From contig CAXXFV010000020.1 in assembly GCA_963674595.2 (NCBI GenBank), forward strand, positions 34,674 through 98,673: DNA of 64,000 nucleotides, given 5' to 3'. Of this stretch, positions 1 to 64,000 are shown piece by piece (position 1 is the first letter of the stretch; every line of letters begins with the position of its first letter). The notes beneath the pieces were generated by a model. That model made no database searches. It had not been told where the DNA came from and saw only the letters and a program-made list of their open reading frames with translations. This DNA is from a bacterium. Its GTDB lineage: Bacteria > Zhuqueibacterota > Zhuqueibacteria > Residuimicrobiales > Krinioviventaceae. The position numbers were made by a program, and so were the translations under genes.

Positions 1-2
1 CC

Positions 3-506
3 GTACTTGTTTTTTCGATATGGATTTCAGAAATTTATAAAAAAAGTCGGCTTTTTACAGCACTGTTAACTGTTATCAAGACGACTATAATTTTTACTGT
101 TTTTTATCTTTCCATTCCACTTGATCAAAAAACGACAATAATTCTGGTTTGTATTGCTGTCGTTTATGCGGTTTTACAATATTTCTTTGCTTCTTTGTGT
201 GCAAAAGATACAGTTAAAGACAGGGAGATTGTTGAAAAGTTTTTCAAAAAACTGGACACCCCGGTTGATGTTGCAAAAGAAGTTTTTGTTGGAAAAAAAG
301 GTATGTCCAGTTTCCCAATTGTTGGGATTATTACTATGATTATAGGCGGATTTGTTTGCTTATTGATATTCACAATGTCTGTTTGGCGGGATATATGGCT
401 GACATTGATTATGGGTGTTTTACTTGTTGTCGTTGGATTTTTAATGTATTATTTCGGCGGCAGACAAGAGAAAAAAATGATTGAATCATTAAGCCGTGAA
501 CAGTAA
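3..506 (+). CDS. Sodium:solute symporter (SSS) family transporter, C-terminal part (truncated by window edge)
   Basis: Frame of ORF 195..506 stays open back to position 3 with hydrophobic segments. Tail FFKKLDTPVDVAKEV..SFPIVG plus two TM helices matches the tail of the SSS protein at 10878..12836 (FFEKLNTPIDVDSEV..VFPLVG). Confidence 0.75.
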   Translation, partial: VLVFSIWISEIYKKSRLFTALLTVIKTTIIFTVFYLSIPLDQKTTIILVCIAVVYAVLQYFFASLCAKDTVKDREIVEKFFKKLDTPVDVAKEVFVGKKGMSSFPIVGIITMIIGGFVCLLIFTMSVWRDIWLTLIMGVLLVVVGFLMYYFGGRQEKKMIESLSREQ

Positions 507-522
507 AAAGCGGGATGTTATA

Positions 523-2925
523 ATGAAAAAGATTTTACTTGTAATCTGTGTTGTTTTTTTAACCTTTCGGGTTTACGGCGCTGTAGAAAATGATTGGTTG
601 AATGATTTTATAAACAAACTTGATCCCGAAAGCGAACCGGTATTAAACCTGAAACAATTACCTAAAGATGCCGCCAGAGAACAAAAAATATCGGTTCTGG
701 CAAAATATTTTCGGACCAAAGAATATATTCACCCGCATTGGGTCATTTTTAAGCCTGATGTAAAAGATCCGGATAAAGTTGACCCCCGGGCCTGGGAAAC
801 ACTTGAGAATAATGTATATTATTCCGCCTATGAAAAAGGCGTGTTTGAAGGAGACATCCCATGGTTTGACCCGGATAAAACCGTCAAATCTGTTGGACGG
901 TTTCCACATTTTGATTATCTGGTCCCGGCTTATTATCATACAGGTGATGAGCGATTGGCACAGTTGATTGTTAAAAATATGAGTGACTTTATCAAACATG
1001 TGCCGATTTCCAAAGCAACCGGTATAAACGTGCAGGACTATTTTGCCGGTAATCCCTGGAACTGGGTGTTGCAACATTGGCGCATGATGCGATTTATTGA
1101 CACGCTGGATTTTCTTAAAAATTCACCTTCCATGCCGGACAGCCTTTTTCTGCAAACAATTTTAGATGTTCACGATGAAATGGAATGGTTGATCCCGCGA
1201 ATGTTTTTAGGTTTGCATAACGGTACCCTCGGAAATATCAGAGGGATGATTTATGTTGGCCTTAATTTTCCTGAATTAAAACAAGGTAAAAAATGGCTCA
1301 ATGATGGGACCGGTTTTTTTCAGTTCTTTTTAAATACCTATTTTTATCCCGGAGAGATTTGTGTTGAACTGACCGTTGGTTATTCAACGTCTACAGTACA
1401 GCATTGTTTAAATATCTATGGCGCTTTGCCGGAAGGCCGTCAAAAAGATGACCTGAAAGAGATTTTGGGGAAAATTGTCGAAACACATATCGGCCTAATG
1501 AAGCCGGACAAAAGTCTGCCCCGATATGGTGACCACGGCGCTTTTGATGTTCGGGACAGCATCCTTAAAAAAGCAGCCGATATTTTAAATCGACCTGATT
1601 TGTTGGAACTGGCAAAGAACAAGCCTGAAAATATCCCGGAAATGTTTTTATCTTTTCCACAACATTCCGCCCCGCGTTATATAAGCGGCTATTATGCCAT
1701 GCGTAACGGATGGGGGGTATCCGATCAGTATCTGGCAATGGATGCCGGACCCTATGGCACCAATCATCATCACGCTGATAAACTCAGTATTTGTGTTTCT
1801 GCAGACGGGGCCAATTTTATTGTCGATCCCGGAACGCCCATTTATCATTCAACAAAAGATACGGTCCGCTATGATTCCCGTTTTGGTTTTTTGCATAATA
1901 ATTTTGTTATCGACGGTATCGATCAAAACGCCGGTTGGGACCGGCATTATGAGTTTGATTACATGGAAAATCGCTGGGTAACGAATAAAGAATATGATTT
2001 TTTAGAAGGACTTTATGAGTTTCGGTCCTCATTGCTGCCGGTAACAGCCAGACGAACCGTATTTTACAAACGTGGTGAATACTGGCTGCTATTGGATGAT
2101 TTAAAAGGCAACGGACAGCACAATATCGAAAGTAATTTTCAGTTTAATTTTGATAATCATGTTGATTTGAATGATAATGTTTCTGCAACAGCAGATAACG
2201 GTGCTGTACTTAATGTTTGTTCTGTCGACGATGGCCTGGAACCGACCGTTGTAAAAGCAGACACTGTTTTCCCCGGAACCAGTTATAATATTTATTACCC
2301 CAATAATTTAGACTGGACCTTTGCAGGTCGCGGCTGGGTTGGTACGTTTGGTAACAATACCCCGGTTGATCCTTCTGCTTCTCATCCGGCGCCTTCTGTT
2401 GTTTACAAAGGAACTGTCAAATTTCCGTGGCATACGGTACGTGTTTTGTATCCATCTCAGAAGAAAAAACCACACAAAGCTGATGTTAAATGGATAGAGA
2501 ATACAGATGATCATCTTACTGTTTCCATTAAACATTTGCACCAGCAGAAAAATGTTACGGACATTTTGGACTGGAGTTTTATCAACCAAGTCGAGCGTTA
2601 TCAACGCTGGCCGGATGAAAGTGGATTCTGGCTTCGATTTGTCGATAATGATCTGAATGAAATTATTTTGTTAAATACCCAAAAAATCAACGGCGAGTTT
2701 AATAATAAAAATATTTCTATCGGGTTTTCTGATCCTGTTGAAGGTTTTATCAAAAAGGATAAAAGGGATTGGAAGCTTTATATCGATTCAATCATAAAAA
2801 AACCGGTTTCCATTCAGAATGTTTCATTATGTGGAAAAGGTGATTTTATTCTTTTTAATGAAAAGGGTGAAAAATGTGATAATCAGGTTTTATCCGGTAA
2901 AACATATACGATCCGGTTGAAATAA
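523..2925 (+). CDS. Secreted heparinase II/III family polysaccharide lyase
   Basis: Signal peptide from ATG 523 (MKKILLVICVV). C-terminal Hepar_II_III motifs SGYYAMRNGW, DAGPYGTNHHHADKLS, IVDPG, HNNFVIDG. Confidence 0.8.
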   Translation: MKKILLVICVVFLTFRVYGAVENDWLNDFINKLDPESEPVLNLKQLPKDAAREQKISVLAKYFRTKEYIHPHWVIFKPDVKDPDKVDPRAWETLENNVYYSAYEKGVFEGDIPWFDPDKTVKSVGRFPHFDYLVPAYYHTGDERLAQLIVKNMSDFIKHVPISKATGINVQDYFAGNPWNWVLQHWRMMRFIDTLDFLKNSPSMPDSLFLQTILDVHDEMEWLIPRMFLGLHNGTLGNIRGMIYVGLNFPELKQGKKWLNDGTGFFQFFLNTYFYPGEICVELTVGYSTSTVQHCLNIYGALPEGRQKDDLKEILGKIVETHIGLMKPDKSLPRYGDHGAFDVRDSILKKAADILNRPDLLELAKNKPENIPEMFLSFPQHSAPRYISGYYAMRNGWGVSDQYLAMDAGPYGTNHHHADKLSICVSADGANFIVDPGTPIYHSTKDTVRYDSRFGFLHNNFVIDGIDQNAGWDRHYEFDYMENRWVTNKEYDFLEGLYEFRSSLLPVTARRTVFYKRGEYWLLLDDLKGNGQHNIESNFQFNFDNHVDLNDNVSATADNGAVLNVCSVDDGLEPTVVKADTVFPGTSYNIYYPNNLDWTFAGRGWVGTFGNNTPVDPSASHPAPSVVYKGTVKFPWHTVRVLYPSQKKKPHKADVKWIENTDDHLTVSIKHLHQQKNVTDILDWSFINQVERYQRWPDESGFWLRFVDNDLNEIILLNTQKINGEFNNKNISIGFSDPVEGFIKKDKRDWKLYIDSIIKKPVSIQNVSLCGKGDFILFNEKGEKCDNQVLSGKTYTIRLK

Positions 2926-2970
2926 CATATTATATTTATTCGTGTTAAAATGCCATAATTGAGGAATTTT

Positions 2971-3798
2971 ATGAAAAAGTTGACAAAAAGTTTGCTGGTG
3001 TTGTTTGTTTTTATTGCTTGCGGAAAGCCGACACCAGAGATAAAAATGCCGGAAAAAGGGATTTGTGCCCATCGCGGTGCTATGGGAACACACCCGGAAA
3101 ATACAGTTGCGGCATTTAAAGAGGCGGTTCGTCTGGGCGCCCAGATGATTGAACTGGATGTCCGGTTTACCAGGGACAAAAAGCTTGTTATTTTGCATGA
3201 TGCAACTGTTGACCGGACAACCGAAGGAACAGGCGCTGTTTCCGAACTTGATTTTGATTATGTCCGTTCGTTGGATGCCGGCTCTTTTAAGGACTTGAAA
3301 TTTGCCGGTGAAAAAATTCCAACACTTGATGAAGCTCTGCAAGTGATGCCCCAAAATATCTGGCTGAATTTACACCTCAAAGGTGATTCATCTCTTGGGA
3401 GTGAGGTCGCTAAAGCTGTTGTTCGCCACAACCGTTTACATCAGGCATTTTTAGCATGTAAAACCGAGTTGGCAAAAGCTGCCAAATCTGTTTCACCTGA
3501 AATTAAAATTTGCAATATGGAACGTCAGGGAGATACGGAACAATACGTTAATGATACAATTGAGATGCAAGCGGAATTTATTCAGTTGCTTCGAGTTGAA
3601 CCGGGACCTTTATTAGAGAATTTTGCCCAAATTTTACATGAAAAAAATATTATTGCCAATTATTGCTGTACCGATGATCCTGAAGCTGTTAAAACCTTGT
3701 TTGATAATGGTGTTGATTTTATCCTGGTCAACGAATTACATGAAATAATGCCCATTGCCGAAAGTATCGGCATCATACCGGTTGTCCCCGTTTATTAA
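2971..3798 (+). CDS. Glycerophosphodiester phosphodiesterase family lipoprotein
   Basis: AHRGA, PENT, IELDV, HD and KIPTL motifs; lipobox FIAC. Confidence 0.88.
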   Translation: MKKLTKSLLVLFVFIACGKPTPEIKMPEKGICAHRGAMGTHPENTVAAFKEAVRLGAQMIELDVRFTRDKKLVILHDATVDRTTEGTGAVSELDFDYVRSLDAGSFKDLKFAGEKIPTLDEALQVMPQNIWLNLHLKGDSSLGSEVAKAVVRHNRLHQAFLACKTELAKAAKSVSPEIKICNMERQGDTEQYVNDTIEMQAEFIQLLRVEPGPLLENFAQILHEKNIIANYCCTDDPEAVKTLFDNGVDFILVNELHEIMPIAESIGIIPVVPVY

Positions 3799-3812
3799 AA
3801 AGGAAATTGTAT

Positions 3813-5153
3813 ATGAAGTTTCGATTAATTTTTGTTTTTCTGTTATCTTGTTTTTTTGTCTTTTCAGCCTGTAAAAGTAATAAAACAGGTATTGAGCCGC
3901 TTGCCCAGGACGGCGTTGTTGTTTATGATGCGAATGATTTAAATCAAGTCAATGTCGGAACCCCGGCTATTGTTTGTTTGGAGTCAGGCCGTATGGTTTT
4001 AACAATAGATCAGGGCGGAGCAGGTGTAGCGGAATTACCAGGAGAAAAGAATTTTTATAACGCTTCAAAATCCTATGTTCAGGGGAAAATATTAACATCG
4101 GATGATCATGGTAAAACCTGGACTGTAAGAGGGACTTTTCCATATGGTCATGCACGTTCTTTTGTTTCCGGTTCATCTATTTATATTCTGGGACAATGTC
4201 AGGATTTGATGATTATGCGATCGGATGATAATGGGGAGTCCTGGAGTAAACCTGTGCAAATGACCCAAAATGAGACCTGGCATGCCAGTGCCTGTAATGT
4301 ATGGTATGCGAATGATTGTATTTATCTGGTTATGGAAAAACGATTTGAACGCGGTTTAAAAGAGTGCTGGCGGGTTGGTGATATTGCACCGATTTTGATG
4401 CGCGCTAAAGTCGGTGATGATTTGTTAAAAGTTGAAAACTGGACATTTGCCTCGCCGCTTGTTTTTCAAGATGTTGTCAAACCGGAAGATTTGGAATATT
4501 TTGGCGTACCGTTTTTTACTTCTCCGGCTGACGGACCGTTTTATCCGGCGCCAAATCGGGGCATGTCTCCGATTGGCTGGCTGGAAACAAATGTTGTCCA
4601 GTTTACAGACCCGGCCCACCTTTGGACGGACCCCAGTGGTCATACCTTTCATTTGTTCATGAGGGCGCATACCGGTGGAACCGGTTATGCGGCTTTGGCT
4701 AAGGTTGTGGAACAGGAAAACGGTGAAATGATCACCCAAATTGAAACGGTTCCTTCGGGTAAAAAGTTAGTGTTTGTGCCGTTTCCAGGCGGACAAATGA
4801 AGTTTTATGTGCTTTATGATGAAATAACAAAACTCTATTGGATGGTCGGCACTCAGGCAACCGACAGCATGATACGTATCGACAAAATGCCGGAGGATAG
4901 ATACAATCTTCCAAATAACGAACGACGCAGAATGGTTTTACATTTTTCAAAAAATATGATAGACTGGTGTTTTGCCGGTGTTGTCGCTATCGGTCCTGTT
5001 GAACATGCATCGCGGCATTATCCTTCAATGGCTGTTGATGGTGAAAATCTGGTTATTGTCAGCCGATCCGGGGACGAAAATGCCGGCAGCGCTCACGATT
5101 GTAATTTAATTACTTGCCATACAGTTAAAAATTTCAGAGAGCTTGTATATTAA
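3813..5153 (+). CDS. Asp-box/BNR beta-propeller lipoprotein (sialidase-like fold)
   Basis: Lipobox FSAC; Asp-boxes TSDDHGKTW and RSDDNGESW. Confidence 0.7.
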   Translation: MKFRLIFVFLLSCFFVFSACKSNKTGIEPLAQDGVVVYDANDLNQVNVGTPAIVCLESGRMVLTIDQGGAGVAELPGEKNFYNASKSYVQGKILTSDDHGKTWTVRGTFPYGHARSFVSGSSIYILGQCQDLMIMRSDDNGESWSKPVQMTQNETWHASACNVWYANDCIYLVMEKRFERGLKECWRVGDIAPILMRAKVGDDLLKVENWTFASPLVFQDVVKPEDLEYFGVPFFTSPADGPFYPAPNRGMSPIGWLETNVVQFTDPAHLWTDPSGHTFHLFMRAHTGGTGYAALAKVVEQENGEMITQIETVPSGKKLVFVPFPGGQMKFYVLYDEITKLYWMVGTQATDSMIRIDKMPEDRYNLPNNERRRMVLHFSKNMIDWCFAGVVAIGPVEHASRHYPSMAVDGENLVIVSRSGDENAGSAHDCNLITCHTVKNFRELVY

Positions 5154-5154
5154 G

Positions 5155-5187
5155 AAAAAAAGCCGCGTTTTAAACGCGGCTTTTTTT
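5155..5187. terminator. Bidirectional intrinsic terminator
   Basis: AAAAAAAGCCGCGTTT-T-AAACGCGGCTTTTTTT inverted repeat between convergent genes. Confidence 0.9.
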
Positions 5188-5190
5188 GTA

Positions 5191-6180
5191 TTATTGAATT
5201 CGTGATTCTTTTTCCCACATGTCGGGATTTTTTCCAATTTTTTGTTTGATAATATTGGAAACCGCATTTAATGCGTCAACAATATCATCCGATAGTTCCA
5301 GTTCCATGGCCTTAACATTTGCCTGAATTTGTTCCGGTGTTCGGGCGCCTGCCAATACACTTGTCACCATCGGTTGTTTAAAAAGCCAGCTTATCGCAAT
5401 TTGTCCCATGGGTTTTTGTAGTTCCTTGGCGATTTCTGTCACCTTGTCAATAGCCTGGAACAGCTCTTCTTCACAGCCGTCCTCACCGTGCCTTACCATT
5501 TCTCTTTTACTTGAAAAATAGCGGGTACGTGCCCGGCCATCCGGAACGCTTTCAGCGTTTTTAAATTTTCCGGTCAACAGTCCCTGGGCAAGTGGACTGT
5601 AACATAGTATGCCGACATTTTTCTCCTGACATTTGGGCACGATTTCATATTCAATTGCCCGCCAGAGCAGATTGTAGGGCAATTGGTCTGTTTCAATCGG
5701 TCCGCATGACAAAATGTTTTCCAGATCATTAGCGCCAAAATTGGACATGCCGATAGCGCGTATTTTACCCTCTTTTTTTAATTGTGTTAAAGCCTTATAG
5801 GATTCTTCAAAAGGCACTTCACGGCTCGGCCAGTGAATTTGGTATAAATCAATATAATCGGTTTTTAATCGTTTCAGGCTGTTTTCACATGCTTGTATTA
5901 AATCGTTGTAACCCACATTTACAGTACGGACTTTGGAAGCAATAACAATATTGTCTCTTTTGTTTTCAAGCGCTTTTCCTAAAATTTCTTCTGAATAGCC
6001 CATTCCATACACTTCAGCCGTGTCGAAAAAGTTAATTCCGGCATCCATAGCTGCGTGAATAGTGCGAATGGCATCTTTTTCGTCTTGCGGTCCCCAGGTT
6101 TCATCACCTACGATTGCCCAGCATCCCATTGCCAGAGGTGTTACGTCTATATCAGTGCTTCCCAGTTTATTATATTTCAT
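5191..6180 (-). CDS. Aldo/keto reductase
   Basis: GINFFDTAEVYG, LKTDYIDLYQIHWP, IGMSNF, YSPLAQGLLTGK motifs. Confidence 0.93.
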   Translation of the reverse strand: MKYNKLGSTDIDVTPLAMGCWAIVGDETWGPQDEKDAIRTIHAAMDAGINFFDTAEVYGMGYSEEILGKALENKRDNIVIASKVRTVNVGYNDLIQACENSLKRLKTDYIDLYQIHWPSREVPFEESYKALTQLKKEGKIRAIGMSNFGANDLENILSCGPIETDQLPYNLLWRAIEYEIVPKCQEKNVGILCYSPLAQGLLTGKFKNAESVPDGRARTRYFSSKREMVRHGEDGCEEELFQAIDKVTEIAKELQKPMGQIAISWLFKQPMVTSVLAGARTPEQIQANVKAMELELSDDIVDALNAVSNIIKQKIGKNPDMWEKESRIQ

Positions 6181-6210
6181 GAATAAAATTCTCCTTTTTA
6201 GAAATCTGTT

Positions 6211-8592
6211 TTAAAATGATTGTTCAAGATTTGTCTTTTTACCGAATTTCAGGTGAATGGCATCACTGATTTTAACAGTTCCCGCATTGGCAATGCTGAT
6301 GTCTGATAATTGATCCTCTTTAAATCTAAACCATCCGTATGAAAAATCTCCTTCGATGTTTTTTATAAAATTGTGCATGTTTCCATCTGATAAAATTATA
6401 ACATCAGTGTATTGGTCTGTTTTAATTTCATAAACAGCGATATTTTTATTGCCGGTTTCCACTGTTGAAAAAGAAACGGTTTCTGCATGTTGTTTTGTTT
6501 CTTTTGTAAAAGGGAAAGCAAGAATATTAAAATTGTCAAGTGTAGAGTCTGCTTTAGATTTTTTCTGAAAAACAACCCAGTCGATTTTTCGGTTTGGTTC
6601 TTCGTTCGGTAATCCACGCAAGTCAGCATACCCCGATTTTAGGATTTTTTCTGTTTGTTCTGCTGCCGGGTGTAATAAAAGAACACCGTTTTCTTGTTTG
6701 GATATAAATCCCTGGTCTGTTATTTCCATATCCAAAGGTGTATGCAGGTTCCATTCAAGATTTTTGTTTGTTTGAGAGGTGCAAACATCATCCACAATAA
6801 GCCAGTATTCGCCCTTGACAAAAACAAAATGTCGCCTGACAGTCGTTTGTTGATATTGCTCATAACCCCGATGCGTGGCGGCAAAGTAATCGGTATTTGT
6901 TTGAAAAGCCTTTATAACATTTTCACCGGAAATGTTCCGTTTGTTGGGACTAATATTGTTTATAGTCAACATATTATGAGCCGGGGCGCGTTTATACCAG
7001 GAAACATGTATGGGTTCGGAATAGCCTTTTAAGCCCAGCCCAGCGTCAACCGCGAGAGCCTGACCATTGGCATACATTTCAAAATCCAGAATGTCATAAT
7101 GACCGTGGTTTTCAAAAGGACCGTAATTGATCATCATAAAATAGGAATTGTAATTCCACCCGTCCCGCATAACAGCGAATTTTGAGTATGGAAAGTCAAC
7201 CGACAATTTGGATGGAATAACAGGCTTGACTTTAGAATTGGCCAGTTTTTTGGACGGGACACTGTTTTGAACAGCACCTAAAAACTCGCCTCTGTTGAAA
7301 AAATCACCCATTTCGATCAGCAAGTCTGTAAGATAGGTGCCGCGACCACAATCATTAAAAGGACAGTTTAAACCCATGGGTGTTGTGGTATAAGCAGTGA
7401 ATTCCATCAGGTTTTCCAGTCGGGGCAGGTAGGTTTCGAGCAATGTTGTATCATTTTCAAGATATTTAAACATCAGCATATATCTGTAAAACATGCCAAA
7501 AACATAGGACGTATAACTGCCGGTCCTTTCAATATAACCGCCGTCATCGTTTATATCATTTTCAAAATGTTGGATCATATTTTTTTTACTGGCCTCCAGC
7601 CATTTGTCTGATTCCGTAAATTCCGGAAACGTCAAGGCTATATATGCCAATGTCATGGATGTTTGTGTTTGCCAGTTATAGGGATGAAAAGGTGTTGTTG
7701 ACAGGCATTCATATAACCATCTGGCTGAACCCAGAATATTTTTTAACATTCGTTTGTGTGTTTCAGGCGTTAAGGAATCTTTATAGGTTTTATATGAATC
7801 AATAAAATAGGGGATTCGGACACCCAAACCCAGCTCATACCAAACGACATCTCTGAGTTTTGTTTCCCACGGTTTTTGCTCATGTTTTACCTGGTCGATT
7901 TGTTCATACCATTGATTAAACAAATCCTCAAAACTGGTTTGGTAGAAATTATCTCCGGTCGCTAAATAGGCACCGAGAAGTATTCTGAAAAAATGACAAT
8001 AATGAACGCCGTAATCAGAACGGTCCTGCCAGTTGTAATCAAAATTCACTTTAAAGCCGAATGGAATTTCTCCGATTCTGTACCCGCTGTCCGGATCAGC
8101 AATATGTGCCGCTTGTTTCAAAAGTCCTGTTTTTCGTTCCGGGTCGTTTTTCAAGTCATTAAGGAATTCGTCTCGAGTTATAAATGGAATTTTTTCTACA
8201 CCGTCATATTTATACAACCGGTTGTTTGTCAGTTGTTGAGAAAAGTATTTTTTTAAAATTTGGTCCAGTTCGTCTGCGGATTTTCCCTTTATCTCTGATT
8301 GTAAACCATTTGGTAAAACTAGTGATGAAATCAGTTCCTGGTCTGAAATATGGTCGATTTTAGATTTGAAATATTCCGGATCAAGAAATGTGTCATGCCA
8401 TTCCGATAATTGCAGCGCCGGATCAATTTTTGAGCGGTCACCGTTTTTAACAGGTTTGTTGCATATCGGGCAAAACCATTTTCCATTAACTTGATAGATA
8501 TCCGAGTATTGGGAAATATTGGGTTCCTGCGCCGGTTTATTACACATCACGATGAACAGGGTTGTAAATACTAAGAGCATGGCACGTTTCAT
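6211..8592 (-). CDS. Heparinase II/III family lyase, probable lipoprotein
   Basis: Signal ending IVMC; WYELGLGVR, PYNWQ, DGGYIER, HGHYDILDFE, VDAG, HNMLTIN motifs. Confidence 0.8.
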   Translation of the reverse strand: MKRAMLLVFTTLFIVMCNKPAQEPNISQYSDIYQVNGKWFCPICNKPVKNGDRSKIDPALQLSEWHDTFLDPEYFKSKIDHISDQELISSLVLPNGLQSEIKGKSADELDQILKKYFSQQLTNNRLYKYDGVEKIPFITRDEFLNDLKNDPERKTGLLKQAAHIADPDSGYRIGEIPFGFKVNFDYNWQDRSDYGVHYCHFFRILLGAYLATGDNFYQTSFEDLFNQWYEQIDQVKHEQKPWETKLRDVVWYELGLGVRIPYFIDSYKTYKDSLTPETHKRMLKNILGSARWLYECLSTTPFHPYNWQTQTSMTLAYIALTFPEFTESDKWLEASKKNMIQHFENDINDDGGYIERTGSYTSYVFGMFYRYMLMFKYLENDTTLLETYLPRLENLMEFTAYTTTPMGLNCPFNDCGRGTYLTDLLIEMGDFFNRGEFLGAVQNSVPSKKLANSKVKPVIPSKLSVDFPYSKFAVMRDGWNYNSYFMMINYGPFENHGHYDILDFEMYANGQALAVDAGLGLKGYSEPIHVSWYKRAPAHNMLTINNISPNKRNISGENVIKAFQTNTDYFAATHRGYEQYQQTTVRRHFVFVKGEYWLIVDDVCTSQTNKNLEWNLHTPLDMEITDQGFISKQENGVLLLHPAAEQTEKILKSGYADLRGLPNEEPNRKIDWVVFQKKSKADSTLDNFNILAFPFTKETKQHAETVSFSTVETGNKNIAVYEIKTDQYTDVIILSDGNMHNFIKNIEGDFSYGWFRFKEDQLSDISIANAGTVKISDAIHLKFGKKTNLEQSF

Positions 8593-8742
8593 CTTGATCT
8601 CCTTTTTGGAATAGGTAAGGTCGAGGTTTATTAAATATAATTAATGACAAACTTTTTCTCAAGTACAAGTTTGTTGCTTTTTATGAGCTAATTTTTTATA
8701 ATTGATAAATCCTTCCCCCATAAAAAAAATGTGAGAAAAACT

Positions 8743-10785
8743 ATGAATCCAAAACAACTTGATCGTCGAGATTTTTTTCAAAAAGCCGGTTTGTCACTCG
8801 CTTCCCTCTCTGTTATGAATTTATCCCTGATTAAAAATGTTAACGCGCAATCTAAAGAACTACCGCTGGAGTTGTTCTTTTCAGCAGATGATCTGGATAA
8901 AATTCGTGAAAAAACCAAATTGCCGTTGTTTAAGGACTATTGGTTGGCACAGACAAGCCTGGACCACACAGATGATATTAATTTTTTAAAAAATGATCTA
9001 AGTTATAATAATCACATTCGACATTTTGCACGAGCCAGACAAATTTTGGAACGAGAAGCTTTCCTTTATATAGTAACAAAAAGTGCCAGACATGGAGAAT
9101 TGGCTTATCTGGCTGCAACAACGCTGCTGAAATATAAAAAATGGGACTATCATGTTGAGGATAAAAAATATGTGATCGGTCTGCAACGCGCACCTGAGGG
9201 TACGATTGCCATGAGTATGGCCTATGATTGGTGTTATGATTTATTCTCCGACCAGGAACGTAAAGAAATTTTAAAAAGCATCGGAGACAAAGGATGTGAA
9301 GCCTGTTATTTGTCTCTGTGGGGTATGCGCCATCCGGATAAAGTTAAAGGATGGGGATATGACCCGGAAGGTTCTTATCATGCCGATGTGGATATGAGCC
9401 GTTGGCCTTACTTTTTTAATGGTATTAACCTAAAGGCGGTACCTTTTGGAGGATTGGCCGTAGGAGCAGCCGCGTTAATGAACACTGACAAACGCGCTGC
9501 AAAATGGTTTGAGATGGTTTTGTATAGTTATAAAAATTTTGTCGACAATTTTGAAGCCGACGGCAGCTATAATGAAGGCGGTTCTTACTGGAATTATACG
9601 GCATCACACATGGCTTTGGTAGTTGAAATGTTTGCCCGTAAGAAAAATATGGGATTGTTTGATGACGCTAATTATGTTGGTATGATGGAGTTTTTACTTG
9701 CCTTACAGATGCCGCACAGTAATTTTCCTCATGAAACGGTCAATTTCGGGGATAGTGGGTCCAGTTTTGATTCGGGATTGGGTTTTTGGATTGCCAGAAA
9801 CTCCCGCGATGGGTTGTGCCAATACATCGCTTTAAATCATGCCAGAGGACACAATAATTATTCTCTAATATGGTATGATCCGACAATTATACCTATAAAA
9901 CCTACCCCAAAATTTTATTTTAAACATTTTGACCTTGACTGGATAATTACCCGAAACGGATACGAGTCCCGGGATTTGGTTGTAGCCATGCGAAGCGGAA
10001 AACCATCCAATCATGAACACGGCGATCGTAATTCCGTGATTTTAAAGGCCTATGATGAAGTATTACTGGCTGATTATAAACATCCTACCTATAATGCAAA
10101 AGATCCGGGTTGGCTGTTACGAACACCAGTGGCCCATAATACAGTATTAATCGATGGACAGGGCCATCAATATCACAAAGGCGAGGAAGGTACCAATGCA
10201 TCCAAAGCTTCTGCGAAAATTGTAAGAAGAGGTGATCGGGGCAAGTATGTTTTTTGGGCAAGTGATGCTACTCAGGCTTATAAAATTGTTAATCCCGACG
10301 TCAAAAGCGTAACACGAACCGTACTCGTTTTTGAAAGTGCTCCTTTTATCCTTGTTTTGGATAAATTGATAAAGGAGAACGAGCCTTCTGTTTTGTCGGC
10401 AAATTGGCATATTGAGAACAAGGACAATAATGGCAGTTGTAATGTTGATGGGAATTCTTTTGTTATAGAACGGCCATTAGCAGAATTTTATGCGGTTTGT
10501 GGAGGTTCACAACCGGTAACAGCCTATTCTAAAACATTACCGTTGCCAAAAGAATCCGGTATATGTCCTTTTGTGAGTGTCGAGTCAACGGTTAAAGAAA
10601 AAAATCCCTTTATGATTCTTGCCGGTTGTCCTATGAAAAAAAACGAACAAGAACCGATAATTAATATTGTTAAAAAAGACAACTATTATACCGTTGATAT
10701 GGAAAAAGGATGGAAGCGGATTAAACTAGAGATTTTTGATAACGGTGAATTACCAGAGTTTGATGTTGTTGAAATGGTCCTTTAA
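8743..10785 (+). CDS. Tat-exported heparinase II/III-like (oligo)saccharide lyase
   Basis: Twin-arginine signal DRRDFFQK; DGSYNEGGSYWNY, NFGDS, NHEHGDRNS, HNTVLIDGQG motifs. Confidence 0.8.
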   Translation: MNPKQLDRRDFFQKAGLSLASLSVMNLSLIKNVNAQSKELPLELFFSADDLDKIREKTKLPLFKDYWLAQTSLDHTDDINFLKNDLSYNNHIRHFARARQILEREAFLYIVTKSARHGELAYLAATTLLKYKKWDYHVEDKKYVIGLQRAPEGTIAMSMAYDWCYDLFSDQERKEILKSIGDKGCEACYLSLWGMRHPDKVKGWGYDPEGSYHADVDMSRWPYFFNGINLKAVPFGGLAVGAAALMNTDKRAAKWFEMVLYSYKNFVDNFEADGSYNEGGSYWNYTASHMALVVEMFARKKNMGLFDDANYVGMMEFLLALQMPHSNFPHETVNFGDSGSSFDSGLGFWIARNSRDGLCQYIALNHARGHNNYSLIWYDPTIIPIKPTPKFYFKHFDLDWIITRNGYESRDLVVAMRSGKPSNHEHGDRNSVILKAYDEVLLADYKHPTYNAKDPGWLLRTPVAHNTVLIDGQGHQYHKGEEGTNASKASAKIVRRGDRGKYVFWASDATQAYKIVNPDVKSVTRTVLVFESAPFILVLDKLIKENEPSVLSANWHIENKDNNGSCNVDGNSFVIERPLAEFYAVCGGSQPVTAYSKTLPLPKESGICPFVSVESTVKEKNPFMILAGCPMKKNEQEPIINIVKKDNYYTVDMEKGWKRIKLEIFDNGELPEFDVVEMVL

Positions 10786-10877
10786 TGTTGAGTCCCGGAT
10801 AAGGGTATTTTAAATGCCCTTATCTTAGACATAATTAAATAATCAAGTCATTCCGGATATAACATAAGGTAATAAAG

Positions 10878-12836
10878 ATGAAATTTGGGCTCCCGACTGT
10901 TGATTATCTCGTTATTCTATTTTATTTGGCATTAATGCTGGGTATTGGTTTCTTTTTTTCAAAATTAATGAAAGGTGGAAAAGATTTTTTTGTAGGGGGT
11001 AATATGATTCCGTGGTGGGCAGCCGGCTTGTCGTTGTTTATGACAACTTTTTCGGCCTGGATGTTTACCGGGGCTGCCAGTTTTGCCTATAACACAGGCT
11101 GGTTTGGAATATTGTATTTTATTACCACTCCTATTTCTTTTTTAGGCGGATTTTTATTATCGGCAAAAAGATGGAGGCGTTCGCGTATTACTTCTCCTGT
11201 AGAATATGTACAAACCCGGTTTAACAAAGTCACTCACCTGTTTCTCAGTATTATGTTGATTCTAAGTTTGATGTACTGGCCGGCCCATCATTTGGCGTCA
11301 TTAAGTAAAATATGTGCACCTACATTGTTTCCAAATTCCATGTTGGCCATTGACATCATGATCATCTTTTTTGCGATCGTTATTTTAATTTATACATTTT
11401 CAGGTGGATTTTGGGCTGTTTGTATAACGGATGTTGTTCAGGCTATAATTTTAATGAGTGTCATTTTCGTATTAATACCGACAATATTTTTGTCCGGCGA
11501 ATTGGGATCAATTACCGACTTTATTAAACGAATTCCTCCTTTGGAGTTAAAACACGTTATTCGTGATAAAACAACATATACATATTGGTATATTATCGGA
11601 GTAGCTACATCTCATATTTTTGGTAATGCCGTAGCAGATAAAGCACAACGGTTTTACAGTGTTAAGGACGAAAAAGCAGCGATGAAAGTTGGCTGGCTGG
11701 CTTTTGCGTTATTTTTAACCGCCCCGATTATGTTTGGAATTCCACCACTTGTTGGAAAAGTATTGTGGCCGGATATCAGTCAACTCGCCCATTTTTCAAA
11801 TATCACCAAACCAGATGAAAATGTTTATATTGCCGTTGTTTTAAGATATATGCCGGCCGGTATTGTCGGAATGTTCTTATCCGCCATGATGGCAGCTTCC
11901 ATGTCTGCCTTGGATAGCGTTTGGAACACCGTATCGTCCATCATTTCTATCGATATTTATAAAAACCTTTTTAAACCCAAGGCCACTGAAAAAGAAGTTT
12001 TAATGGTCGGGCGTCTTGCTATCATTGTTTTATTCTTTTTTGCTGTGTCAATGGCCTTTGTTATTATTCATAGTGAATATGGAGTTTTTACTTTTAGTAC
12101 GATCTTTTTTAGTTTGACCGGAGTACCAATATCCATTCCGCTTGTATTGGGGATTATAATTAAAGATATTGGCCGATGGTCCGGTGTTGCTTCGATATTG
12201 GCGGGAACATTGATAGCTTCGGTTGCCCGTTTTGTATTAAAATTTACTTTGGGCCCTCAGATGTTGCTGACTGTGGCTGTTACATTATTTTTTATACTTA
12301 TTTCCAATCATCTCGGAAGGCTCTATATAAAAAACAAAACAGCAAACAGAGTTTTATGTGTTGCTATCGGCATTTTGTTTTGGTTTATTTTTGTTACAGG
12401 AAATGCTGATCCCAATATTTCATTAACAACTTTTTTTACATCTGACGGTTCATTACTGTTCCTGAGCGCCAAATTCTGGATGACTATGGCGGCATTGGCC
12501 TATATCGTTATGTTATTGTTTTTCTCTCGTTTATATGCAAAAGACCTGCTGCTTCCGCAAACAGAAATTGACCAGTTTTTTGAAAAACTAAACACGCCGA
12601 TTGACGTCGATTCTGAAGTATTGAAGGATAATGAAGAAAAGAGCGTCTTTCCGCTAGTCGGTGGTATTTGTATTGCGTTTTCCATGTTGTCTTTGATTGT
12701 CCTTGTTTCTCCGGCTGCACGTGAAAAAATTGGAGTAAATTTGGTTTTGAGTGGAATTTTATTTTTAATAGGCATGATGATGTTTCTGTCGGATCCGAAA
12801 ATTTTGCAACAGATAAAAAATTTGAAAAAGGCCTGA
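10878..12836 (+). CDS. Sodium:solute symporter (SSS) family transporter
   Basis: DFFVGG..IPWW, SAWMF.GAA, GGFWAV.ITDVVQ, AQRF, AAMMAASMSALDS-like segments; many TM helices. Confidence 0.92.
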   Translation: MKFGLPTVDYLVILFYLALMLGIGFFFSKLMKGGKDFFVGGNMIPWWAAGLSLFMTTFSAWMFTGAASFAYNTGWFGILYFITTPISFLGGFLLSAKRWRRSRITSPVEYVQTRFNKVTHLFLSIMLILSLMYWPAHHLASLSKICAPTLFPNSMLAIDIMIIFFAIVILIYTFSGGFWAVCITDVVQAIILMSVIFVLIPTIFLSGELGSITDFIKRIPPLELKHVIRDKTTYTYWYIIGVATSHIFGNAVADKAQRFYSVKDEKAAMKVGWLAFALFLTAPIMFGIPPLVGKVLWPDISQLAHFSNITKPDENVYIAVVLRYMPAGIVGMFLSAMMAASMSALDSVWNTVSSIISIDIYKNLFKPKATEKEVLMVGRLAIIVLFFFAVSMAFVIIHSEYGVFTFSTIFFSLTGVPISIPLVLGIIIKDIGRWSGVASILAGTLIASVARFVLKFTLGPQMLLTVAVTLFFILISNHLGRLYIKNKTANRVLCVAIGILFWFIFVTGNADPNISLTTFFTSDGSLLFLSAKFWMTMAALAYIVMLLFFSRLYAKDLLLPQTEIDQFFEKLNTPIDVDSEVLKDNEEKSVFPLVGGICIAFSMLSLIVLVSPAAREKIGVNLVLSGILFLIGMMMFLSDPKILQQIKNLKKA

Positions 12837-12920
12837 AAATTTTTTTGTTGAATTAGCGTCAAATTACGTTTTTATACAAATGTATGGATTATTTCAGTTT
12901 TAACGAAAATGGAGTTGAAG

Positions 12921-14270
12921 ATGAAATATTCTCGACGTAATTTTTTAAAAACAATGAGTTTTTGTGTCCCGGTATTAGTCCCTTCCTCTGTTCTGGGAAG
13001 GACCTGTATATCTCCTAATAACAGAATTAACCTGGGACACATTGGTGTTGGTGGTCGCGGAACAAGTTTGCTGAAAAGTTTTTTAATGTTGAAAAATACA
13101 CAATCAGTAGCTGTTTGTGATGCTTTTAAAGACAGATGTATTGACCGTGCATCTATTATTGATCAGCATTATAGTGAAGAATTTAATGATCCGTTGTACA
13201 AATGTTGTCGCGTATTCAGCGATTTTCGCGACCTGTTGGCGCAAAAAGACATAGATGCTGTTGTCATCGCCACGCCGGACCATTGGCATGTGCCCATTGC
13301 CATCGCTGCCGTCAAAGCCGGTAAAGATGTTTATGTGGAAAAACCACTTGGTGTCAGTATTTCTGATAATCAAAAACTGAGAAAAATCGTTCACAAATAT
13401 GGTGCAATTTTTCAGTATGGAACACAACAACGTTCTTTTTATGATTTTCGTTTTGTTTGTGAACTGGTTAGAAACGGCTATATCGGTGATTTACATACGA
13501 TTTATACCTGGTGTGCGGCGATGGACAGCCAGGCATCCGTTTTTAATGCACCCGGCGGTTCTATGGTCCCGGTTTCTGTTCCGACTGGTTTTGATTATGA
13601 TATGTGGCTTGGCCCTGCCCCAAAAACACCCTATACAATCGACAGGTGTACAAATTTTGGTACTTATCATCATTATGATAACAGTCTCGGTTTTATCGCC
13701 GGGTGGGGAGCGCATCCTTTAGATATTGCGCAATGGGGGAATAATACGGACAACACCGCTCCTGTTTATTATGAAGGGAAAGGCACAATCGCAGAACAGG
13801 GTTTGTTCAGAACAGTGGATACCTGGGATTTTTGGTGCACCTATGCAAACGGTGTTCGAATGCGATTTATAAATGAAAAGCAGGCCCTTCCTGTTGTGCA
13901 AAAAGAGTTCAAACAAGCCCGTGACCATGGAACAATGTTTGTCGGGTCTGAAGGATGGGTTGCAGTGGACAGGTCTCATGCTTATGCTTCTCCCGCTTTT
14001 TTGCTGAATATTAAATTAAAAAAAGACGATATTAAGCTTTCTTCAAGTTTAAATCATTATCAAAATTTTATAGATTGTGTTAAAAGTCGCCGCCAGCCGG
14101 TTAGTCCCATTCATTCGGCTGTTCAATCGGATATTATATCTCATCTTTGTGATATCAGCGTTCGTGTTTGCAGACCCATTCAATGGGACCCTTTAAATGA
14201 AAAAATTTTAAATGACCCGGAGGCTGACAGATTTATGTCAAGACCTTACCGCAACCCCTGGCATCGGTAG
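12921..14270 (+). CDS. Tat-exported Gfo/Idh/MocA family oxidoreductase
   Basis: SRRNFLK signal; IGVGGRG, ATPDHWH, VYVEKP, GTQQRS, WLGPAP. Confidence 0.9.
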   Translation: MKYSRRNFLKTMSFCVPVLVPSSVLGRTCISPNNRINLGHIGVGGRGTSLLKSFLMLKNTQSVAVCDAFKDRCIDRASIIDQHYSEEFNDPLYKCCRVFSDFRDLLAQKDIDAVVIATPDHWHVPIAIAAVKAGKDVYVEKPLGVSISDNQKLRKIVHKYGAIFQYGTQQRSFYDFRFVCELVRNGYIGDLHTIYTWCAAMDSQASVFNAPGGSMVPVSVPTGFDYDMWLGPAPKTPYTIDRCTNFGTYHHYDNSLGFIAGWGAHPLDIAQWGNNTDNTAPVYYEGKGTIAEQGLFRTVDTWDFWCTYANGVRMRFINEKQALPVVQKEFKQARDHGTMFVGSEGWVAVDRSHAYASPAFLLNIKLKKDDIKLSSSLNHYQNFIDCVKSRRQPVSPIHSAVQSDIISHLCDISVRVCRPIQWDPLNEKILNDPEADRFMSRPYRNPWHR

Positions 14271-14353
14271 TGAAGGTTTGACAAAAACTGAGGATAATAT
14301 CGAATTATTATAGATTTCTGTAAAAAAGATTGAGAAAAAAGTTAAGAAAAGAT

Positions 14354-14382
14354 TTGTTTTTCAATATTTTAATGTTTACATT
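14354..14382 (+). promoter_or_regulatory. Candidate sigma70 promoter upstream of first csp gene
   Basis: TTGTTT-17 nt-TACATT; AT-rich context makes chance matches possible. Confidence 0.3.
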
Positions 14383-14607
14383 TGTTTATTAAATAACAGT
14401 ACACCGTTGTTTTGCTTAAATATACCGAGTATGTTGGAATTGTTCGCTTGAATTTAATTATCTTTACAGCAAACTATTGAAAATCGTAATCAAAGTGTTA
14501 TTATAAATAACTATGGTTACGATTTTTTTTATGGGCAAACCCTAGAGGGTGTACAAAACTGATCTGTATTAAGCAGATGTAATTTATATCCAGAAAGGAT
14601 ATTTTTC

Positions 14608-14805
14608 ATGGCACGAGGAACAGTAAAGTGGTTTAACAAAACAAAAGGCTTTGGTTTTATCGAAAGACCCGATGGAGATGATGTATTTGTTCATTTCAAA
14701 GCCATTGTTGATGAACCAAAAGAGCTAAATGAAGGCGATGGTGTAGAATTTGAAGTAAAAGAAACACCCAAAGGTTTGCAAGCTGTTAACGTAAGTAAAT
14801 TCTAA
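14608..14805 (+). CDS. Cold-shock protein (CspA family)
   Basis: [13 protein letters not shown] (RNP1), VFVHF (RNP2); SD AAAGGA. Confidence 0.95.
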
Positions 14806-14822
14806 TAATTCCACTTGAATTT

Positions 14823-14860
14823 AAATCCCGATTTAACTTTTTATTAAATCGGGATTTTTA
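14823..14860. terminator. Intrinsic terminator, probably bidirectional
   Basis: AAATCCCGATTTAA / TTAAATCGGGATTT stem followed by T-run, between convergent genes. Confidence 0.85.
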
Positions 14861-14863
14861 AAT

Positions 14864-15520
14864 TTACAACCAGTTAAAAAGCGGCCAACCACGCTCTTTA
14901 GCTGTTTGTTCCAGAAGTTTATCAGGTGTTATTATAACCGGGTTGCCGACAGCTTCCAGCATTGGCAAGTCGGAAACGGAATCTGTGTAAAAATAGGCGT
15001 TCTTTAAAGAGTATTTGTGTTCCGAGCAGTATTGTTTGGACCGGATGAGTTTTTCCGTACCGTAACAAAAACGATTTTTAGGCAAACCCGTATATTTTTG
15101 ATTTTCAGTTTTTAGTTCGGTGCATATTAGATCATCAATTCCCAAAAACTGAAGAAAAGGGCGGCATAAAAAACTCATGGATGCGGACAAAATAACAATT
15201 TGCGCGTTTTGTTTTTTGTGAAAGTCTATTTCTTTAACAGCATCCTTTCGAATGGTATGTTTAATTACATCCTGAAACAGTTGTACGGCAAAGTCAATTA
15301 CCCGTTGTTCGGGTTGGTCTTTTAACCACTTGACCAAACGACTGATAATTTTTTCCCCTTCCATTAACCCGGATTTATAAGCAATTGCCAGTAATAAGCC
15401 TTCAAAGGCTTTATGCTTTTGCAATAATCCGTGCTTCAGGGCGTGCAAACCCATCAGTTTTCCGCTGCTGTCATTTATAATTGTATTGTCTAGATCAAAA
15501 AATGCAATATAATCTTTCAA
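14864..15520 (-). CDS. HAD-IB family hydrolase (SerB-like)
   Basis: FFDLDNT motif I, ILSAS motif II, K motif III, YTDSVSDLPML motif IV; TTG start with AAGGA SD. Confidence 0.85.
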   Translation of the reverse strand: MKDYIAFFDLDNTIINDSSGKLMGLHALKHGLLQKHKAFEGLLLAIAYKSGLMEGEKIISRLVKWLKDQPEQRVIDFAVQLFQDVIKHTIRKDAVKEIDFHKKQNAQIVILSASMSFLCRPFLQFLGIDDLICTELKTENQKYTGLPKNRFCYGTEKLIRSKQYCSEHKYSLKNAYFYTDSVSDLPMLEAVGNPVIITPDKLLEQTAKERGWPLFNWL

Positions 15521-15642
15521 AGATATATCCTTATCGTTGATAATTATGTTGGCTGAACAAATTTTTTAAATAACTGGCAAGTTAAAGAAATAACCACAAA
15601 ATTGCAAGCAAATGTGTTCTGTCAGAGAAGAAAAGTTTGTTG

Positions 15643-16839
15643 CTATGCCAGCAATTTAGAAATTTTTTCAAATGCCCAATCAAGTTCCTCTTTAGTAATT
15701 ATTAACGGCGGCGCAAAACGAATAATTGTTTCATGTGTCTCTTTACAAAGCAAACCTTCTTGTTTTAACGCTTCACAATATTTTCGCGCACCACCGGCAT
15801 CGGGCTGCAGCTCAACACCGATTAATAGTCCTTTTCCTCGAACTGTTTTAATTAACGGACTTTTTATAGATAACAATTTTTCTTTAAAATATCGTCCCAA
15901 TTCGTAGGATTTTTGCGATAAATTTTCATCCATTAAAATATGGAGTGCTTCTCGTGCTATGGCGCTTGCCAATGGATTTCCTCCGAATGTGCTGCCGTGG
16001 TCTCCTGGTTTAAAAACATCCAGTAATTCCGATTTTGCCAGTACGGCAGAAATCGGGTAAAATCCACCGCTTAACGCTTTTCCTATAATCACTGCATCCG
16101 GTTGAACATCTTCATAATAGTATGCAAAAAGTTTGCCACATCTTCCCAATCCGGTTTGTATTTCGTCCACCATAAAAAGTGCATTATATTTACAGCAGAG
16201 ATTATATATTTCCGTTAAAAAACCGTCCTGTGGAATGATGATCCCGCCTTCTCCCTGAATGGGTTCTGCAAGAACAGCAATTGTATTTTTATTAAATGCT
16301 TTTTGCAGCGCATTTATATCATCATAGGGAATAATTTTAAATCCCGGGGTTAAAGGGCCGAAACCATTTTTATATTGGTCTTCGGATGAAAAACTGATAA
16401 TCGTAATTGTACGTCCGTGAAAATTGTTGTTAAAAACGATTATTTCTGCCTCGTCCGGTTTCACACCTTTTACAGTATATCCCCATTTTCGTGCTGCTTT
16501 TATAGCTGTTTCTACAGCTTCTGCGCCGCTGTTCATCGGAAGGACCCGTTCAAATCCGGTTAATTCTGCCAGTTCTTTGCATAAAAGGGGCAACTGGTCG
16601 TTACGAAAGGCCCTGGATGTCAGGGTGAGTTTTTCTGCCTGTTCTTTAATTGTGGCAACAAGGCGCGGGTGGCAGTGACCCTGATTTACGGCGGAATAGG
16701 CGCTGAGGAAATCAAGATAACGGTTTCCTTCAATGTCATATACCCAAACACCTTTTCCGCGATTAATAACAACATCAAGAGGATGGTAATTGTGTGCACC
16801 AAATTGATCTTCAATCTGAATGAGTTCGTGTGTTGTCAT
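15643..16839 (-). CDS. rocD: Ornithine--oxo-acid aminotransferase
   Basis: GAHNYHPL, YSAVNQGH, EPIQGEGG, DEIQTGLGR, GKALSGG, HGSTFGGNPL; start MTTHE behind a GGAGG SD. Confidence 0.93.
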   Translation of the reverse strand: MTTHELIQIEDQFGAHNYHPLDVVINRGKGVWVYDIEGNRYLDFLSAYSAVNQGHCHPRLVATIKEQAEKLTLTSRAFRNDQLPLLCKELAELTGFERVLPMNSGAEAVETAIKAARKWGYTVKGVKPDEAEIIVFNNNFHGRTITIISFSSEDQYKNGFGPLTPGFKIIPYDDINALQKAFNKNTIAVLAEPIQGEGGIIIPQDGFLTEIYNLCCKYNALFMVDEIQTGLGRCGKLFAYYYEDVQPDAVIIGKALSGGFYPISAVLAKSELLDVFKPGDHGSTFGGNPLASAIAREALHILMDENLSQKSYELGRYFKEKLLSIKSPLIKTVRGKGLLIGVELQPDAGGARKYCEALKQEGLLCKETHETIIRFAPPLIITKEELDWAFEKISKLLA

Positions 16840-17014
16840 AAAACCTCCGGTTGGAATGTTATATATTTTACGCCAAAATCTAATACTTTTAAGATGAAAA
16901 AGCAAGCGAATCACATACTCTTTTACCTTACTCTATTATTATTCTTTTTACTTGATTAAAGTTTGTTTTTGATGTATTTTTTACACTTGAACTTTTTAAT
17001 AAATTAAGTTAAAT

Positions 17015-18640
17015 ATGGTAATTTTTGTTGACATTTTACTCATTGTTGTAAAAAGTGTGTTTATTTTATGGGTCATTAGGAATAAAATAAACAACAAATG
17101 GAATTTTTTGTCTCTCCTTATCAGTCTGCTTCTGTTTCTTTTTCAGTGTTATTCCTTTTATGGTTTTACTATTGATGATGCATTTATTTCTCTAAGATAT
17201 GCCCAAAACCTGGTTAATGGCTATGGTTTGGTTTTCAGTACGGACGGCAGTGTGCCTGTGGAGGGATATACAAATTTTTTATGGGTAATGCTCGAATCTG
17301 TCTTTTTTCTGTTTAACCTGAGCAAAGACCAAGTTTTGCATGTTGTAAAAATTTCCGGTGTTTTATTTGGATGTGCAAGTGTTATCACCATGTTTTTTCT
17401 GGGTCGTATGCTGACCGGAAAAAAAGAAACAGGATATATTGCCGCTTTGTTTTTTGCTTCTGTGCCGTTTTTCGCTTTTTGGACGGTAGGCGGGCTTGAA
17501 ACACCTGCATTTTTGTTTTTTCTTTTATTGTCATTTTATCTTTTTATTCGGGAAAGGAAAAGGCAAAAACCCCATTATTTATCTCCATTTGCATTTTTGG
17601 CGCTGTCGATGACCCGGCCAGAAGGACTCTTTTTCATACTGTTTGTTTTTGGCTATGTTTTTATTGAAATGGCATATTTTACTGTTTACAGAAAAAAATC
17701 TATTAAAAAGGTTTTTATCAACATATTACCGGCTTTGTTGATATTTTTCATTGTGTATGGAATTTATTTTGTCTGGCGTTATAACTTTTATGGTTATTTA
17801 CTGCCAAATACTTTTTACGCCAAAGTAGAGTCGATAAGTTTGAATGTTTTTTTGTCTCGTTTATCTGAACTCAAAATTTTTCTATTATATCTTGTTCCGT
17901 TTTTTATTTTTATAATTTTTTATTTCCGAAAATTCAACACATCGGATAATTTTTTTATTTTTTCAGGTATTATTGTGTTATTTCTGTTTTGTTTTTCAGC
18001 TTCACGTGAATGGATGCCCGGATTCCGATACGAATTGCCTTTTGTCGCTGTTTTGATGGTTTTGTTCTCCGTGTTTACAAGTTTGTTTTTTCATAAAGTT
18101 CGACTTTTTTATTTTGTAATATTCCTTCTACTTGGAATTTACCTTGTTTCACCGGGTTTATATCTGGCCGGAAAAGTTTCATACACAAATAACTTGAATC
18201 GGTCTCATGTGCAACTTGGTAAATGGCTGAAAAAATTTGCTCCTCCTGACGCGTCCTATGCCAGTTGGGATTTGGGAGCAGTGCCTTATTATTCGGATAT
18301 ACCCCGTATTTTTGACATTGGTCACCCCAAGAGTATCCTGAGTGCATATACGACCCATCATCCCTATAGTATCGATTATTTTCTCGATCATAAGCCGTCG
18401 TTTATTGTTTTACACCCGGACCGTGGTGAGTATGAAGGATTTGCGGGATTTCATAAAAATGAAAAATTTTTAAAAAACTATAAATATATTTTTACACTCG
18501 CATTTAGCAAGAATTATCATTTAGCTGTCTATCAGCATAATGATGTGATTTTAACCTCCAAAGCATACCAAAATGCTCAGGAAATTAGTAATATGAGTTT
18601 TGATGGAGCTTATTCAACAAGCTTTCAATCCGATTTATAA
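17015..18640 (+). CDS. Polytopic membrane protein, GT-C-type glycosyltransferase-like
   Basis: IDDAFISLRYAQNL..VEGYTNFLW, GLET, TRPEG, LPNTFYAK motifs; many TM segments. Confidence 0.65.
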   Translation: MVIFVDILLIVVKSVFILWVIRNKINNKWNFLSLLISLLLFLFQCYSFYGFTIDDAFISLRYAQNLVNGYGLVFSTDGSVPVEGYTNFLWVMLESVFFLFNLSKDQVLHVVKISGVLFGCASVITMFFLGRMLTGKKETGYIAALFFASVPFFAFWTVGGLETPAFLFFLLLSFYLFIRERKRQKPHYLSPFAFLALSMTRPEGLFFILFVFGYVFIEMAYFTVYRKKSIKKVFINILPALLIFFIVYGIYFVWRYNFYGYLLPNTFYAKVESISLNVFLSRLSELKIFLLYLVPFFIFIIFYFRKFNTSDNFFIFSGIIVLFLFCFSASREWMPGFRYELPFVAVLMVLFSVFTSLFFHKVRLFYFVIFLLLGIYLVSPGLYLAGKVSYTNNLNRSHVQLGKWLKKFAPPDASYASWDLGAVPYYSDIPRIFDIGHPKSILSAYTTHHPYSIDYFLDHKPSFIVLHPDRGEYEGFAGFHKNEKFLKNYKYIFTLAFSKNYHLAVYQHNDVILTSKAYQNAQEISNMSFDGAYSTSFQSDL

Positions 18641-18678
18641 AGATTTAATATAAAAATATATTCTCGAAAGGAGTTATT

Positions 18679-19644
18679 GTGCGCATTTTATCAGGTATTC
18701 AGCCTTCCGGTTCTTTACATTTGGGAAATTATTTTGCAATGATGAAAAGAATGATAGAATATCAGGAAAATCACGAATTGTTTTGTTTTGTAGTGAACTA
18801 TCATGCTTTAACATCCGTATTTGATGCTGATCTTTTACGAAATCAAACCTTTGAAGCTATTTGTGACTTTTTGGCCCTGGGTATTGATCCCAATAAATCC
18901 ATATTTTATGTTCAGTCGGATGTTCCTCAGGTAACCGAGCTGACATGGTTATTATCGAATGTAACGCCAATGGGACTACTGGAAAGAGGACATTCCTATA
19001 AAGATAAAAAAGCCAGAGGTATTCCTGCCAATCACGGACTGTTTGCTTATCCTGTGCTTATGGCAGCCGATATTTTATTATATGGCGCACATCGGATTCC
19101 TGTGGGAAAAGACCAAAAACAGCACGTTGAAATGACCAGAGACATTGCTATAAAATTCAATCAAACTTATGGCGAAACATTTGTTATTCCGGAACCGGAA
19201 ATTCCAAAAGACGTTGCTACCATTCCTGGTCTTGACGGTCAAAAAATGTCCAAGTCCTATGGCAATACGATTGATATTTTTTCGCCGAAAAATGTGTTGA
19301 AAAAAAGAGTCATGTCCATTGTAACAGATGCCACACCTGTGGAAGAACCTAAAAATCCGGATAAATGTAATTTATTTGCCATTTATTCATTGTTTTTAAA
19401 TGCAGAAGAGAAAAAAGAACTGCGTAAACGATATCTTGCTCCCGGTTTAAAATATGGTGAAGTTAAAAAAGAACTTTTGGAGCGTATCTGGACTTATTTT
19501 GAACCCTATCGCGAGGCCCGTGAACGTTATATACAGGATAGAGACCTTGTTCACGATATTATGAGAGAAGGCGCAAAAAAAGCAAGCGCTGTTGCTTCAG
19601 AGTATTTGGAAAAAGCTCGTGCCAATGTTGGTGTAAATTATTAA
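18679..19644 (+). CDS. trpS: Tryptophan--tRNA ligase
   Basis: SGIQPSG.LHLGNY, YPVLMAADIL, VGKDQKQH, KMSKS. Confidence 0.97.
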   Translation: MRILSGIQPSGSLHLGNYFAMMKRMIEYQENHELFCFVVNYHALTSVFDADLLRNQTFEAICDFLALGIDPNKSIFYVQSDVPQVTELTWLLSNVTPMGLLERGHSYKDKKARGIPANHGLFAYPVLMAADILLYGAHRIPVGKDQKQHVEMTRDIAIKFNQTYGETFVIPEPEIPKDVATIPGLDGQKMSKSYGNTIDIFSPKNVLKKRVMSIVTDATPVEEPKNPDKCNLFAIYSLFLNAEEKKELRKRYLAPGLKYGEVKKELLERIWTYFEPYREARERYIQDRDLVHDIMREGAKKASAVASEYLEKARANVGVNY

Positions 19645-19656
19645 ACGGATTGTGAT

Positions 19657-21684
19657 ATGAAAAAAATACTATATATACTGTTTATTTTTACAGGTTTTCT
19701 CTATGCAAATCAACGTGCTATGACCGTTGAAGACATGTGGGCCATGAAGCGTATTGGTCAGGCTGTGCTTTCTCCTGATGGTGAGTGGGTAGCTTTTGAG
19801 ATGACCGAATATAAAATGGATGATAACAGCCGAAATACAGATATTTGGATGGTTTCCACAAAAGACGGCACGGTCCGGCAGATGACAGTCAATTCAGCTT
19901 ATGACGGCACACCCCGTTGGAAACCGGATGGTTCAGAATTGTCTTTTATATCTGATCGTAACGGCTCTGCACAGATTTTTAGTATGCCATTAAACGGTGG
20001 AGAGGCTTGCCAGTTATCTTTCTTTCCGGTTGATGTTGATAACTTTATCTGGTCTCCTGATGGCAAACAATGGGCATTTGCGGCAACGGTTTTTGCTGAT
20101 GCGCCATCTCTGGAAGCGAGTGCAGCCCGGGACCGTGAAAAACAGGAATCTCTGGTTAAAGCACGTGTTATTGACCGGTTAATGTTTCGACAGTGGAACC
20201 GTTGGACAAACGGAAAATATTCTCATATTTATGTCAGCGATGTACAGGGCAATAATGTTCGGGATGTGACCCCTGGCGAGTATGATGCCCCTCCTCTGGA
20301 CCTGGGTGGTGACCAGGATTTTATGTTTTCACCTGACGGCAAAGAGTTGGCCTTTGTCAGTAACCATGATTCCATGATTGCCATATCAACGAACAATGAT
20401 GTTTTTCTGTATTCACTAAACAATCAGCAAACAACATGTATAACCGTGCCTAACAAATCCGTTGATAACCAGCCGGTCTATTCGCCGGATGGTCGTTTTC
20501 TTGTATATAACGCCATGAAACGACCCGGATTTGAATCGGACCAAAATGAAATTATACTTTTCGACCGTAAAGCCGGCGAAAAAACGTCTTTGACTGAAAA
20601 TTTTGACCGGAATCCACAACAGGTCATCTGGTCGCCTGATAGTAAAAAATTATATTTTTGTGCCGAAAACCGGGGCCGAAAAAGTTTGTATGAGTTGGAA
20701 GTTAAGAGTAAAACAACAAAAGAGATCTTGTTTCAACATTCCAATTCAAATCTTATGATGGGACCGAACAAGAATTGTCTTTATTTCAAACAACAAAGTG
20801 TGTCAGCACCGAATGAGATTTACAAACTCGATCTTTCTACCGGAAAATATACACAGCTTACATTTATAAACCAATCGTTGTTAAAGGAATTGGCTTTTAA
20901 CAATGTTGAAGATTTTGAATACAAAAGTTTTGATAATCAAATGGTGCACGGCTTTATGCTCAAACCACCATTTTTTGATAAGAACAAAAAATACCCGGTC
21001 GTATTATTAATCCATGGTGGTCCGCAAAACATGTGGTGTGACAATTTTCATTTTCGCTGGAACGCCTCAATGTTTGCTTCTCCGGGATATGTTGTTGTTA
21101 TGATTAATATTCGCGGTTCCAAAGGCTATGGACAGGAATGGTGCGACGCTGTCAGTAAAGACTGGGGCGGCGGACCATATAAAGATCTAATGAGCGGTCT
21201 TGATTATGTATGTCAAAATTTTAGTTTCATTGAGGGAAAAAAGATCGTTGCTGCCGGTGCAAGTTATGGCGGATTTATGATTAACTGGATTGCCACTCAT
21301 ACCGACCGTTTTAAGGCGCTGGCATGTCATGCCGGTGTTTATGATCAGGTGAGCATGTATGGCTCAACGGAAGAATTATGGTTTCCGGAATGGGAATTTG
21401 ATGGCAATCCTTATGAAAATCCTGATCTTTACAGAAAATGGTCTCCTTCCACATATGCGGCAAACCTGAAAAAATACAATGTTCCCACTTTGGTTACGCA
21501 CGGTCAAAACGATTTTCGTGTGCCGGTTAGTCAGGCATTTCAGTTTTTTACAGCGCTTCAGCGCCAAAATGTGCCGTCTCGGCTGGTTTATTTCCCGGAT
21601 GAGTATCATTTTGTCACCAAACCGCAAAATGCCCAATTATGGTGGAATGAAATTTTTAACTGGTTTGAAAAATGGATCAATTAA
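19657..21684 (+). CDS. S9 family peptidase with beta-propeller
   Basis: Signal peptide, repeated W/FSPDG blades, IHGGP, GASYGG nucleophile, NDFRV, DEYH. Confidence 0.92.
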   Translation: MKKILYILFIFTGFLYANQRAMTVEDMWAMKRIGQAVLSPDGEWVAFEMTEYKMDDNSRNTDIWMVSTKDGTVRQMTVNSAYDGTPRWKPDGSELSFISDRNGSAQIFSMPLNGGEACQLSFFPVDVDNFIWSPDGKQWAFAATVFADAPSLEASAARDREKQESLVKARVIDRLMFRQWNRWTNGKYSHIYVSDVQGNNVRDVTPGEYDAPPLDLGGDQDFMFSPDGKELAFVSNHDSMIAISTNNDVFLYSLNNQQTTCITVPNKSVDNQPVYSPDGRFLVYNAMKRPGFESDQNEIILFDRKAGEKTSLTENFDRNPQQVIWSPDSKKLYFCAENRGRKSLYELEVKSKTTKEILFQHSNSNLMMGPNKNCLYFKQQSVSAPNEIYKLDLSTGKYTQLTFINQSLLKELAFNNVEDFEYKSFDNQMVHGFMLKPPFFDKNKKYPVVLLIHGGPQNMWCDNFHFRWNASMFASPGYVVVMINIRGSKGYGQEWCDAVSKDWGGGPYKDLMSGLDYVCQNFSFIEGKKIVAAGASYGGFMINWIATHTDRFKALACHAGVYDQVSMYGSTEELWFPEWEFDGNPYENPDLYRKWSPSTYAANLKKYNVPTLVTHGQNDFRVPVSQAFQFFTALQRQNVPSRLVYFPDEYHFVTKPQNAQLWWNEIFNWFEKWIN

Positions 21685-21737
21685 CTTTTTGGATCGTATA
21701 ATAGAGTACAATAAACCAGGCTTTAAGGAGTATATTT

Positions 21738-22115
21738 TTGGTTAAAATATTATACATCGGATTCGGCGGATTTTTAGGTTCTGTTTCACGTTATGCTGTA
21801 AGTGGATTTTTTTATCGTTTATTGGATAAACCCTGGTTTCCCTATGGAACAATGGCGGTAAATTTAATTGGCTGCCTGGTGATCGGCTTTTTAGGGGGAA
21901 TTTCCGAATTTAAACAGGTTTTCAGCCCGGAGCTTCGGTTACTCGTTTTTATCGGATTTCTTGGTGGATTTACAACGTTTTCGACCTTTGAATTTGAGGT
22001 GTTTCAACTTTTAAGAGATAATCAGTTTTTGCCGGCGCTCATTAATGTTGCTGTTCAGATAATAACAGGTTTGGGTGCTGTTTGGGTAGGTTTTCTTTTA
22101 GCCAAATTGATTTAG
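21738..22115 (+). CDS. crcB: Fluoride channel CrcB/FluC
   Basis: GG..G...RY, FPYGT..VN..G, GFLGGFTTFSTF. Confidence 0.95.
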   Translation: MVKILYIGFGGFLGSVSRYAVSGFFYRLLDKPWFPYGTMAVNLIGCLVIGFLGGISEFKQVFSPELRLLVFIGFLGGFTTFSTFEFEVFQLLRDNQFLPALINVAVQIITGLGAVWVGFLLAKLI

Positions 22116-22124
22116 GGAGTTAAA

Positions 22125-22463
22125 ATGAAACTTTTACAGGATGGTAATTTATTACGCATTTTTATCGGTGAAAGTGACAAATTTGAAGGCATGCCGTTAT
22201 ACGAGTGGATTGTGAAACGTGCCAGGGAACGAAACCTTGCCGGCGCTACAGTCCTTAGAGGCCTGGAAGGCTTTGGCGCCCGAAGCCGGATTCATACAAC
22301 GAAAATACTTCGCCTCTCTGAAGACCTGCCGATTGTTGTTGAAATTGTTGATTCGCTTGATAAAATCAATGAATTTTTACCATTAATTGATGATGCCATG
22401 AAGGAAGGCCTGGTTACCCTGGAAAAGGTACAGGTTATACTTTATAGAAGTGAAAAGGAATAA
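22125..22463 (+). CDS. DUF190 (PII-like) protein
   Basis: LRIFIGE.D, AGATVLRG.EGFG, LSEDLPIVVEIVD; usual crcB neighbour. Confidence 0.9.
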   Translation: MKLLQDGNLLRIFIGESDKFEGMPLYEWIVKRARERNLAGATVLRGLEGFGARSRIHTTKILRLSEDLPIVVEIVDSLDKINEFLPLIDDAMKEGLVTLEKVQVILYRSEKE

Positions 22464-22479
22464 ATTTTTGGATTGTTTT

Positions 22480-22911
22480 ATGTGTTTTAAAATTAAATAT
22501 GTGTCTTTTATATTGCTGTCTTCGTTACTGTTTATTAACCTCAGTTGTAAAGACCCTTTAAAAGAAGAAGATAAAAAAGAAGAAATTATTGTATTGGTAA
22601 ATGAAACATTACATGAGGTGGGCAGATATATTTTTATGTGGGACGGTAAAGATAAAAATGGCAAGGTGATTGAACCGGGGAAATATATTTATACTTTCGA
22701 GTCCAAGGATTTTAACGATCAGGACTATATGGAAGCGGTTGAAAACAATAAAATTGCCAAACCGGAATTTACTCATTTCGAGGTCGGTGTTTGGTATAAT
22801 TATGAACTTGAAGCGGCCGAGCCAAATCCATTTAATATAGAAACAGGTGTTGCCATCGCCATCAAAATACCCAGTCCAACAAGTGTAAAAATACGAATAT
22901 TTAAAGATTAG
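22480..22911 (+). CDS. Lipoprotein with FlgD-Ig/T9SS-CTD-like segments in permuted order
   Basis: Lipobox NLSC; GRYIFMWDGKDKNGKVIEPGKYIY precedes YELEAAEPNPFN...SVKIRIFK. Confidence 0.6.
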   Translation: MCFKIKYVSFILLSSLLFINLSCKDPLKEEDKKEEIIVLVNETLHEVGRYIFMWDGKDKNGKVIEPGKYIYTFESKDFNDQDYMEAVENNKIAKPEFTHFEVGVWYNYELEAAEPNPFNIETGVAIAIKIPSPTSVKIRIFKD

Positions 22912-22914
22912 TTC

Positions 22915-23916
22915 TTAGGGCTGTGCCGCCTTGATGATGCCCTCCTGGACTGAAATAATTTGATCTAAAAGTTGGTCGAGCTGAGGGTCTATTTTAGTTT
23001 TATCCGCATTTTGTTCATGCCAGGAAATCATTTCACGAACACCCGTTGAAAGGGGGATTTTGGCTGTAAAATCCGGGACGATTCTTTTAATTTTTGAATT
23101 ATCAAAAATCAGGCTGATGCTTTTGTCGCCCAGCCAGCCGGCAGCCCATTCGGGATCAAAGGCTGCAATTGTATCAGACGTAACATGGACCGCATTTAAC
23201 GGTTTGTTGAGGATCTCTGCAAAAATTTCAAAAATTTGGTTCCAGCTTGTAAAATTGTCGGATGTGATATGAAATGCTTCGCCGATTGCCTGGTGGTTTC
23301 CCAACAATCCTGTAAAACCGGCAGCGAAATCGCGATGATGTGTCAACGTCCACAGAGACGTGCCGTCTCCAAAAATAATTACCTTTTTCCCGTTTTTCAT
23401 TCGTGACAGGGTTGTAAAACCGCCTGGTAAAAAGACTTTGGAGCAATCATAGGTGTGTGAAGGCCTGACAATTGTTACCGGAAATCCTTCTTTGCCGGCC
23501 TGCTGCAATAGTTCTTCACAGGCAATTTTTTGCTGCGAGTAATGCCAGTAAGGATTGCTTAACGGTGTTGATTCCGTAATCGGCAATATGGCCGGCGGTG
23601 TTTGGTAAACGGAAGCAGAACTTATAAAAATATATTGAGATGTTTTTCCCTGAAATAATTCAATGTCAAATTTTACTTGCTCGGGCGTATAGGCAATCCA
23701 GTCAACCACCACATCAAACCGTGGTTGATCATTCAATACTTTTTCTACGGCTTTAAAATCGCGATAATCCGCGTGTATTATTTTTGCCTGCTCCGGAATT
23801 TCTCTGTGAGTAAGCCCGCGAAGTAGTAAAGTAACGTCATAGCCTTTTTCTATTGCTGCTTTCGTACATGCTGAACTGATGACCCCTGTCCCGCCAATAA
23901 ATAAAACACGTATCAT
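22915..23916 (-). CDS. NAD-dependent epimerase/dehydratase (extended SDR)
   Basis: FIGGTGVIS, FISSASVY, YSQQK, VRPSHTY. Confidence 0.88.
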   Translation of the reverse strand: MIRVLFIGGTGVISSACTKAAIEKGYDVTLLLRGLTHREIPEQAKIIHADYRDFKAVEKVLNDQPRFDVVVDWIAYTPEQVKFDIELFQGKTSQYIFISSASVYQTPPAILPITESTPLSNPYWHYSQQKIACEELLQQAGKEGFPVTIVRPSHTYDCSKVFLPGGFTTLSRMKNGKKVIIFGDGTSLWTLTHHRDFAAGFTGLLGNHQAIGEAFHITSDNFTSWNQIFEIFAEILNKPLNAVHVTSDTIAAFDPEWAAGWLGDKSISLIFDNSKIKRIVPDFTAKIPLSTGVREMISWHEQNADKTKIDPQLDQLLDQIISVQEGIIKAAQP

Positions 23917-23932
23917 TATTAATTCCCGCTTT

Positions 23933-24334
23933 TTAACTCATTGCATTTTTAAATTCTTCAGGAATGGCAATCACTTTTTCTTGTTCGTTTACAAATACAA
24001 AGGCCATTTCCGACAAGGCACATAATTTATCTGTTGTTGTGTTCCAAATTTCATATTGAATAATAAAACTGGACCTTTTCCATAATGAAATTTTACCTCT
24101 TATTTCCAGAATATCATCGGCACGGGCGGCTGAACGATATGTTATTTCTGTTTTTATAACATAAGGATACTTTTTCCATTTCTGAAAATCGTTAAAACTC
24201 AGGTTCCTTTGATGCATATATTCACAACGGGCAAATTCAAGATAATTCAAATAGGTTGCATTGTTTACATGACCAAAAGAATCCATTTCATAACTTCTTA
24301 CCTGAAGAGATATTTTAAATGTAGAATTGTCCAT
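23933..24334 (-). CDS. Acyl-CoA thioesterase (YbgC/4HBT hot-dog fold)
   Basis: VRSYEMDSFGHVNNATYLNYLEFAR. Confidence 0.9.
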   Translation of the reverse strand: MDNSTFKISLQVRSYEMDSFGHVNNATYLNYLEFARCEYMHQRNLSFNDFQKWKKYPYVIKTEITYRSAARADDILEIRGKISLWKRSSFIIQYEIWNTTTDKLCALSEMAFVFVNEQEKVIAIPEEFKNAMS

Positions 24335-24345
24335 AAAAAACGCGC

Positions 24346-26289
24346 CTAAGTTATTCTTCTGATTTTAATGGTTTCGGTAATATGCTGCATAATATTAAAA
24401 ACCTGTTCGGAAACGTCTCTATCAACATCAACAATAAGATAACCAATATTTCCTTTGGTTTGCAGAATCTGACCTTCAACGTTTATGTTGCGGCGGGCAA
24501 AGACACTGTTGATTTTTGCCAAAACACCGGGAACATTGTTGTGTATGTGCAAAATTCGATGTTTACCGTTAAGTTTCGGCAGCTCAACTTCGGGAAAATT
24601 TACGGAACCAATGGTTGATCCGTTTGATATATATCTTTGAATTTTTTCACTTACATAACTGGCAATGTTTTCCTGGGCTTCCTGTGTGCTGCCGCCAATA
24701 TGTGGAGTTAAAATAACATTTGGAGAGTTTTGTAATGGTGCATGAAAACTTTCACTGGATGAGCTTGGTTCGTCAGGAAAAACGTCTACGCCTGCCCCGG
24801 CAATTTGACCGTTATCCAAAAAATGACGAAGACTGTCAAGCTCTACAACCCGACCACGGCTCAAATTTAATAACAAAGAGCCTTTTTTCATTAGAGACAT
24901 TTCTTTTTTGCCGATCATATTTCGGGTGTCCGGTGTGTCCGGTACATGCAGTGTAACAATGTCAGAGTTTATCAATAAATCCGATAAATCTTTTGCCTGC
25001 TTGGCGTTTCCTAATGGAAGTTTATCTACAATATCATGATAAATAACTGTCATGCCTAAACTTTCCATAAGTACAGAAACCTGGGAGCCGATATGTCCAT
25101 ATCCAACAATACCAATTGTTTTGCCCCGAATTTCAGAACATCCGGAAGCATCTTTTAACCATTGGCCCTGATGGGCGGCCACACTCTTTTCATAAGCACG
25201 CCGGATGAGTATGATCGCTTCACCAACAACCAACTCCGCAACACTACGGGTGTTACTGAATGGGGCATTAAAAACAGGAATGCCGGCATTTGTCGCAGCT
25301 ACAAGATCGATTTGGTTTGTACCAATACAAAAGGCTCCCACGACCCACAAGTTGGGAAGGCAGGTAATCGCTTTTGCCGTTATTTTGGTCTTGGACCTTA
25401 TACCTAATACATTTGTATTTTTTGCCTGAGAACAAAGCAGCTTTTCGTCCCATGCTTCATTATAACTATCAAGTTTAAAATTATTTTCTTTTAAACGGTT
25501 TATGGCTTTAGGGTGAATGTTCTCCAGCAACGTAATATGTGGTATATGCGATTTATCCTGTATTTTAACCTTGGTCAAAGTTTTTACAGAATCGTTGCCC
25601 AATTCATCGTTCGAGCAAAATAATGGCAGTAATTGATCAAACCGTTCCACAGAAAAGTCAGCCTGATGACGAATTTCTTCCCTGTTTTTTGTGCCGGAGA
25701 AATAAACAAATATTTTTGCGATATTGTTTTTTCGAATAGCCAAATCCGGAAAGCCGTCGCCAACAACCGCTGTGCCGCCCGAAAGTCTGCCTTCGTCTTT
25801 TAATCTTTCGGCGATATACACTTTACCCATGCTTAAAAACAGAGGATTTTCGTGATTTAGTTGATTGACGTTTCCATTTTTATCATAAGATACCTGGTTG
25901 GCAAAAACATTGTCATCACTGATGCCTAATGCCCTGGTAACCGGTCGAACGACCTCTTCAAAACTGCTGCTAAAGACGTAAATATTTTTTCCGCCTTTCA
26001 TCAGCAGGTCTATTGTTTCCCTAACCATCGGATTAATAGTGTCCAGAATGTTCTCCGCTACAATACTGACGTCTGAAAAATTAATCTCCGCCAGAGCAAA
26101 GCGTTTTGGCATTGCCTCGCTTAACGGGATGTCCCCGTTTGTTGCCTTTTCCGTTAGTTCTTTAAGTTTTGCCAGGCGTAAAGATTTATCTTTTGCGTTT
26201 GCTCTTTCTATTGCTTCTTTAATGATCAGGTCAATACCTTCAGCATTAATAATTGTACTATCATAATCAAAAATGATATTATTAATCAT
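24346..26289 (-). CDS. serA: Phosphoserine phosphatase-like HAD domain fused to D-3-phosphoglycerate dehydrogenase with ACT domain
   Basis: N-terminal FDYDST...GDGFPD; then GIRSKT, FCIGTNQ, NAPFSNTRSVAE, GYGHIG, TPHIGGST, HNNVPGVL. Confidence 0.92.
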   Translation of the reverse strand: MINNIIFDYDSTIINAEGIDLIIKEAIERANAKDKSLRLAKLKELTEKATNGDIPLSEAMPKRFALAEINFSDVSIVAENILDTINPMVRETIDLLMKGGKNIYVFSSSFEEVVRPVTRALGISDDNVFANQVSYDKNGNVNQLNHENPLFLSMGKVYIAERLKDEGRLSGGTAVVGDGFPDLAIRKNNIAKIFVYFSGTKNREEIRHQADFSVERFDQLLPLFCSNDELGNDSVKTLTKVKIQDKSHIPHITLLENIHPKAINRLKENNFKLDSYNEAWDEKLLCSQAKNTNVLGIRSKTKITAKAITCLPNLWVVGAFCIGTNQIDLVAATNAGIPVFNAPFSNTRSVAELVVGEAIILIRRAYEKSVAAHQGQWLKDASGCSEIRGKTIGIVGYGHIGSQVSVLMESLGMTVIYHDIVDKLPLGNAKQAKDLSDLLINSDIVTLHVPDTPDTRNMIGKKEMSLMKKGSLLLNLSRGRVVELDSLRHFLDNGQIAGAGVDVFPDEPSSSSESFHAPLQNSPNVILTPHIGGSTQEAQENIASYVSEKIQRYISNGSTIGSVNFPEVELPKLNGKHRILHIHNNVPGVLAKINSVFARRNINVEGQILQTKGNIGYLIVDVDRDVSEQVFNIMQHITETIKIRRIT

Positions 26290-26478
26290 TTTGAAAAACC
26301 TTAAATATGTTTAATAAATTTCTATTTATGAAGCATATATGATACAAAATTTCTTTAAAATTTACAATAGAAAAGAAAGCTTTTTACGGCAGCAAATAAA
26401 TACGTTATTTTTTGTGAAATAGTATTTCAGGTATTATTGTTTAAAAATTTACCTTGTAGTGCAAGGTATTTAAGAAAA

Positions 26479-26804
26479 GGAGGTGTAGAGTTTGCAGCAA
26501 CCCCTTTTAGATGAATTCTAAAGGAGGTGATTGTTATGAAGGTTACAATCCCGGATTATTTCACTGGTGTATTTGAAAATACAAGAAATGCACTGGGCGA
26601 TATGTTAAGTAATCCAACCCTCTGGTCAGAAGCGATAATTAAAGAGACATTAACAAGGACCGGTAGTCAGGCATTTAATATTGAAGATGTACAACATATC
26701 GTACGTGAATATTTAATTGTTTTATCAGAAAAAGTAAGAGAAGGCTCCGACCTGGGCGTTTAGCCTTACATGTAAATGTTTTGGGATTGCTGCTTCTCTC
26801 CTCC
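26479..26804 (+). other. Imperfect inverted repeat enclosing the small ORF (potential long-range RNA pairing)
   Basis: GGAGG-tgt-AGAG-ttt-GCAGCAACCCC (26479-26504) is complementary to GGGATTGCTGC-tt-CTCT-CCTCC (26783-26804). Confidence 0.6.
26536..26763 (+). CDS. Small hypothetical protein (75 aa)
   Basis: Near-perfect SD AAGGAGGTGA at 26521-26530, 5 nt before ATG; no recognisable family. Confidence 0.7.
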   Translation: MKVTIPDYFTGVFENTRNALGDMLSNPTLWSEAIIKETLTRTGSQAFNIEDVQHIVREYLIVLSEKVREGSDLGV

Positions 26805-26852
26805 GATATAATTAGTGCCGGTTAGCTTAAAATACCATAAAGAATAATTATA

Positions 26853-28244
26853 ATGGAAATAGTTGCTTCCAGAATATCTGTCTATGAAGTTGAATTGGAT
26901 TTAAATAGCTGGGACGTAAAAACAAGTAATAAAGTACCTGGGTTTTCTCAAAAAATTCTCGAATTAATGCCCACTCTTTCAGACCACAAATGTATGGAAG
27001 GCAAACCCGGCGGTTTTATTCGGGAAGTTGAAAAAGGCACTAATTTTGCCCACATTATTGAACATGTTTTGCTGGAAATGATCCATTTGGCCGATAAAGG
27101 CCAGGTATATAAGGGGTGGACACGAAAGCTTGAAAAAGATCATTACGTTATTCATTATAATGCCCCGGATTTTTTAAAAGGTCGGTTGGCTGCCATTTTG
27201 GCTGTGGATTTTGTTAAACATATTTTACAAAATAAAAATGTTAAAAGTATTGAATATCTTGATATTTTAAAAAATCCGATTGACTATTTTTCGGGCCATA
27301 AAACTGAAACGACCGAGTTATATTTTGCCGATTCTATAAATGAGTTTAAAACTGTTGAAAAAGCGGTTGATGAATTAAAATCCGAAAGATTGACAACAGA
27401 GCAGCAGCAAAATATAATTTTGATCATATCTCACATTCAAAAACATTTTGGTTTTATTAGAGAAACCTGGCGAAAATCATTTTTAACCTTTGGTGGAGAA
27501 TTTGCCAAAACAATAGAAAATAAAATAGAGCTTATCAATATTGATAAATTTGCACATTACATTATACAAAATGAATTTGATCGTGTTTTTAGCGGGATTA
27601 AAAATCTAAGTCATTTGATCAATACCTACCAGATTCCCAAAACCTTTGTCATCCGATCAATATGGCTTTTTAAGAATAAATTGCTCCGCTACATCATTGA
27701 AGAATATCAAAACGATAAATTATTTTTACAGCATGCGATCAAGGACCTTGAGGATTTTTATCAGATTATTTTGAAAAATGTCAAAATGGGGTTTGAGATG
27801 AATGATTATGAAAATAACATTTTTTCTCAATTACCAGAGCTTGTGGAATTTCGCGAACTTGAGCAGATACGTGGTTATGTGTTGATCGTTGATGATGATG
27901 AAGTTGCCAGGCAGGCCTGTGCGGACATATTACGTTATCATAGCTATCCTGTTCTCACCGTATCAACCGGATTTGATGCATTGGATAAAATTGTTAAAAT
28001 GGGTGATGAAATTACCCTGGTAATATTGGACATAAATTTACCCGATATGAACGGCAAAGAGGTTTATCAACAGATTAAAAACAGTTATCCGGATAAAAAA
28101 ATAATAATTTCCAGCGGTTTTTTGCCGGATGACCAGCGAATTCATTTCAAACATGATGTTTTAACGGCGTTTATTGATAAACCCTATAAAGCTGTAGATA
28201 TAGTAAATAAAGTCAAAATGTTTATGGAAGATGAAAGTAAATAA
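26853..28244 (+). CDS. Cyanophycin synthetase N-domain + helical (RsbRD_N-like) region + response-regulator receiver domain
   Basis: LDL..SNKVPGF..LMPTLSDHKC.EGKPGGF..V.KGT.FAHIIEHVLLE closely follows the CphA N-terminus. C-terminal LIVDDD..LVILDINLPDMNG..IISSG..IDKPY is a receiver domain. Confidence 0.8.
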   Translation: MEIVASRISVYEVELDLNSWDVKTSNKVPGFSQKILELMPTLSDHKCMEGKPGGFIREVEKGTNFAHIIEHVLLEMIHLADKGQVYKGWTRKLEKDHYVIHYNAPDFLKGRLAAILAVDFVKHILQNKNVKSIEYLDILKNPIDYFSGHKTETTELYFADSINEFKTVEKAVDELKSERLTTEQQQNIILIISHIQKHFGFIRETWRKSFLTFGGEFAKTIENKIELINIDKFAHYIIQNEFDRVFSGIKNLSHLINTYQIPKTFVIRSIWLFKNKLLRYIIEEYQNDKLFLQHAIKDLEDFYQIILKNVKMGFEMNDYENNIFSQLPELVEFRELEQIRGYVLIVDDDEVARQACADILRYHSYPVLTVSTGFDALDKIVKMGDEITLVILDINLPDMNGKEVYQQIKNSYPDKKIIISSGFLPDDQRIHFKHDVLTAFIDKPYKAVDIVNKVKMFMEDESK

Positions 28245-28327
28245 TTCCCGGGGATTATTTTTAGATTGAATCCAATAACACCTGTTTTCATCTAATAAAA
28301 TAAAATCAAATCAAGAGGAAACAGGAT

Positions 28328-28711
28328 ATGATTATTCTTTATATTATTGCTGGTATTGTTGTATTATTCTTTTCGTTGCAATTTTTTATGGTTATAAAAA
28401 TGCGATTTAAAAAGGGAAAGGATGCACCTTCACTCTCCGGAAGTGCCGGAAAATTAATTCAATCCGGAAATAAAGCATTGTTTTATTTTTTTAGTCCTTC
28501 ATGCCGTGCCTGTTATGCCATGACACCGATGATGGAACAATTGTCCAGAAAAAATAAAAATGTTTTTAAAATTGATATTTCAAAAGATATGGATACGGCA
28601 CGTAAATTTGGAGTTATGGGCACACCGTCAACGGTTGTTGTTGAAACAGGGAAAATTAAAGAGTTTCTTGTTGGAGCACAATCAGAGTCAAGAATAAAAG
28701 CACTTTTATAA
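28328..28711 (+). CDS. Membrane-anchored thioredoxin-fold protein
   Basis: N-terminal TM helix, FFSPSCRAC (CxxC), FGVMGTP cis-Pro loop. Confidence 0.85.
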   Translation: MIILYIIAGIVVLFFSLQFFMVIKMRFKKGKDAPSLSGSAGKLIQSGNKALFYFFSPSCRACYAMTPMMEQLSRKNKNVFKIDISKDMDTARKFGVMGTPSTVVVETGKIKEFLVGAQSESRIKALL

Positions 28712-28714
28712 TAG

Positions 28715-28746
28715 AAAGCCCGGTTTTATTACCGGGCCTTTTTTTT
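28715..28746. terminator. Intrinsic terminator
   Basis: GCCCGGT/ACCGGGC stem followed by a T-run, between convergent genes. Confidence 0.85.
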
Positions 28747-29738
28747 TAATTTCCAAATGCTTCGTCAAAAACTCCTTTGGGGGTTGGAAAGTTTAATTCA
28801 CGTAAAAAGTTACAGGCGTCTGCCGCACCAAAATCCCGGTCCATTCCGGCGTCTTCCCATTCAACCGAAAGCGGGCCTGTGTATCCGGCATGGTTTAAGG
28901 CCCTGATAACAGCCTCGAAATCCACATCGCCGTGGCCTAATGAACGAAAATCCCAGCCACGTCGCGGATCACCAAAATTGAGATGTGATGCTAAAATGCT
29001 TGTTGTGCCGTCCAGTGTTACCGCGCTGTCTTTCATGTGGCAATGATAAATACGGTCACCAAACTCTTCGATAAATTTTATAGGATCTACACCCTGCCAT
29101 TGTAAATGACTGGGATCAAAGTTAAATCCAAAGGATTTACGGTGGTTGATTGCCTCAAGGGCAATTCGTGTTGTTACAATATCATAGGCAATTTCCGTGG
29201 GATGTACTTCCAGGGCGAATCTGACACCACATTCTTCAAAAACATCCAGAATAGGATTAAATACATCAGCAAAAAATTGATATCCCTTTTCAATTTCTTT
29301 AAAATCATTTGGCGGGAATGAATAAAGCAGGTGCCAAATTGAAGAGCCTGTAAACCCGCACACTGTATCAATACCAAGATTTTTAGCCGCTCTGGCTGCT
29401 GCTTTCATAGAGTCAATGCCAAATTGGCGTTTTTTTTCAGGGTCCCCGGCGCAATCTGCCGGAGCGAAACCATCTGAACGACTGTCGTTATTGGGATCGC
29501 AAATAAGCTGGCCTGCCAGGTGGTTTGAGATGGCATAGAACGTTAATCCGTGTTTTTCTAAAAAGGCATGTTTTTCGTCACAATATTTTTGGTCTTTGGC
29601 TGCCTGAAAGACATCCATATGGTCGCCCCAGCATGCCAATTCCAAACCATCATACCCGAACTTTTTTGCTTTTTCACACATGGTTGCCAGGGGTAAATCC
29701 GCCCACTGACCGGTAAAGAGTGTTATAGGTCGCTGCAT
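28746..29738 (-). CDS. Sugar phosphate isomerase/epimerase (xylose-isomerase-like TIM barrel)
   Basis: TLFTGQWADL, ALEVHP, NFDPSH, HMKD, SVEWED metal-site motifs. Confidence 0.88.
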   Translation of the reverse strand: MQRPITLFTGQWADLPLATMCEKAKKFGYDGLELACWGDHMDVFQAAKDQKYCDEKHAFLEKHGLTFYAISNHLAGQLICDPNNDSRSDGFAPADCAGDPEKKRQFGIDSMKAAARAAKNLGIDTVCGFTGSSIWHLLYSFPPNDFKEIEKGYQFFADVFNPILDVFEECGVRFALEVHPTEIAYDIVTTRIALEAINHRKSFGFNFDPSHLQWQGVDPIKFIEEFGDRIYHCHMKDSAVTLDGTTSILASHLNFGDPRRGWDFRSLGHGDVDFEAVIRALNHAGYTGPLSVEWEDAGMDRDFGAADACNFLRELNFPTPKGVFDEAFGN

Positions 29739-29757
29739 GATATATTCCTCCGTATCG

Positions 29758-30945
29758 TTATTTTATCATTTTTGTCCATTTTAAATCACTGTTGTTACTT
29801 TCGATGGCTGTTTTAATAAACGCCATGCCATTCAAACCGTCCTGAACTTTGGGGAAATCATTTTCCAGTTCTGTCGGCTCATCGCCAAGCATCTTTGCAC
29901 GAATGGTATCAGCCACATTGTTATAGATGTTTGCAAAAGCCTCGATAAACGCTTCCTGGTGGCCGGTTGGAATACGCGTTGCTCTTTTGGCCGCATCGCA
30001 TAAATAATCATTGGCCCTTCGCAGGGTTTGGATGGGTTCATTCGCCTTGTAATAATATAAATAATTCGGATTTTCCTGGATCCAGTTTATCGAACCTTTT
30101 TCACCATATACTCTGATTTTTATATTATTTTCGTTTCCGGCGCACATTTGTGATGCTGTTAATATGCCTCTTGCTCCGTTGTTATAGCGCAATAATATAT
30201 TTATATCGTCATCAAGCCTGCGTCCGGGCATAAATGTTGTCAAATCCGCACAAACCTCTTCAATTTCCAGTCCGGTGATATATGCGGCCAAATTTTCACA
30301 ATGTGTTCCTATATCACCCAGGCAACCTCCGGCCCCGGCAACATCCGGGTCTGTGCGCCACATGGCCTGTTTTTGACCCATATCTTCCAGTTTGGTAATC
30401 AGCCAGTCCTGAGGATATTCGACGACAATTTTTATAATTTTACCTAGTTGACCTGTGTGCACCATGTGACGGGCATGCTTTACCAGAGGAAATCCTGTGT
30501 AGTTGTAGGTTACGGCAAAAACAAGCCCGGTCTTTTCCACAATTTTTTTCAATTCAACAGCTTCTTCATAATTGAATGTCATTGGTTTTTCACAAACCAC
30601 ATGGAACCCGGCTTCGAGGAACGCTTTTGATGCAGGAAAGTGCAAATTGTTTGGAGCAGCGATCGTAACAAAATCAATTCTTTCTTCAGTCGGTAGTTTG
30701 AGTTCATTTTCGATCATGGATTGATAATTGTTATAAACTCTGCCGGGATCCAGGAACAAGTCCTGGCCGGTTTGAGCTGATTTGTCCGGTTTGCTGCTGA
30801 ACGCACCGGCGACTATTTCTATTTTACCATCCATTCGTGCCGCTTTTCGATGGACTTCTCCGATAAACCCGTCCGGTCCGCCGCCTATCATGCCCATTTT
30901 TAATTTGCGATTTAAATGAGATTTAGTTTGACGCCCTTCAATCAT
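29758..30945 (-). CDS. Gfo/Idh/MocA family oxidoreductase
   Basis: GMIGGG..FIG.VH, PNNLH, CEKP, GDIGTH. Confidence 0.9.
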   Translation of the reverse strand: MIEGRQTKSHLNRKLKMGMIGGGPDGFIGEVHRKAARMDGKIEIVAGAFSSKPDKSAQTGQDLFLDPGRVYNNYQSMIENELKLPTEERIDFVTIAAPNNLHFPASKAFLEAGFHVVCEKPMTFNYEEAVELKKIVEKTGLVFAVTYNYTGFPLVKHARHMVHTGQLGKIIKIVVEYPQDWLITKLEDMGQKQAMWRTDPDVAGAGGCLGDIGTHCENLAAYITGLEIEEVCADLTTFMPGRRLDDDINILLRYNNGARGILTASQMCAGNENNIKIRVYGEKGSINWIQENPNYLYYYKANEPIQTLRRANDYLCDAAKRATRIPTGHQEAFIEAFANIYNNVADTIRAKMLGDEPTELENDFPKVQDGLNGMAFIKTAIESNNSDLKWTKMIK

Positions 30946-31079
30946 ATAGCCTCCGTAAAAAACGCAATTATTTTTATTGTCAAGATAAAGCTAAACAATA
31001 TTTTCAAAAGAAGCAAGAGGAATAGGTAGAGATGTTTAATAATTTGAGATACTTAGGGCGAAAAAAAATAGAAAAACGC

Positions 31080-31108
31080 TTGACATTTTCTTGTAAAAAC
31101 AATATTTT
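31080..31108 (+). promoter_or_regulatory. Sigma70-type promoter of second csp gene
   Basis: TTGACA-17 nt-TATTTT about 170 nt before the start codon, consistent with a long csp leader. Confidence 0.55.
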
Positions 31109-31278
31109 TATTTAAATCGCCTGTGCACCGTAAACCTTGTACCACTGCAAAACGGATCACTCGCCCGCCGGTAGCAGGATCATTTTGTATTTTGTGGACG
31201 CACCCACATTTTACGTTATTCACAAGGACATTTTTGGGTGTATGTTAATTGTACGCAATTACAAGAAAGGATCACCAA

Positions 31279-31485
31279 ATGGAAAAGGGAGTCGTAAAGT
31301 GGTTTAGCACGTCAAAGGGCTATGGGTTTATTACTCGAAGTGTTGGCGGGGATATTTTCGTGCACTATTCAGGCATTCAGGGAGATGGGTTTAAAGCTTT
31401 ACAAGAGGGAGATGACGTAAATTTTACTGTCGAAGAAACAGACAAGGGACCGCAGGCAGTAAAAGTTGCCCTTGCGAATGTGTGA
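31279..31485 (+). CDS. Cold-shock protein (CspA family)
   Basis: GVVKWF, KGYGFI, IFVHYS, GFKAL.EG, KGPQA; SD AAAGGA. Confidence 0.95.
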
Positions 31486-31502
31486 AACCACTTAATACTC
31501 TC

Positions 31503-31533
31503 AAGCCCTGATAAAATATCAGGGCTTTCTGTT
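31503..31533. terminator. Intrinsic terminator
   Basis: AAGCCCTGATA/TATCAGGGCTT stem followed by a T-rich tail. Confidence 0.8.
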
Positions 31534-31543
31534 TTAGGGGTGT

Positions 31544-32788
31544 TTAATTTTTTTTATTACTCAAATAGTTGGTTGCCAGTTCCATGAAAATTTCCAAATC
31601 ATTTTCTATGTGAGACTGGACGCCGTCAAAGTAAAACACGCGTAATGGAAACCCACCCAAATCTTGACTTAATCTCGGATAAACAGCTTCACAGACAATA
31701 CTGTTCATACAGGTAAAAGGGCTGATATCTATGACACCGGCAGCGCCTTGTTCATAATACCATATTGACCGGCCGACACTCATAACCATTTCACCATGCG
31801 AACCTTCTCTGGGAAGATAAGGGCGGCTTTTTTCCAGAACTTGCGTTACATGCTTTGGTTCATTGTACCCTTTAAAATCATCTTTAAAAACAGACATCAT
31901 CTTTAGTTCATCATTATGCATGACTTTTTGACGCAGCCTGCAGCCAAACATTTGAAAGGAAATTCTTTTACCTTCCCGGATTAAACGAATTTCTTCTTCG
32001 TTATTTGTGTACCATACCCATTCACTAACATCAGACATCCATGCTTCACCGCCTAATGATTCGATGACCTTTATCAGATCATCGTTGCTGAAATTATTTA
32101 AACGACAGAATATTTCCCCAACAATGCCGATAAGCGGTTTTTTTGTTTTTTTTACCGCTATGTTGTTAAATAAACTTTTTACCTGTTTTAATGCTTTGAC
32201 AATTTGGTTCATTCTTTTGGAATGTGATATGTTTGTTAAAGAGAGCGCATCACATACAATTTCCATGCTTTTAGCAAAAATTTGGTCTGTTTCACCTTTG
32301 TTTATCTCATAGGGACGTGTTTTTAACAATAATTTTCTTAAAATATCCGAAACAACCACCGCTCTCCATCCGGTTCTGACCAGGTCAGAAGCCTGCTCTC
32401 CAATGTCCTCATATCCGTTGGAACTTGAAGGAGACAATATTAGCACATCTTCTTTTCTATCCTGGAAAATTTTTCGTGCCAGCGGCAGATAATGACCAAA
32501 CCGACATGGACCGTTGGATGTGGGCAGCATAAAGGCTGTTTTCTCCGGTTTGTAATCCGGTTGTTCCGTTACTTTTAAAAAATTACCCAATGTAATGGAT
32601 TGGGGCAGACATTCGTCTCCGGATAAATACTTTCTGGCCAATTCATAGGTCCGGTTGTCACTATCAGGAGAAGGTTCCGCTTTAATACCTATGGATTGAA
32701 AAGCGGCAGACATGCAGCGCGCACCTTCATAAGACATTTGAGGAATGTATAATTTTCTATTTTCAAGATTATTTTTTGTGTTGGTCAT
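31544..32788 (-). CDS. CoA-activase-associated protein (2-hydroxyacyl-CoA dehydratase activator-related, C-terminal module)
   Basis: SGDECLP, GPCRFGHY, IGIVGEIF.R.N.FSN, SPFTCM motifs. Confidence 0.75.
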   Translation of the reverse strand: MTNTKNNLENRKLYIPQMSYEGARCMSAAFQSIGIKAEPSPDSDNRTYELARKYLSGDECLPQSITLGNFLKVTEQPDYKPEKTAFMLPTSNGPCRFGHYLPLARKIFQDRKEDVLILSPSSSNGYEDIGEQASDLVRTGWRAVVVSDILRKLLLKTRPYEINKGETDQIFAKSMEIVCDALSLTNISHSKRMNQIVKALKQVKSLFNNIAVKKTKKPLIGIVGEIFCRLNNFSNDDLIKVIESLGGEAWMSDVSEWVWYTNNEEEIRLIREGKRISFQMFGCRLRQKVMHNDELKMMSVFKDDFKGYNEPKHVTQVLEKSRPYLPREGSHGEMVMSVGRSIWYYEQGAAGVIDISPFTCMNSIVCEAVYPRLSQDLGGFPLRVFYFDGVQSHIENDLEIFMELATNYLSNKKN

Positions 32789-32796
32789 GTGTTTAA

Positions 32797-35700
32797 TTAC
32801 TCTTTGATTGGTTGTACTTTTTGAACAGTTTGAGATGTGATAATATTTTTACTTTCCAGATATGCTTCACATCGTGTCATAATACCGGCATCATTGCTGT
32901 GGTCATCAAATTGTAACACTAAAAAGGGTGAGCAAGAAGCTCTTGAAACAAAATGTTTAACATAGGAATCCGGACCACATTTAAAGTTTGTAAAATAGAC
33001 AAGATCGAGATTGTTGTGCCGGCCGGCATATATTGACGTCTGAAGTATTTTTTTTCCATAATTCCAGAACATATTTTCATGAATATGTGAAACCGGTATG
33101 TTTTCAAATGGTAGAAAATCCATTGGGATGATATTTATACCATAGTTTTCTCTTAATTTTGTCGGTACATTCAGGTTTAATCCCGAATCATATATATTAT
33201 AGGGTCGGCCTAATATAACGATACCTTTTTCATTGGAATCGGATAATAATTTTAAAGCATTTTGTCCGGCTTGTTTTATGGTATTTTTAAACTGTTCCTG
33301 AGCCGCATAAGCAAACTCTACAGCTTGGTCATTTCTTTTCCGGGAAATACCAAATGGTTTTGCCATTTTATATAAAGCCTCTTTAACGGATTGTTTACCG
33401 TCCCGAAACCGGATGACCGGGGCCAATATTTGTTCTCTTGCTTTATTGTCCTTAACGGTGTTTTTTAACACGAGTGGAAGCGTTTGACCCCACGGACAAA
33501 ACCATGATTCCGTTTCAGTGATTTCTGTTTCGCTGTTGATGACATTTGGAATGAAAATATAGTCCACATTTTTATTGACCAGATCCTGGTAATGACCATG
33601 ACCGGCCAGAATGGGAAAACAAGGTTCAGCAATACAAAGTTCCCGTCCCAGAGTGACAATGTTTTTGTTTGTAGGTTCCGACAAAATTATTTCAGCACCA
33701 AGTTGGGAGAAATATGCCTTCCAAAATGGAAAACGGTCATAAAAATACATGGCCCGGGGAAAACCGATTTTTAAACCCAAACCATCCGGCCCGGGAATAT
33801 TTCTGGTGAGTTGCTGATGATACAATTCTATCAGGTCCGGTATAACGGCTTTGTTGCTTACCTTTCTTTTTTTACGAAAACGTTCGGAGCATTTATCGCC
33901 CCAATATGTTTTTTCACCTTCAATAGTACATTCCTGTACATCGCATTGGTTTGAACACGCTTTACAGGAAATATTTCGGATTGAAAAATTAATTTTTGAA
34001 AGATCGAATCCTCTGAAACGAGTCTTTTTATAAGAGCTTTGTTTTTCTTTTGCCAACAGGGCAACACCAAGCGCCCCCATGACACCGTTATGAGGGGGGA
34101 CGATAATTTTTTTATTCAGGGTCATTGCAAAAGCAGCCGCAACGGATTTGTTATAGGCCGTGCCTCCCTGAAAAAATATTTTATCGCCGATATGTCTTTC
34201 TCTGACAACCCTGTTTAAATAATTTTGCACAACGGCAAAAGCCAATCCGGCGGCAATGTCCTTTTTGGGAACACCTTGTTGTAAAAATGAAGTAACGTCT
34301 TTTTCCATAAAAACCGTACAACGTTCACCCATTTGTATGGGGGTTTCAGATTGCAGGGCAAGGTTTGAAAATTCTTCTTTTATGGAAATTCCCATTTTTA
34401 GAGCTTGTTCTTCCAAAAACGAACCCGTGCCTGCGGCGCACGCTTCGTTCATGGTAAAATCGATGACAATATCGTCCTGAATAGAAATGAATTTGGAATC
34501 CTGCCCACCGATTTCGAATATGGTATCAACCGTATCATTCAACATTGTTTTGGCGATAAACGCCGATCCGGTTTTATGGGCCGTTATTTCGTCGTGGATG
34601 ACATCCGCTCCGGTGAGTTCACCGATAAGTTCGCGACCCGAACCGGTGGAACCGACGCCCAATATTTTTATTTTATCGCCCCATTTTTTATTCCATATAT
34701 TAAATTCACGTTGAATGACTTTGATAGGTTGCCCTTCCGTACGTGTATATATTTCATCAATAACATGCCCCTTTGTGTCGATCAATACCAGGTTGGTACT
34801 GACCGAACCTATATCCAGTCCTAAATACGCGTTTATCGGAAATGTTGAATAATGTTCTGGGTTTACCGGACTTATGATCTGTACTTTTTCTGTTTCCAGT
34901 TTTTTAGACTTGGATTTTTGGATTGATATCGCGATAGGTTGTGACAATTTTAGTAATTGGTCTTTTGTAATAGTTATATCGTTGTCGTTTAAAACGCAGC
35001 CAAAAGCTCCGGCATAGGCATGGGCTTGTGGGATATGCAGTTCATCCAGCCCAAGATTTAACGTTTTATACATGGCTTCAACAACACCCTGATTTGCAGC
35101 CAGTCCTCCTACAAATGCAATTTTAGGGACCAGGGTTTTGCCCCGTAAAACCGTGCCTTTATAATTTCGCACCACGGCTTCGCACAAACCTTTAAAAATG
35201 GAGGCCGGACTAAAACCCCGCTGCTGGGCGTGCACCATGTCCGATTTGGCAAAAACAGAGCATCGTCCGGCAATGTTTGCTGCCGAGTCTGCTTTGATAA
35301 CCATAGGGCCGATGTCATTGACTTGAAAGTTTAAACGGGCTGCCTGCTGGTCGATAAAAGAACCGGTGCCGGCGGCACAGTCGCCGTTACGTTCATAATC
35401 AAGAATTGAAACCTGCCGTGTTTCAGGATCGTTTTTTATGTGCATATATCTGGAACCGTCTCCACCGATTTCAAAAATCGTTTGGGCATCGGGTACCAGA
35501 AAGGCTGTGCCTCTGGCGATTGCTTTAAACTCATTAATAAAAGGGGCCTCTACTATCCGGGCGATATATTTACCGTGCACACCGGTTATTTGAAGGTTTA
35601 ATATAGAGTCGGCAGGAATGACATCTAAAACAGGGCTTAGAATTTTTAAAGCTGCTTTAAGCGCATCTCCGAGTATCGGATAAACAGGTGACAAAAGAAA

Positions 35701-35856
35701 ATTAAAGTCATTATATTTTTCCACAGACCATTCATGTTTTTTAAGGTGATCTGTCAGAAAAGTTAACGAGTTGCTATTGGTATTGATGATACATTTTGCA
35801 CTGACGGAACCAATGTCCAGTCCAATATTTATGGTGTTTTTTTCGGTCGTATTCAA
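32797..35856 (-). CDS. Acyl-CoA dehydratase activase-like protein (two BcrAD/BadFG ASKHA domains + DUF2229-like domain)
   Basis: Two GLDIGSVS / EIGG / CAAGTGSF / RC.VF sets; CKACSNQC, EPCFP, FCPW, FKCGPDS. Confidence 0.85.
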   Translation of the reverse strand: MNTTEKNTINIGLDIGSVSAKCIINTNSNSLTFLTDHLKKHEWSVEKYNDFNFLLSPVYPILGDALKAALKILSPVLDVIPADSILNLQITGVHGKYIARIVEAPFINEFKAIARGTAFLVPDAQTIFEIGGDGSRYMHIKNDPETRQVSILDYERNGDCAAGTGSFIDQQAARLNFQVNDIGPMVIKADSAANIAGRCSVFAKSDMVHAQQRGFSPASIFKGLCEAVVRNYKGTVLRGKTLVPKIAFVGGLAANQGVVEAMYKTLNLGLDELHIPQAHAYAGAFGCVLNDNDITITKDQLLKLSQPIAISIQKSKSKKLETEKVQIISPVNPEHYSTFPINAYLGLDIGSVSTNLVLIDTKGHVIDEIYTRTEGQPIKVIQREFNIWNKKWGDKIKILGVGSTGSGRELIGELTGADVIHDEITAHKTGSAFIAKTMLNDTVDTIFEIGGQDSKFISIQDDIVIDFTMNEACAAGTGSFLEEQALKMGISIKEEFSNLALQSETPIQMGERCTVFMEKDVTSFLQQGVPKKDIAAGLAFAVVQNYLNRVVRERHIGDKIFFQGGTAYNKSVAAAFAMTLNKKIIVPPHNGVMGALGVALLAKEKQSSYKKTRFRGFDLSKINFSIRNISCKACSNQCDVQECTIEGEKTYWGDKCSERFRKKRKVSNKAVIPDLIELYHQQLTRNIPGPDGLGLKIGFPRAMYFYDRFPFWKAYFSQLGAEIILSEPTNKNIVTLGRELCIAEPCFPILAGHGHYQDLVNKNVDYIFIPNVINSETEITETESWFCPWGQTLPLVLKNTVKDNKAREQILAPVIRFRDGKQSVKEALYKMAKPFGISRKRNDQAVEFAYAAQEQFKNTIKQAGQNALKLLSDSNEKGIVILGRPYNIYDSGLNLNVPTKLRENYGINIIPMDFLPFENIPVSHIHENMFWNYGKKILQTSIYAGRHNNLDLVYFTNFKCGPDSYVKHFVSRASCSPFLVLQFDDHSNDAGIMTRCEAYLESKNIITSQTVQKVQPIKE

Positions 35857-36040
35857 ATTTTTCTCTGTTAAAATGATATTTTTTTAAAACCCAAGAGAAT
35901 AATATAAAAAACAATCCTTTTAGGTTCAAGAAGAATTCTTTTTCGTCAAATCTTTTAATTAGTTAATATTACTCTCTTGATTATTCAACGACATTTTCTT
36001 ATTTTTGTAAAAAGTACTGAATTATATAAAAAAGGTATAT

Positions 36041-36397
36041 ATGAAGAAAGGCAATAAAGAAGTATTGGTTGTCGGCGACCGGGTGTTGATAGTCCCGGAT
36101 GTCGGCGAAGACCGTAGCGAAGTCGGTTTGTATCTGCCGAAATGGGCTGTTGAAAAAGAGTCGATTCAGGGGGGACGTATTGTTGAAACCGGCCCCGGAG
36201 AAAATTTACCATCTCCGACTGATATTGAAGAAGAACCCTGGAAAGAATCCGGATTTAATAAAAAAACGCAGCCTATGCAGGCAGTGGTTGGGGATTTTGC
36301 TATTTTTTTAAGAAAAGCAGCCGTTGAAGTCAAATTCGAAGGTGATACCTATCTTGTCGTGCCTCATGCGGCAATTTTACTGTTGTTAAGGGACTAG
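36041..36397 (+). CDS. GroES/Cpn10 family protein (orphan)
   Basis: GDRVLI, GLYLP, G.IVETGPG, VGD, EVKFEG..YLVV...IL. Confidence 0.8.
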   Translation: MKKGNKEVLVVGDRVLIVPDVGEDRSEVGLYLPKWAVEKESIQGGRIVETGPGENLPSPTDIEEEPWKESGFNKKTQPMQAVVGDFAIFLRKAAVEVKFEGDTYLVVPHAAILLLLRD

Positions 36398-36895
36398 TAA
36401 ATTTTTAATGGCGGCAGAATCAAGCCGGTATGTTGTCCATTCGGACTGGGGGTATGCGCCTAATGATTTGTAAAAATTGAGGGCAGGTTCGTTCCAGTTA
36501 AGGACTGCCCATTCTATCCGCCCGCACTCTTTTTGTTCCGCAATTTGTGCAAGTGATTTAAATAACGCCAAACCATATCCATTACCGCGATGTTCCGGCA
36601 ATACAAAAAGGTCTTCAAGGTACAGGGTCGGCCGGCTTAAAAAGGTCGAAAATGTGAAAAAATAGAGAGCAAAACCAACTGCAATAGTTTTTGAGTTGAT
36701 ATTTTTTTCACATAATATAGTATGAAAATAAGGCGAATCGCCAAAGCCATGCTTGAATAATAGTTCCGGTGTTGTCTTTAATTCATGGGCCAGATTTTCA
36801 TATTCGGCAAGGCCCCGTATTAAAGCCAGAATGGTGTCAACATCATTGGCATTCGCTTCTCTTATTGTGAAATTTTTATCTTTATTCATTTGCAT
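36386..36895 (-). CDS. GNAT N-acetyltransferase (SSAT-like)
   Basis: LAEYE, LYLEDLFV.PEHRGNGYG, W.VLNWN.PA..FY. Confidence 0.9.
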   Translation of the reverse strand: MQMNKDKNFTIREANANDVDTILALIRGLAEYENLAHELKTTPELLFKHGFGDSPYFHTILCEKNINSKTIAVGFALYFFTFSTFLSRPTLYLEDLFVLPEHRGNGYGLALFKSLAQIAEQKECGRIEWAVLNWNEPALNFYKSLGAYPQSEWTTYRLDSAAIKNLLVP

Positions 36896-38201
36896 TTTTT
36901 ACTATTGTGTCGAGCACCTTCACCAGTTGTCCGGTTAGATGCCTGCGTTCGTAATTTTCACTGTTTATATTTGAATCTGTAGTTTTGGAAGTTAATATTT
37001 TTTCCAAAATATTTTTTATTTCTGAAACGTTTTTGGGATGGGCTATATAACCAAGATTTTGGCTTTTTATCAGTTCTGTGGCATCTCCTTCAGGGGCAAG
37101 GGCGAAAATCGGTTTTTTTGCGCCGATATATTCAAATATTTTACCGGTTAAAATTCCTTCGTTGCCGGGAGCGTCATCAATAATTAAAAGAGAATAATCG
37201 GTTGCCAACAGATAACTCAGGCTTGTGTTGTGTGTAACATAGGGGATTGTTTCAAATAAATGGTTGACAGGTGACATGTTGATGCGCTGCAGAATAGGGT
37301 CACCGACTCTACCGACAAAACGAAACAGCAGGTTGTCCAGTGCTTGCGGGCTGGACATATGAATATCCTCAAGGGCCTGAAGTAAATATTCCGGATTTCT
37401 GTTTCCGTAAAGAGATCCCGTATATGTGATGGTGATGCGGGAGTCTTTTTGAACGGGCGTAATATCTTTAAAATCGTCAGCATCAAAACCGTTTGGCAAG
37501 AATTCCCATCGATTATCATCGAGATGATTATGCCGGCTTAAAAGGTGGTTCTTAACGCCGTTTGAAACCGTGAGGATTTTGTCGGCATCGCGTAACACGT
37601 TTCTTTCCATACGTTTTTCAATCGCACGGGATAACCAGGGCCGCCACTGCGGTGTGGATAACCATCCGATCCAGGAATCTCTGAAATCAGCAATCCAGGG
37701 TAGGCCGCTTTTCAGTGCCAGTTTTCTTGCAATGAGGTGTGTTGTGTAGGGCGGAGCAGAGGAATAAATCGCCTGAATGTGTTCCTGTTTAATGATTTTT
37801 TTACCCAGTGAAACAGCAAAAAAATACCACAACATTCGGGCATCCGGGACGAATAAAGCAGAACGTATGAATTCTGAAATACGTTCCGACAGCTTTTGTT
37901 TGGTCTTGCTGTCTTTGGTTAGCGTTGCAATATCAGCCGATTCGTTTTGGGCCCTTCCTGTAAACTTTCGATATAACCGATAAGGTTCAATGATTTTGGA
38001 TTTATAGACTTTGACACCTCGCGGAATCTCTGCCAAAAGCTCTTCATCATAAGCCGGATAGTCTGCATTTTGTGCCGTTAAAACAACCGGTTCCCAGCCA
38101 AAGTCCCGCAAATACTTTACAAATTTTAAAGTTCGTTGAACCCCGGACCCGCCTGATGGTGGAAAATAATATGCAATTATTAGTACTTTATTTTGAGGCA
38201 T
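36882..38201 (-). CDS. Glycosyltransferase family 4
   Basis: YYFPP.GGSGVQR..KF.KYL, ADFRDSW, PNGFD, KIFEY. Confidence 0.88.
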   Translation of the reverse strand: MPQNKVLIIAYYFPPSGGSGVQRTLKFVKYLRDFGWEPVVLTAQNADYPAYDEELLAEIPRGVKVYKSKIIEPYRLYRKFTGRAQNESADIATLTKDSKTKQKLSERISEFIRSALFVPDARMLWYFFAVSLGKKIIKQEHIQAIYSSAPPYTTHLIARKLALKSGLPWIADFRDSWIGWLSTPQWRPWLSRAIEKRMERNVLRDADKILTVSNGVKNHLLSRHNHLDDNRWEFLPNGFDADDFKDITPVQKDSRITITYTGSLYGNRNPEYLLQALEDIHMSSPQALDNLLFRFVGRVGDPILQRINMSPVNHLFETIPYVTHNTSLSYLLATDYSLLIIDDAPGNEGILTGKIFEYIGAKKPIFALAPEGDATELIKSQNLGYIAHPKNVSEIKNILEKILTSKTTDSNINSENYERRHLTGQLVKVLDTIVKNANE

Positions 38202-38207
38202 AAGAGT

Positions 38208-39338
38208 TTATTTACCGGACATAAAATTTTCAATAACGGACGCAATATTGTCCCATGAATATTTCTTTTTTTCCGTTTTTACATTGTTGGAAAATTCTTC
38301 TTCACGTTTTTCCTGATAAAAACGGATCACAGCCTTTGCAAAGGCATTCGGATTGTTGGACGGTACTATAAATCCTGTTTTTTTATCGATAACAACTTCC
38401 GGCAGTCCTCCTACATCCGTTGCAATAACCGGTTTGTTGTAATTATAACAAACCTGAACAATGCCGCTTTGTGTCGCTGAAATATAAGGTAAGGCCACGG
38501 CGTCGGCAGCGGCAAAGTATAACCCGACTTTTTCATTGGGAATATAATCACTTTTTAGTATAACACTGTTTTTTAATTCCAGGGATTTTATTTTTTTGAT
38601 ATATTTTTGTTCGTCATCATAAAATTCACCGGCGATTAACAGTTTCAAGTCCAGCTCGTTTTGTAAAATCGGCATCGCGTCCAGCAGCACTTCAAGGCCT
38701 TTGTATTTGCGAATATAACCAAAAAACAATAAAATGGGTCCCGATGGCAGGTTTAACAGTTTCCGGGCTTCTTTTTTAGAATATTGTGTTTCAAATATTT
38801 CATATACAGGGTGGTAAACCATTTCAACCGGTGCCTCTGGTTTGAAAAGTTTAAGGTCATTACCAACGGATTTTGACATAACGATGAAATAATCAACCGT
38901 AGAAAGCGCCCATTTTGTCAGAAAATTATCTCCGATCCGTTTTTCATGGGGTATGATATTATCACATATATATAATACTTTGGTGTCAGGACATTTTTTC
39001 TTAACCTGTGCTGCTATCGTTGCAAAAGCCGGAGCGAAAAAAGGCATCCAGTATTTAAAAATAATCAAGTCCGGATTATATTGAATGATTTTTTTTGCGG
39101 TTTTATACCAGGTAAACGGGTTGATTGAATCGACAGTCGGTGTTGCGTTTATCGGAATACTGTCTTTGCTGTCGTCATATTGTGTTTTCCCAGGGAAAAA
39201 AAGTGACGGGTATTGACGTGAAAAGGAAAAAATTTTCATTTCATGGCCGCGGCTCTCAAGCGTTTTGTACAGTAATGCATTAAAATGAGCAATCCCTCCG
39301 CGGTGCGGGAATGCTGTTCCTACCATTGCAATCTTCAT
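38208..39338 (-). CDS. Glycosyltransferase family 4
   Basis: P.RGGIAHF, FFGYIRKYKG, LPYISATQSG, TDVGGLPE. Confidence 0.9.
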   Translation of the reverse strand: MKIAMVGTAFPHRGGIAHFNALLYKTLESRGHEMKIFSFSRQYPSLFFPGKTQYDDSKDSIPINATPTVDSINPFTWYKTAKKIIQYNPDLIIFKYWMPFFAPAFATIAAQVKKKCPDTKVLYICDNIIPHEKRIGDNFLTKWALSTVDYFIVMSKSVGNDLKLFKPEAPVEMVYHPVYEIFETQYSKKEARKLLNLPSGPILLFFGYIRKYKGLEVLLDAMPILQNELDLKLLIAGEFYDDEQKYIKKIKSLELKNSVILKSDYIPNEKVGLYFAAADAVALPYISATQSGIVQVCYNYNKPVIATDVGGLPEVVIDKKTGFIVPSNNPNAFAKAVIRFYQEKREEEFSNNVKTEKKKYSWDNIASVIENFMSGK

Positions 39339-39354
39339 AGGTTTTACCAGAAAT

Positions 39355-40422
39355 TTATGTTAATAATGAAATACAGGATTCGATGACCCGATCAACGGAA
39401 ATATATTGCATGCAATTGTTTGGGCATTCCGGTGCATAATAACAATCGCAATCAAAATCCGGTTCCAGGATATGCCCCAAACCGTATAAATCAAATTCAG
39501 CTTTATTGAATGTATTGTTAAAAAGAACAATTTTTTTGTTCAATGCGATAGTTATGTGCATGGCCATGGTAACGGCCGTTACAACCAGATCACATTGATT
39601 TACCAGATTAATGAATTGGGCAAGCGGGAAATAACCCGGATAGTGAGCACCGCTTTTTCGGGCGATATTTAAATTTTTTTCATGTTCTTCCGGTCCGCCC
39701 AGCAAAATAACGGTAAATTTGCTTTGTAAATGGTGGGCCAGTTCTATCCAGTTTTGTTCCGGCCATAACCGGGATTTCCAGCGGCCGCTGCAACCGGTGT
39801 TGAGTCCGATAACCGGTTTGGACCGGTCCAGAGAAGGCCAGTCATATTCACCTTCGTGATTATCCAGAATATAGGTTTCATTTTGAAATGTGTAACCGCA
39901 TATTTCAAATAATTCCTGCGGGTATGACTTGCTGTTTTGTTTGCTAAGATCATCAAACATGCCGGTTAAAAATTTATTAACAGCATTAGCATCAGCCGGC
40001 CAGGGACGATTATCTTTTAAAACAAATCCTTTTTTTACTTTTGCATTAATAGAACTTGCCAGAGCGCAGGCTTCATAATCCTTGTCCAAATTGATTAAAA
40101 GATCAAGTTTCAAGTTTTGAAGTGTTGTAATATGTTCCAGCGAAAATTTATAAACCCTGTCTACAATCTGGGGTATGACTTGTGGGGACAGCGTCAGCCA
40201 GTGGATTTCACTTTTTGGGTATTCTTTTTTTAATTTATGCAGTATGGGGGTGCTGCGAATGACGTCCCCAATAGCGCCAAGTTTGATAATCAGTATTTTT
40301 TCTTTTACGGGATCATAAAACGAACAGTCGTCGCATTTTACCTTATGTTTTTTATGAGGTTTGCACGGAATATGTCCTAAAAAATGCCGGCAATCAGGAT
40401 GGAGGTCATCCGGTTTGATCAT
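39355..40422 (-). CDS. Glycosyltransferase family 9 (heptosyltransferase-like)
   Basis: ILIIKLGAIGDVIRSTP, R.WP, LGGPEE, T.AMHI..AL. Confidence 0.85.
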   Translation of the reverse strand: MIKPDDLHPDCRHFLGHIPCKPHKKHKVKCDDCSFYDPVKEKILIIKLGAIGDVIRSTPILHKLKKEYPKSEIHWLTLSPQVIPQIVDRVYKFSLEHITTLQNLKLDLLINLDKDYEACALASSINAKVKKGFVLKDNRPWPADANAVNKFLTGMFDDLSKQNSKSYPQELFEICGYTFQNETYILDNHEGEYDWPSLDRSKPVIGLNTGCSGRWKSRLWPEQNWIELAHHLQSKFTVILLGGPEEHEKNLNIARKSGAHYPGYFPLAQFINLVNQCDLVVTAVTMAMHITIALNKKIVLFNNTFNKAEFDLYGLGHILEPDFDCDCYYAPECPNNCMQYISVDRVIESCISLLT

Positions 40423-40427
40423 AGTGT

Positions 40428-41405
40428 TTAACCCTCTTTATTATCCAGTCCGAGCTGTGTTTTAACCAAATATGAGTCAGATTTCTGGCGAAATTCTGTT
40501 ATCATTTCTCCAAGCAGTCCAATGGAAAAAAATTGTATACCAACAATAATAAGCAAAACACCTAAAAACAGAAGAGGTCTGTTGCTTAAAAATTTGTTTT
40601 CAAAGAGCCTTTCATAAGCCAGAAACGCTGAAATTCCAAGTCCAAGAGTAAATGTAACAAGTCCCCACAAGCCAAAAAGATGTAATGGCCTTTTTTGATA
40701 TCGAGTGAGAAATGTAATTGTCAGCAAATCAAAAGGTCCGCGAACAAACCGGGCAATACCATATTTTGTCTTTCCGTGTTTGCGAGCGTGGTGTGTTACG
40801 GGAATTTCAGTGACACGAAAACCGTTACGAAAAGCGATGACCGGCAAATAGCGGTGTAATTCGCCATAAATATTCATGCTCTTAATGACCTCTGAACGAT
40901 AGGCTTTTAATCCGCAGTTAAAATCATGCAGCCGGATGCCACTGAAAACAGACGTAAAATAGTTGTATATTTTTGAAGTGTGTTTTTTTATAAACGGATC
41001 GTGACGGACTTTTTTCCACCCGGAAACAAGGTCATAGCCTTCTTCAAGTTTATTTACAAGTGAGGGAATTTCTTTGGGATCATCCTGCAAATCAGCATCC
41101 ATGGTTATAATATAGTTTCCCTGCGCTGCTTTAAATCCGACTGAAAGACCGGCCGCTTTCCCATAGTTTATTCGAAATTGAATGAGTTTGACGTGTTTGT
41201 CATTTTCATGCAGATTGTTAATAATAGAACCGGAATTATCTGTTGAGCCGTCATCAATGAAAATGATTTCATATTCAACAGGTGCAAGCTTTTGCATCAC
41301 CGTTGTAATTTGTTGATAAAGCTCGTTTAAAGATTCCGATTCGTTATATAATGGAATTACAATAGATATGTCCGGATGCTCAGGGTTGGATGTTTTTAAA
41401 GGCAT
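40428..41405 (-). CDS. Glycosyltransferase family 2 (ArnC/polyprenol-phosphate sugar synthase-like)
   Basis: IPLYNE, DDGSTD, MDADLQDDP, HDFNCGLKAY; two C-terminal TM helices. Confidence 0.9.
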   Translation of the reverse strand: MPLKTSNPEHPDISIVIPLYNESESLNELYQQITTVMQKLAPVEYEIIFIDDGSTDNSGSIINNLHENDKHVKLIQFRINYGKAAGLSVGFKAAQGNYIITMDADLQDDPKEIPSLVNKLEEGYDLVSGWKKVRHDPFIKKHTSKIYNYFTSVFSGIRLHDFNCGLKAYRSEVIKSMNIYGELHRYLPVIAFRNGFRVTEIPVTHHARKHGKTKYGIARFVRGPFDLLTITFLTRYQKRPLHLFGLWGLVTFTLGLGISAFLAYERLFENKFLSNRPLLFLGVLLIIVGIQFFSIGLLGEMITEFRQKSDSYLVKTQLGLDNKEG

Positions 41406-41426
41406 TTTGCTGTCCTTGTTATCGCA

Positions 41427-42239
41427 TTATAATTCAATTTGTGAAGCTGTTTTAGGTATTTTTATTTCAAAATCTTTTTTATCAAGTTTACTGTTAACGA
41501 TAAGTTTGTTGTAAAAGAGAGTAAAGGCTTTTTTCTCTGACGGTTTTTTCAGACGGATCGTTTTGGGCAGATAAACACCCTGGTATTTAACAAACCGGTC
41601 AAATTCCTGTAAAAGGATAATTTCATTGTTTGCGTCAAGAATTTCAATTTTTTCAATTACTCCCATATAAGGATCTATCCAATAATGATAATAAAGTGAA
41701 TCTTTTTCCCCGGTTAGCAGTAATCCTTTTTCCGTATTTGCAAGTTTCGGATTGTTTAGCTTTTCAATTTTTTCAATTCCCGAAAGTGATTGAAAAAGAT
41801 TTGAATAATTTGAATAAAAATCGATAAAATGCACTTTACCAAGAGAATCGATAGAGCCTGATATATATGAATTTTGCATGGGAGTATATAAAATGAACTG
41901 TTTGCTGTCTGCAAACAAGGTCCCTACATCAATTCCAAACATGGCTTCTACTTTAATATACAGGGAATCCGGTTTTTGAAGCCGAATTTGTGAATTAGCC
42001 GTATAGTTGAATTGAGAGGTCTCAATGGTGAGTCGGCCTGTTCCCTGAAGTGTTTTCAGTTTATTATAATTTTTATTAATAACGGCCGGAATTGTCTTCC
42101 AATTGGTTTCATCCGGTTGTATTAAGGGCCGTTTATGAAAGGTGCTGCAACCTGTGGATAAAAGGAAAACGACCGTAATGAATATAAACGGTCGCTTTAT
42201 ATTAGATAAAATATGAAAAAGCCTAAAAAACAATGTCAT
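41427..42239 (-). CDS. DUF4292-like lipoprotein (LolA/LolB-like fold)
   Basis: Lipobox STGC; beta-rich; follows a TPR gene as in FCB-group loci. Confidence 0.6.
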   Translation of the reverse strand: MTLFFRLFHILSNIKRPFIFITVVFLLSTGCSTFHKRPLIQPDETNWKTIPAVINKNYNKLKTLQGTGRLTIETSQFNYTANSQIRLQKPDSLYIKVEAMFGIDVGTLFADSKQFILYTPMQNSYISGSIDSLGKVHFIDFYSNYSNLFQSLSGIEKIEKLNNPKLANTEKGLLLTGEKDSLYYHYWIDPYMGVIEKIEILDANNEIILLQEFDRFVKYQGVYLPKTIRLKKPSEKKAFTLFYNKLIVNSKLDKKDFEIKIPKTASQIEL

Positions 42240-44230
42240 GGTGTTGTTTGTCCGATTTTTTTCAACAGGTGTTCTCTGCTTTTATCAAGATCATAGGCTT
42301 TGCGCCAATATTCTTCAGCCAGATTATATTCCTCTAGTTTTTCGCATACATCTCCAAGATGTTCAATAACTTCCGGTATGTCTGACTGAAAAGATAATGA
42401 TTTTTCGATGTATATTTTTGCGTTGGTATAATCACCGAGTTGGTAATATATCCAGCCAAGTGTGTCCAGGTACGGAGAATTTTCCGGATCTGCCTGTAAT
42501 GCTTTTTTAACGTATTCCAAAGCTTCCGGAAGCCGAATGCCCTGAATGGATAAATGGTAGGCATAGTTGTTTAGAATTATTGGACTTTCCGGATTTTTTT
42601 CCAATAATTTATTATAAAGCTCACTGGACTGATCAAATAAATTTATTTCATCGTAAACGCCGGCAAGAGCCAATATAGTCTGCAAGTTTTCAGGATCATT
42701 TTCCAGAGATGCTTCCAGGTAAGGTACGGCTTTTCGAAATTCTCTTTTTTGACTTAAAAGTGTGCCGGCATAATAGTTAATGTCCGGATCTTTTGGAAAT
42801 TTTTGCAATGCTGTTTTAAAATTATCCAACGCTACATCAAGGCTGTCCATTTGCATGTAATTGACGCCTCTTAAAAGCCAGACAAAAGGCAGGTCACCTT
42901 TTAAATTTATTGTTTTGTCAAAATAATCGGCGGCTTTGCCGAATTGTTTTGTGGATACATAAAATCGTCCGAGAGTAAAGGGAACACGCCAGTCATGGCC
43001 ATGGGTTTCCATCAAAGATTCACATTGCCGGATTGCCTCAACTGAATCTCCTTTTTGCATCGTTAATATAGCAATTTCAATATTTGCACCGACGCGGGTA
43101 GAGTCCTGCTCTACAAGAGGTGTATATAGATCAATGGCCTTGTCCAAATCTTTTTGGGAAATATAAATTTCTTTCAAGCGTTTTCGTGATTCCAAAAATT
43201 CTATATTTTTTTCTATAGCCTTTTTATAAACATTAATGGCTTTAACAGTATCTTTTTTAATTTCATATAAAGCAGCCAAAGCAAGATACGGTCCTTCTGC
43301 TTCCGGATGTTGGTCAATTGCCGCCTTGAATGTATTTAGAGCCTCAACAGTGTCTTTTTTGTCAAAATAGAGGCGCCCCAATTCGATTTTGTATTCAATG
43401 TTTGATGAGTCTTGTTGCGTAAGCCTTGCAAACAGAGAAATGGCTTCATCTTTTTTGTTCTGCTTTTTGTAAATATTTAACAGTTCTGCTATTGCGTCAG
43501 TAAAATTGGGATTATACTCTATTGCTTTTGTATACCATTTTATAACCTGCGCTGTATCATTTTGAGCTTTGGAAATAGCTGCCAGACCCAGGTAACTCGC
43601 TTCAAATTCAGGGAACTGCGCCTGAATATCCATGTATACGGATCCTGCCTGTTTGAAAGCTCTGCTCTGTAAAAACAAGTGTCCGACACGAAGCCGAAAA
43701 TCAGGATCTTCCAGTCCGGCAGATACCATATTTTTATAGGTAGACAATGCTTCTGGATATTGATGCGCCAGGATTTGTAGCGAGGCCAGATTATACAACG
43801 TTTCTATGTCAGTCGGTTGCAGTTCCGCAAGTTTTTCATAGATAAGAAGGGCGCTTTTGTAATTTTTCATCATATCATAACTGGCTGCCAACAGTTCCAG
43901 ACCATCTGTGTTAGTGGGATCAAGGCGAACTGCTTTTTTCGCCAAACGGATGCAGGATCTGGGTTTTTCCATATTATAATAATCTTCAGCCAGAGCAATA
44001 AAAATTCCAGGTGAAGATGTATCTATTTCGGCCGCCTGATGGTACTCTACAACGGCATCCTTGGGTTGTCCTATTAAATCTGCAATAGATCCATTGATTA
44101 TATATTGTAGAGCTTCTTCACTGTATTCCGGTTTGTCGTATGATGGGGGGGTGATTTTACGTGTTGATGCACAACCAACCATTAAAGTGAGAGCAACTAC
44201 TGTCGTCGAATATTTTATAAATTTTTTCAT
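42236..44230 (-). CDS. TPR-repeat lipoprotein
   Basis: Lipobox MVGC; many TPR units; C-terminal LNNYAY..YLDTLGWIYY..EHLGDV. Confidence 0.9.
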   Translation of the reverse strand: MKKFIKYSTTVVALTLMVGCASTRKITPPSYDKPEYSEEALQYIINGSIADLIGQPKDAVVEYHQAAEIDTSSPGIFIALAEDYYNMEKPRSCIRLAKKAVRLDPTNTDGLELLAASYDMMKNYKSALLIYEKLAELQPTDIETLYNLASLQILAHQYPEALSTYKNMVSAGLEDPDFRLRVGHLFLQSRAFKQAGSVYMDIQAQFPEFEASYLGLAAISKAQNDTAQVIKWYTKAIEYNPNFTDAIAELLNIYKKQNKKDEAISLFARLTQQDSSNIEYKIELGRLYFDKKDTVEALNTFKAAIDQHPEAEGPYLALAALYEIKKDTVKAINVYKKAIEKNIEFLESRKRLKEIYISQKDLDKAIDLYTPLVEQDSTRVGANIEIAILTMQKGDSVEAIRQCESLMETHGHDWRVPFTLGRFYVSTKQFGKAADYFDKTINLKGDLPFVWLLRGVNYMQMDSLDVALDNFKTALQKFPKDPDINYYAGTLLSQKREFRKAVPYLEASLENDPENLQTILALAGVYDEINLFDQSSELYNKLLEKNPESPIILNNYAYHLSIQGIRLPEALEYVKKALQADPENSPYLDTLGWIYYQLGDYTNAKIYIEKSLSFQSDIPEVIEHLGDVCEKLEEYNLAEEYWRKAYDLDKSREHLLKKIGQTTP

Positions 44231-44422
44231 GTAACTCAATATTTGTAAAAAATTAATAGATAAAAATATATTATTATTTTCTTACATTCACAAGGAAAAA
44301 ATCCAGGTTATAGACTTGTTTTATATAAATTGTAGGCATGTTTTTCTGACAATTTACTTGAAGTTATATTATATTATCAATAAATTATCCAAATACTTTT
44401 TACTTTTTAAACGAGGTTTAAA

Positions 44423-45364
44423 ATGATAATTGTAACAGGAGGAGCCGGATTTATCGGCAGTAATGTTGTTCGCGCATTAAACAATCGTGGTATTGAAAAT
44501 ATTTTGATTGTGGATAATCTTTCAAACTCTTTTAAACATTTAAATTTGAATCGTCTTAAATTTATAGATTTTATAGACAAAAATGCTTTTTTTGAAAAGC
44601 TCCCAAAGCTTGATACGGTTAAAACTATTTTCCATCTTGGCGCATGTTCAAATACAACAGAGTCGGACGGCAAATATATGATGGAAAATAATTACGAGTA
44701 TTCCAAAAAATTACTCAGTTTTAGTCTTTCGCATAAAATTGATTTTTTATATGCTTCCAGTGCTGCTGTATACGGAAATGGAGATAATGGTTTTTGTGAA
44801 GATACAAAATGCGAGTATCCGTTAAATATTTATGCCTATTCAAAATACATTTTTGATAATTTTGTAAGACGTATACTAGCAAAACAACAGCCAGGTTCCC
44901 AAATTACCGGTATTCGCTATTTTAATGTTTACGGATATCAGGAAAACCACAAAGACACAATGGCTTCTGTTGCTTTTCATTTTTTCAATCAGCTTAAAAC
45001 AAGCCACAAAGTAAAATTGTTTGAAGGCAGTGAAGGCTTTTTTAGAGATTTTGTTTTTGTTGAAGATGTTGCCGATGTGAATATGTTTTTTTATGAGAGC
45101 AAAAAAAGTGGTATCTATAATTGCGGCACCGGTAAAGAAGAAAATTTTCTCAAAATTGCTGAAATTGTTCAACAATTATCACCAAAAACCGAAATAGAAT
45201 ATATACCTTTTCCCGAACATTTAAAGGGCAAATATCAAAATTTTACCAAAGCAGATCTTACCAATCTGCGTAACGCAGGTTACGAAAAACCTTTTCATGA
45301 CCTGAAAGAGGGATTGACCAAATACTATGAATGCCTTAAAACGACTGGCGGATATCTGGTGTAA
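44423..45364 (+). CDS. hldD: ADP-L-glycero-D-manno-heptose 6-epimerase
   Basis: IIVTGGAGFIGSN, HLGACS.TTE, YASSAAVYG, PLNIYAYSK, RYFNVYG..E.HK..MAS, KYQ.FT.AD. Confidence 0.93.
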   Translation: MIIVTGGAGFIGSNVVRALNNRGIENILIVDNLSNSFKHLNLNRLKFIDFIDKNAFFEKLPKLDTVKTIFHLGACSNTTESDGKYMMENNYEYSKKLLSFSLSHKIDFLYASSAAVYGNGDNGFCEDTKCEYPLNIYAYSKYIFDNFVRRILAKQQPGSQITGIRYFNVYGYQENHKDTMASVAFHFFNQLKTSHKVKLFEGSEGFFRDFVFVEDVADVNMFFYESKKSGIYNCGTGKEENFLKIAEIVQQLSPKTEIEYIPFPEHLKGKYQNFTKADLTNLRNAGYEKPFHDLKEGLTKYYECLKTTGGYLV

Positions 45365-45373
45365 AGGAGAATA

Positions 45374-46198
45374 ATGAGTCAAGATTATAATCAATTTGTA
45401 AAATTTAAGAATACCAAAGCTATTGTATGTGACCTCGATGGAACTCTTTATTTAGATGGAAAACCATTGCCCGGAGCCCATGATTTTTTAAATAAAATTA
45501 TATCTACCAATCGAAAACTGTACTATTTTACAAACAATACTTCACAATCGAGACAAACCTATCTGGATAAACTGGACAGGCTTAATTTCCCGGTTAGCGA
45601 TGATATGTTGATTACATCAGCGGATTGCGCTGATAATTATTTAAAAAAGAACCGGTTGTTTCCCGATATATATCTTGTTGGGAACAAAGATTTAAAAACG
45701 GAATTTGTAAGCAGGGGGTATAGCTGTTTAAGTGAAGAGCAGGTCGTAAATGTAAAACCTCTCGCTGTTGTCCTGGGTTTTGATACGGAATTGACCTATC
45801 AAAAAATCCATACCTGTTACGATCTGATATTAAAAGATATTCCTTTTATTGCAACGCATGCTGATTTATTATGTCCTGTATCGAAAAATGTCTTTAAACC
45901 GGACGTGGGTTCATTTATTTCGATGTTTGAAACAGCTACCAATGGTATCCGTCCAAAAGTAGTCGGCAAACCGAATAAAGAAGCTGTGGATGCAATAAGT
46001 GACAAAGCACAATTACCCCCGAATGAAATAGCGTTTATTGGAGACCGGCTTTATACCGATATTCGAATGGCACAAAGCTATAACATGATAGGCGTGTTGG
46101 TTTTTAGCGGTGAAACAACCCGTGAAATGCTGGCAACCTCCGGGGATAAGCCTTTAGTTGCTGTAGACGGAGTTGTTGATTTAATTCAGTATTTATAA
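45374..46198 (+). CDS. HAD-IIA (NagD-like) phosphatase
   Basis: DLDGTLY, FTNN, GKP, IGDRLYTDI, SGET. Confidence 0.9.
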   Translation: MSQDYNQFVKFKNTKAIVCDLDGTLYLDGKPLPGAHDFLNKIISTNRKLYYFTNNTSQSRQTYLDKLDRLNFPVSDDMLITSADCADNYLKKNRLFPDIYLVGNKDLKTEFVSRGYSCLSEEQVVNVKPLAVVLGFDTELTYQKIHTCYDLILKDIPFIATHADLLCPVSKNVFKPDVGSFISMFETATNGIRPKVVGKPNKEAVDAISDKAQLPPNEIAFIGDRLYTDIRMAQSYNMIGVLVFSGETTREMLATSGDKPLVAVDGVVDLIQYL

Positions 46199-46202
46199 AA
46201 AA

Positions 46203-46796
46203 TTATTTATCGGCTTCATTTAAACGCATTGAGCTGAGAACGACCGATTTATTTCCTGACCAGTAATCAAATGCAGACCATAATGTGATGACAGCCGCTA
46301 CAGCTATAACAACTGTAATAATGGAAACATTTGGTGCAATATCCAGATTTGATGGTAAAACAGATGTTTTTTGCAGTAAAAGAATAGCCATAACAATGGA
46401 TATACAGGTTGCTTGGACCCAGGCTTTGGTCTTGCCGCTTTTTCGTGCGGCAACAACAATACCTTCTTTTATTGAAAAAACACGAACGACCGTAACAACA
46501 ACATCTCTATAGAAAAAGACGGCAATTAACCAGACCGGTGCCAGTCCGGCAGCTAAAAAACTCATAAAAACTGAAAAACGAGATATACTATCTGCAAAAG
46601 GATCCATAAGCTTGCCAAAATCAGTGATTTGCTGGTTTTTTCGGGCGATTTGACCATCCAAATAATCTGATAATTCCATAAAAATATATATAGGAATACA
46701 AACGAGAAATGACCAAAGTGTGTCTATCGAAAAAAAGATGATAAATAAAGGTGATACGGCAATCCTGAGTAGTGTTAAAATATTTGGAGTTTTCAT
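46203..46796 (-). CDS. pgsA: CDP-diacylglycerol--glycerol-3-phosphate 3-phosphatidyltransferase
   Basis: PNILTLLRI, SDYLDGQIARK...TDFGKLMDPFAD, GK.K. Confidence 0.85.
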   Translation of the reverse strand: MKTPNILTLLRIAVSPLFIIFFSIDTLWSFLVCIPIYIFMELSDYLDGQIARKNQQITDFGKLMDPFADSISRFSVFMSFLAAGLAPVWLIAVFFYRDVVVTVVRVFSIKEGIVVAARKSGKTKAWVQATCISIVMAILLLQKTSVLPSNLDIAPNVSIITVVIAVAAVITLWSAFDYWSGNKSVVLSSMRLNEADK

Positions 46797-46922
46797 ATTT
46801 TCTCGTAATTTATTAAAAAAGTTAATTTTTTCATCATAAAAGATACCAAAATTTTAGTCAAGCTTCAAGACATTTTATTTGTAATAGCATAAAATGATGC
46901 GAAAGCAATGTGATAAAAAGCA

Positions 46923-46950
46923 TTGAAAGGTATCTTTTTTATGTTATATT
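46923..46950 (+). promoter_or_regulatory. Candidate promoter of the nonulosonate cluster
   Basis: TTGAAA-16 nt-TATATT with an extended -10 TG. Confidence 0.35.
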
Positions 46951-46983
46951 ATCAACGATATTTTATATGACAAGGGTATACTG

Positions 46984-48414
46984 TTGAAAAGTAAATTGAT
47001 CAACGAAATTATTGATACATTTGAACAGTTTTTAGAGCTTGAAAAAAATCTGTTTTATAAAAATGTGAATGATGTTTTATACTGGCATTATATACGTTTT
47101 TATTTTTTTGATGAAATTCTCAAGGTCAAAGGATGGATTAAAAAAGAAAACTCTTACAAGTCTATGTCACTTCCGCTCATGTTTTCTACGGGTTTGAATA
47201 TAATTAAAAACAGTCTGTTAAAACATTGGATGTTTGATTGTAAAAAACAAGATATCCTCGTGTTTAATTCTGCAAATCGTATTTTTTATAATGGTAAAAA
47301 TATGGACCCGTATACGGGTTTAATGTTGGAAAAGATAGATCATTCCTATACAATCTGGCAAGATTTGTTTTTTTGTAAAGATAAATTTAAACAACAGGAA
47401 AAGGGAGTTTATTACCTGAACAGTCTGTGGCCCAAGGTTTTAAAAAGGTTAAACAAACAACAAATTAATAATATTGACGATGAAGCAGTGTTTTTGACAA
47501 AATATTTCAACGATGAAATGGGAGTTGAAATAAATACAAAAACAATCAGTAGCTTAATTATCAAGGCCTCGCAATTGGTCCTCTATTATCAGGGCCCGAT
47601 TAAGAAAAAGTTACAGAAAAAGCAACCTAAATTAATTATTCTGGTAAATCACTACGACCCATTAAAAATGCTTGTTATCCAGATTGCAAAATCCCTGGGG
47701 ATATATGTGGTTGAACTGCAACATGGTATTATGGGCAGATACAATATTGCTTATAATTTTGCTCATACAAGGGAATTACCAACCCTGCCCAACGAGATCT
47801 TTACATTTGGTGAATTTTGGAATGATACAACTCGGATTAAAAACAATTCGGTAAAATTAACGTCCGTGGGTATGCCTTATTTTGAGGAAAAGATAATGAA
47901 CATTAATGTGCCGGTTAAGAACGATAAAACCAAAATTTTGTTTCTAAGTCAGGAAACAATCAGCCATCAGATGGCACAGATAGCCTTTGATTTGGCTGAA
48001 AAAGTTTCTAAAGATGAGCTTCAAATTATCATCAAACTACATCCAAGAGAGTATGAAAATTGGTATAAAAAAAATAACATTTCCAAAGTGCCGGAAAATG
48101 TTAAAATTTATTCAAATTGTGATTTGTATAAACTCCTGGCAGAATGTGATATATATGTGGGTGTTTATTCGACAACCGTATTGGAAAGTCTTTTTTTTAA
48201 TAAATCCTTGTTTGTGATGGAATCTTATGGGGCACATTATTTTCTAGACTTGTTAAAAAAGAAAAGAGCTGATTTTATTAGAGATGCTAATGATATTATA
48301 AAATTAATTTCAGATAAATTATTATATAAGAATACTAATGTTGAGTTGGATTATTATTGTAAAAATAACAGTATTGAGAATGTTAGGAATCGAATTCAAT
48401 ATTTATTAAATTAG
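46984..48414 (+). CDS. Putative CMP-nonulosonate (sialyl/Kdo-like) transferase or capsule biosynthesis protein
   Basis: ELQHG, IKLHPRE (HP motif), YSTTVLE; adjacent to NeuB-type genes and a flippase. Confidence 0.55.
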   Translation: MKSKLINEIIDTFEQFLELEKNLFYKNVNDVLYWHYIRFYFFDEILKVKGWIKKENSYKSMSLPLMFSTGLNIIKNSLLKHWMFDCKKQDILVFNSANRIFYNGKNMDPYTGLMLEKIDHSYTIWQDLFFCKDKFKQQEKGVYYLNSLWPKVLKRLNKQQINNIDDEAVFLTKYFNDEMGVEINTKTISSLIIKASQLVLYYQGPIKKKLQKKQPKLIILVNHYDPLKMLVIQIAKSLGIYVVELQHGIMGRYNIAYNFAHTRELPTLPNEIFTFGEFWNDTTRIKNNSVKLTSVGMPYFEEKIMNINVPVKNDKTKILFLSQETISHQMAQIAFDLAEKVSKDELQIIIKLHPREYENWYKKNNISKVPENVKIYSNCDLYKLLAECDIYVGVYSTTVLESLFFNKSLFVMESYGAHYFLDLLKKKRADFIRDANDIIKLISDKLLYKNTNVELDYYCKNNSIENVRNRIQYLLN

Positions 48415-48446
48415 AATAATTGAAATAACTTTTTGAGGCTAATAAT

Positions 48447-50231
48447 ATGAAAGATTTTTCTATAATTGCGGAAACTGCTTTCAATCATATGGGGAGTGTT
48501 ACATTTCTGAAAAAATTAATTACTCTGGCTGAAAGTAAAGGAATAAAGAATTTTTCTTTCCAGATTTTAAATCCGGAATCTTTATCTACAACAGATTATT
48601 CAAAATACAAGTTTTCTAAATTAGTAGAAATTTCATATCAAGATTGGGAGGACTTTTATACCTATTGTATTGAAAAGAGTGTAGAATTTATCCCATGTTT
48701 CCTTGATGAAAAATCGTTTGATAGTTTAAAACATTTAGAGTTTAATTATATTAAAGTTCATTCTACAGATTTATTTAATCGAGCGTTAATTCAAAAAATT
48801 ATAAAATATAATCCAAAAGCTGTTTTACTGGAAACACAATGTACTAATTTGCATGAAATTGATGTCGCTTTTCAAAATTTTAAATCATATACTGGGGAAA
48901 TAATCTTTTTTCATGGTTTTAGTGATTATCCAACAAGCTTGGAAGATCAAAATCTTAATATGATTTCTTTCCTGAAAGACAGATATAAAACAAGAGTTGG
49001 TTTTGCCGACCATACTTTAAGTACCGATTGCATCCCATTAATGGCTTTTGCAAAGGGTGCCAATATCATTGAAAAACATATAACACTTGTTCGTAATGAA
49101 AAAGATTTTGATTATCAAGTATCTTTAGAACTAGACGAGTTTGAGTTATTGAAAAATAATATTGAAAAATACAAGATCGCCTTGGGTGAAAAAGTAAAAT
49201 TTCCTGTAGAAAATGAGTATAAATACAAAAATTTGATTCATAAAAAGCCAATGCTGCAAAAAAATATTAAGGCTGGAGAAATAGTACTTGAGCAAGACCT
49301 TAAGATTATTAGATCAGATTTTGGTATACCTGCTGGATATTTTGGGTGTTATTTAAATAAACAAAGTAACAGAGATCTTTTAAAAGGTACAATGATACAG
49401 CCGGAAATTCATTTTGATCGTCAAAAAGTAGTTATTGCTTTAATAGCACGTCTAAAAAGCACTCGACTAAAAGATAAAGTGATTAAAAAAATAGACGATA
49501 AATATATGATTGAAATTTTAATTTCTCGATTAAAAAAAATTAATAATGTCGAAAAAATTGTTTTGGCTACTTCACACTTGGATGAAGACTATCCTCTCGT
49601 TGAGATTTGTAAAAATAACGGGATAGATGTATACCTGGGGGATCCGTTAAACGTTTTGGATCGTTTGGTTAATATTGGTGAAAAATATAATGCTGATGCT
49701 GTTATTCGTGTAACAGGTGACAATGTTTTGACTGATTACAAGTTGACATCCAAAATTATAGAGTTGTTTCTGGAAAATCCTGATTTAGATTTTATGCGAT
49801 GCAATGATTTACCTCTTGGCCTTGTCCCTGAAATCTTGAGCATGAAGTGTTTATATCAATTATATGATACAATGGGAAATCCAAATAAAAGTGAATATCT
49901 AACACTTTATGCCAACAGGCCGGAAATTTTTCATATTGGTATTATTAAACTAATTGAGAAATTTCATATTATTAATAACAGGTTGTCAATAGATACACCA
50001 GAAGATTTTAAATATTTGTTAATGCTTAAAGATTGGTGTAAGCCTGAAACATTAGAGTCGGTTGATTTGAATGACATTATTGGTTTTATGGTAAATAATC
50101 CTGTGAGTTCGGATGAAATATTAAATAAGGAATTCAAGTTGCCAGACGGCCGGACAACCACTTTTAAAAAGTTTTCGGATGAACAAAAGGATAAAGAATT
50201 AAAATCAAAAATATTTAATGTTAAATATTAA
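48447..50231 (+). CDS. Divergent NeuB-family synthase + SAF domain fused to SpsF-like cytidylyltransferase
   Basis: IIAE..NH.G, YPT, ADHT, IEKHITL in the N-terminal half; IARLKSTRLKDK, LATS, RVTGDN, RLSIDTPED in the C-terminal half. Confidence 0.82.
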   Translation: MKDFSIIAETAFNHMGSVTFLKKLITLAESKGIKNFSFQILNPESLSTTDYSKYKFSKLVEISYQDWEDFYTYCIEKSVEFIPCFLDEKSFDSLKHLEFNYIKVHSTDLFNRALIQKIIKYNPKAVLLETQCTNLHEIDVAFQNFKSYTGEIIFFHGFSDYPTSLEDQNLNMISFLKDRYKTRVGFADHTLSTDCIPLMAFAKGANIIEKHITLVRNEKDFDYQVSLELDEFELLKNNIEKYKIALGEKVKFPVENEYKYKNLIHKKPMLQKNIKAGEIVLEQDLKIIRSDFGIPAGYFGCYLNKQSNRDLLKGTMIQPEIHFDRQKVVIALIARLKSTRLKDKVIKKIDDKYMIEILISRLKKINNVEKIVLATSHLDEDYPLVEICKNNGIDVYLGDPLNVLDRLVNIGEKYNADAVIRVTGDNVLTDYKLTSKIIELFLENPDLDFMRCNDLPLGLVPEILSMKCLYQLYDTMGNPNKSEYLTLYANRPEIFHIGIIKLIEKFHIINNRLSIDTPEDFKYLLMLKDWCKPETLESVDLNDIIGFMVNNPVSSDEILNKEFKLPDGRTTTFKKFSDEQKDKELKSKIFNVKY

Positions 50232-50259
50232 TTTAAATTTATAACTATAGAGTAGTGAT

Positions 50260-51306
50260 ATGCTTGGAAATACTTTTATAATAGCTGAAATAGGGCAAAA
50301 CCATAACGGAGATATGGATCTGGCCCGGAAACTTGTCGACATTGCTGCTATGCCGATATTTGATAAATATGGTAATGTTGAATTGCCCGGGGCTAATGCT
50401 GTCAAGTTTACAAAAAGAGATTTAACCGAAGAATTAACAGTTGAAGAAATGAATAAACCCTATAATTCACCACATTCTTTTGGTCGAACTTATGGCGAAC
50501 ACCGAGAAAAATTAGAATTTTCGTATGAACAACATGCTGAACTTGAAAAATACTCACACTCAAAAGGATTAAAGTTTATAGAAACGCTTACCTCTATAAA
50601 GACAATTTCATTGTTAAATAAGGTAGATATTGATGCTATAAAAGTAGCTTCACGTGATTTAACAAATATTCCTTTATTGCATGAACTTGGAAAAACTAAA
50701 AAAAAGATAATAATATCTACAGGTATGAGTGGCGAAGATGAAATAGACTTGGCTATTAATATTATTTCAAAATATCATGATGATATATCAATTTTACATT
50801 GCATTTCTCAATATCCAGCATCGTATGATCATTTAAATCTATTAACGATACCGTATTTAAAAGAAAAATATCCTTATAAAATTGGCTTTAGTGATCATTC
50901 AATAGGTATTGTCATGTCGCCTGTTGCTGTGGCATTGGGAGCTGAAATTATTGAAAAACACATAACCTTGAATCGTCAAATGAAAGGATCTGACCATAGT
51001 GGGTCTTTAGCGCCAGACGGTCTGTGGAGAATGATAAGAGATATTCGCAATGTTGAAAAAGCAATGGGGAAAAAATGTAAGATTGTTCCATCTGTTATTA
51101 AAGAGAGTAAGTTGAAATTAGAAAGGTCCATTGCTACAACGCGTACAATAAAAGTAAATGAAACGATCCAGGAAAGAGACCTTTGTATGCTTAGTCCTGG
51201 GAATGGCTTGAGATGGGATGAACGAGAAAAAATTATTGGGAAACAAGTTAAACGAGAAATTCCTGAACATACAACTATTCAATTGAAAGATATTATTGAT
51301 GGATGA
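50260..51306 (+). CDS. NeuB-family nonulosonate(-9-phosphate) synthase, KDN-9-P synthase-like
   Basis: IIAEIGQNHNG, AVKFTKRD, KVASRD, ISTGM, LHC.S.YP, GFSDH, IEKHITL; C-terminal SAF domain. Confidence 0.88.
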   Translation: MLGNTFIIAEIGQNHNGDMDLARKLVDIAAMPIFDKYGNVELPGANAVKFTKRDLTEELTVEEMNKPYNSPHSFGRTYGEHREKLEFSYEQHAELEKYSHSKGLKFIETLTSIKTISLLNKVDIDAIKVASRDLTNIPLLHELGKTKKKIIISTGMSGEDEIDLAINIISKYHDDISILHCISQYPASYDHLNLLTIPYLKEKYPYKIGFSDHSIGIVMSPVAVALGAEIIEKHITLNRQMKGSDHSGSLAPDGLWRMIRDIRNVEKAMGKKCKIVPSVIKESKLKLERSIATTRTIKVNETIQERDLCMLSPGNGLRWDEREKIIGKQVKREIPEHTTIQLKDIIDG

Positions 51307-51841
51307 ATTGAGTTACAAGTGCAAAAAAATCAAATTGTTCCTTACGGATGTTGACGGTGTATTGACAGATGCTGGCATGTATTATACTGAAAATGGTGAT
51401 GAATTAAAAAAATTTAATACACTTGATGGTGGTGGTCTTTTACTTTTAAAATATATTGGTATTAAACGTGGTATTTTAACATCCGAAAAAACGAAATTGG
51501 TTGAAAGGAGAGCTGAGAAATTAAGATTGGATTATGCTTTCCAGGGTGTACAAGACAAATTGTCTTTTGTAAATAATTTATGTAATGATTTAAATTTAAA
51601 ATTAGAAGAAATTGCTTACATCGGTGATGATATTAATGACATTCCTCTTTTGCAAAATGTAGGTGTTTCAGCAAGTGTACCTAATAATTTTTTAAATAAA
51701 TCGGTTAATCTAAGTTATATCACAAAAAGGCAAGGAGGGCAGGGGGCTGTTAGAGAATATATTGAATGGATTTTAAACCAAAGACAAGAGTATGACATTG
51801 CACTTGAAAAATATTTTAACGATAAATTGTTGAAAAAATAA
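51299..51841 (+). CDS. KdsC-family HAD phosphatase (KDO-8-P/KDN-9-P phosphatase)
   Basis: TDVDGVLTD, KKFN..DG, YIGDDINDI, GGQGAVRE. Confidence 0.88.
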   Translation: MDELSYKCKKIKLFLTDVDGVLTDAGMYYTENGDELKKFNTLDGGGLLLLKYIGIKRGILTSEKTKLVERRAEKLRLDYAFQGVQDKLSFVNNLCNDLNLKLEEIAYIGDDINDIPLLQNVGVSASVPNNFLNKSVNLSYITKRQGGQGAVREYIEWILNQRQEYDIALEKYFNDKLLKK

Positions 51842-53274
51842 TGTCAGAAACAAAAAGACTGTCTAAAGAATTATTTATTTATGTTTTAGGTGAATTTTTT
51901 TCAAAATCCCTCACTTTTTTACTATTACCAATTTATGCTTATTATTTTTCAGTAGATGAATTTGCTACACTAAGTTTGATTTCAATTATATGGCCTTTAT
52001 TAATAATAATTTTTGGATCTGGGTTTTCTACATTCATATTACGCGGCTACTATGATTATAACGAGAAAAAAGGGGAATTCTTTTTTACAATATTATTTTT
52101 ATCAATATTATTAGCCTTGTTATTCGCAGGTATAATTCACTTTACTGGTGAGCATCTCGTACGATTAATTTTTAATAATTTATCATACAAACCATTGCTC
52201 CAATATTCTGTTCTGTTTGCCTTATTTAGATTGTATTTCAATCATATTCTCGCCTTTTTTAGAGCGGAACGAAGGCCAATTATTGTGGTTACATTGTCCT
52301 TTCTGATATTTTTATCAATCTCCTTAACAACTCTATACATGGCAATTATTGAAAAATCAAGTTTGGAATCTTTACTAAAGGCACAAGCTATCACATATTT
52401 TTTTAATGTGATTTTATTCAGTGTGGTTATAAAACCTCATATTGAATTTAAAATTAACTTGAATATATTCAAGTCCAGTTTGTTTTTTGTAATACCTTTA
52501 TTACCTCATGCATTATCAAGCTGGGTTGTACCATATATCAGTAGAGTTTTTATTCAACGCTCTTTACCTGCATATGATTTGTCTTTGTATCATATAGCAG
52601 CACAGATCGCATTGGTTTTAGGCGTTTTAAATTCAGGATTGAACCAATCTTGGATTCCATTTGTATATTCCAATTATCAAAAACCAAATTTTAAAAAATT
52701 ATTTAAAGTTGGGGCACAAAGATATTTAGTGTTTTCATTTATATGTGCTTTATGCATTATTTTTGGTTGTAAAGAATTGTTATTATTGATTGGTAAAGCT
52801 GAATATTTTTCGGCTGTTAAGATTGTTCCGATTCTGGTTATTGCCTATATTTTTCAGGCTGTGTATTTTTTACATACTCCATTACTTTTATACCATAAAA
52901 AAACAAATGTATTTCCAATTATTTCAATATCGTCTGGAACAATTTGTGTTTTACTAAATATCTTGTTACTTCCCGTTTTAAATGTGTATGGTGCCGCTTT
53001 AGCTACTCTGATTTCATTTGTTCTTATGGCAAAATTAGCGAGTGTTTTTAGCAGAAAATTAATTATTATCGATTTCGTTGAACGTTCGTTTATAACTTTT
53101 CTTATTCTGGTAATTGTTGTTGGAAGTTTTTATTTGGTAATAACTAATTATTGGAATTTGTTTTATCGACTTGTTTATATAATAGTTACTTTTTCATTAT
53201 TAATTGTTTATTTAATGAAAGGTACTTTAGTGTTCGGGCAGAATAAAATATTTACATTTAAAAAAATATTGTAG
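51841..53274 (+). CDS. Wzx-type oligosaccharide flippase
   Basis: About 12-14 TM helices; FLLLPIY, PLLPHALS.W, LNILLLP....GAA.AT. Confidence 0.85.
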   Translation: MSETKRLSKELFIYVLGEFFSKSLTFLLLPIYAYYFSVDEFATLSLISIIWPLLIIIFGSGFSTFILRGYYDYNEKKGEFFFTILFLSILLALLFAGIIHFTGEHLVRLIFNNLSYKPLLQYSVLFALFRLYFNHILAFFRAERRPIIVVTLSFLIFLSISLTTLYMAIIEKSSLESLLKAQAITYFFNVILFSVVIKPHIEFKINLNIFKSSLFFVIPLLPHALSSWVVPYISRVFIQRSLPAYDLSLYHIAAQIALVLGVLNSGLNQSWIPFVYSNYQKPNFKKLFKVGAQRYLVFSFICALCIIFGCKELLLLIGKAEYFSAVKIVPILVIAYIFQAVYFLHTPLLLYHKKTNVFPIISISSGTICVLLNILLLPVLNVYGAALATLISFVLMAKLASVFSRKLIIIDFVERSFITFLILVIVVGSFYLVITNYWNLFYRLVYIIVTFSLLIVYLMKGTLVFGQNKIFTFKKIL

Positions 53275-53361
53275 CATTAGAGTTTTATATTTCTTATGTT
53301 GGTTTTACAAGGTTTGTGTATAGTAAAATTACTCTTGGCACTTAACATTTTGGGAGGAAAA

Positions 53362-54465
53362 ATGAAAGCAAAATTTCAGATTTTAATTTTTTTATTGATT
53401 CCTTTATTGTTTGCTTGTATGAACAAGAACGATTTTAATACCATGGAAAGTACTGCTACTTTGGACAAGTGTACAGTACATTTTCAGCTAAAAAAATCCG
53501 ATGGTTTAGGAGATAAAGTTGTAGCTGCGAAAGCAATTGTTACTGCTAACGATATGGATTCAATTTGTGTTGATTTAATTGTGTCAGATTCTGTAATATT
53601 GGGGATTATTACTGATATTCCGGCAGGAAATAATAGAAAGTTCGAAATACTAACTTTTGATATTTCTGGTAATTTAAGTTATTATGGTATGACGATAGCA
53701 GATATTACTCCTGGGGCTGTTGCTAACCTGTTGATTGTGCTTTATCCGGTAGATCAGACTGGAAGTGCTACTATCACAGGATATTTTGCACCGGGGCAAG
53801 GTGATATAAATACCGGACTTGCTTTTGATGGATATAATGATTTTGTTATTGTTAAAGATCCCCCTGAACAATTTAATAAATTAACAGCTTTAACCATTGA
53901 AGCAAAAATTAAACTTGGTTCATATCAAAATGACTATACAAGAATTATCGAAAGATCAGATAATATCAAGGATGATAGAATTGTTTTTGCTGTTCTGAAC
54001 CAGTATCTTCATATGAATATAAATGGTATTAGTGTAACTTCAAGTCATGAAATCCCACTAAATGAATGGACTCATGTAGCGGGTGTTTTTACTGGTCAAG
54101 AAATTATTTTATTTATTGACGGAAAACAGTCGAATTATACCGTATGCGCTGATACAATTGATTTAGATACTAATGAGATTTTTATCGGCAATAGTTTAGT
54201 AAAAACAAATCCATTTAATGGTTGTATAGATGAAATTCGAATATGGAGTGTATCGAAAGACCATGATGAAATTCGAAATAATATAGATGCTCAACTAACT
54301 GGTGATGAACCAAACTTATTGGCTGTTTGGACAATGAATGAGGGGATGGGGCAACTAATAATTGATAAGGTTTCTAGATTAGTTGGATACCTTGGAAATT
54401 CAGTGTTGGATGATGAATTTGACCCTGTTTGGGATGTAGTTGATGATATTCAAACCGGTATATAA
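53362..54465 (+). CDS. LamG/concanavalin-like domain lipoprotein
   Basis: GGAGG SD, lipobox LFAC; L.FDG..D, TIEA.I, W.HVAGV, F.G.IDEIRIW. Confidence 0.8.
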   Translation: MKAKFQILIFLLIPLLFACMNKNDFNTMESTATLDKCTVHFQLKKSDGLGDKVVAAKAIVTANDMDSICVDLIVSDSVILGIITDIPAGNNRKFEILTFDISGNLSYYGMTIADITPGAVANLLIVLYPVDQTGSATITGYFAPGQGDINTGLAFDGYNDFVIVKDPPEQFNKLTALTIEAKIKLGSYQNDYTRIIERSDNIKDDRIVFAVLNQYLHMNINGISVTSSHEIPLNEWTHVAGVFTGQEIILFIDGKQSNYTVCADTIDLDTNEIFIGNSLVKTNPFNGCIDEIRIWSVSKDHDEIRNNIDAQLTGDEPNLLAVWTMNEGMGQLIIDKVSRLVGYLGNSVLDDEFDPVWDVVDDIQTGI

Positions 54466-54527
54466 TGTTTTTATGATATATACAAACCTTGCCTGATTTA
54501 TATTTATTTAATTGTTAGAGGTGTAAC

Positions 54528-57080
54528 GTGGTTAAAGAAAAAAGAAAAGTTAGGGAAAAGACACAATCTAATACCCCATCGTTCTGGTCAAAACATCCTT
54601 TGTTGACTTTTGTAATTATCGCATTTGTATTGCTTTTGGTGTTTTACAACCAACTGATGTTGGGTAATAAAACTTTTGTATCCCCTGATAAAATGTCTTC
54701 AAAGGCTGTACAGCCATTTGTTAATGATGCCCTCAATAAAGGGATTTTTCCGCTTTGGTGCCCGTACATTTTCGGTGGAATGCCCTCTTTTGCCAGTTTA
54801 CTGAGCGCACCACGTGTGAATGTGCCTGACCAAACTGCGATTAAAGTTTTATCGTTCTTAGATTCTTTTCTTCCGATTCCACAGTTTACATTCATGTTTT
54901 TAAATTATCTGCTCTTTGCAGTTCTCATGTACGCTTTGATGCGGAGTTTAAAGGTCAATAGAATGGCGGCTGCTTTGGCCGGTCTTGTTACGATTTTTTT
55001 ACCACAATTTACCGCTTTTACCGCCTTTAGTCATAATTCCAAATTTGTTGCCAGTGTGCTGATTCCGCTGATTTTCATGCTGACGTATAAAATGTTTCAA
55101 AAGAAAAGCTTGCTTTATTTCAGTCTTTTGGCATTAACACTCGGTTTTCAAATGCTGCGGGCCCATGTTCAGGTTTGCTATTATACCTACCTTATGCTGG
55201 GAGTATTTTTTGTTATAAATTCCGTTTTTGAATGGCGTCAGGAAAAATCGGTAAAAAATATTTCTACCCATCTTGTGCTGCTCGGCGGGGCCGTGGTTGC
55301 CGGTGTTTTATTGTCTTCTGTAATATATGTTTCAGTCTTTGATTACCAGCAGTTCTCTATCCGTGGTGCCGGCGCTGGTAACGGACTCGACTTTGGCTAT
55401 GCCACAAACTGGTCTTTTCACCCCATAGAGATGATCACCTTTTTAATCCCCTCTTTTATGGGATACGGTGGTGCAACCTATTGGGGCAAAATGCCCTTTG
55501 CTGATTATCCCTATTATTTTGGTATTTTTGTCTTTTTACTCGCGGGGATTCCGTTTATTCTAAAAAGAGACAAAATTACCTGGTCTATGGGATTTGTTTC
55601 ATTATTTGCTCTTTTGGTTTCTTTTGGAAAACACTTTTCCATTTTATATACACCCATGTTTAAATTTTTACCGTTTTTTAATAAATTTCGTGTTCCAAGT
55701 ATGATTCATATTATACTTGATATTGCCCTTGTTATTTTAGCGGCTTATGGTCTGCATGCTTTGATGGAAATCGGGCCAAAACTTTCGGATAAAAAATATG
55801 CATCGATAAAAAAAGCATTAAATCGCTATCTTGTAATTTTTACCTCGGTTGTTGCTGTTTTGGCGCTTTTTGTGTTATTGGGAAAATCTGTGTTGTTGGG
55901 CATGATTGCTGATGCCAGGGCTAATTTGGATGCCGCTCAACGTGAACTCGCCTATACGAAAGCCGTTACAGACAGCCTGAAGGCCATTGTATTTGCCGGA
56001 TTAGGTTTTTTTATTATTGCTCAGTTTTTAAAGAACAAACTATCCGGCAGGAACCTTGCTATTTTTATTATTATACTTTCTGTGATTGATGTATGGATGG
56101 TGGGTTCAAAAATTGTGAATCCTCTTTCTCCTTCAAGTGAAAAAATGTATTTTGCCGAAACACCGGCTGTTAAGTTTATTAAAAGTCAAAATGATAATAG
56201 CCGTATTTTCCCTGTATTGGATGATAAAAGCGGCAACTGGTATATGTATCATCTTCTTCAAAATATTCAAGGTTATAGCGCTGCAAAATTACGTATTTAT
56301 CAGGATTTTCTTAATGAAACCGGCTTTGATTCAAGGGACCAGGCAGGTTTAAATCCTTTTTTATCAAAATACTGGCGATATGCCATGCGTGATAAAAGAC
56401 CAACCTGGATACCTGTGCCCGTTCAACAGATTGATCCTAAAAACCTGTCGTTTCATGCTTCCATGCTTGATATGTTGAATGTAAAATATATAATCAACAG
56501 CTATCTGCCGATTAATGATCCCCGTTATCGTCAGGTTTTCAAAGAGGAAAATACACTTGTTTATGAGAACACAACAGTATTGCCAAAGGCATTTTTTGTA
56601 GATTCTGTCGTTGTACTGAAAAATCGTCAACATATATTTGATGAAATGAAAAAAGAAGAGTTTGATCCCGGGAAACTGGCTGTTATTGAAAAGGAAGCGC
56701 CATTTGCCCTTTCTTCATCAGATGGTAATGTTGTTGACCTAACCGGCTATGAACTGCATAAAATCAGCCTGGATGCTCACGTAAAGGCTCCGACGTTATT
56801 AGTTTTAAGTGAAATTTATTTCCCTTCCGGTTGGAAAGCATTTGTAGATGGTCAGGAAACAGAAATTTTTAAAACAAATTATATCCTCCGATCTGTATTT
56901 TTACAGCCCGGAGATCATAAAATAGTGTTCCGTTTTAATCCGGCTTCCTTTAAAATTGGTTTATGGATGAGTTTAGGTACATTAATGGCGCTTGTCGGAT
57001 TATTTGGTGTCACTTTTTTCAATGATATTAAAGGTCGTTTCGGGAAGAAACCGCCATTTGCTAAAGAATCCGGTGAGTAA
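54528..57080 (+). CDS. YfhO-family polytopic membrane protein (GT-C-like)
   Basis: PLWCPYIFGGMP, H.Q..YY, NKFRVPS, LSEIYFPSGWKAFVDG, NYILR.V..PGDH. Confidence 0.85.
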   Translation: MVKEKRKVREKTQSNTPSFWSKHPLLTFVIIAFVLLLVFYNQLMLGNKTFVSPDKMSSKAVQPFVNDALNKGIFPLWCPYIFGGMPSFASLLSAPRVNVPDQTAIKVLSFLDSFLPIPQFTFMFLNYLLFAVLMYALMRSLKVNRMAAALAGLVTIFLPQFTAFTAFSHNSKFVASVLIPLIFMLTYKMFQKKSLLYFSLLALTLGFQMLRAHVQVCYYTYLMLGVFFVINSVFEWRQEKSVKNISTHLVLLGGAVVAGVLLSSVIYVSVFDYQQFSIRGAGAGNGLDFGYATNWSFHPIEMITFLIPSFMGYGGATYWGKMPFADYPYYFGIFVFLLAGIPFILKRDKITWSMGFVSLFALLVSFGKHFSILYTPMFKFLPFFNKFRVPSMIHIILDIALVILAAYGLHALMEIGPKLSDKKYASIKKALNRYLVIFTSVVAVLALFVLLGKSVLLGMIADARANLDAAQRELAYTKAVTDSLKAIVFAGLGFFIIAQFLKNKLSGRNLAIFIIILSVIDVWMVGSKIVNPLSPSSEKMYFAETPAVKFIKSQNDNSRIFPVLDDKSGNWYMYHLLQNIQGYSAAKLRIYQDFLNETGFDSRDQAGLNPFLSKYWRYAMRDKRPTWIPVPVQQIDPKNLSFHASMLDMLNVKYIINSYLPINDPRYRQVFKEENTLVYENTTVLPKAFFVDSVVVLKNRQHIFDEMKKEEFDPGKLAVIEKEAPFALSSSDGNVVDLTGYELHKISLDAHVKAPTLLVLSEIYFPSGWKAFVDGQETEIFKTNYILRSVFLQPGDHKIVFRFNPASFKIGLWMSLGTLMALVGLFGVTFFNDIKGRFGKKPPFAKESGE

Positions 57081-57092
57081 GAGTCGTTAAAA

Positions 57093-58295
57093 ATGTCTAT
57101 TCGCCGAACTTTATACCTGATGTCAGGCACACTGCGAGGTGCCTTTTTTATCGTTATTGTTGTTTGTCTTCTCGGCATTATTATTTATACTCAACAACTG
57201 GTAGCGGATTTACGTAAAGATACGCGAGACATTGTTGAATTTTATGCCACGACTATTCAGCGTGTTGCTTCCGAGCAGTTACCGCCGGAGGCGCTGGGTT
57301 GGTTTTTTGAAAATGTAACGCAGCGGACAAATTTCCCTCTGATATTAACTGATCCTGACGGGAATCCAAGTTCCTGGGAGGGGCTTGGAATTCCTGAAAC
57401 CGACAAATCTCCTGAAGCGCTTGAGCAGATCCATAAATTTATGCAACGGATGAAAAAGGAAAATGAACCGGTTGCTATTTCTTACGATGACCAGGTTATC
57501 AGTTATTTATATTATGGTGATTCCAAGCTGATTACGCAATTGGTTTATTTACCCTATATGACCATTATTGGTTTTGGGTTGCTGGTGTTAGTGGCATTTT
57601 TGGGATTCGACAGCATTAAAAGAAGCGAACAGCGTTTTATTTGGGTGGGAATGGCAAAGGAAACCGCTCATCAACTTGGAACACCGATTTCTTCCTTGAT
57701 GGGCTGGCTGGAAATTATGAAAGGAGGCAACCTTTCTCCTGAACTTTTGTCTGAAATCACTCATGATATTTCGATTGATGTAAAGCGCCTGGAAAAAGTA
57801 GCAGCCCGGTTTTCACAAATAGGATCAAATGCAGAGCTTAAAAAACAGGATATCCATATTATTATTTCGGATGTTGTGCATTATTTTCACCGACGTTTGC
57901 CGCAATCCGGTAAGGAAATAAAACTGATCACATATTTTGGAGATTTACCCAACGTTCCCATTAATAAAGATTTGTTTGAATGGGCCGTAGAAAATCTGAT
58001 TAAAAATGCCATTGATGCTATGAAGGGTAAAAACGGTAAAATTGAGATAACAACCGGCCGCACGCCGGATACACATCAACCTTTTATTGATTTTAAGGAT
58101 AACGGCAGCGGGATTCATGTTAAAGCCAGACGTGATATTTTTAAAGCCGGTTACAGTACCAAAAAAAGAGGATGGGGGTTGGGTTTAAATTTGTCCAAGC
58201 GTATTGTTGAAGATTTCCATAAAGGGAGATTATATATTAAAGAAACCCAGATCGGAAAAGGCACAACAATGAGGATTTTATTGAAAAAACAATGA
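57093..58295 (+). CDS. Sensor histidine kinase
   Basis: Two TM helices; AKETAHQLGTP H-box, ENLIKNAIDA, DNGSG, GWGLGL. Confidence 0.92.
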   Translation: MSIRRTLYLMSGTLRGAFFIVIVVCLLGIIIYTQQLVADLRKDTRDIVEFYATTIQRVASEQLPPEALGWFFENVTQRTNFPLILTDPDGNPSSWEGLGIPETDKSPEALEQIHKFMQRMKKENEPVAISYDDQVISYLYYGDSKLITQLVYLPYMTIIGFGLLVLVAFLGFDSIKRSEQRFIWVGMAKETAHQLGTPISSLMGWLEIMKGGNLSPELLSEITHDISIDVKRLEKVAARFSQIGSNAELKKQDIHIIISDVVHYFHRRLPQSGKEIKLITYFGDLPNVPINKDLFEWAVENLIKNAIDAMKGKNGKIEITTGRTPDTHQPFIDFKDNGSGIHVKARRDIFKAGYSTKKRGWGLGLNLSKRIVEDFHKGRLYIKETQIGKGTTMRILLKKQ

Positions 58296-59035
58296 CAGAT
58301 TTAAAAGATAAAATTATTGTTGTTACAGGAAGTTCCCGAGGAATAGGACGGTCGATTGCGCTTGCTTTAGCCCAAAAAAAAGCCTATATTGTCGTCAATT
58401 ATTTAAAAAGCGAAAATAAAGCAAAAGAGCTTGTGGACCTTATTTATAAACAAGGTGGTCAGGCTCAGGCTGTTCAGGCTGATGTTCGTGATTTTAATGC
58501 CGTAAAAAATATGTTTGCTGCTGTGAACAAGTCTTGTAAACGTATTGATGTTCTCATCAATAATGTGGGTGATTTTATTCATAAACCCCTTAAAGAACAC
58601 AGTGAAGCGGACTGGCACGATATGATTGACAGTAATTTAAATAGCTGTTTTTACTGCTGTCAAAACGTTGTGCCCTATATGAGAAAACAAAAATTCGGAC
58701 GGATTATAAACATCGGTCTTGCAAATGCGCATCGCATTCATGCGTTTCAAAATGTGGTTCCCTATGCTATTGCCAAAACCGGCGTTTTGGTGTTGACAAA
58801 ATCTCTGGCTGTTGCAGAAGCTGAAAACGGCATAACCGTAAATTCTGTTTCACCCGGTCTCATGCAGAATGGTTCATTAACGGATTCTGATATAAAGAGA
58901 ATGGAATCGGCCATTCCAATTGGAAGAGTTGGAAATGCGGATGACATAATCGGCGCTATAAATTATCTGTTGAGTAAAGAAGCAGAATATGTAACCGGTT
59001 CGGATATTGTCGTTAGTGGTGGTTGGGGAATTTAA
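58292..59035 (+). CDS. Short-chain dehydrogenase/reductase (FabG-like)
   Basis: TGSSRGIG, INNVG, YAIAK, VSPG. Confidence 0.88.
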   Translation: MTDLKDKIIVVTGSSRGIGRSIALALAQKKAYIVVNYLKSENKAKELVDLIYKQGGQAQAVQADVRDFNAVKNMFAAVNKSCKRIDVLINNVGDFIHKPLKEHSEADWHDMIDSNLNSCFYCCQNVVPYMRKQKFGRIINIGLANAHRIHAFQNVVPYAIAKTGVLVLTKSLAVAEAENGITVNSVSPGLMQNGSLTDSDIKRMESAIPIGRVGNADDIIGAINYLLSKEAEYVTGSDIVVSGGWGI

Positions 59036-59721
59036 TCTTTAAATTCTATTTTATATCCGGATGTTGTAACCTTGATAACAGCGACATCCTCAAATGACGG
59101 AAACGTGTAAACGCTGTTGCCGTAAGATGATTTTACCAGCGGCAGCTTTTTCCCATACTTGTATAAAAAATTCCATATAACATGTTTTTCTTTGTCTGTT
59201 AAAGAATAAACGCTGGGCGTTAGCTGTTTTTGATCTTCAACGTCTTCATAACGTCCTTCAAGCCTTACAAGCCGATACATTGTATGCAGACCCAGAAAAT
59301 TTACAGCAGAATCCCATTGTAATATATCTCCGCCAATAGCCCATTGGTCTCCCCTCATGTCAAAAGTCAATGTGTCTGAAACACCTGTGACGTTCAACGG
59401 CATGACATTTAATCTGAAATCATAATTATCGTTTTCCGGAAAATCGCACACTATATATGCAACAGGTTCCTCTTTGGTAAAAGCGGTAAAAGCCCGTAAA
59501 AGAGAAGCATAAAGAAGCAAAATTGTCGCTGCCATAAAGAGCAGCAATATTGAAAAAAAACCAAGTCTGTTTCTACCGATAACCGGGTTTGCAGGATTTG
59601 GTTTTTGGTCATTTTTTGGCACAGGACGAAGAGATAGTAAAAATAATGATAAAATAAATGCAAAGAAAAATAACAGCCCATAAACAAAAATGGAATTCAT
59701 ATTTGACAAGCCATCAAGCAT
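59032..59721 (-). CDS. Hypothetical membrane protein
   Basis: Two N-terminal TM helices, then GDQW..GDILQW, YRL.RL.GRY, YGNSVY; function unknown. Confidence 0.6.
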   Translation of the reverse strand: MLDGLSNMNSIFVYGLLFFFAFILSLFLLSLRPVPKNDQKPNPANPVIGRNRLGFFSILLLFMAATILLLYASLLRAFTAFTKEEPVAYIVCDFPENDNYDFRLNVMPLNVTGVSDTLTFDMRGDQWAIGGDILQWDSAVNFLGLHTMYRLVRLEGRYEDVEDQKQLTPSVYSLTDKEKHVIWNFLYKYGKKLPLVKSSYGNSVYTFPSFEDVAVIKVTTSGYKIEFKD

Positions 59722-59881
59722 AAAAATAGCCTTTGCTGTAAAAAAGTGTGAAATATCCTGAATTTTTAGATATAATATATTGTTTATATACCAATATAAA
59801 TAAACATGCGGCAGAAAACAAGTCCCAGATTTGGTGAATGTAAGAAAATGCTGTTTTTATTATGTAAATCTAAAAATTCAA

Positions 59882-59910
59882 TTGAAATTACATGCGCAAT
59901 TTATTACTTT
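59882..59910 (+). promoter_or_regulatory. Candidate nqr operon promoter
   Basis: TTGAAA-17 nt-TACTTT about 70 nt before nqrA. Confidence 0.35.
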
Positions 59911-59982
59911 CAGGCCTAAATAGTTTTAAAAAAACAAGTCATAATACATTCTGGTTGTTTGAAAACGTTCGGAAAATTTAAC

Positions 59983-61332
59983 ATGGGTAAAATAAGCTTA
60001 AAAAAAGGACTTGATCTTCCAATTCTTGGCGAGCCAAAACAACAAATAGATGCTGCAAAACAAGTCAAGAGTGTTGCACTTCTTGGAGATGATTATGTCG
60101 GTATGAAACCGACGATGGCCGTCGCTGTTGGTGATCAGGTAAAATTAGGTCAGGTGCTTTTTACAGACAAAAAAATGCCGTCTGTAAAATACACGTCTCC
60201 GGGCACCGGTAAAATTGTTGCCATTAACAGAGGGGAAAAAAGAGCTTTTAAATCTATTGTTGTCGAATTGGAAGGGGATGAAGAAATCACTTTTCCATCT
60301 TTTTCTAATGACAAAATTAAAGATTTAAAACGAGAACAAATCGTAACACAGCTTGTCGATTCCGGGCAATGGACGGTTTTAAGGTCCCGGCCGTTTAGCA
60401 AAGTCGCTGATCCGGCTGCGGTGCCGCATTCCATTTTTATCACGGCAATGGACACAAATCCGTTGGCCCCGTCTGTGGAAACAATCCTTAAAGGTCAGGA
60501 AGAACTTTTTATTACCGGTACCACCATTCTTTCCAAACTGACGGATGGAAAGCTTTATTTGTGTAAATTGCCGAATACAAAAATTCCTCAGGCCGATTTA
60601 AACGCTCTTTCCGTCCATGAATTTCAAGGACCTCATCCGGCCGGAAATGTAGGAACACACATACATTTTTTAGACCCGGTAGGGCGGAATAAAACAGTTT
60701 GGTACATCAATGCACAGGATGTGGTTGCTTTGGCAATTCTGTTTACAACCGGTAAAATTTCCGTCGAAAGGATCGTTTCTTTGGCAGGCCCGGCTGTGAA
60801 AAATCCCCGGCTGCTGAAAACGCGCATCGGTGCGGCTGTTAATGACATTACTATGGATGAGATTAACGGTTCAGATCCCCGCATCATTTCCGGTTCTGTT
60901 CTGTCAGGGCATGAAGCCTCTGATATTAATGCTTTTCTTGGCCGATATCACCAGCAAATCAGCGTGTTGGAAGAAGGCCGTCAGAGAGAGTTTTTGGGAT
61001 GGCTTTCAATAGGAATGAACTTGTTCTCCGTAAAAAAGATTTTGGCTTCCAGTCTTGTTCCAAAGAAAAAATTCAATTTTACAACATCTTTAAATGGCGG
61101 TCCCCGGGCTATTGTTCCAATTGGCAGTTATGAAAAAGTAATGCCGCTGGATGTTTTGCCTGCTTATTTGTTAAGATCTCTGGCAGTAAATGATGTTGAA
61201 GAAGCGGAAAAACTCGGTTGTCTGGAACTTGACGAGGAAGATTTGGCATTATGCACATTTGTTTGTCCGTCAAAAATTGATCACGGTGCGAATTTGCGGG
61301 AAACATTAACTTTAATTGAAAAGGAAGGATAG
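59983..61332 (+). CDS. nqrA: Na(+)-translocating NADH:quinone reductase subunit A
   Basis: [47 protein letters not shown]. Confidence 0.96.
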
Positions 61333-62531
61333 TGAAAGCTTTAAGGAATTTTCTGGATAAACAGGAGAAACACTTTGTTAAAGGAGGTAAATACCATTGG
61401 TTTTATCCTCTTTATGAAGTGATCGACACTTTTTTGTTTACATCGGGAAAAGTCACCAAATCCGGTTCACATATTCGCGACGCCATGGACCTGAAAAGAA
61501 TGATGATGGTTGTTGTTTATGCGTTGATTCCTGCCGTTTTAATGGCTTTTTATAATACCGGATTACAGGCGAACCTGGCTATAGCCGGAATGGGTGATGC
61601 CGCTATAACCACATGGCAGGCCAAGCTGGTAGCTGCCTTGGGAATTGGCTTTAATCCTGATAATATTTTTGCAAATTTTATTCATGGCGCTTTATTTTTC
61701 CTTCCTGTTTATATTGTTACCCTGGCAGTCGGTGGTGTTTGGGAAGTTCTCTTTGCTTTGGTCAGAAAGCACGAAGTGAATGAAGGTTTTTTAGTAACGA
61801 GTTTGCTGTTTCCTCTTATTCTGCCCCCGAATATTCCATACTGGCAGGTTGCCATCGGTATCAGTTTTGGCGTTGTTATTGGTAAAGAAGTTTTCGGCGG
61901 TGTGGGAATGAATATTTTAAATCCTGCATTGACCGGCAGAGTGTTATTGTTTTTTGCCTATCCGGCACAAATATCCGGTGATAAAGTATGGGTTGCAGTG
62001 GACGGATTAAGCCGGGCCACACCTTTGGCCCAACTTTCTGATCCGGCTTTAACGTTCTCAACATCATGGCTCGATGCTTTTTTGGGTTTTATTCCGGGTT
62101 CTATGGGAGAAACTTCCACTCTCGCCTGCTTAATTGGCGCTGTCATTCTTATCGCCACAGGAATCGGTTCCTGGCGTATTATGGTCAGCATTGTTGTTGG
62201 AATGACGGCACTGTCCGGATTATTTAATTTAATAGGAAGCGGTTCGAATCCCATGTTTGCTGTAACTCCTTTACAACATTTGGTGTTCGGCGGATTTGCT
62301 TTTGGGACAGTTTTTATGGCCACAGACCCGGTAAGCGCTGCTTTTACGGAAAAAGGCAAAATCGTTTATGGATTGTTGATCGGTGCGGTAACAGTACTTG
62401 TTCGTGTTCTTAATCCTGCCTTTCCTGAAGGAATGATGCTTGCCATTCTTTTTATGAATGTTTTTGCGCCCATTATTGATCGAATTTATATCAATGCAAA
62501 TATTAAAAGGAGACAGTTGCGAAATGTCTAA
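61332..62531 (+). CDS. nqrB: Na(+)-NQR subunit B
   Basis: [50 protein letters not shown]. Confidence 0.96.
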
Positions 62532-63321
62532 CGACAGTACAAAAAAAATGATTCTTGTTGCTTTAGGCGTATGTCTTGTGTGTTCCATACTTGTCTCAAC
62601 CGCTGCTGTATCTTTACAGGGAAAGCAGCAGGCTAATAAAAGATTGGACAAGTATAAAAATATTTTGATGGCCGGAGACTTGTATGATGATGGCGTCGAT
62701 ATAGAAAAAGTTTATAATGAAAAGATAAAGTCGGAACTGGTTGATCTGGTCAACGGCGTTATTGTGCCTAAAGATGACTATAATGAAATGTTGAATACCG
62801 AATCCTTTGATATCAAAACAATGGCAGCGAGTACTGAATATGGAAGAGCTATTCCATCGGATAAAGATATAGCTGATATTAAAAGGATGCCGAATTATAT
62901 GGCCATTTACGAGGTTGTGGAAAATGGTCAGATTGAAAAGTATATTTTACCCATGTATGGAAAAGGATTGTGGTCCACCATGTATGGGTTTATGGCTTTA
63001 GCTAAAGATCTAAAAACCATCAAAGGATTTACATTTTATGACCACGGTGAAACACCAGGACTTGGTGGTGAGGTTGATAATCCCAAGTGGAAGGCCCTTT
63101 GGAAGAATAAGCTTGCTTTTGATGATGATTGGAATGAACAGATAGAGGTTATTAAAGGAAAAGTCGACAAAGGTAGTCCAAAAGCAAAATATCAGGTGGA
63201 TGGTTTGTCCGGTTCCACTCTTACAACCCGGGGTGTTGATAATCTTGTAAAATTTTGGTTAAGTGAAAGCGGATATGTTCCCTTTATCAATAAACTCCGG
63301 GAGGAAGGGATAAATGAGTAA
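62524..63321 (+). CDS. nqrC: Na(+)-NQR subunit C
   Basis: [48 protein letters not shown]; AGGAG SD. Confidence 0.96.
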
Positions 63322-63934
63322 ATATAAAACAATATTATTGGACCCGGTTTTTGATAATAATCCGATTGGAAAACAAATTCTGGGGATTTGTTCAGCGCTT
63401 GCTGTTACATCAAAGCTGGAAACCTCTATTGTTATGTCGTTGGCAGTAATTTTTGTTGTGGCCTTTTCAAACCTGGCTGTCAGTTTGATCCGAAATCATG
63501 TGTCCAGCAGTATCCGAATTTTAGTTGAAATGACGATTATCGCTTCTTTGGTTATCATCGCCGATCAGTTGATTAAAGCTTTTGCTTATGATATCAGCAA
63601 ACAATTGTCCGTTTATGTCGGTTTGATTATAACAAACTGTATCATTCTCGGCAGGGCAGAAGCCTTTGCTTTAAAAAATCCTCCTATATTGAGCTTTTTA
63701 GATGGTATAGGCAATGGATTGGGATACAGTTTTGTTTTACTGGTTGTCGGATTTATCAGAGAACTTGTCGGGTCAGGCAAACTTCTTGGTTATACGATCT
63801 TACAAGTCAACACTGATGGTGGATGGTATGTTCCAAACGGACTGTTTGTATTGCCTGCCAGTGCTTTTTTAATAATTGGTCTTTTGATTTGGGTCCTCAG
63901 GGTTTGGAAACCTGAACAAGTTGAAGAGGAATAA
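63314..63934 (+). CDS. nqrD: Na(+)-NQR subunit D
   Basis: [38 protein letters not shown]. Confidence 0.96.
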
Positions 63935-63937
63935 AAA

Positions 63938-64000
63938 ATGTTTGAACAATATCTCAGCCTTTTCATAAAATCGGTTTTTATCGAAAATATGGCATTGGCC
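63938..64000 (+). CDS. nqrE: Na(+)-NQR subunit E, N-terminal fragment (truncated by window edge)
   Basis: MFEQYLSLFIKSVFIENMALA directly after nqrD. Confidence 0.9.
   Translation, partial: MFEQYLSLFIKSVFIENMALA

Follow-up and report, generated by a model that had tools for sequence, protein, structure and literature searches.

The gene at the centre of this study, which lies on the forward strand of the window (the whole 64,000-nucleotide stretch of bacterial DNA that was analysed), probably belongs to a rare and unstudied signalling module rather than encoding a cyanophycin enzyme. Three features are new: the modelled globin-fold identity of the middle domain of the encoded protein, a small partner gene directly upstream, and the division of the family into a constant core, made of the small protein and a domain of the type found at the N terminus of the cyanophycin synthetase CphA1, and globin-fold and receiver domains that come and go. 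The small upstream gene is the strongest clue to function.

Domain architecture of the main protein

The open reading frame is exactly as the first-pass annotation had described it, and the three-part anatomy proposed there for its product also holds, namely a CphA-type N domain with an intact Cx19HxxEH motif, a helical middle region and a complete receiver (Table 1). At E ≤ 1, Pfam returns only PF18921 and Response_reg for the whole protein, in agreement with the claimed absence of ATP-grasp and Mur-ligase domains, and gives no RsbRD_N match. The AlphaFold2 model, built from an input alignment of 42 sequences (mean pLDDT 84.0), places helices at residues 182–315, where a helical region of about 180–315 had been anticipated. 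An assembly chimera, raised earlier as a possible objection, is refuted: the fusion is real because its architecture recurs in 41 full-length homologues, all of which carry this Pfam pair. A full-text literature search found no papers on such an architecture or on PF18921 outside CphA. In public records the homologues are labelled merely 'response regulator' or 'CheY-like chemotaxis protein'.

Table 1. Coordinates of the module and its flanking features in the window
Feature	Position	Strand	Details and basis
Shine-Dalgarno AGGAGG	26522..26527	+	8 nt before ATG 26536 of the small gene; read in the sequence
Partner gene	26536..26763	+	75-aa acidic protein (73 aa in most relatives), no known family; tblastn conservation
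Main gene	26853..28244	+	463 aa, ATG start; CphA-type N domain, then globin-fold domain, then receiver
N domain, aa 1–150	26853..27302	+	PF18921 match; CphA1 N-domain fold by Foldseek
Predicted metal/catalytic site codons H45, C47, F55, E58, H67, E70, H71, E75	26985..27077	+	Alignment to CphA1
G88-W89-T90-R91 in place of CphA1 GRTR	27114..27125	+	G, W and T each 42/42
Disordered linker, aa 149–171	27297..27365	+	pLDDT < 50 in the AlphaFold2 model; poorly conserved and gapped in the family alignment
Globin-fold domain, aa 172–335 (helices 182–315), probably haem-free	27366..27857	+	AlphaFold2 and fold search
Receiver, aa 343–454	27879..28214	+	PF00072; phospho-acceptor D393 at 28029–28031
Thioredoxin-like gene	28328..28711	+	N-terminal hydrophobic segment; PF00085, E 3.4e-11
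Terminator-like hairpin followed by T9, after the third gene	28718..28737	+	7-pair stem with 6 GC pairs; consensus match only

The N domain retains the metal-site residues of CphA1

The family assignment of the N domain is supported at the levels of profile, sequence and fold. PF18921 (Cyanophycin_syn) matches residues 13–125 (profile positions 2–114 of 115) with an E value of 1.1e-23 and 83.9 bits against a cut-off of 27, phmmer aligns residues 12–130 to the CphA1 chains 7lg5_A (E 1.2e-12) and 7wac_A (E 4.5e-12) of the PDB, and Foldseek superposes the domain on 7txv_A (rmsd 1.8 Å over 136 columns, E 2.4e-6, about 30% identity) and on 7lg5_A (rmsd 2.0 Å over 138 columns). The resemblance to the CphA1 N domain first noticed from the letters is thereby confirmed. 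The match to NCBIfam TIGR02068 (cyanophycin synthetase) is confined to positions 18–150 of 862 and scores 91.2 bits against a cut-off of 850, which leaves the protein outside the full-length equivalog.

The motif C47-x19-H67-x2-E70-H71 had been read correctly, and arithmetic from the start codon gives the same codon positions (26991–27065). In the phmmer alignment these four residues correspond to C59, H79, E82 and H83 of SuCphA1, and the surrounding H45, F55, E58 and E75 to H57, F67, R70 and E87. Across the 42 sequences, H67, E70 and H71 are invariant (42/42), F55, E58 and E75 are each found in 41, H45 in 40 and C47 in 39; judged by this alignment, the catalytic residue set is under selection. 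The roles described for the aligned residues in CphA1 are those of metal ligands, general base and hydrogen-bond network (PMC9262961), and what had been stated of CphA1 in the first pass, that is, a Zn metallopeptidase-like Cx19HxxEH site that makes primers and an N domain that binds the polymer, agrees with that paper. The residue-for-residue correspondence, together with the superposition on 7txv_A, suggests that the Cys, the two His and the Glu cluster in the window's protein as well.

A predicted sensor-globin fold and a complete receiver

Modelled alone with AlphaFold2, the middle domain reaches a pLDDT of 88.6 and a pTM of 0.80. Its closest neighbours by VIA-align are the sensor globins AfGcHK (5ohe_A, Z 14.0, rmsd 2.5 Å, 136 aligned residues) and GsGCS (2w31_B, Z 13.8). 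HemAT (Z 12.5), the sporulation-inhibitor sensor pXO2-61 (Z 12.1), RsbR-N (2bnl, Z 11.7) and the stressosome entries 3zta (Z 10.8) and 7b0u (Z 8.7) are also among its neighbours, and all 50 of the matches listed have a globin fold. Foldseek likewise ranks these sensor globins first (E 0.012, TM 0.60–0.66). As modelled, the middle domain thus has a sensor-globin fold. It had initially been guessed to be a non-haem globin of the RsbRD_N type, a guess that stands on structure, given the sensor globins and 2bnl among its neighbours, and falls on sequence, since Pfam at E ≤ 0.1 gives no match for residues 172–335, Protoglobin (PF11563), Globin and RsbRD_N (PF14361) included. A sequence-profile search of the PDB with this domain returned matches at chance level only, and the ESM Atlas pointed to Protoglobin (0.84) and RsbRD_N (0.77), which serve as leads only. 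A profile search of 1.84 billion representatives gave 18 matches to the domain at E ≤ 0.001, of which 12 reach E ≤ 1e-30 and agree with it in length and in position along the chain.

Response_reg (PF00072) covers residues 343–454 with an E value of 6.9e-18 and 65.3 bits against a cut-off of 30.2. The fold superposes on 3crn_B (Z 20.8, rmsd 1.7 Å over 123 residues), and VIA-align of the full-length model gave receivers only among the matches listed. The claim that every phosphorylation residue is present (D347–D349, D393, S421 and K443) proved right: the acidic triad D347/D348/D349, the Ser/Thr at position 421 and K443 occur in 42/42 sequences, and D393 in 39/42, the other three having Asn. Effector-type response regulators do not typically have their receiver at the C terminus. 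No histidine kinase gene was found among the window's open reading frames scanned (1–50 kb), and a kinase adjoins the main gene in one of 14 relatives (L013).

A small partner gene defines the constant core

The conserved small gene upstream of the main gene had been missed in the first-pass annotation. Its start is placed at ATG 26536 rather than at GTG 26527, the choice of the ORF finder, because AGGAGG sits 8 nt before this ATG. By tblastn, the small gene lies directly upstream of the main gene in 11 of 14 related genome loci, as it does in the window. The alignment of 13 small proteins, whose pI ranges from 4.6 to 6.0, has a mean column identity of 64%, against 50% for the main protein, with L29, W30, S31, T38, R41, G43, D51, Q53, Y59 and V62 invariant. 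This higher conservation of the small protein suits a partner with a conserved target of its own better than a mere substrate. It has no match in Pfam, NCBIfam, PADLOC or the PDB and none above 0.80 in the ESM Atlas, and a sequence-profile search of the PDB gave chance-level matches only.

The association also emerges when the search starts from the small protein. Twelve metagenome loci were recovered in this way, and the N-domain gene comes next, on the same strand, in 10 of the 11 that could be evaluated; the contig of L023 ends 51 bp past the small gene, and in L018 the 1264 bp that follow it contain no N-domain gene. A word-indexed homologue search, which needs shared 5-residue words and whose totals are therefore not family counts, returned two homologues of the small protein and two short N-domain proteins (171 and 191 aa).

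Four architectures were encountered: the N domain only (L015, L021), N domain and globin (P0044/P0101, 351 aa), N domain and receiver (P0043, 338 aa), and all three domains (42 sequences). The small gene is still paired where the N domain stands alone (L015, L021, L022) or where the receiver is lacking (L024). Since the pairing persists without globin or receiver, the partner is tied to the N domain rather than to either of these, and it is these two proteins or domains that make up the constant core. Furthermore, H45, C47, GGF and HxxEH are present in each of the 20 loci where the small gene accompanies a complete N domain. The three loci from which the small gene is absent (L006, L010 and L012, from MAGs that may be incomplete) have all lost H45 and the GGF motif, L012 being also devoid of H67, E75 and W89; these three occupy two places on the 150-residue tree. 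Such gene linkage is consistent with a direct contact between the small protein and the N domain. As many of the loci are close kin (L014/L019; L021/L022; L004/L005/L027; L007/L009/L025), the independent lineages number about a dozen, not 26.

A putative gated metallohydrolase and its alternatives

The reading that we favour, and to which we give an even chance, is that of a Cys-His-His metallohydrolase gated by a ligand and by phosphorylation, which works on its small partner or together with it, in a module outside cyanophycin metabolism. The rare two-gene module would have as its core the 73-residue acidic protein and the CphA-N-type domain, the latter retaining, from the primer-cutting site of CphA, what would be the complete set of Cys-His-His metal ligands together with the general-base Glu and the second-shell residues. 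To this core the window's protein would add two regulatory domains, the probably haem-free domain with a sensor-globin fold and the C-terminal receiver. The N domain would be the effector, a metal-dependent amide or peptide hydrolase whose substrate or obligatory partner may be the co-encoded small protein or another, non-cyanophycin peptide. Two inputs would gate its activity or accessibility, a ligand bound by the globin-like domain and the phosphorylation of D393, the kinase for which would be encoded elsewhere. A bolder version, which we put forward tentatively and consider rather unlikely, holds that the cryptic peptidase of CphA also exists in a free-standing, signal-gated form with the co-encoded 73-residue protein as its dedicated substrate, a new two-component output with a haem-less sensor globin as second input.

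The first-pass annotation had seen in the main protein either a phosphorylation-controlled hydrolase of cyanophycin or β-Asp-Arg peptides or a sensor of Arg/Asp polymer. The homology of the N domain to that of CphA1, the full Cx19HxxEH site and the conservation of T90 (42/42), aligned to the SuCphA1 T101 that is described as a backbone contact to the polymer (PMC9262961), speak in its favour. However, the other residues by which SuCphA1 contacts cyanophycin are altered in the family: R70 is replaced by Glu (41/42), E90 mostly by His (26/42) and R100, to which W89 aligns, by Trp (42/42), and the position of S60 is occupied by a hydrophobic residue. The change from GRTR, the form found in both CphA1 species shown, to GWTR, already noticed as a hint of altered specificity, is real and invariant. 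Moreover, the module itself was the sole PF18921 match in all 15 module-bearing genomes, so no CphA with such an N domain was found there, and the cyanophycinase model TIGR02069 has no match in the window's genome (97.6% complete), which this search covered. The proposal that cyanophycin or an Arg/Asp polymer is the substrate or signal is thus not supported; we regard it as very improbable, and the module probably lies outside cyanophycin metabolism. Somewhat less remote, although still quite unlikely, is a gas or redox sensor in which the globin-fold domain, working in the manner of globin-coupled sensors, binds haem and reports O2, NO or CO to the other two domains. Its best structural matches, AfGcHK, GsGCS and HemAT, do bind haem, position 268 is a His in 32 of the 42 family members, and the hosts, as named in database records, are mostly anaerobe-type MAGs, including Syntrophus, Smithellaceae and Zixibacteria. 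Yet no His is invariant in the middle domain across the 42 sequences, and residue 268 is Arg in the window's protein and other than His in 10/42. An hhalign alignment to eight protoglobin-type domains, itself weak (E 0.074, probability 0.8%), sets the proximal His column on I256 (Ile in 26/42) and H268 on a G-helix Gly, and Protoglobin and Globin matches are absent from Pfam. The middle domain is probably without haem.

The gated hydrolase must also be weighed against a non-catalytic role, in which the N domain would serve to bind peptides or proteins, its metal site being structural, and the whole a scaffold or partner-switching protein that holds or releases the 73-residue protein according to globin ligand and receiver phosphorylation, much as RsbR joins a non-haem globin sensor to a phosphorylatable interaction domain. 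RsbR-N, the stressosome entries and pXO2-61 among the neighbours of the middle domain fit this picture, and a small protein as strongly conserved as this one is what would be expected of a regulator that is released to act on its own target. The CphA1 N domain doubles as an anchor for the polymer and is described as a deliberately weak hydrolase (PMC9262961); the same account gives the hydrolysis as slow and notes that the domain lacks a transition-state-stabilising residue, and therefore the site could serve binding more than turnover. On the other hand, E70 (42/42) and the His-tautomer network of H45 and E75 are kept as strictly as the metal ligands, for which a purely structural site would have no need, and the loci contain neither a STAS domain nor a kinase or phosphatase partner. 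We hold this non-catalytic role to be possible, with the chances leaning clearly against it.

Comparison with known systems

The N domain of the module shares with those of SuCphA1 (7lg5/7txv) and TeCphA1 (7wac; PF18921) the fold, the Cys-x19-His-x2-Glu-His site and the second-shell His, Phe and Glu. Unlike CphA1, the module protein has neither G (ATP-grasp) nor M (Mur-ligase) domain, carries the substitutions R70E, E90H and R100W, is fused to sensor domains and paired with the 73-residue protein, and occurs in genomes with no other PF18921 match. The middle domain has the fold of the sensor globins, both those of AfGcHK (5ohe), GsGCS (2w31) and HemAT (1or4) and the non-haem RsbR-N (2bnl) and pXO2-61 (3pmc), with Z scores of 14.0–11.7 over 125–136 residues at 2.5–3.4 Å, and like them belongs to a signalling protein; it differs from them in its identity of 9–12%, in having no Pfam match and apparently no conserved proximal His, and in its mid-chain rather than N-terminal position. 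The receiver has the fold of CheY-like receivers (3crn, NtrX 4d6x) with the acidic triad, phospho-acceptor Asp, Ser/Thr and Lys, and departs from them in standing at the C terminus behind two non-DNA-binding domains with no cognate kinase gene nearby. As argued for CphA1 (PMC9262961), the HxxEH motif is also that of the M16 inverzincins (pitrilysin, insulin-degrading enzyme) and the Cys-His-His ligand set that of peptide deformylase; that paper presents the CphA1 domain as much smaller, with an upstream Cys as third ligand and only modest structural similarity. Inverzincins take a downstream Glu, Asp or His as third ligand within a large clam-shell fold, and HxxEH is all that the module has in common with them.

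The active site of the CphA1 N domain was described only in 2022 and, in that account, only within the synthetase (PMC9262961). The present family shows this site under strict conservation in bacteria in which no synthetase was found, linked to two signalling domains and paired with an unfamiliar small protein, which offers a clean small system for asking what a putative Cys-His-His hydrolase does outside cyanophycin metabolism. The module would further add an unrecognised sensor-globin subfamily and a new type of response-regulator output. If the small protein were the substrate, the output would be the regulated processing of a small protein, with the new haem-less sensor-globin subfamily as second input, and a free-standing gated hydrolase would be a hint that the N domain of CphA was acquired from a module of this kind. 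For annotation, PF18921 should not be taken as a marker of cyanophycin synthesis.

Transcription unit and gene neighbourhood

The wider gene neighbourhood showed no conservation across related loci. Some have signalling genes nearby, namely a hybrid kinase and a receiver (L013), a PAS/GAF protein (L003), a receiver (L009) and an MCP (L008). The thioredoxin-like gene shares the transcription unit in the window's genome only, with no homologous neighbour cluster at related loci, and PADLOC gave no defence-system match for the three operon proteins. The operon signals comprise the AGGAGG before the small gene, a gap of 89 nt between small and main genes, and the terminator-like hairpin that closes the three-gene unit. 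RNA-library contigs, which cannot rank expression and may reflect DNA carry-over, cover the small gene (in two studies), the stretch between the small and main genes along with the latter's first 30 bases, and the thioredoxin gene, and not the body of the main gene. One of these contigs, a weak hint given the possible DNA carry-over, begins within the small gene and extends as far as base 30 of the main one.

A conserved fusion of a CphA-type N domain with a receiver

The fusion of a cyanophycin synthetase-type N domain to a receiver, reported in the first-pass annotation, defines a conserved family rather than a chimera: 41 further full-length homologues (427-492 aa, 35-47% identity to the query), all carrying both Pfam domains, were returned from 5.8 billion clustered proteins, and key residues are conserved in the alignment of these 42 sequences. 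H67, E70, H71, G88, W89, T90, D347-349, K443 and P444 are invariant, C47 (39/42), H45 (40/42), F55 and E75 (41/42 each) are nearly so, position 393 is Asp in 39 sequences and Asn in the other three, and position 421 is Ser or Thr in all 42. The N-domain coordinates, the Cx19HxxEH motif and the GWTR segment replacing GRTR, like the receiver residues, had been read correctly, those of the N domain agreeing with the CphA1 alignment. Cyanophycin_syn and Response_reg are the only Pfam families in the protein at E<=1 and both are bona fide; in a fold comparison the receiver scores Z 20.8 against CheY-like domains. The protein is not a cyanophycin synthetase, and the NCBIfam model of that enzyme matches over the first 150 of its 862 positions only (91 bits against a cut-off of 850). 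In source records, the homologues are named only "response regulator" or "CheY-like chemotaxis protein".

Features of the fusion protein, its putative partner gene and the neighbouring genes (window positions unless marked aa or by a locus)
Feature	Position	Strand	Remarks
Fusion gene	26853..28244	+	genuine ORF, product of 463 aa
N domain	aa 13-125		Cyanophycin_syn PF18921, E 1.1e-23, 83.9 bits against a cut-off of 27 (Pfam)
H45			SuCphA1 H57
C47			SuCphA1 C59
F55			SuCphA1 F67
H67			SuCphA1 H79
E70			SuCphA1 E82
H71			SuCphA1 H83
E75			SuCphA1 E87
Linker	aa 149-171		disordered (AlphaFold2 model)
Middle domain	aa 172-335		no Pfam match, no PDB sequence match
ELxEFRE segment	27840-27880 (aa 330-342)		precedes the receiver; conserved, F333 at least 90%
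Receiver	aa 343-454		Response_reg, E 6.9e-18 (Pfam)
Small gene	ATG at 26536	+	strong AGGAGG site before ATG; directly upstream of fusion gene, 89 nt away
Orphan small-gene copy	L018:589-810		next ORF on opposite strand, unannotated 158-aa protein
Thioredoxin-like gene	28328-28711	+	N-terminal hydrophobic segment, CxxC-type motif (SCRAC)
Two-enzyme fusion gene	24346-26289	-	647 aa; HAD phosphatase (aa 3-184), D-2-hydroxyacid/3-phosphoglycerate dehydrogenase, C-terminal ACT
CoA-enzyme activase-type gene	31544-35856 (with the gene of the 414-aa protein)	-	1019-aa BcrAD/BadFG-type ATPase with DUF2229
Heparinase II/III-like genes	496-10782		three proteins, 809, 793 and 684 aa
Symporter and oxidoreductase genes	to 14267		sodium:solute symporter, Gfo/Idh/MocA oxidoreductase
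crcB	21738-22463 (with the DUF190 gene)	+	followed by a DUF190 gene

A globin-fold middle domain

The AlphaFold2 model built from the 42-sequence alignment has a mean pLDDT of 84.0 and a pTM of 0.61, and the middle region folded alone from a 14-sequence alignment reaches 88.6 and 0.80. When 48,161 chains were scanned independently of Foldseek, all of the best 50 matches listed are globin-fold proteins, led by AfGcHK (5ohe_A, Z 14.0, rmsd 2.5 A, 136 aligned) and including the sensor globins GsGCS (2w31_B, Z 13.8) and HemAT (Z 12.5) and the non-haem sensors pXO2-61 (Z 12.1) and RsbR-N (Z 11.7), on a scale where chance alone may give helical models a Z of up to about 13. Foldseek ranks the same sensor globins highest, as weak matches (E 0.012, TM 0.60-0.66). 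Since the list is uniform and two methods agree, the globin fold predicted by these models is a firm assignment. The earlier guess of an RsbRD_N-like non-haem globin thus stands for the fold, whereas family membership was not confirmed: the domain shares its fold with the Protoglobin and RsbRD_N families but belongs to neither by sequence. Outside this protein family the domain is all but absent: among 1.84 billion representatives searched by profile, 18 matched at E<=0.001, 12 of them at E<=1e-30 with equal length and placement. Residues 330-336 are predicted by AlphaFold2 to form an extra beta strand pairing with receiver strand 1, and the ELxEFRE strand could couple globin and receiver.

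A small putative partner gene

The first-pass annotation overlooked a conserved neighbour, a small upstream gene whose homologue occupies the same position at 11 of 14 related genome loci (tblastn), from MAGs labelled Syntrophus, Smithellaceae, Deltaproteobacteria, Zixibacteria, Krumholzibacteriia, Gemmatimonadales and others. Its product is acidic (pI 4.6-6.0) and nearly always 73 aa long among 13 aligned copies, has a higher mean column identity than the large protein (64% against 50%) and finds no match in Pfam, NCBIfam, PADLOC, PDB or Atlas. Searching metagenome contigs from the small-gene side gave 12 loci, ten of them with an N-domain gene downstream on the same strand; at L023 the contig stops 51 bp past the small gene, and at L018 the 1264 bp that follow contain no N-domain gene. 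Because the pairing persists where the large protein is an N domain alone (L015, L021, L022) or lacks the receiver (L024, N plus helical domain), the N domain and the small protein form the constant core, with globin and receiver as optional regulatory additions. Further architectures are N plus globin (proteins P0044 and P0101) and N plus receiver (P0043).

Three related loci (L006, L010 and L012) are without the small gene, with no copy elsewhere in their incomplete MAGs, and H45 and the GGF motif beside C47 are gone from each of them; L012 lacks H67, E75 and W89 as well. The lost residues are kept wherever the small gene accompanies a complete N domain (20 loci). This covariation, among few and related sequences, suggests that the partner would matter at the C47 loop and active site. 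A short-alignment tree sets L006 apart from L010 and L012 and suggests, with modest support, two events; these loci may be a decaying or re-purposed branch.

Possible function of the module

The key functional claims for the module of small gene and N-domain gene are ones that we infer. The N domain would be the output, a metal-dependent amide or peptide hydrolase for which the 73-aa protein would be either the substrate or an obligatory partner; a non-haem ligand would be bound by the globin-like domain, and a distant kinase may phosphorylate D393 and thereby gate the N domain. We give these four elements, taken jointly, about an even chance. In the ORFs scanned in the window there is no kinase gene. 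The RsbR globin family, including the B. anthracis sporulation-inhibitor sensor, potentially binds a fatty acid (introduction of PMC8717448). A non-catalytic scaffold that holds and releases is the more tentative reading, possible at best. Solved CphA1 chains align with aa 12-130 (7lg5_A, E 1.2e-12), SuCphA1 numbering being that of the query plus 12, and the predicted N domain superposes on that of CphA1 (7txv_A, rmsd 1.8 A over 136 columns, Foldseek E 2.4e-6). In the cyanophycin synthetase SuCphA1, excerpts of PMC9262961 give C59, H79 and H83 as metal ligands, E82 as general base and H57 and E87 as part of the hydrogen-bond network round H83, and state that 83% of CphA1s carry the Cx19HxxEH motif.

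A role in cyanophycin metabolism, which this kinship would favour, is highly improbable. Polymer-contacting side chains listed in excerpts of PMC9262961 are changed in the 42 sequences (R70 to Glu in 41, E90 to His in 26, R100 to Trp in all, S60 to a hydrophobic residue), so that, judged from these alignments, the catalytic machinery is retained though the specificity surface differs; cyanophycin, proposed earlier as substrate or signal, is therefore unlikely. Nor, apart from the module, is there any PF18921 match in the window's genome (97.6% complete) or in those of 14 relatives, 15 genomes altogether, and the cyanophycinase model has no match in the window's genome. A haem-based gas sensor would be conceivable for the members with His268, the best candidate ligand (His in 32 of 42 sequences, Tyr in six, Arg in four, among them the window protein). 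No position of the middle domain carries an invariant His in the 42 sequences, and a low-confidence hhalign comparison with eight protoglobin-type domains of the same phylum places the proximal His column at I256 and H268 at a G-helix Gly. Haem binding by this domain appears doubtful, and such a sensor improbable.

On the preferred reading, the protein would be a response regulator with an undescribed, predicted output of hydrolase type, joined to a new sensor-globin subfamily and a new small partner. Full-text literature, in a scope that excludes subscription-only and about 1.7 million PMC articles, yielded no publication describing this architecture, or PF18921 apart from CphA, and cyanophycin goes unmentioned in a photoglobin survey of non-haem globins.

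Distribution, expression and genomic surroundings

The small gene occurs in one of 43 genomes of the order and one of 167 of the phylum, in both cases the window's own, and relatives of the module are spread over several other phyla; such a rare, patchy occurrence is what a horizontally moved accessory function would be expected to show. Genes around it are unrelated and differ between loci. RNA-library contigs of two studies include the small gene, and one of them spans from its interior, across the gap between the genes, as far as base 30 of the fusion gene; such contigs give neither level nor strand and may reflect DNA carry-over. The thioredoxin-like gene shares a terminator with the module in the window's genome only. 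Transcribed divergently from the module is the 647-aa gene, whose product looks like a SerB-SerA-type fusion. After the 1019-aa ATPase comes a 414-aa protein for which Pfam gives no match at E<=1e-8. The region from the heparinase-like genes to the oxidoreductase suggests a polysaccharide-utilisation cluster, and crcB with DUF190 is the usual fluoride-export pair.
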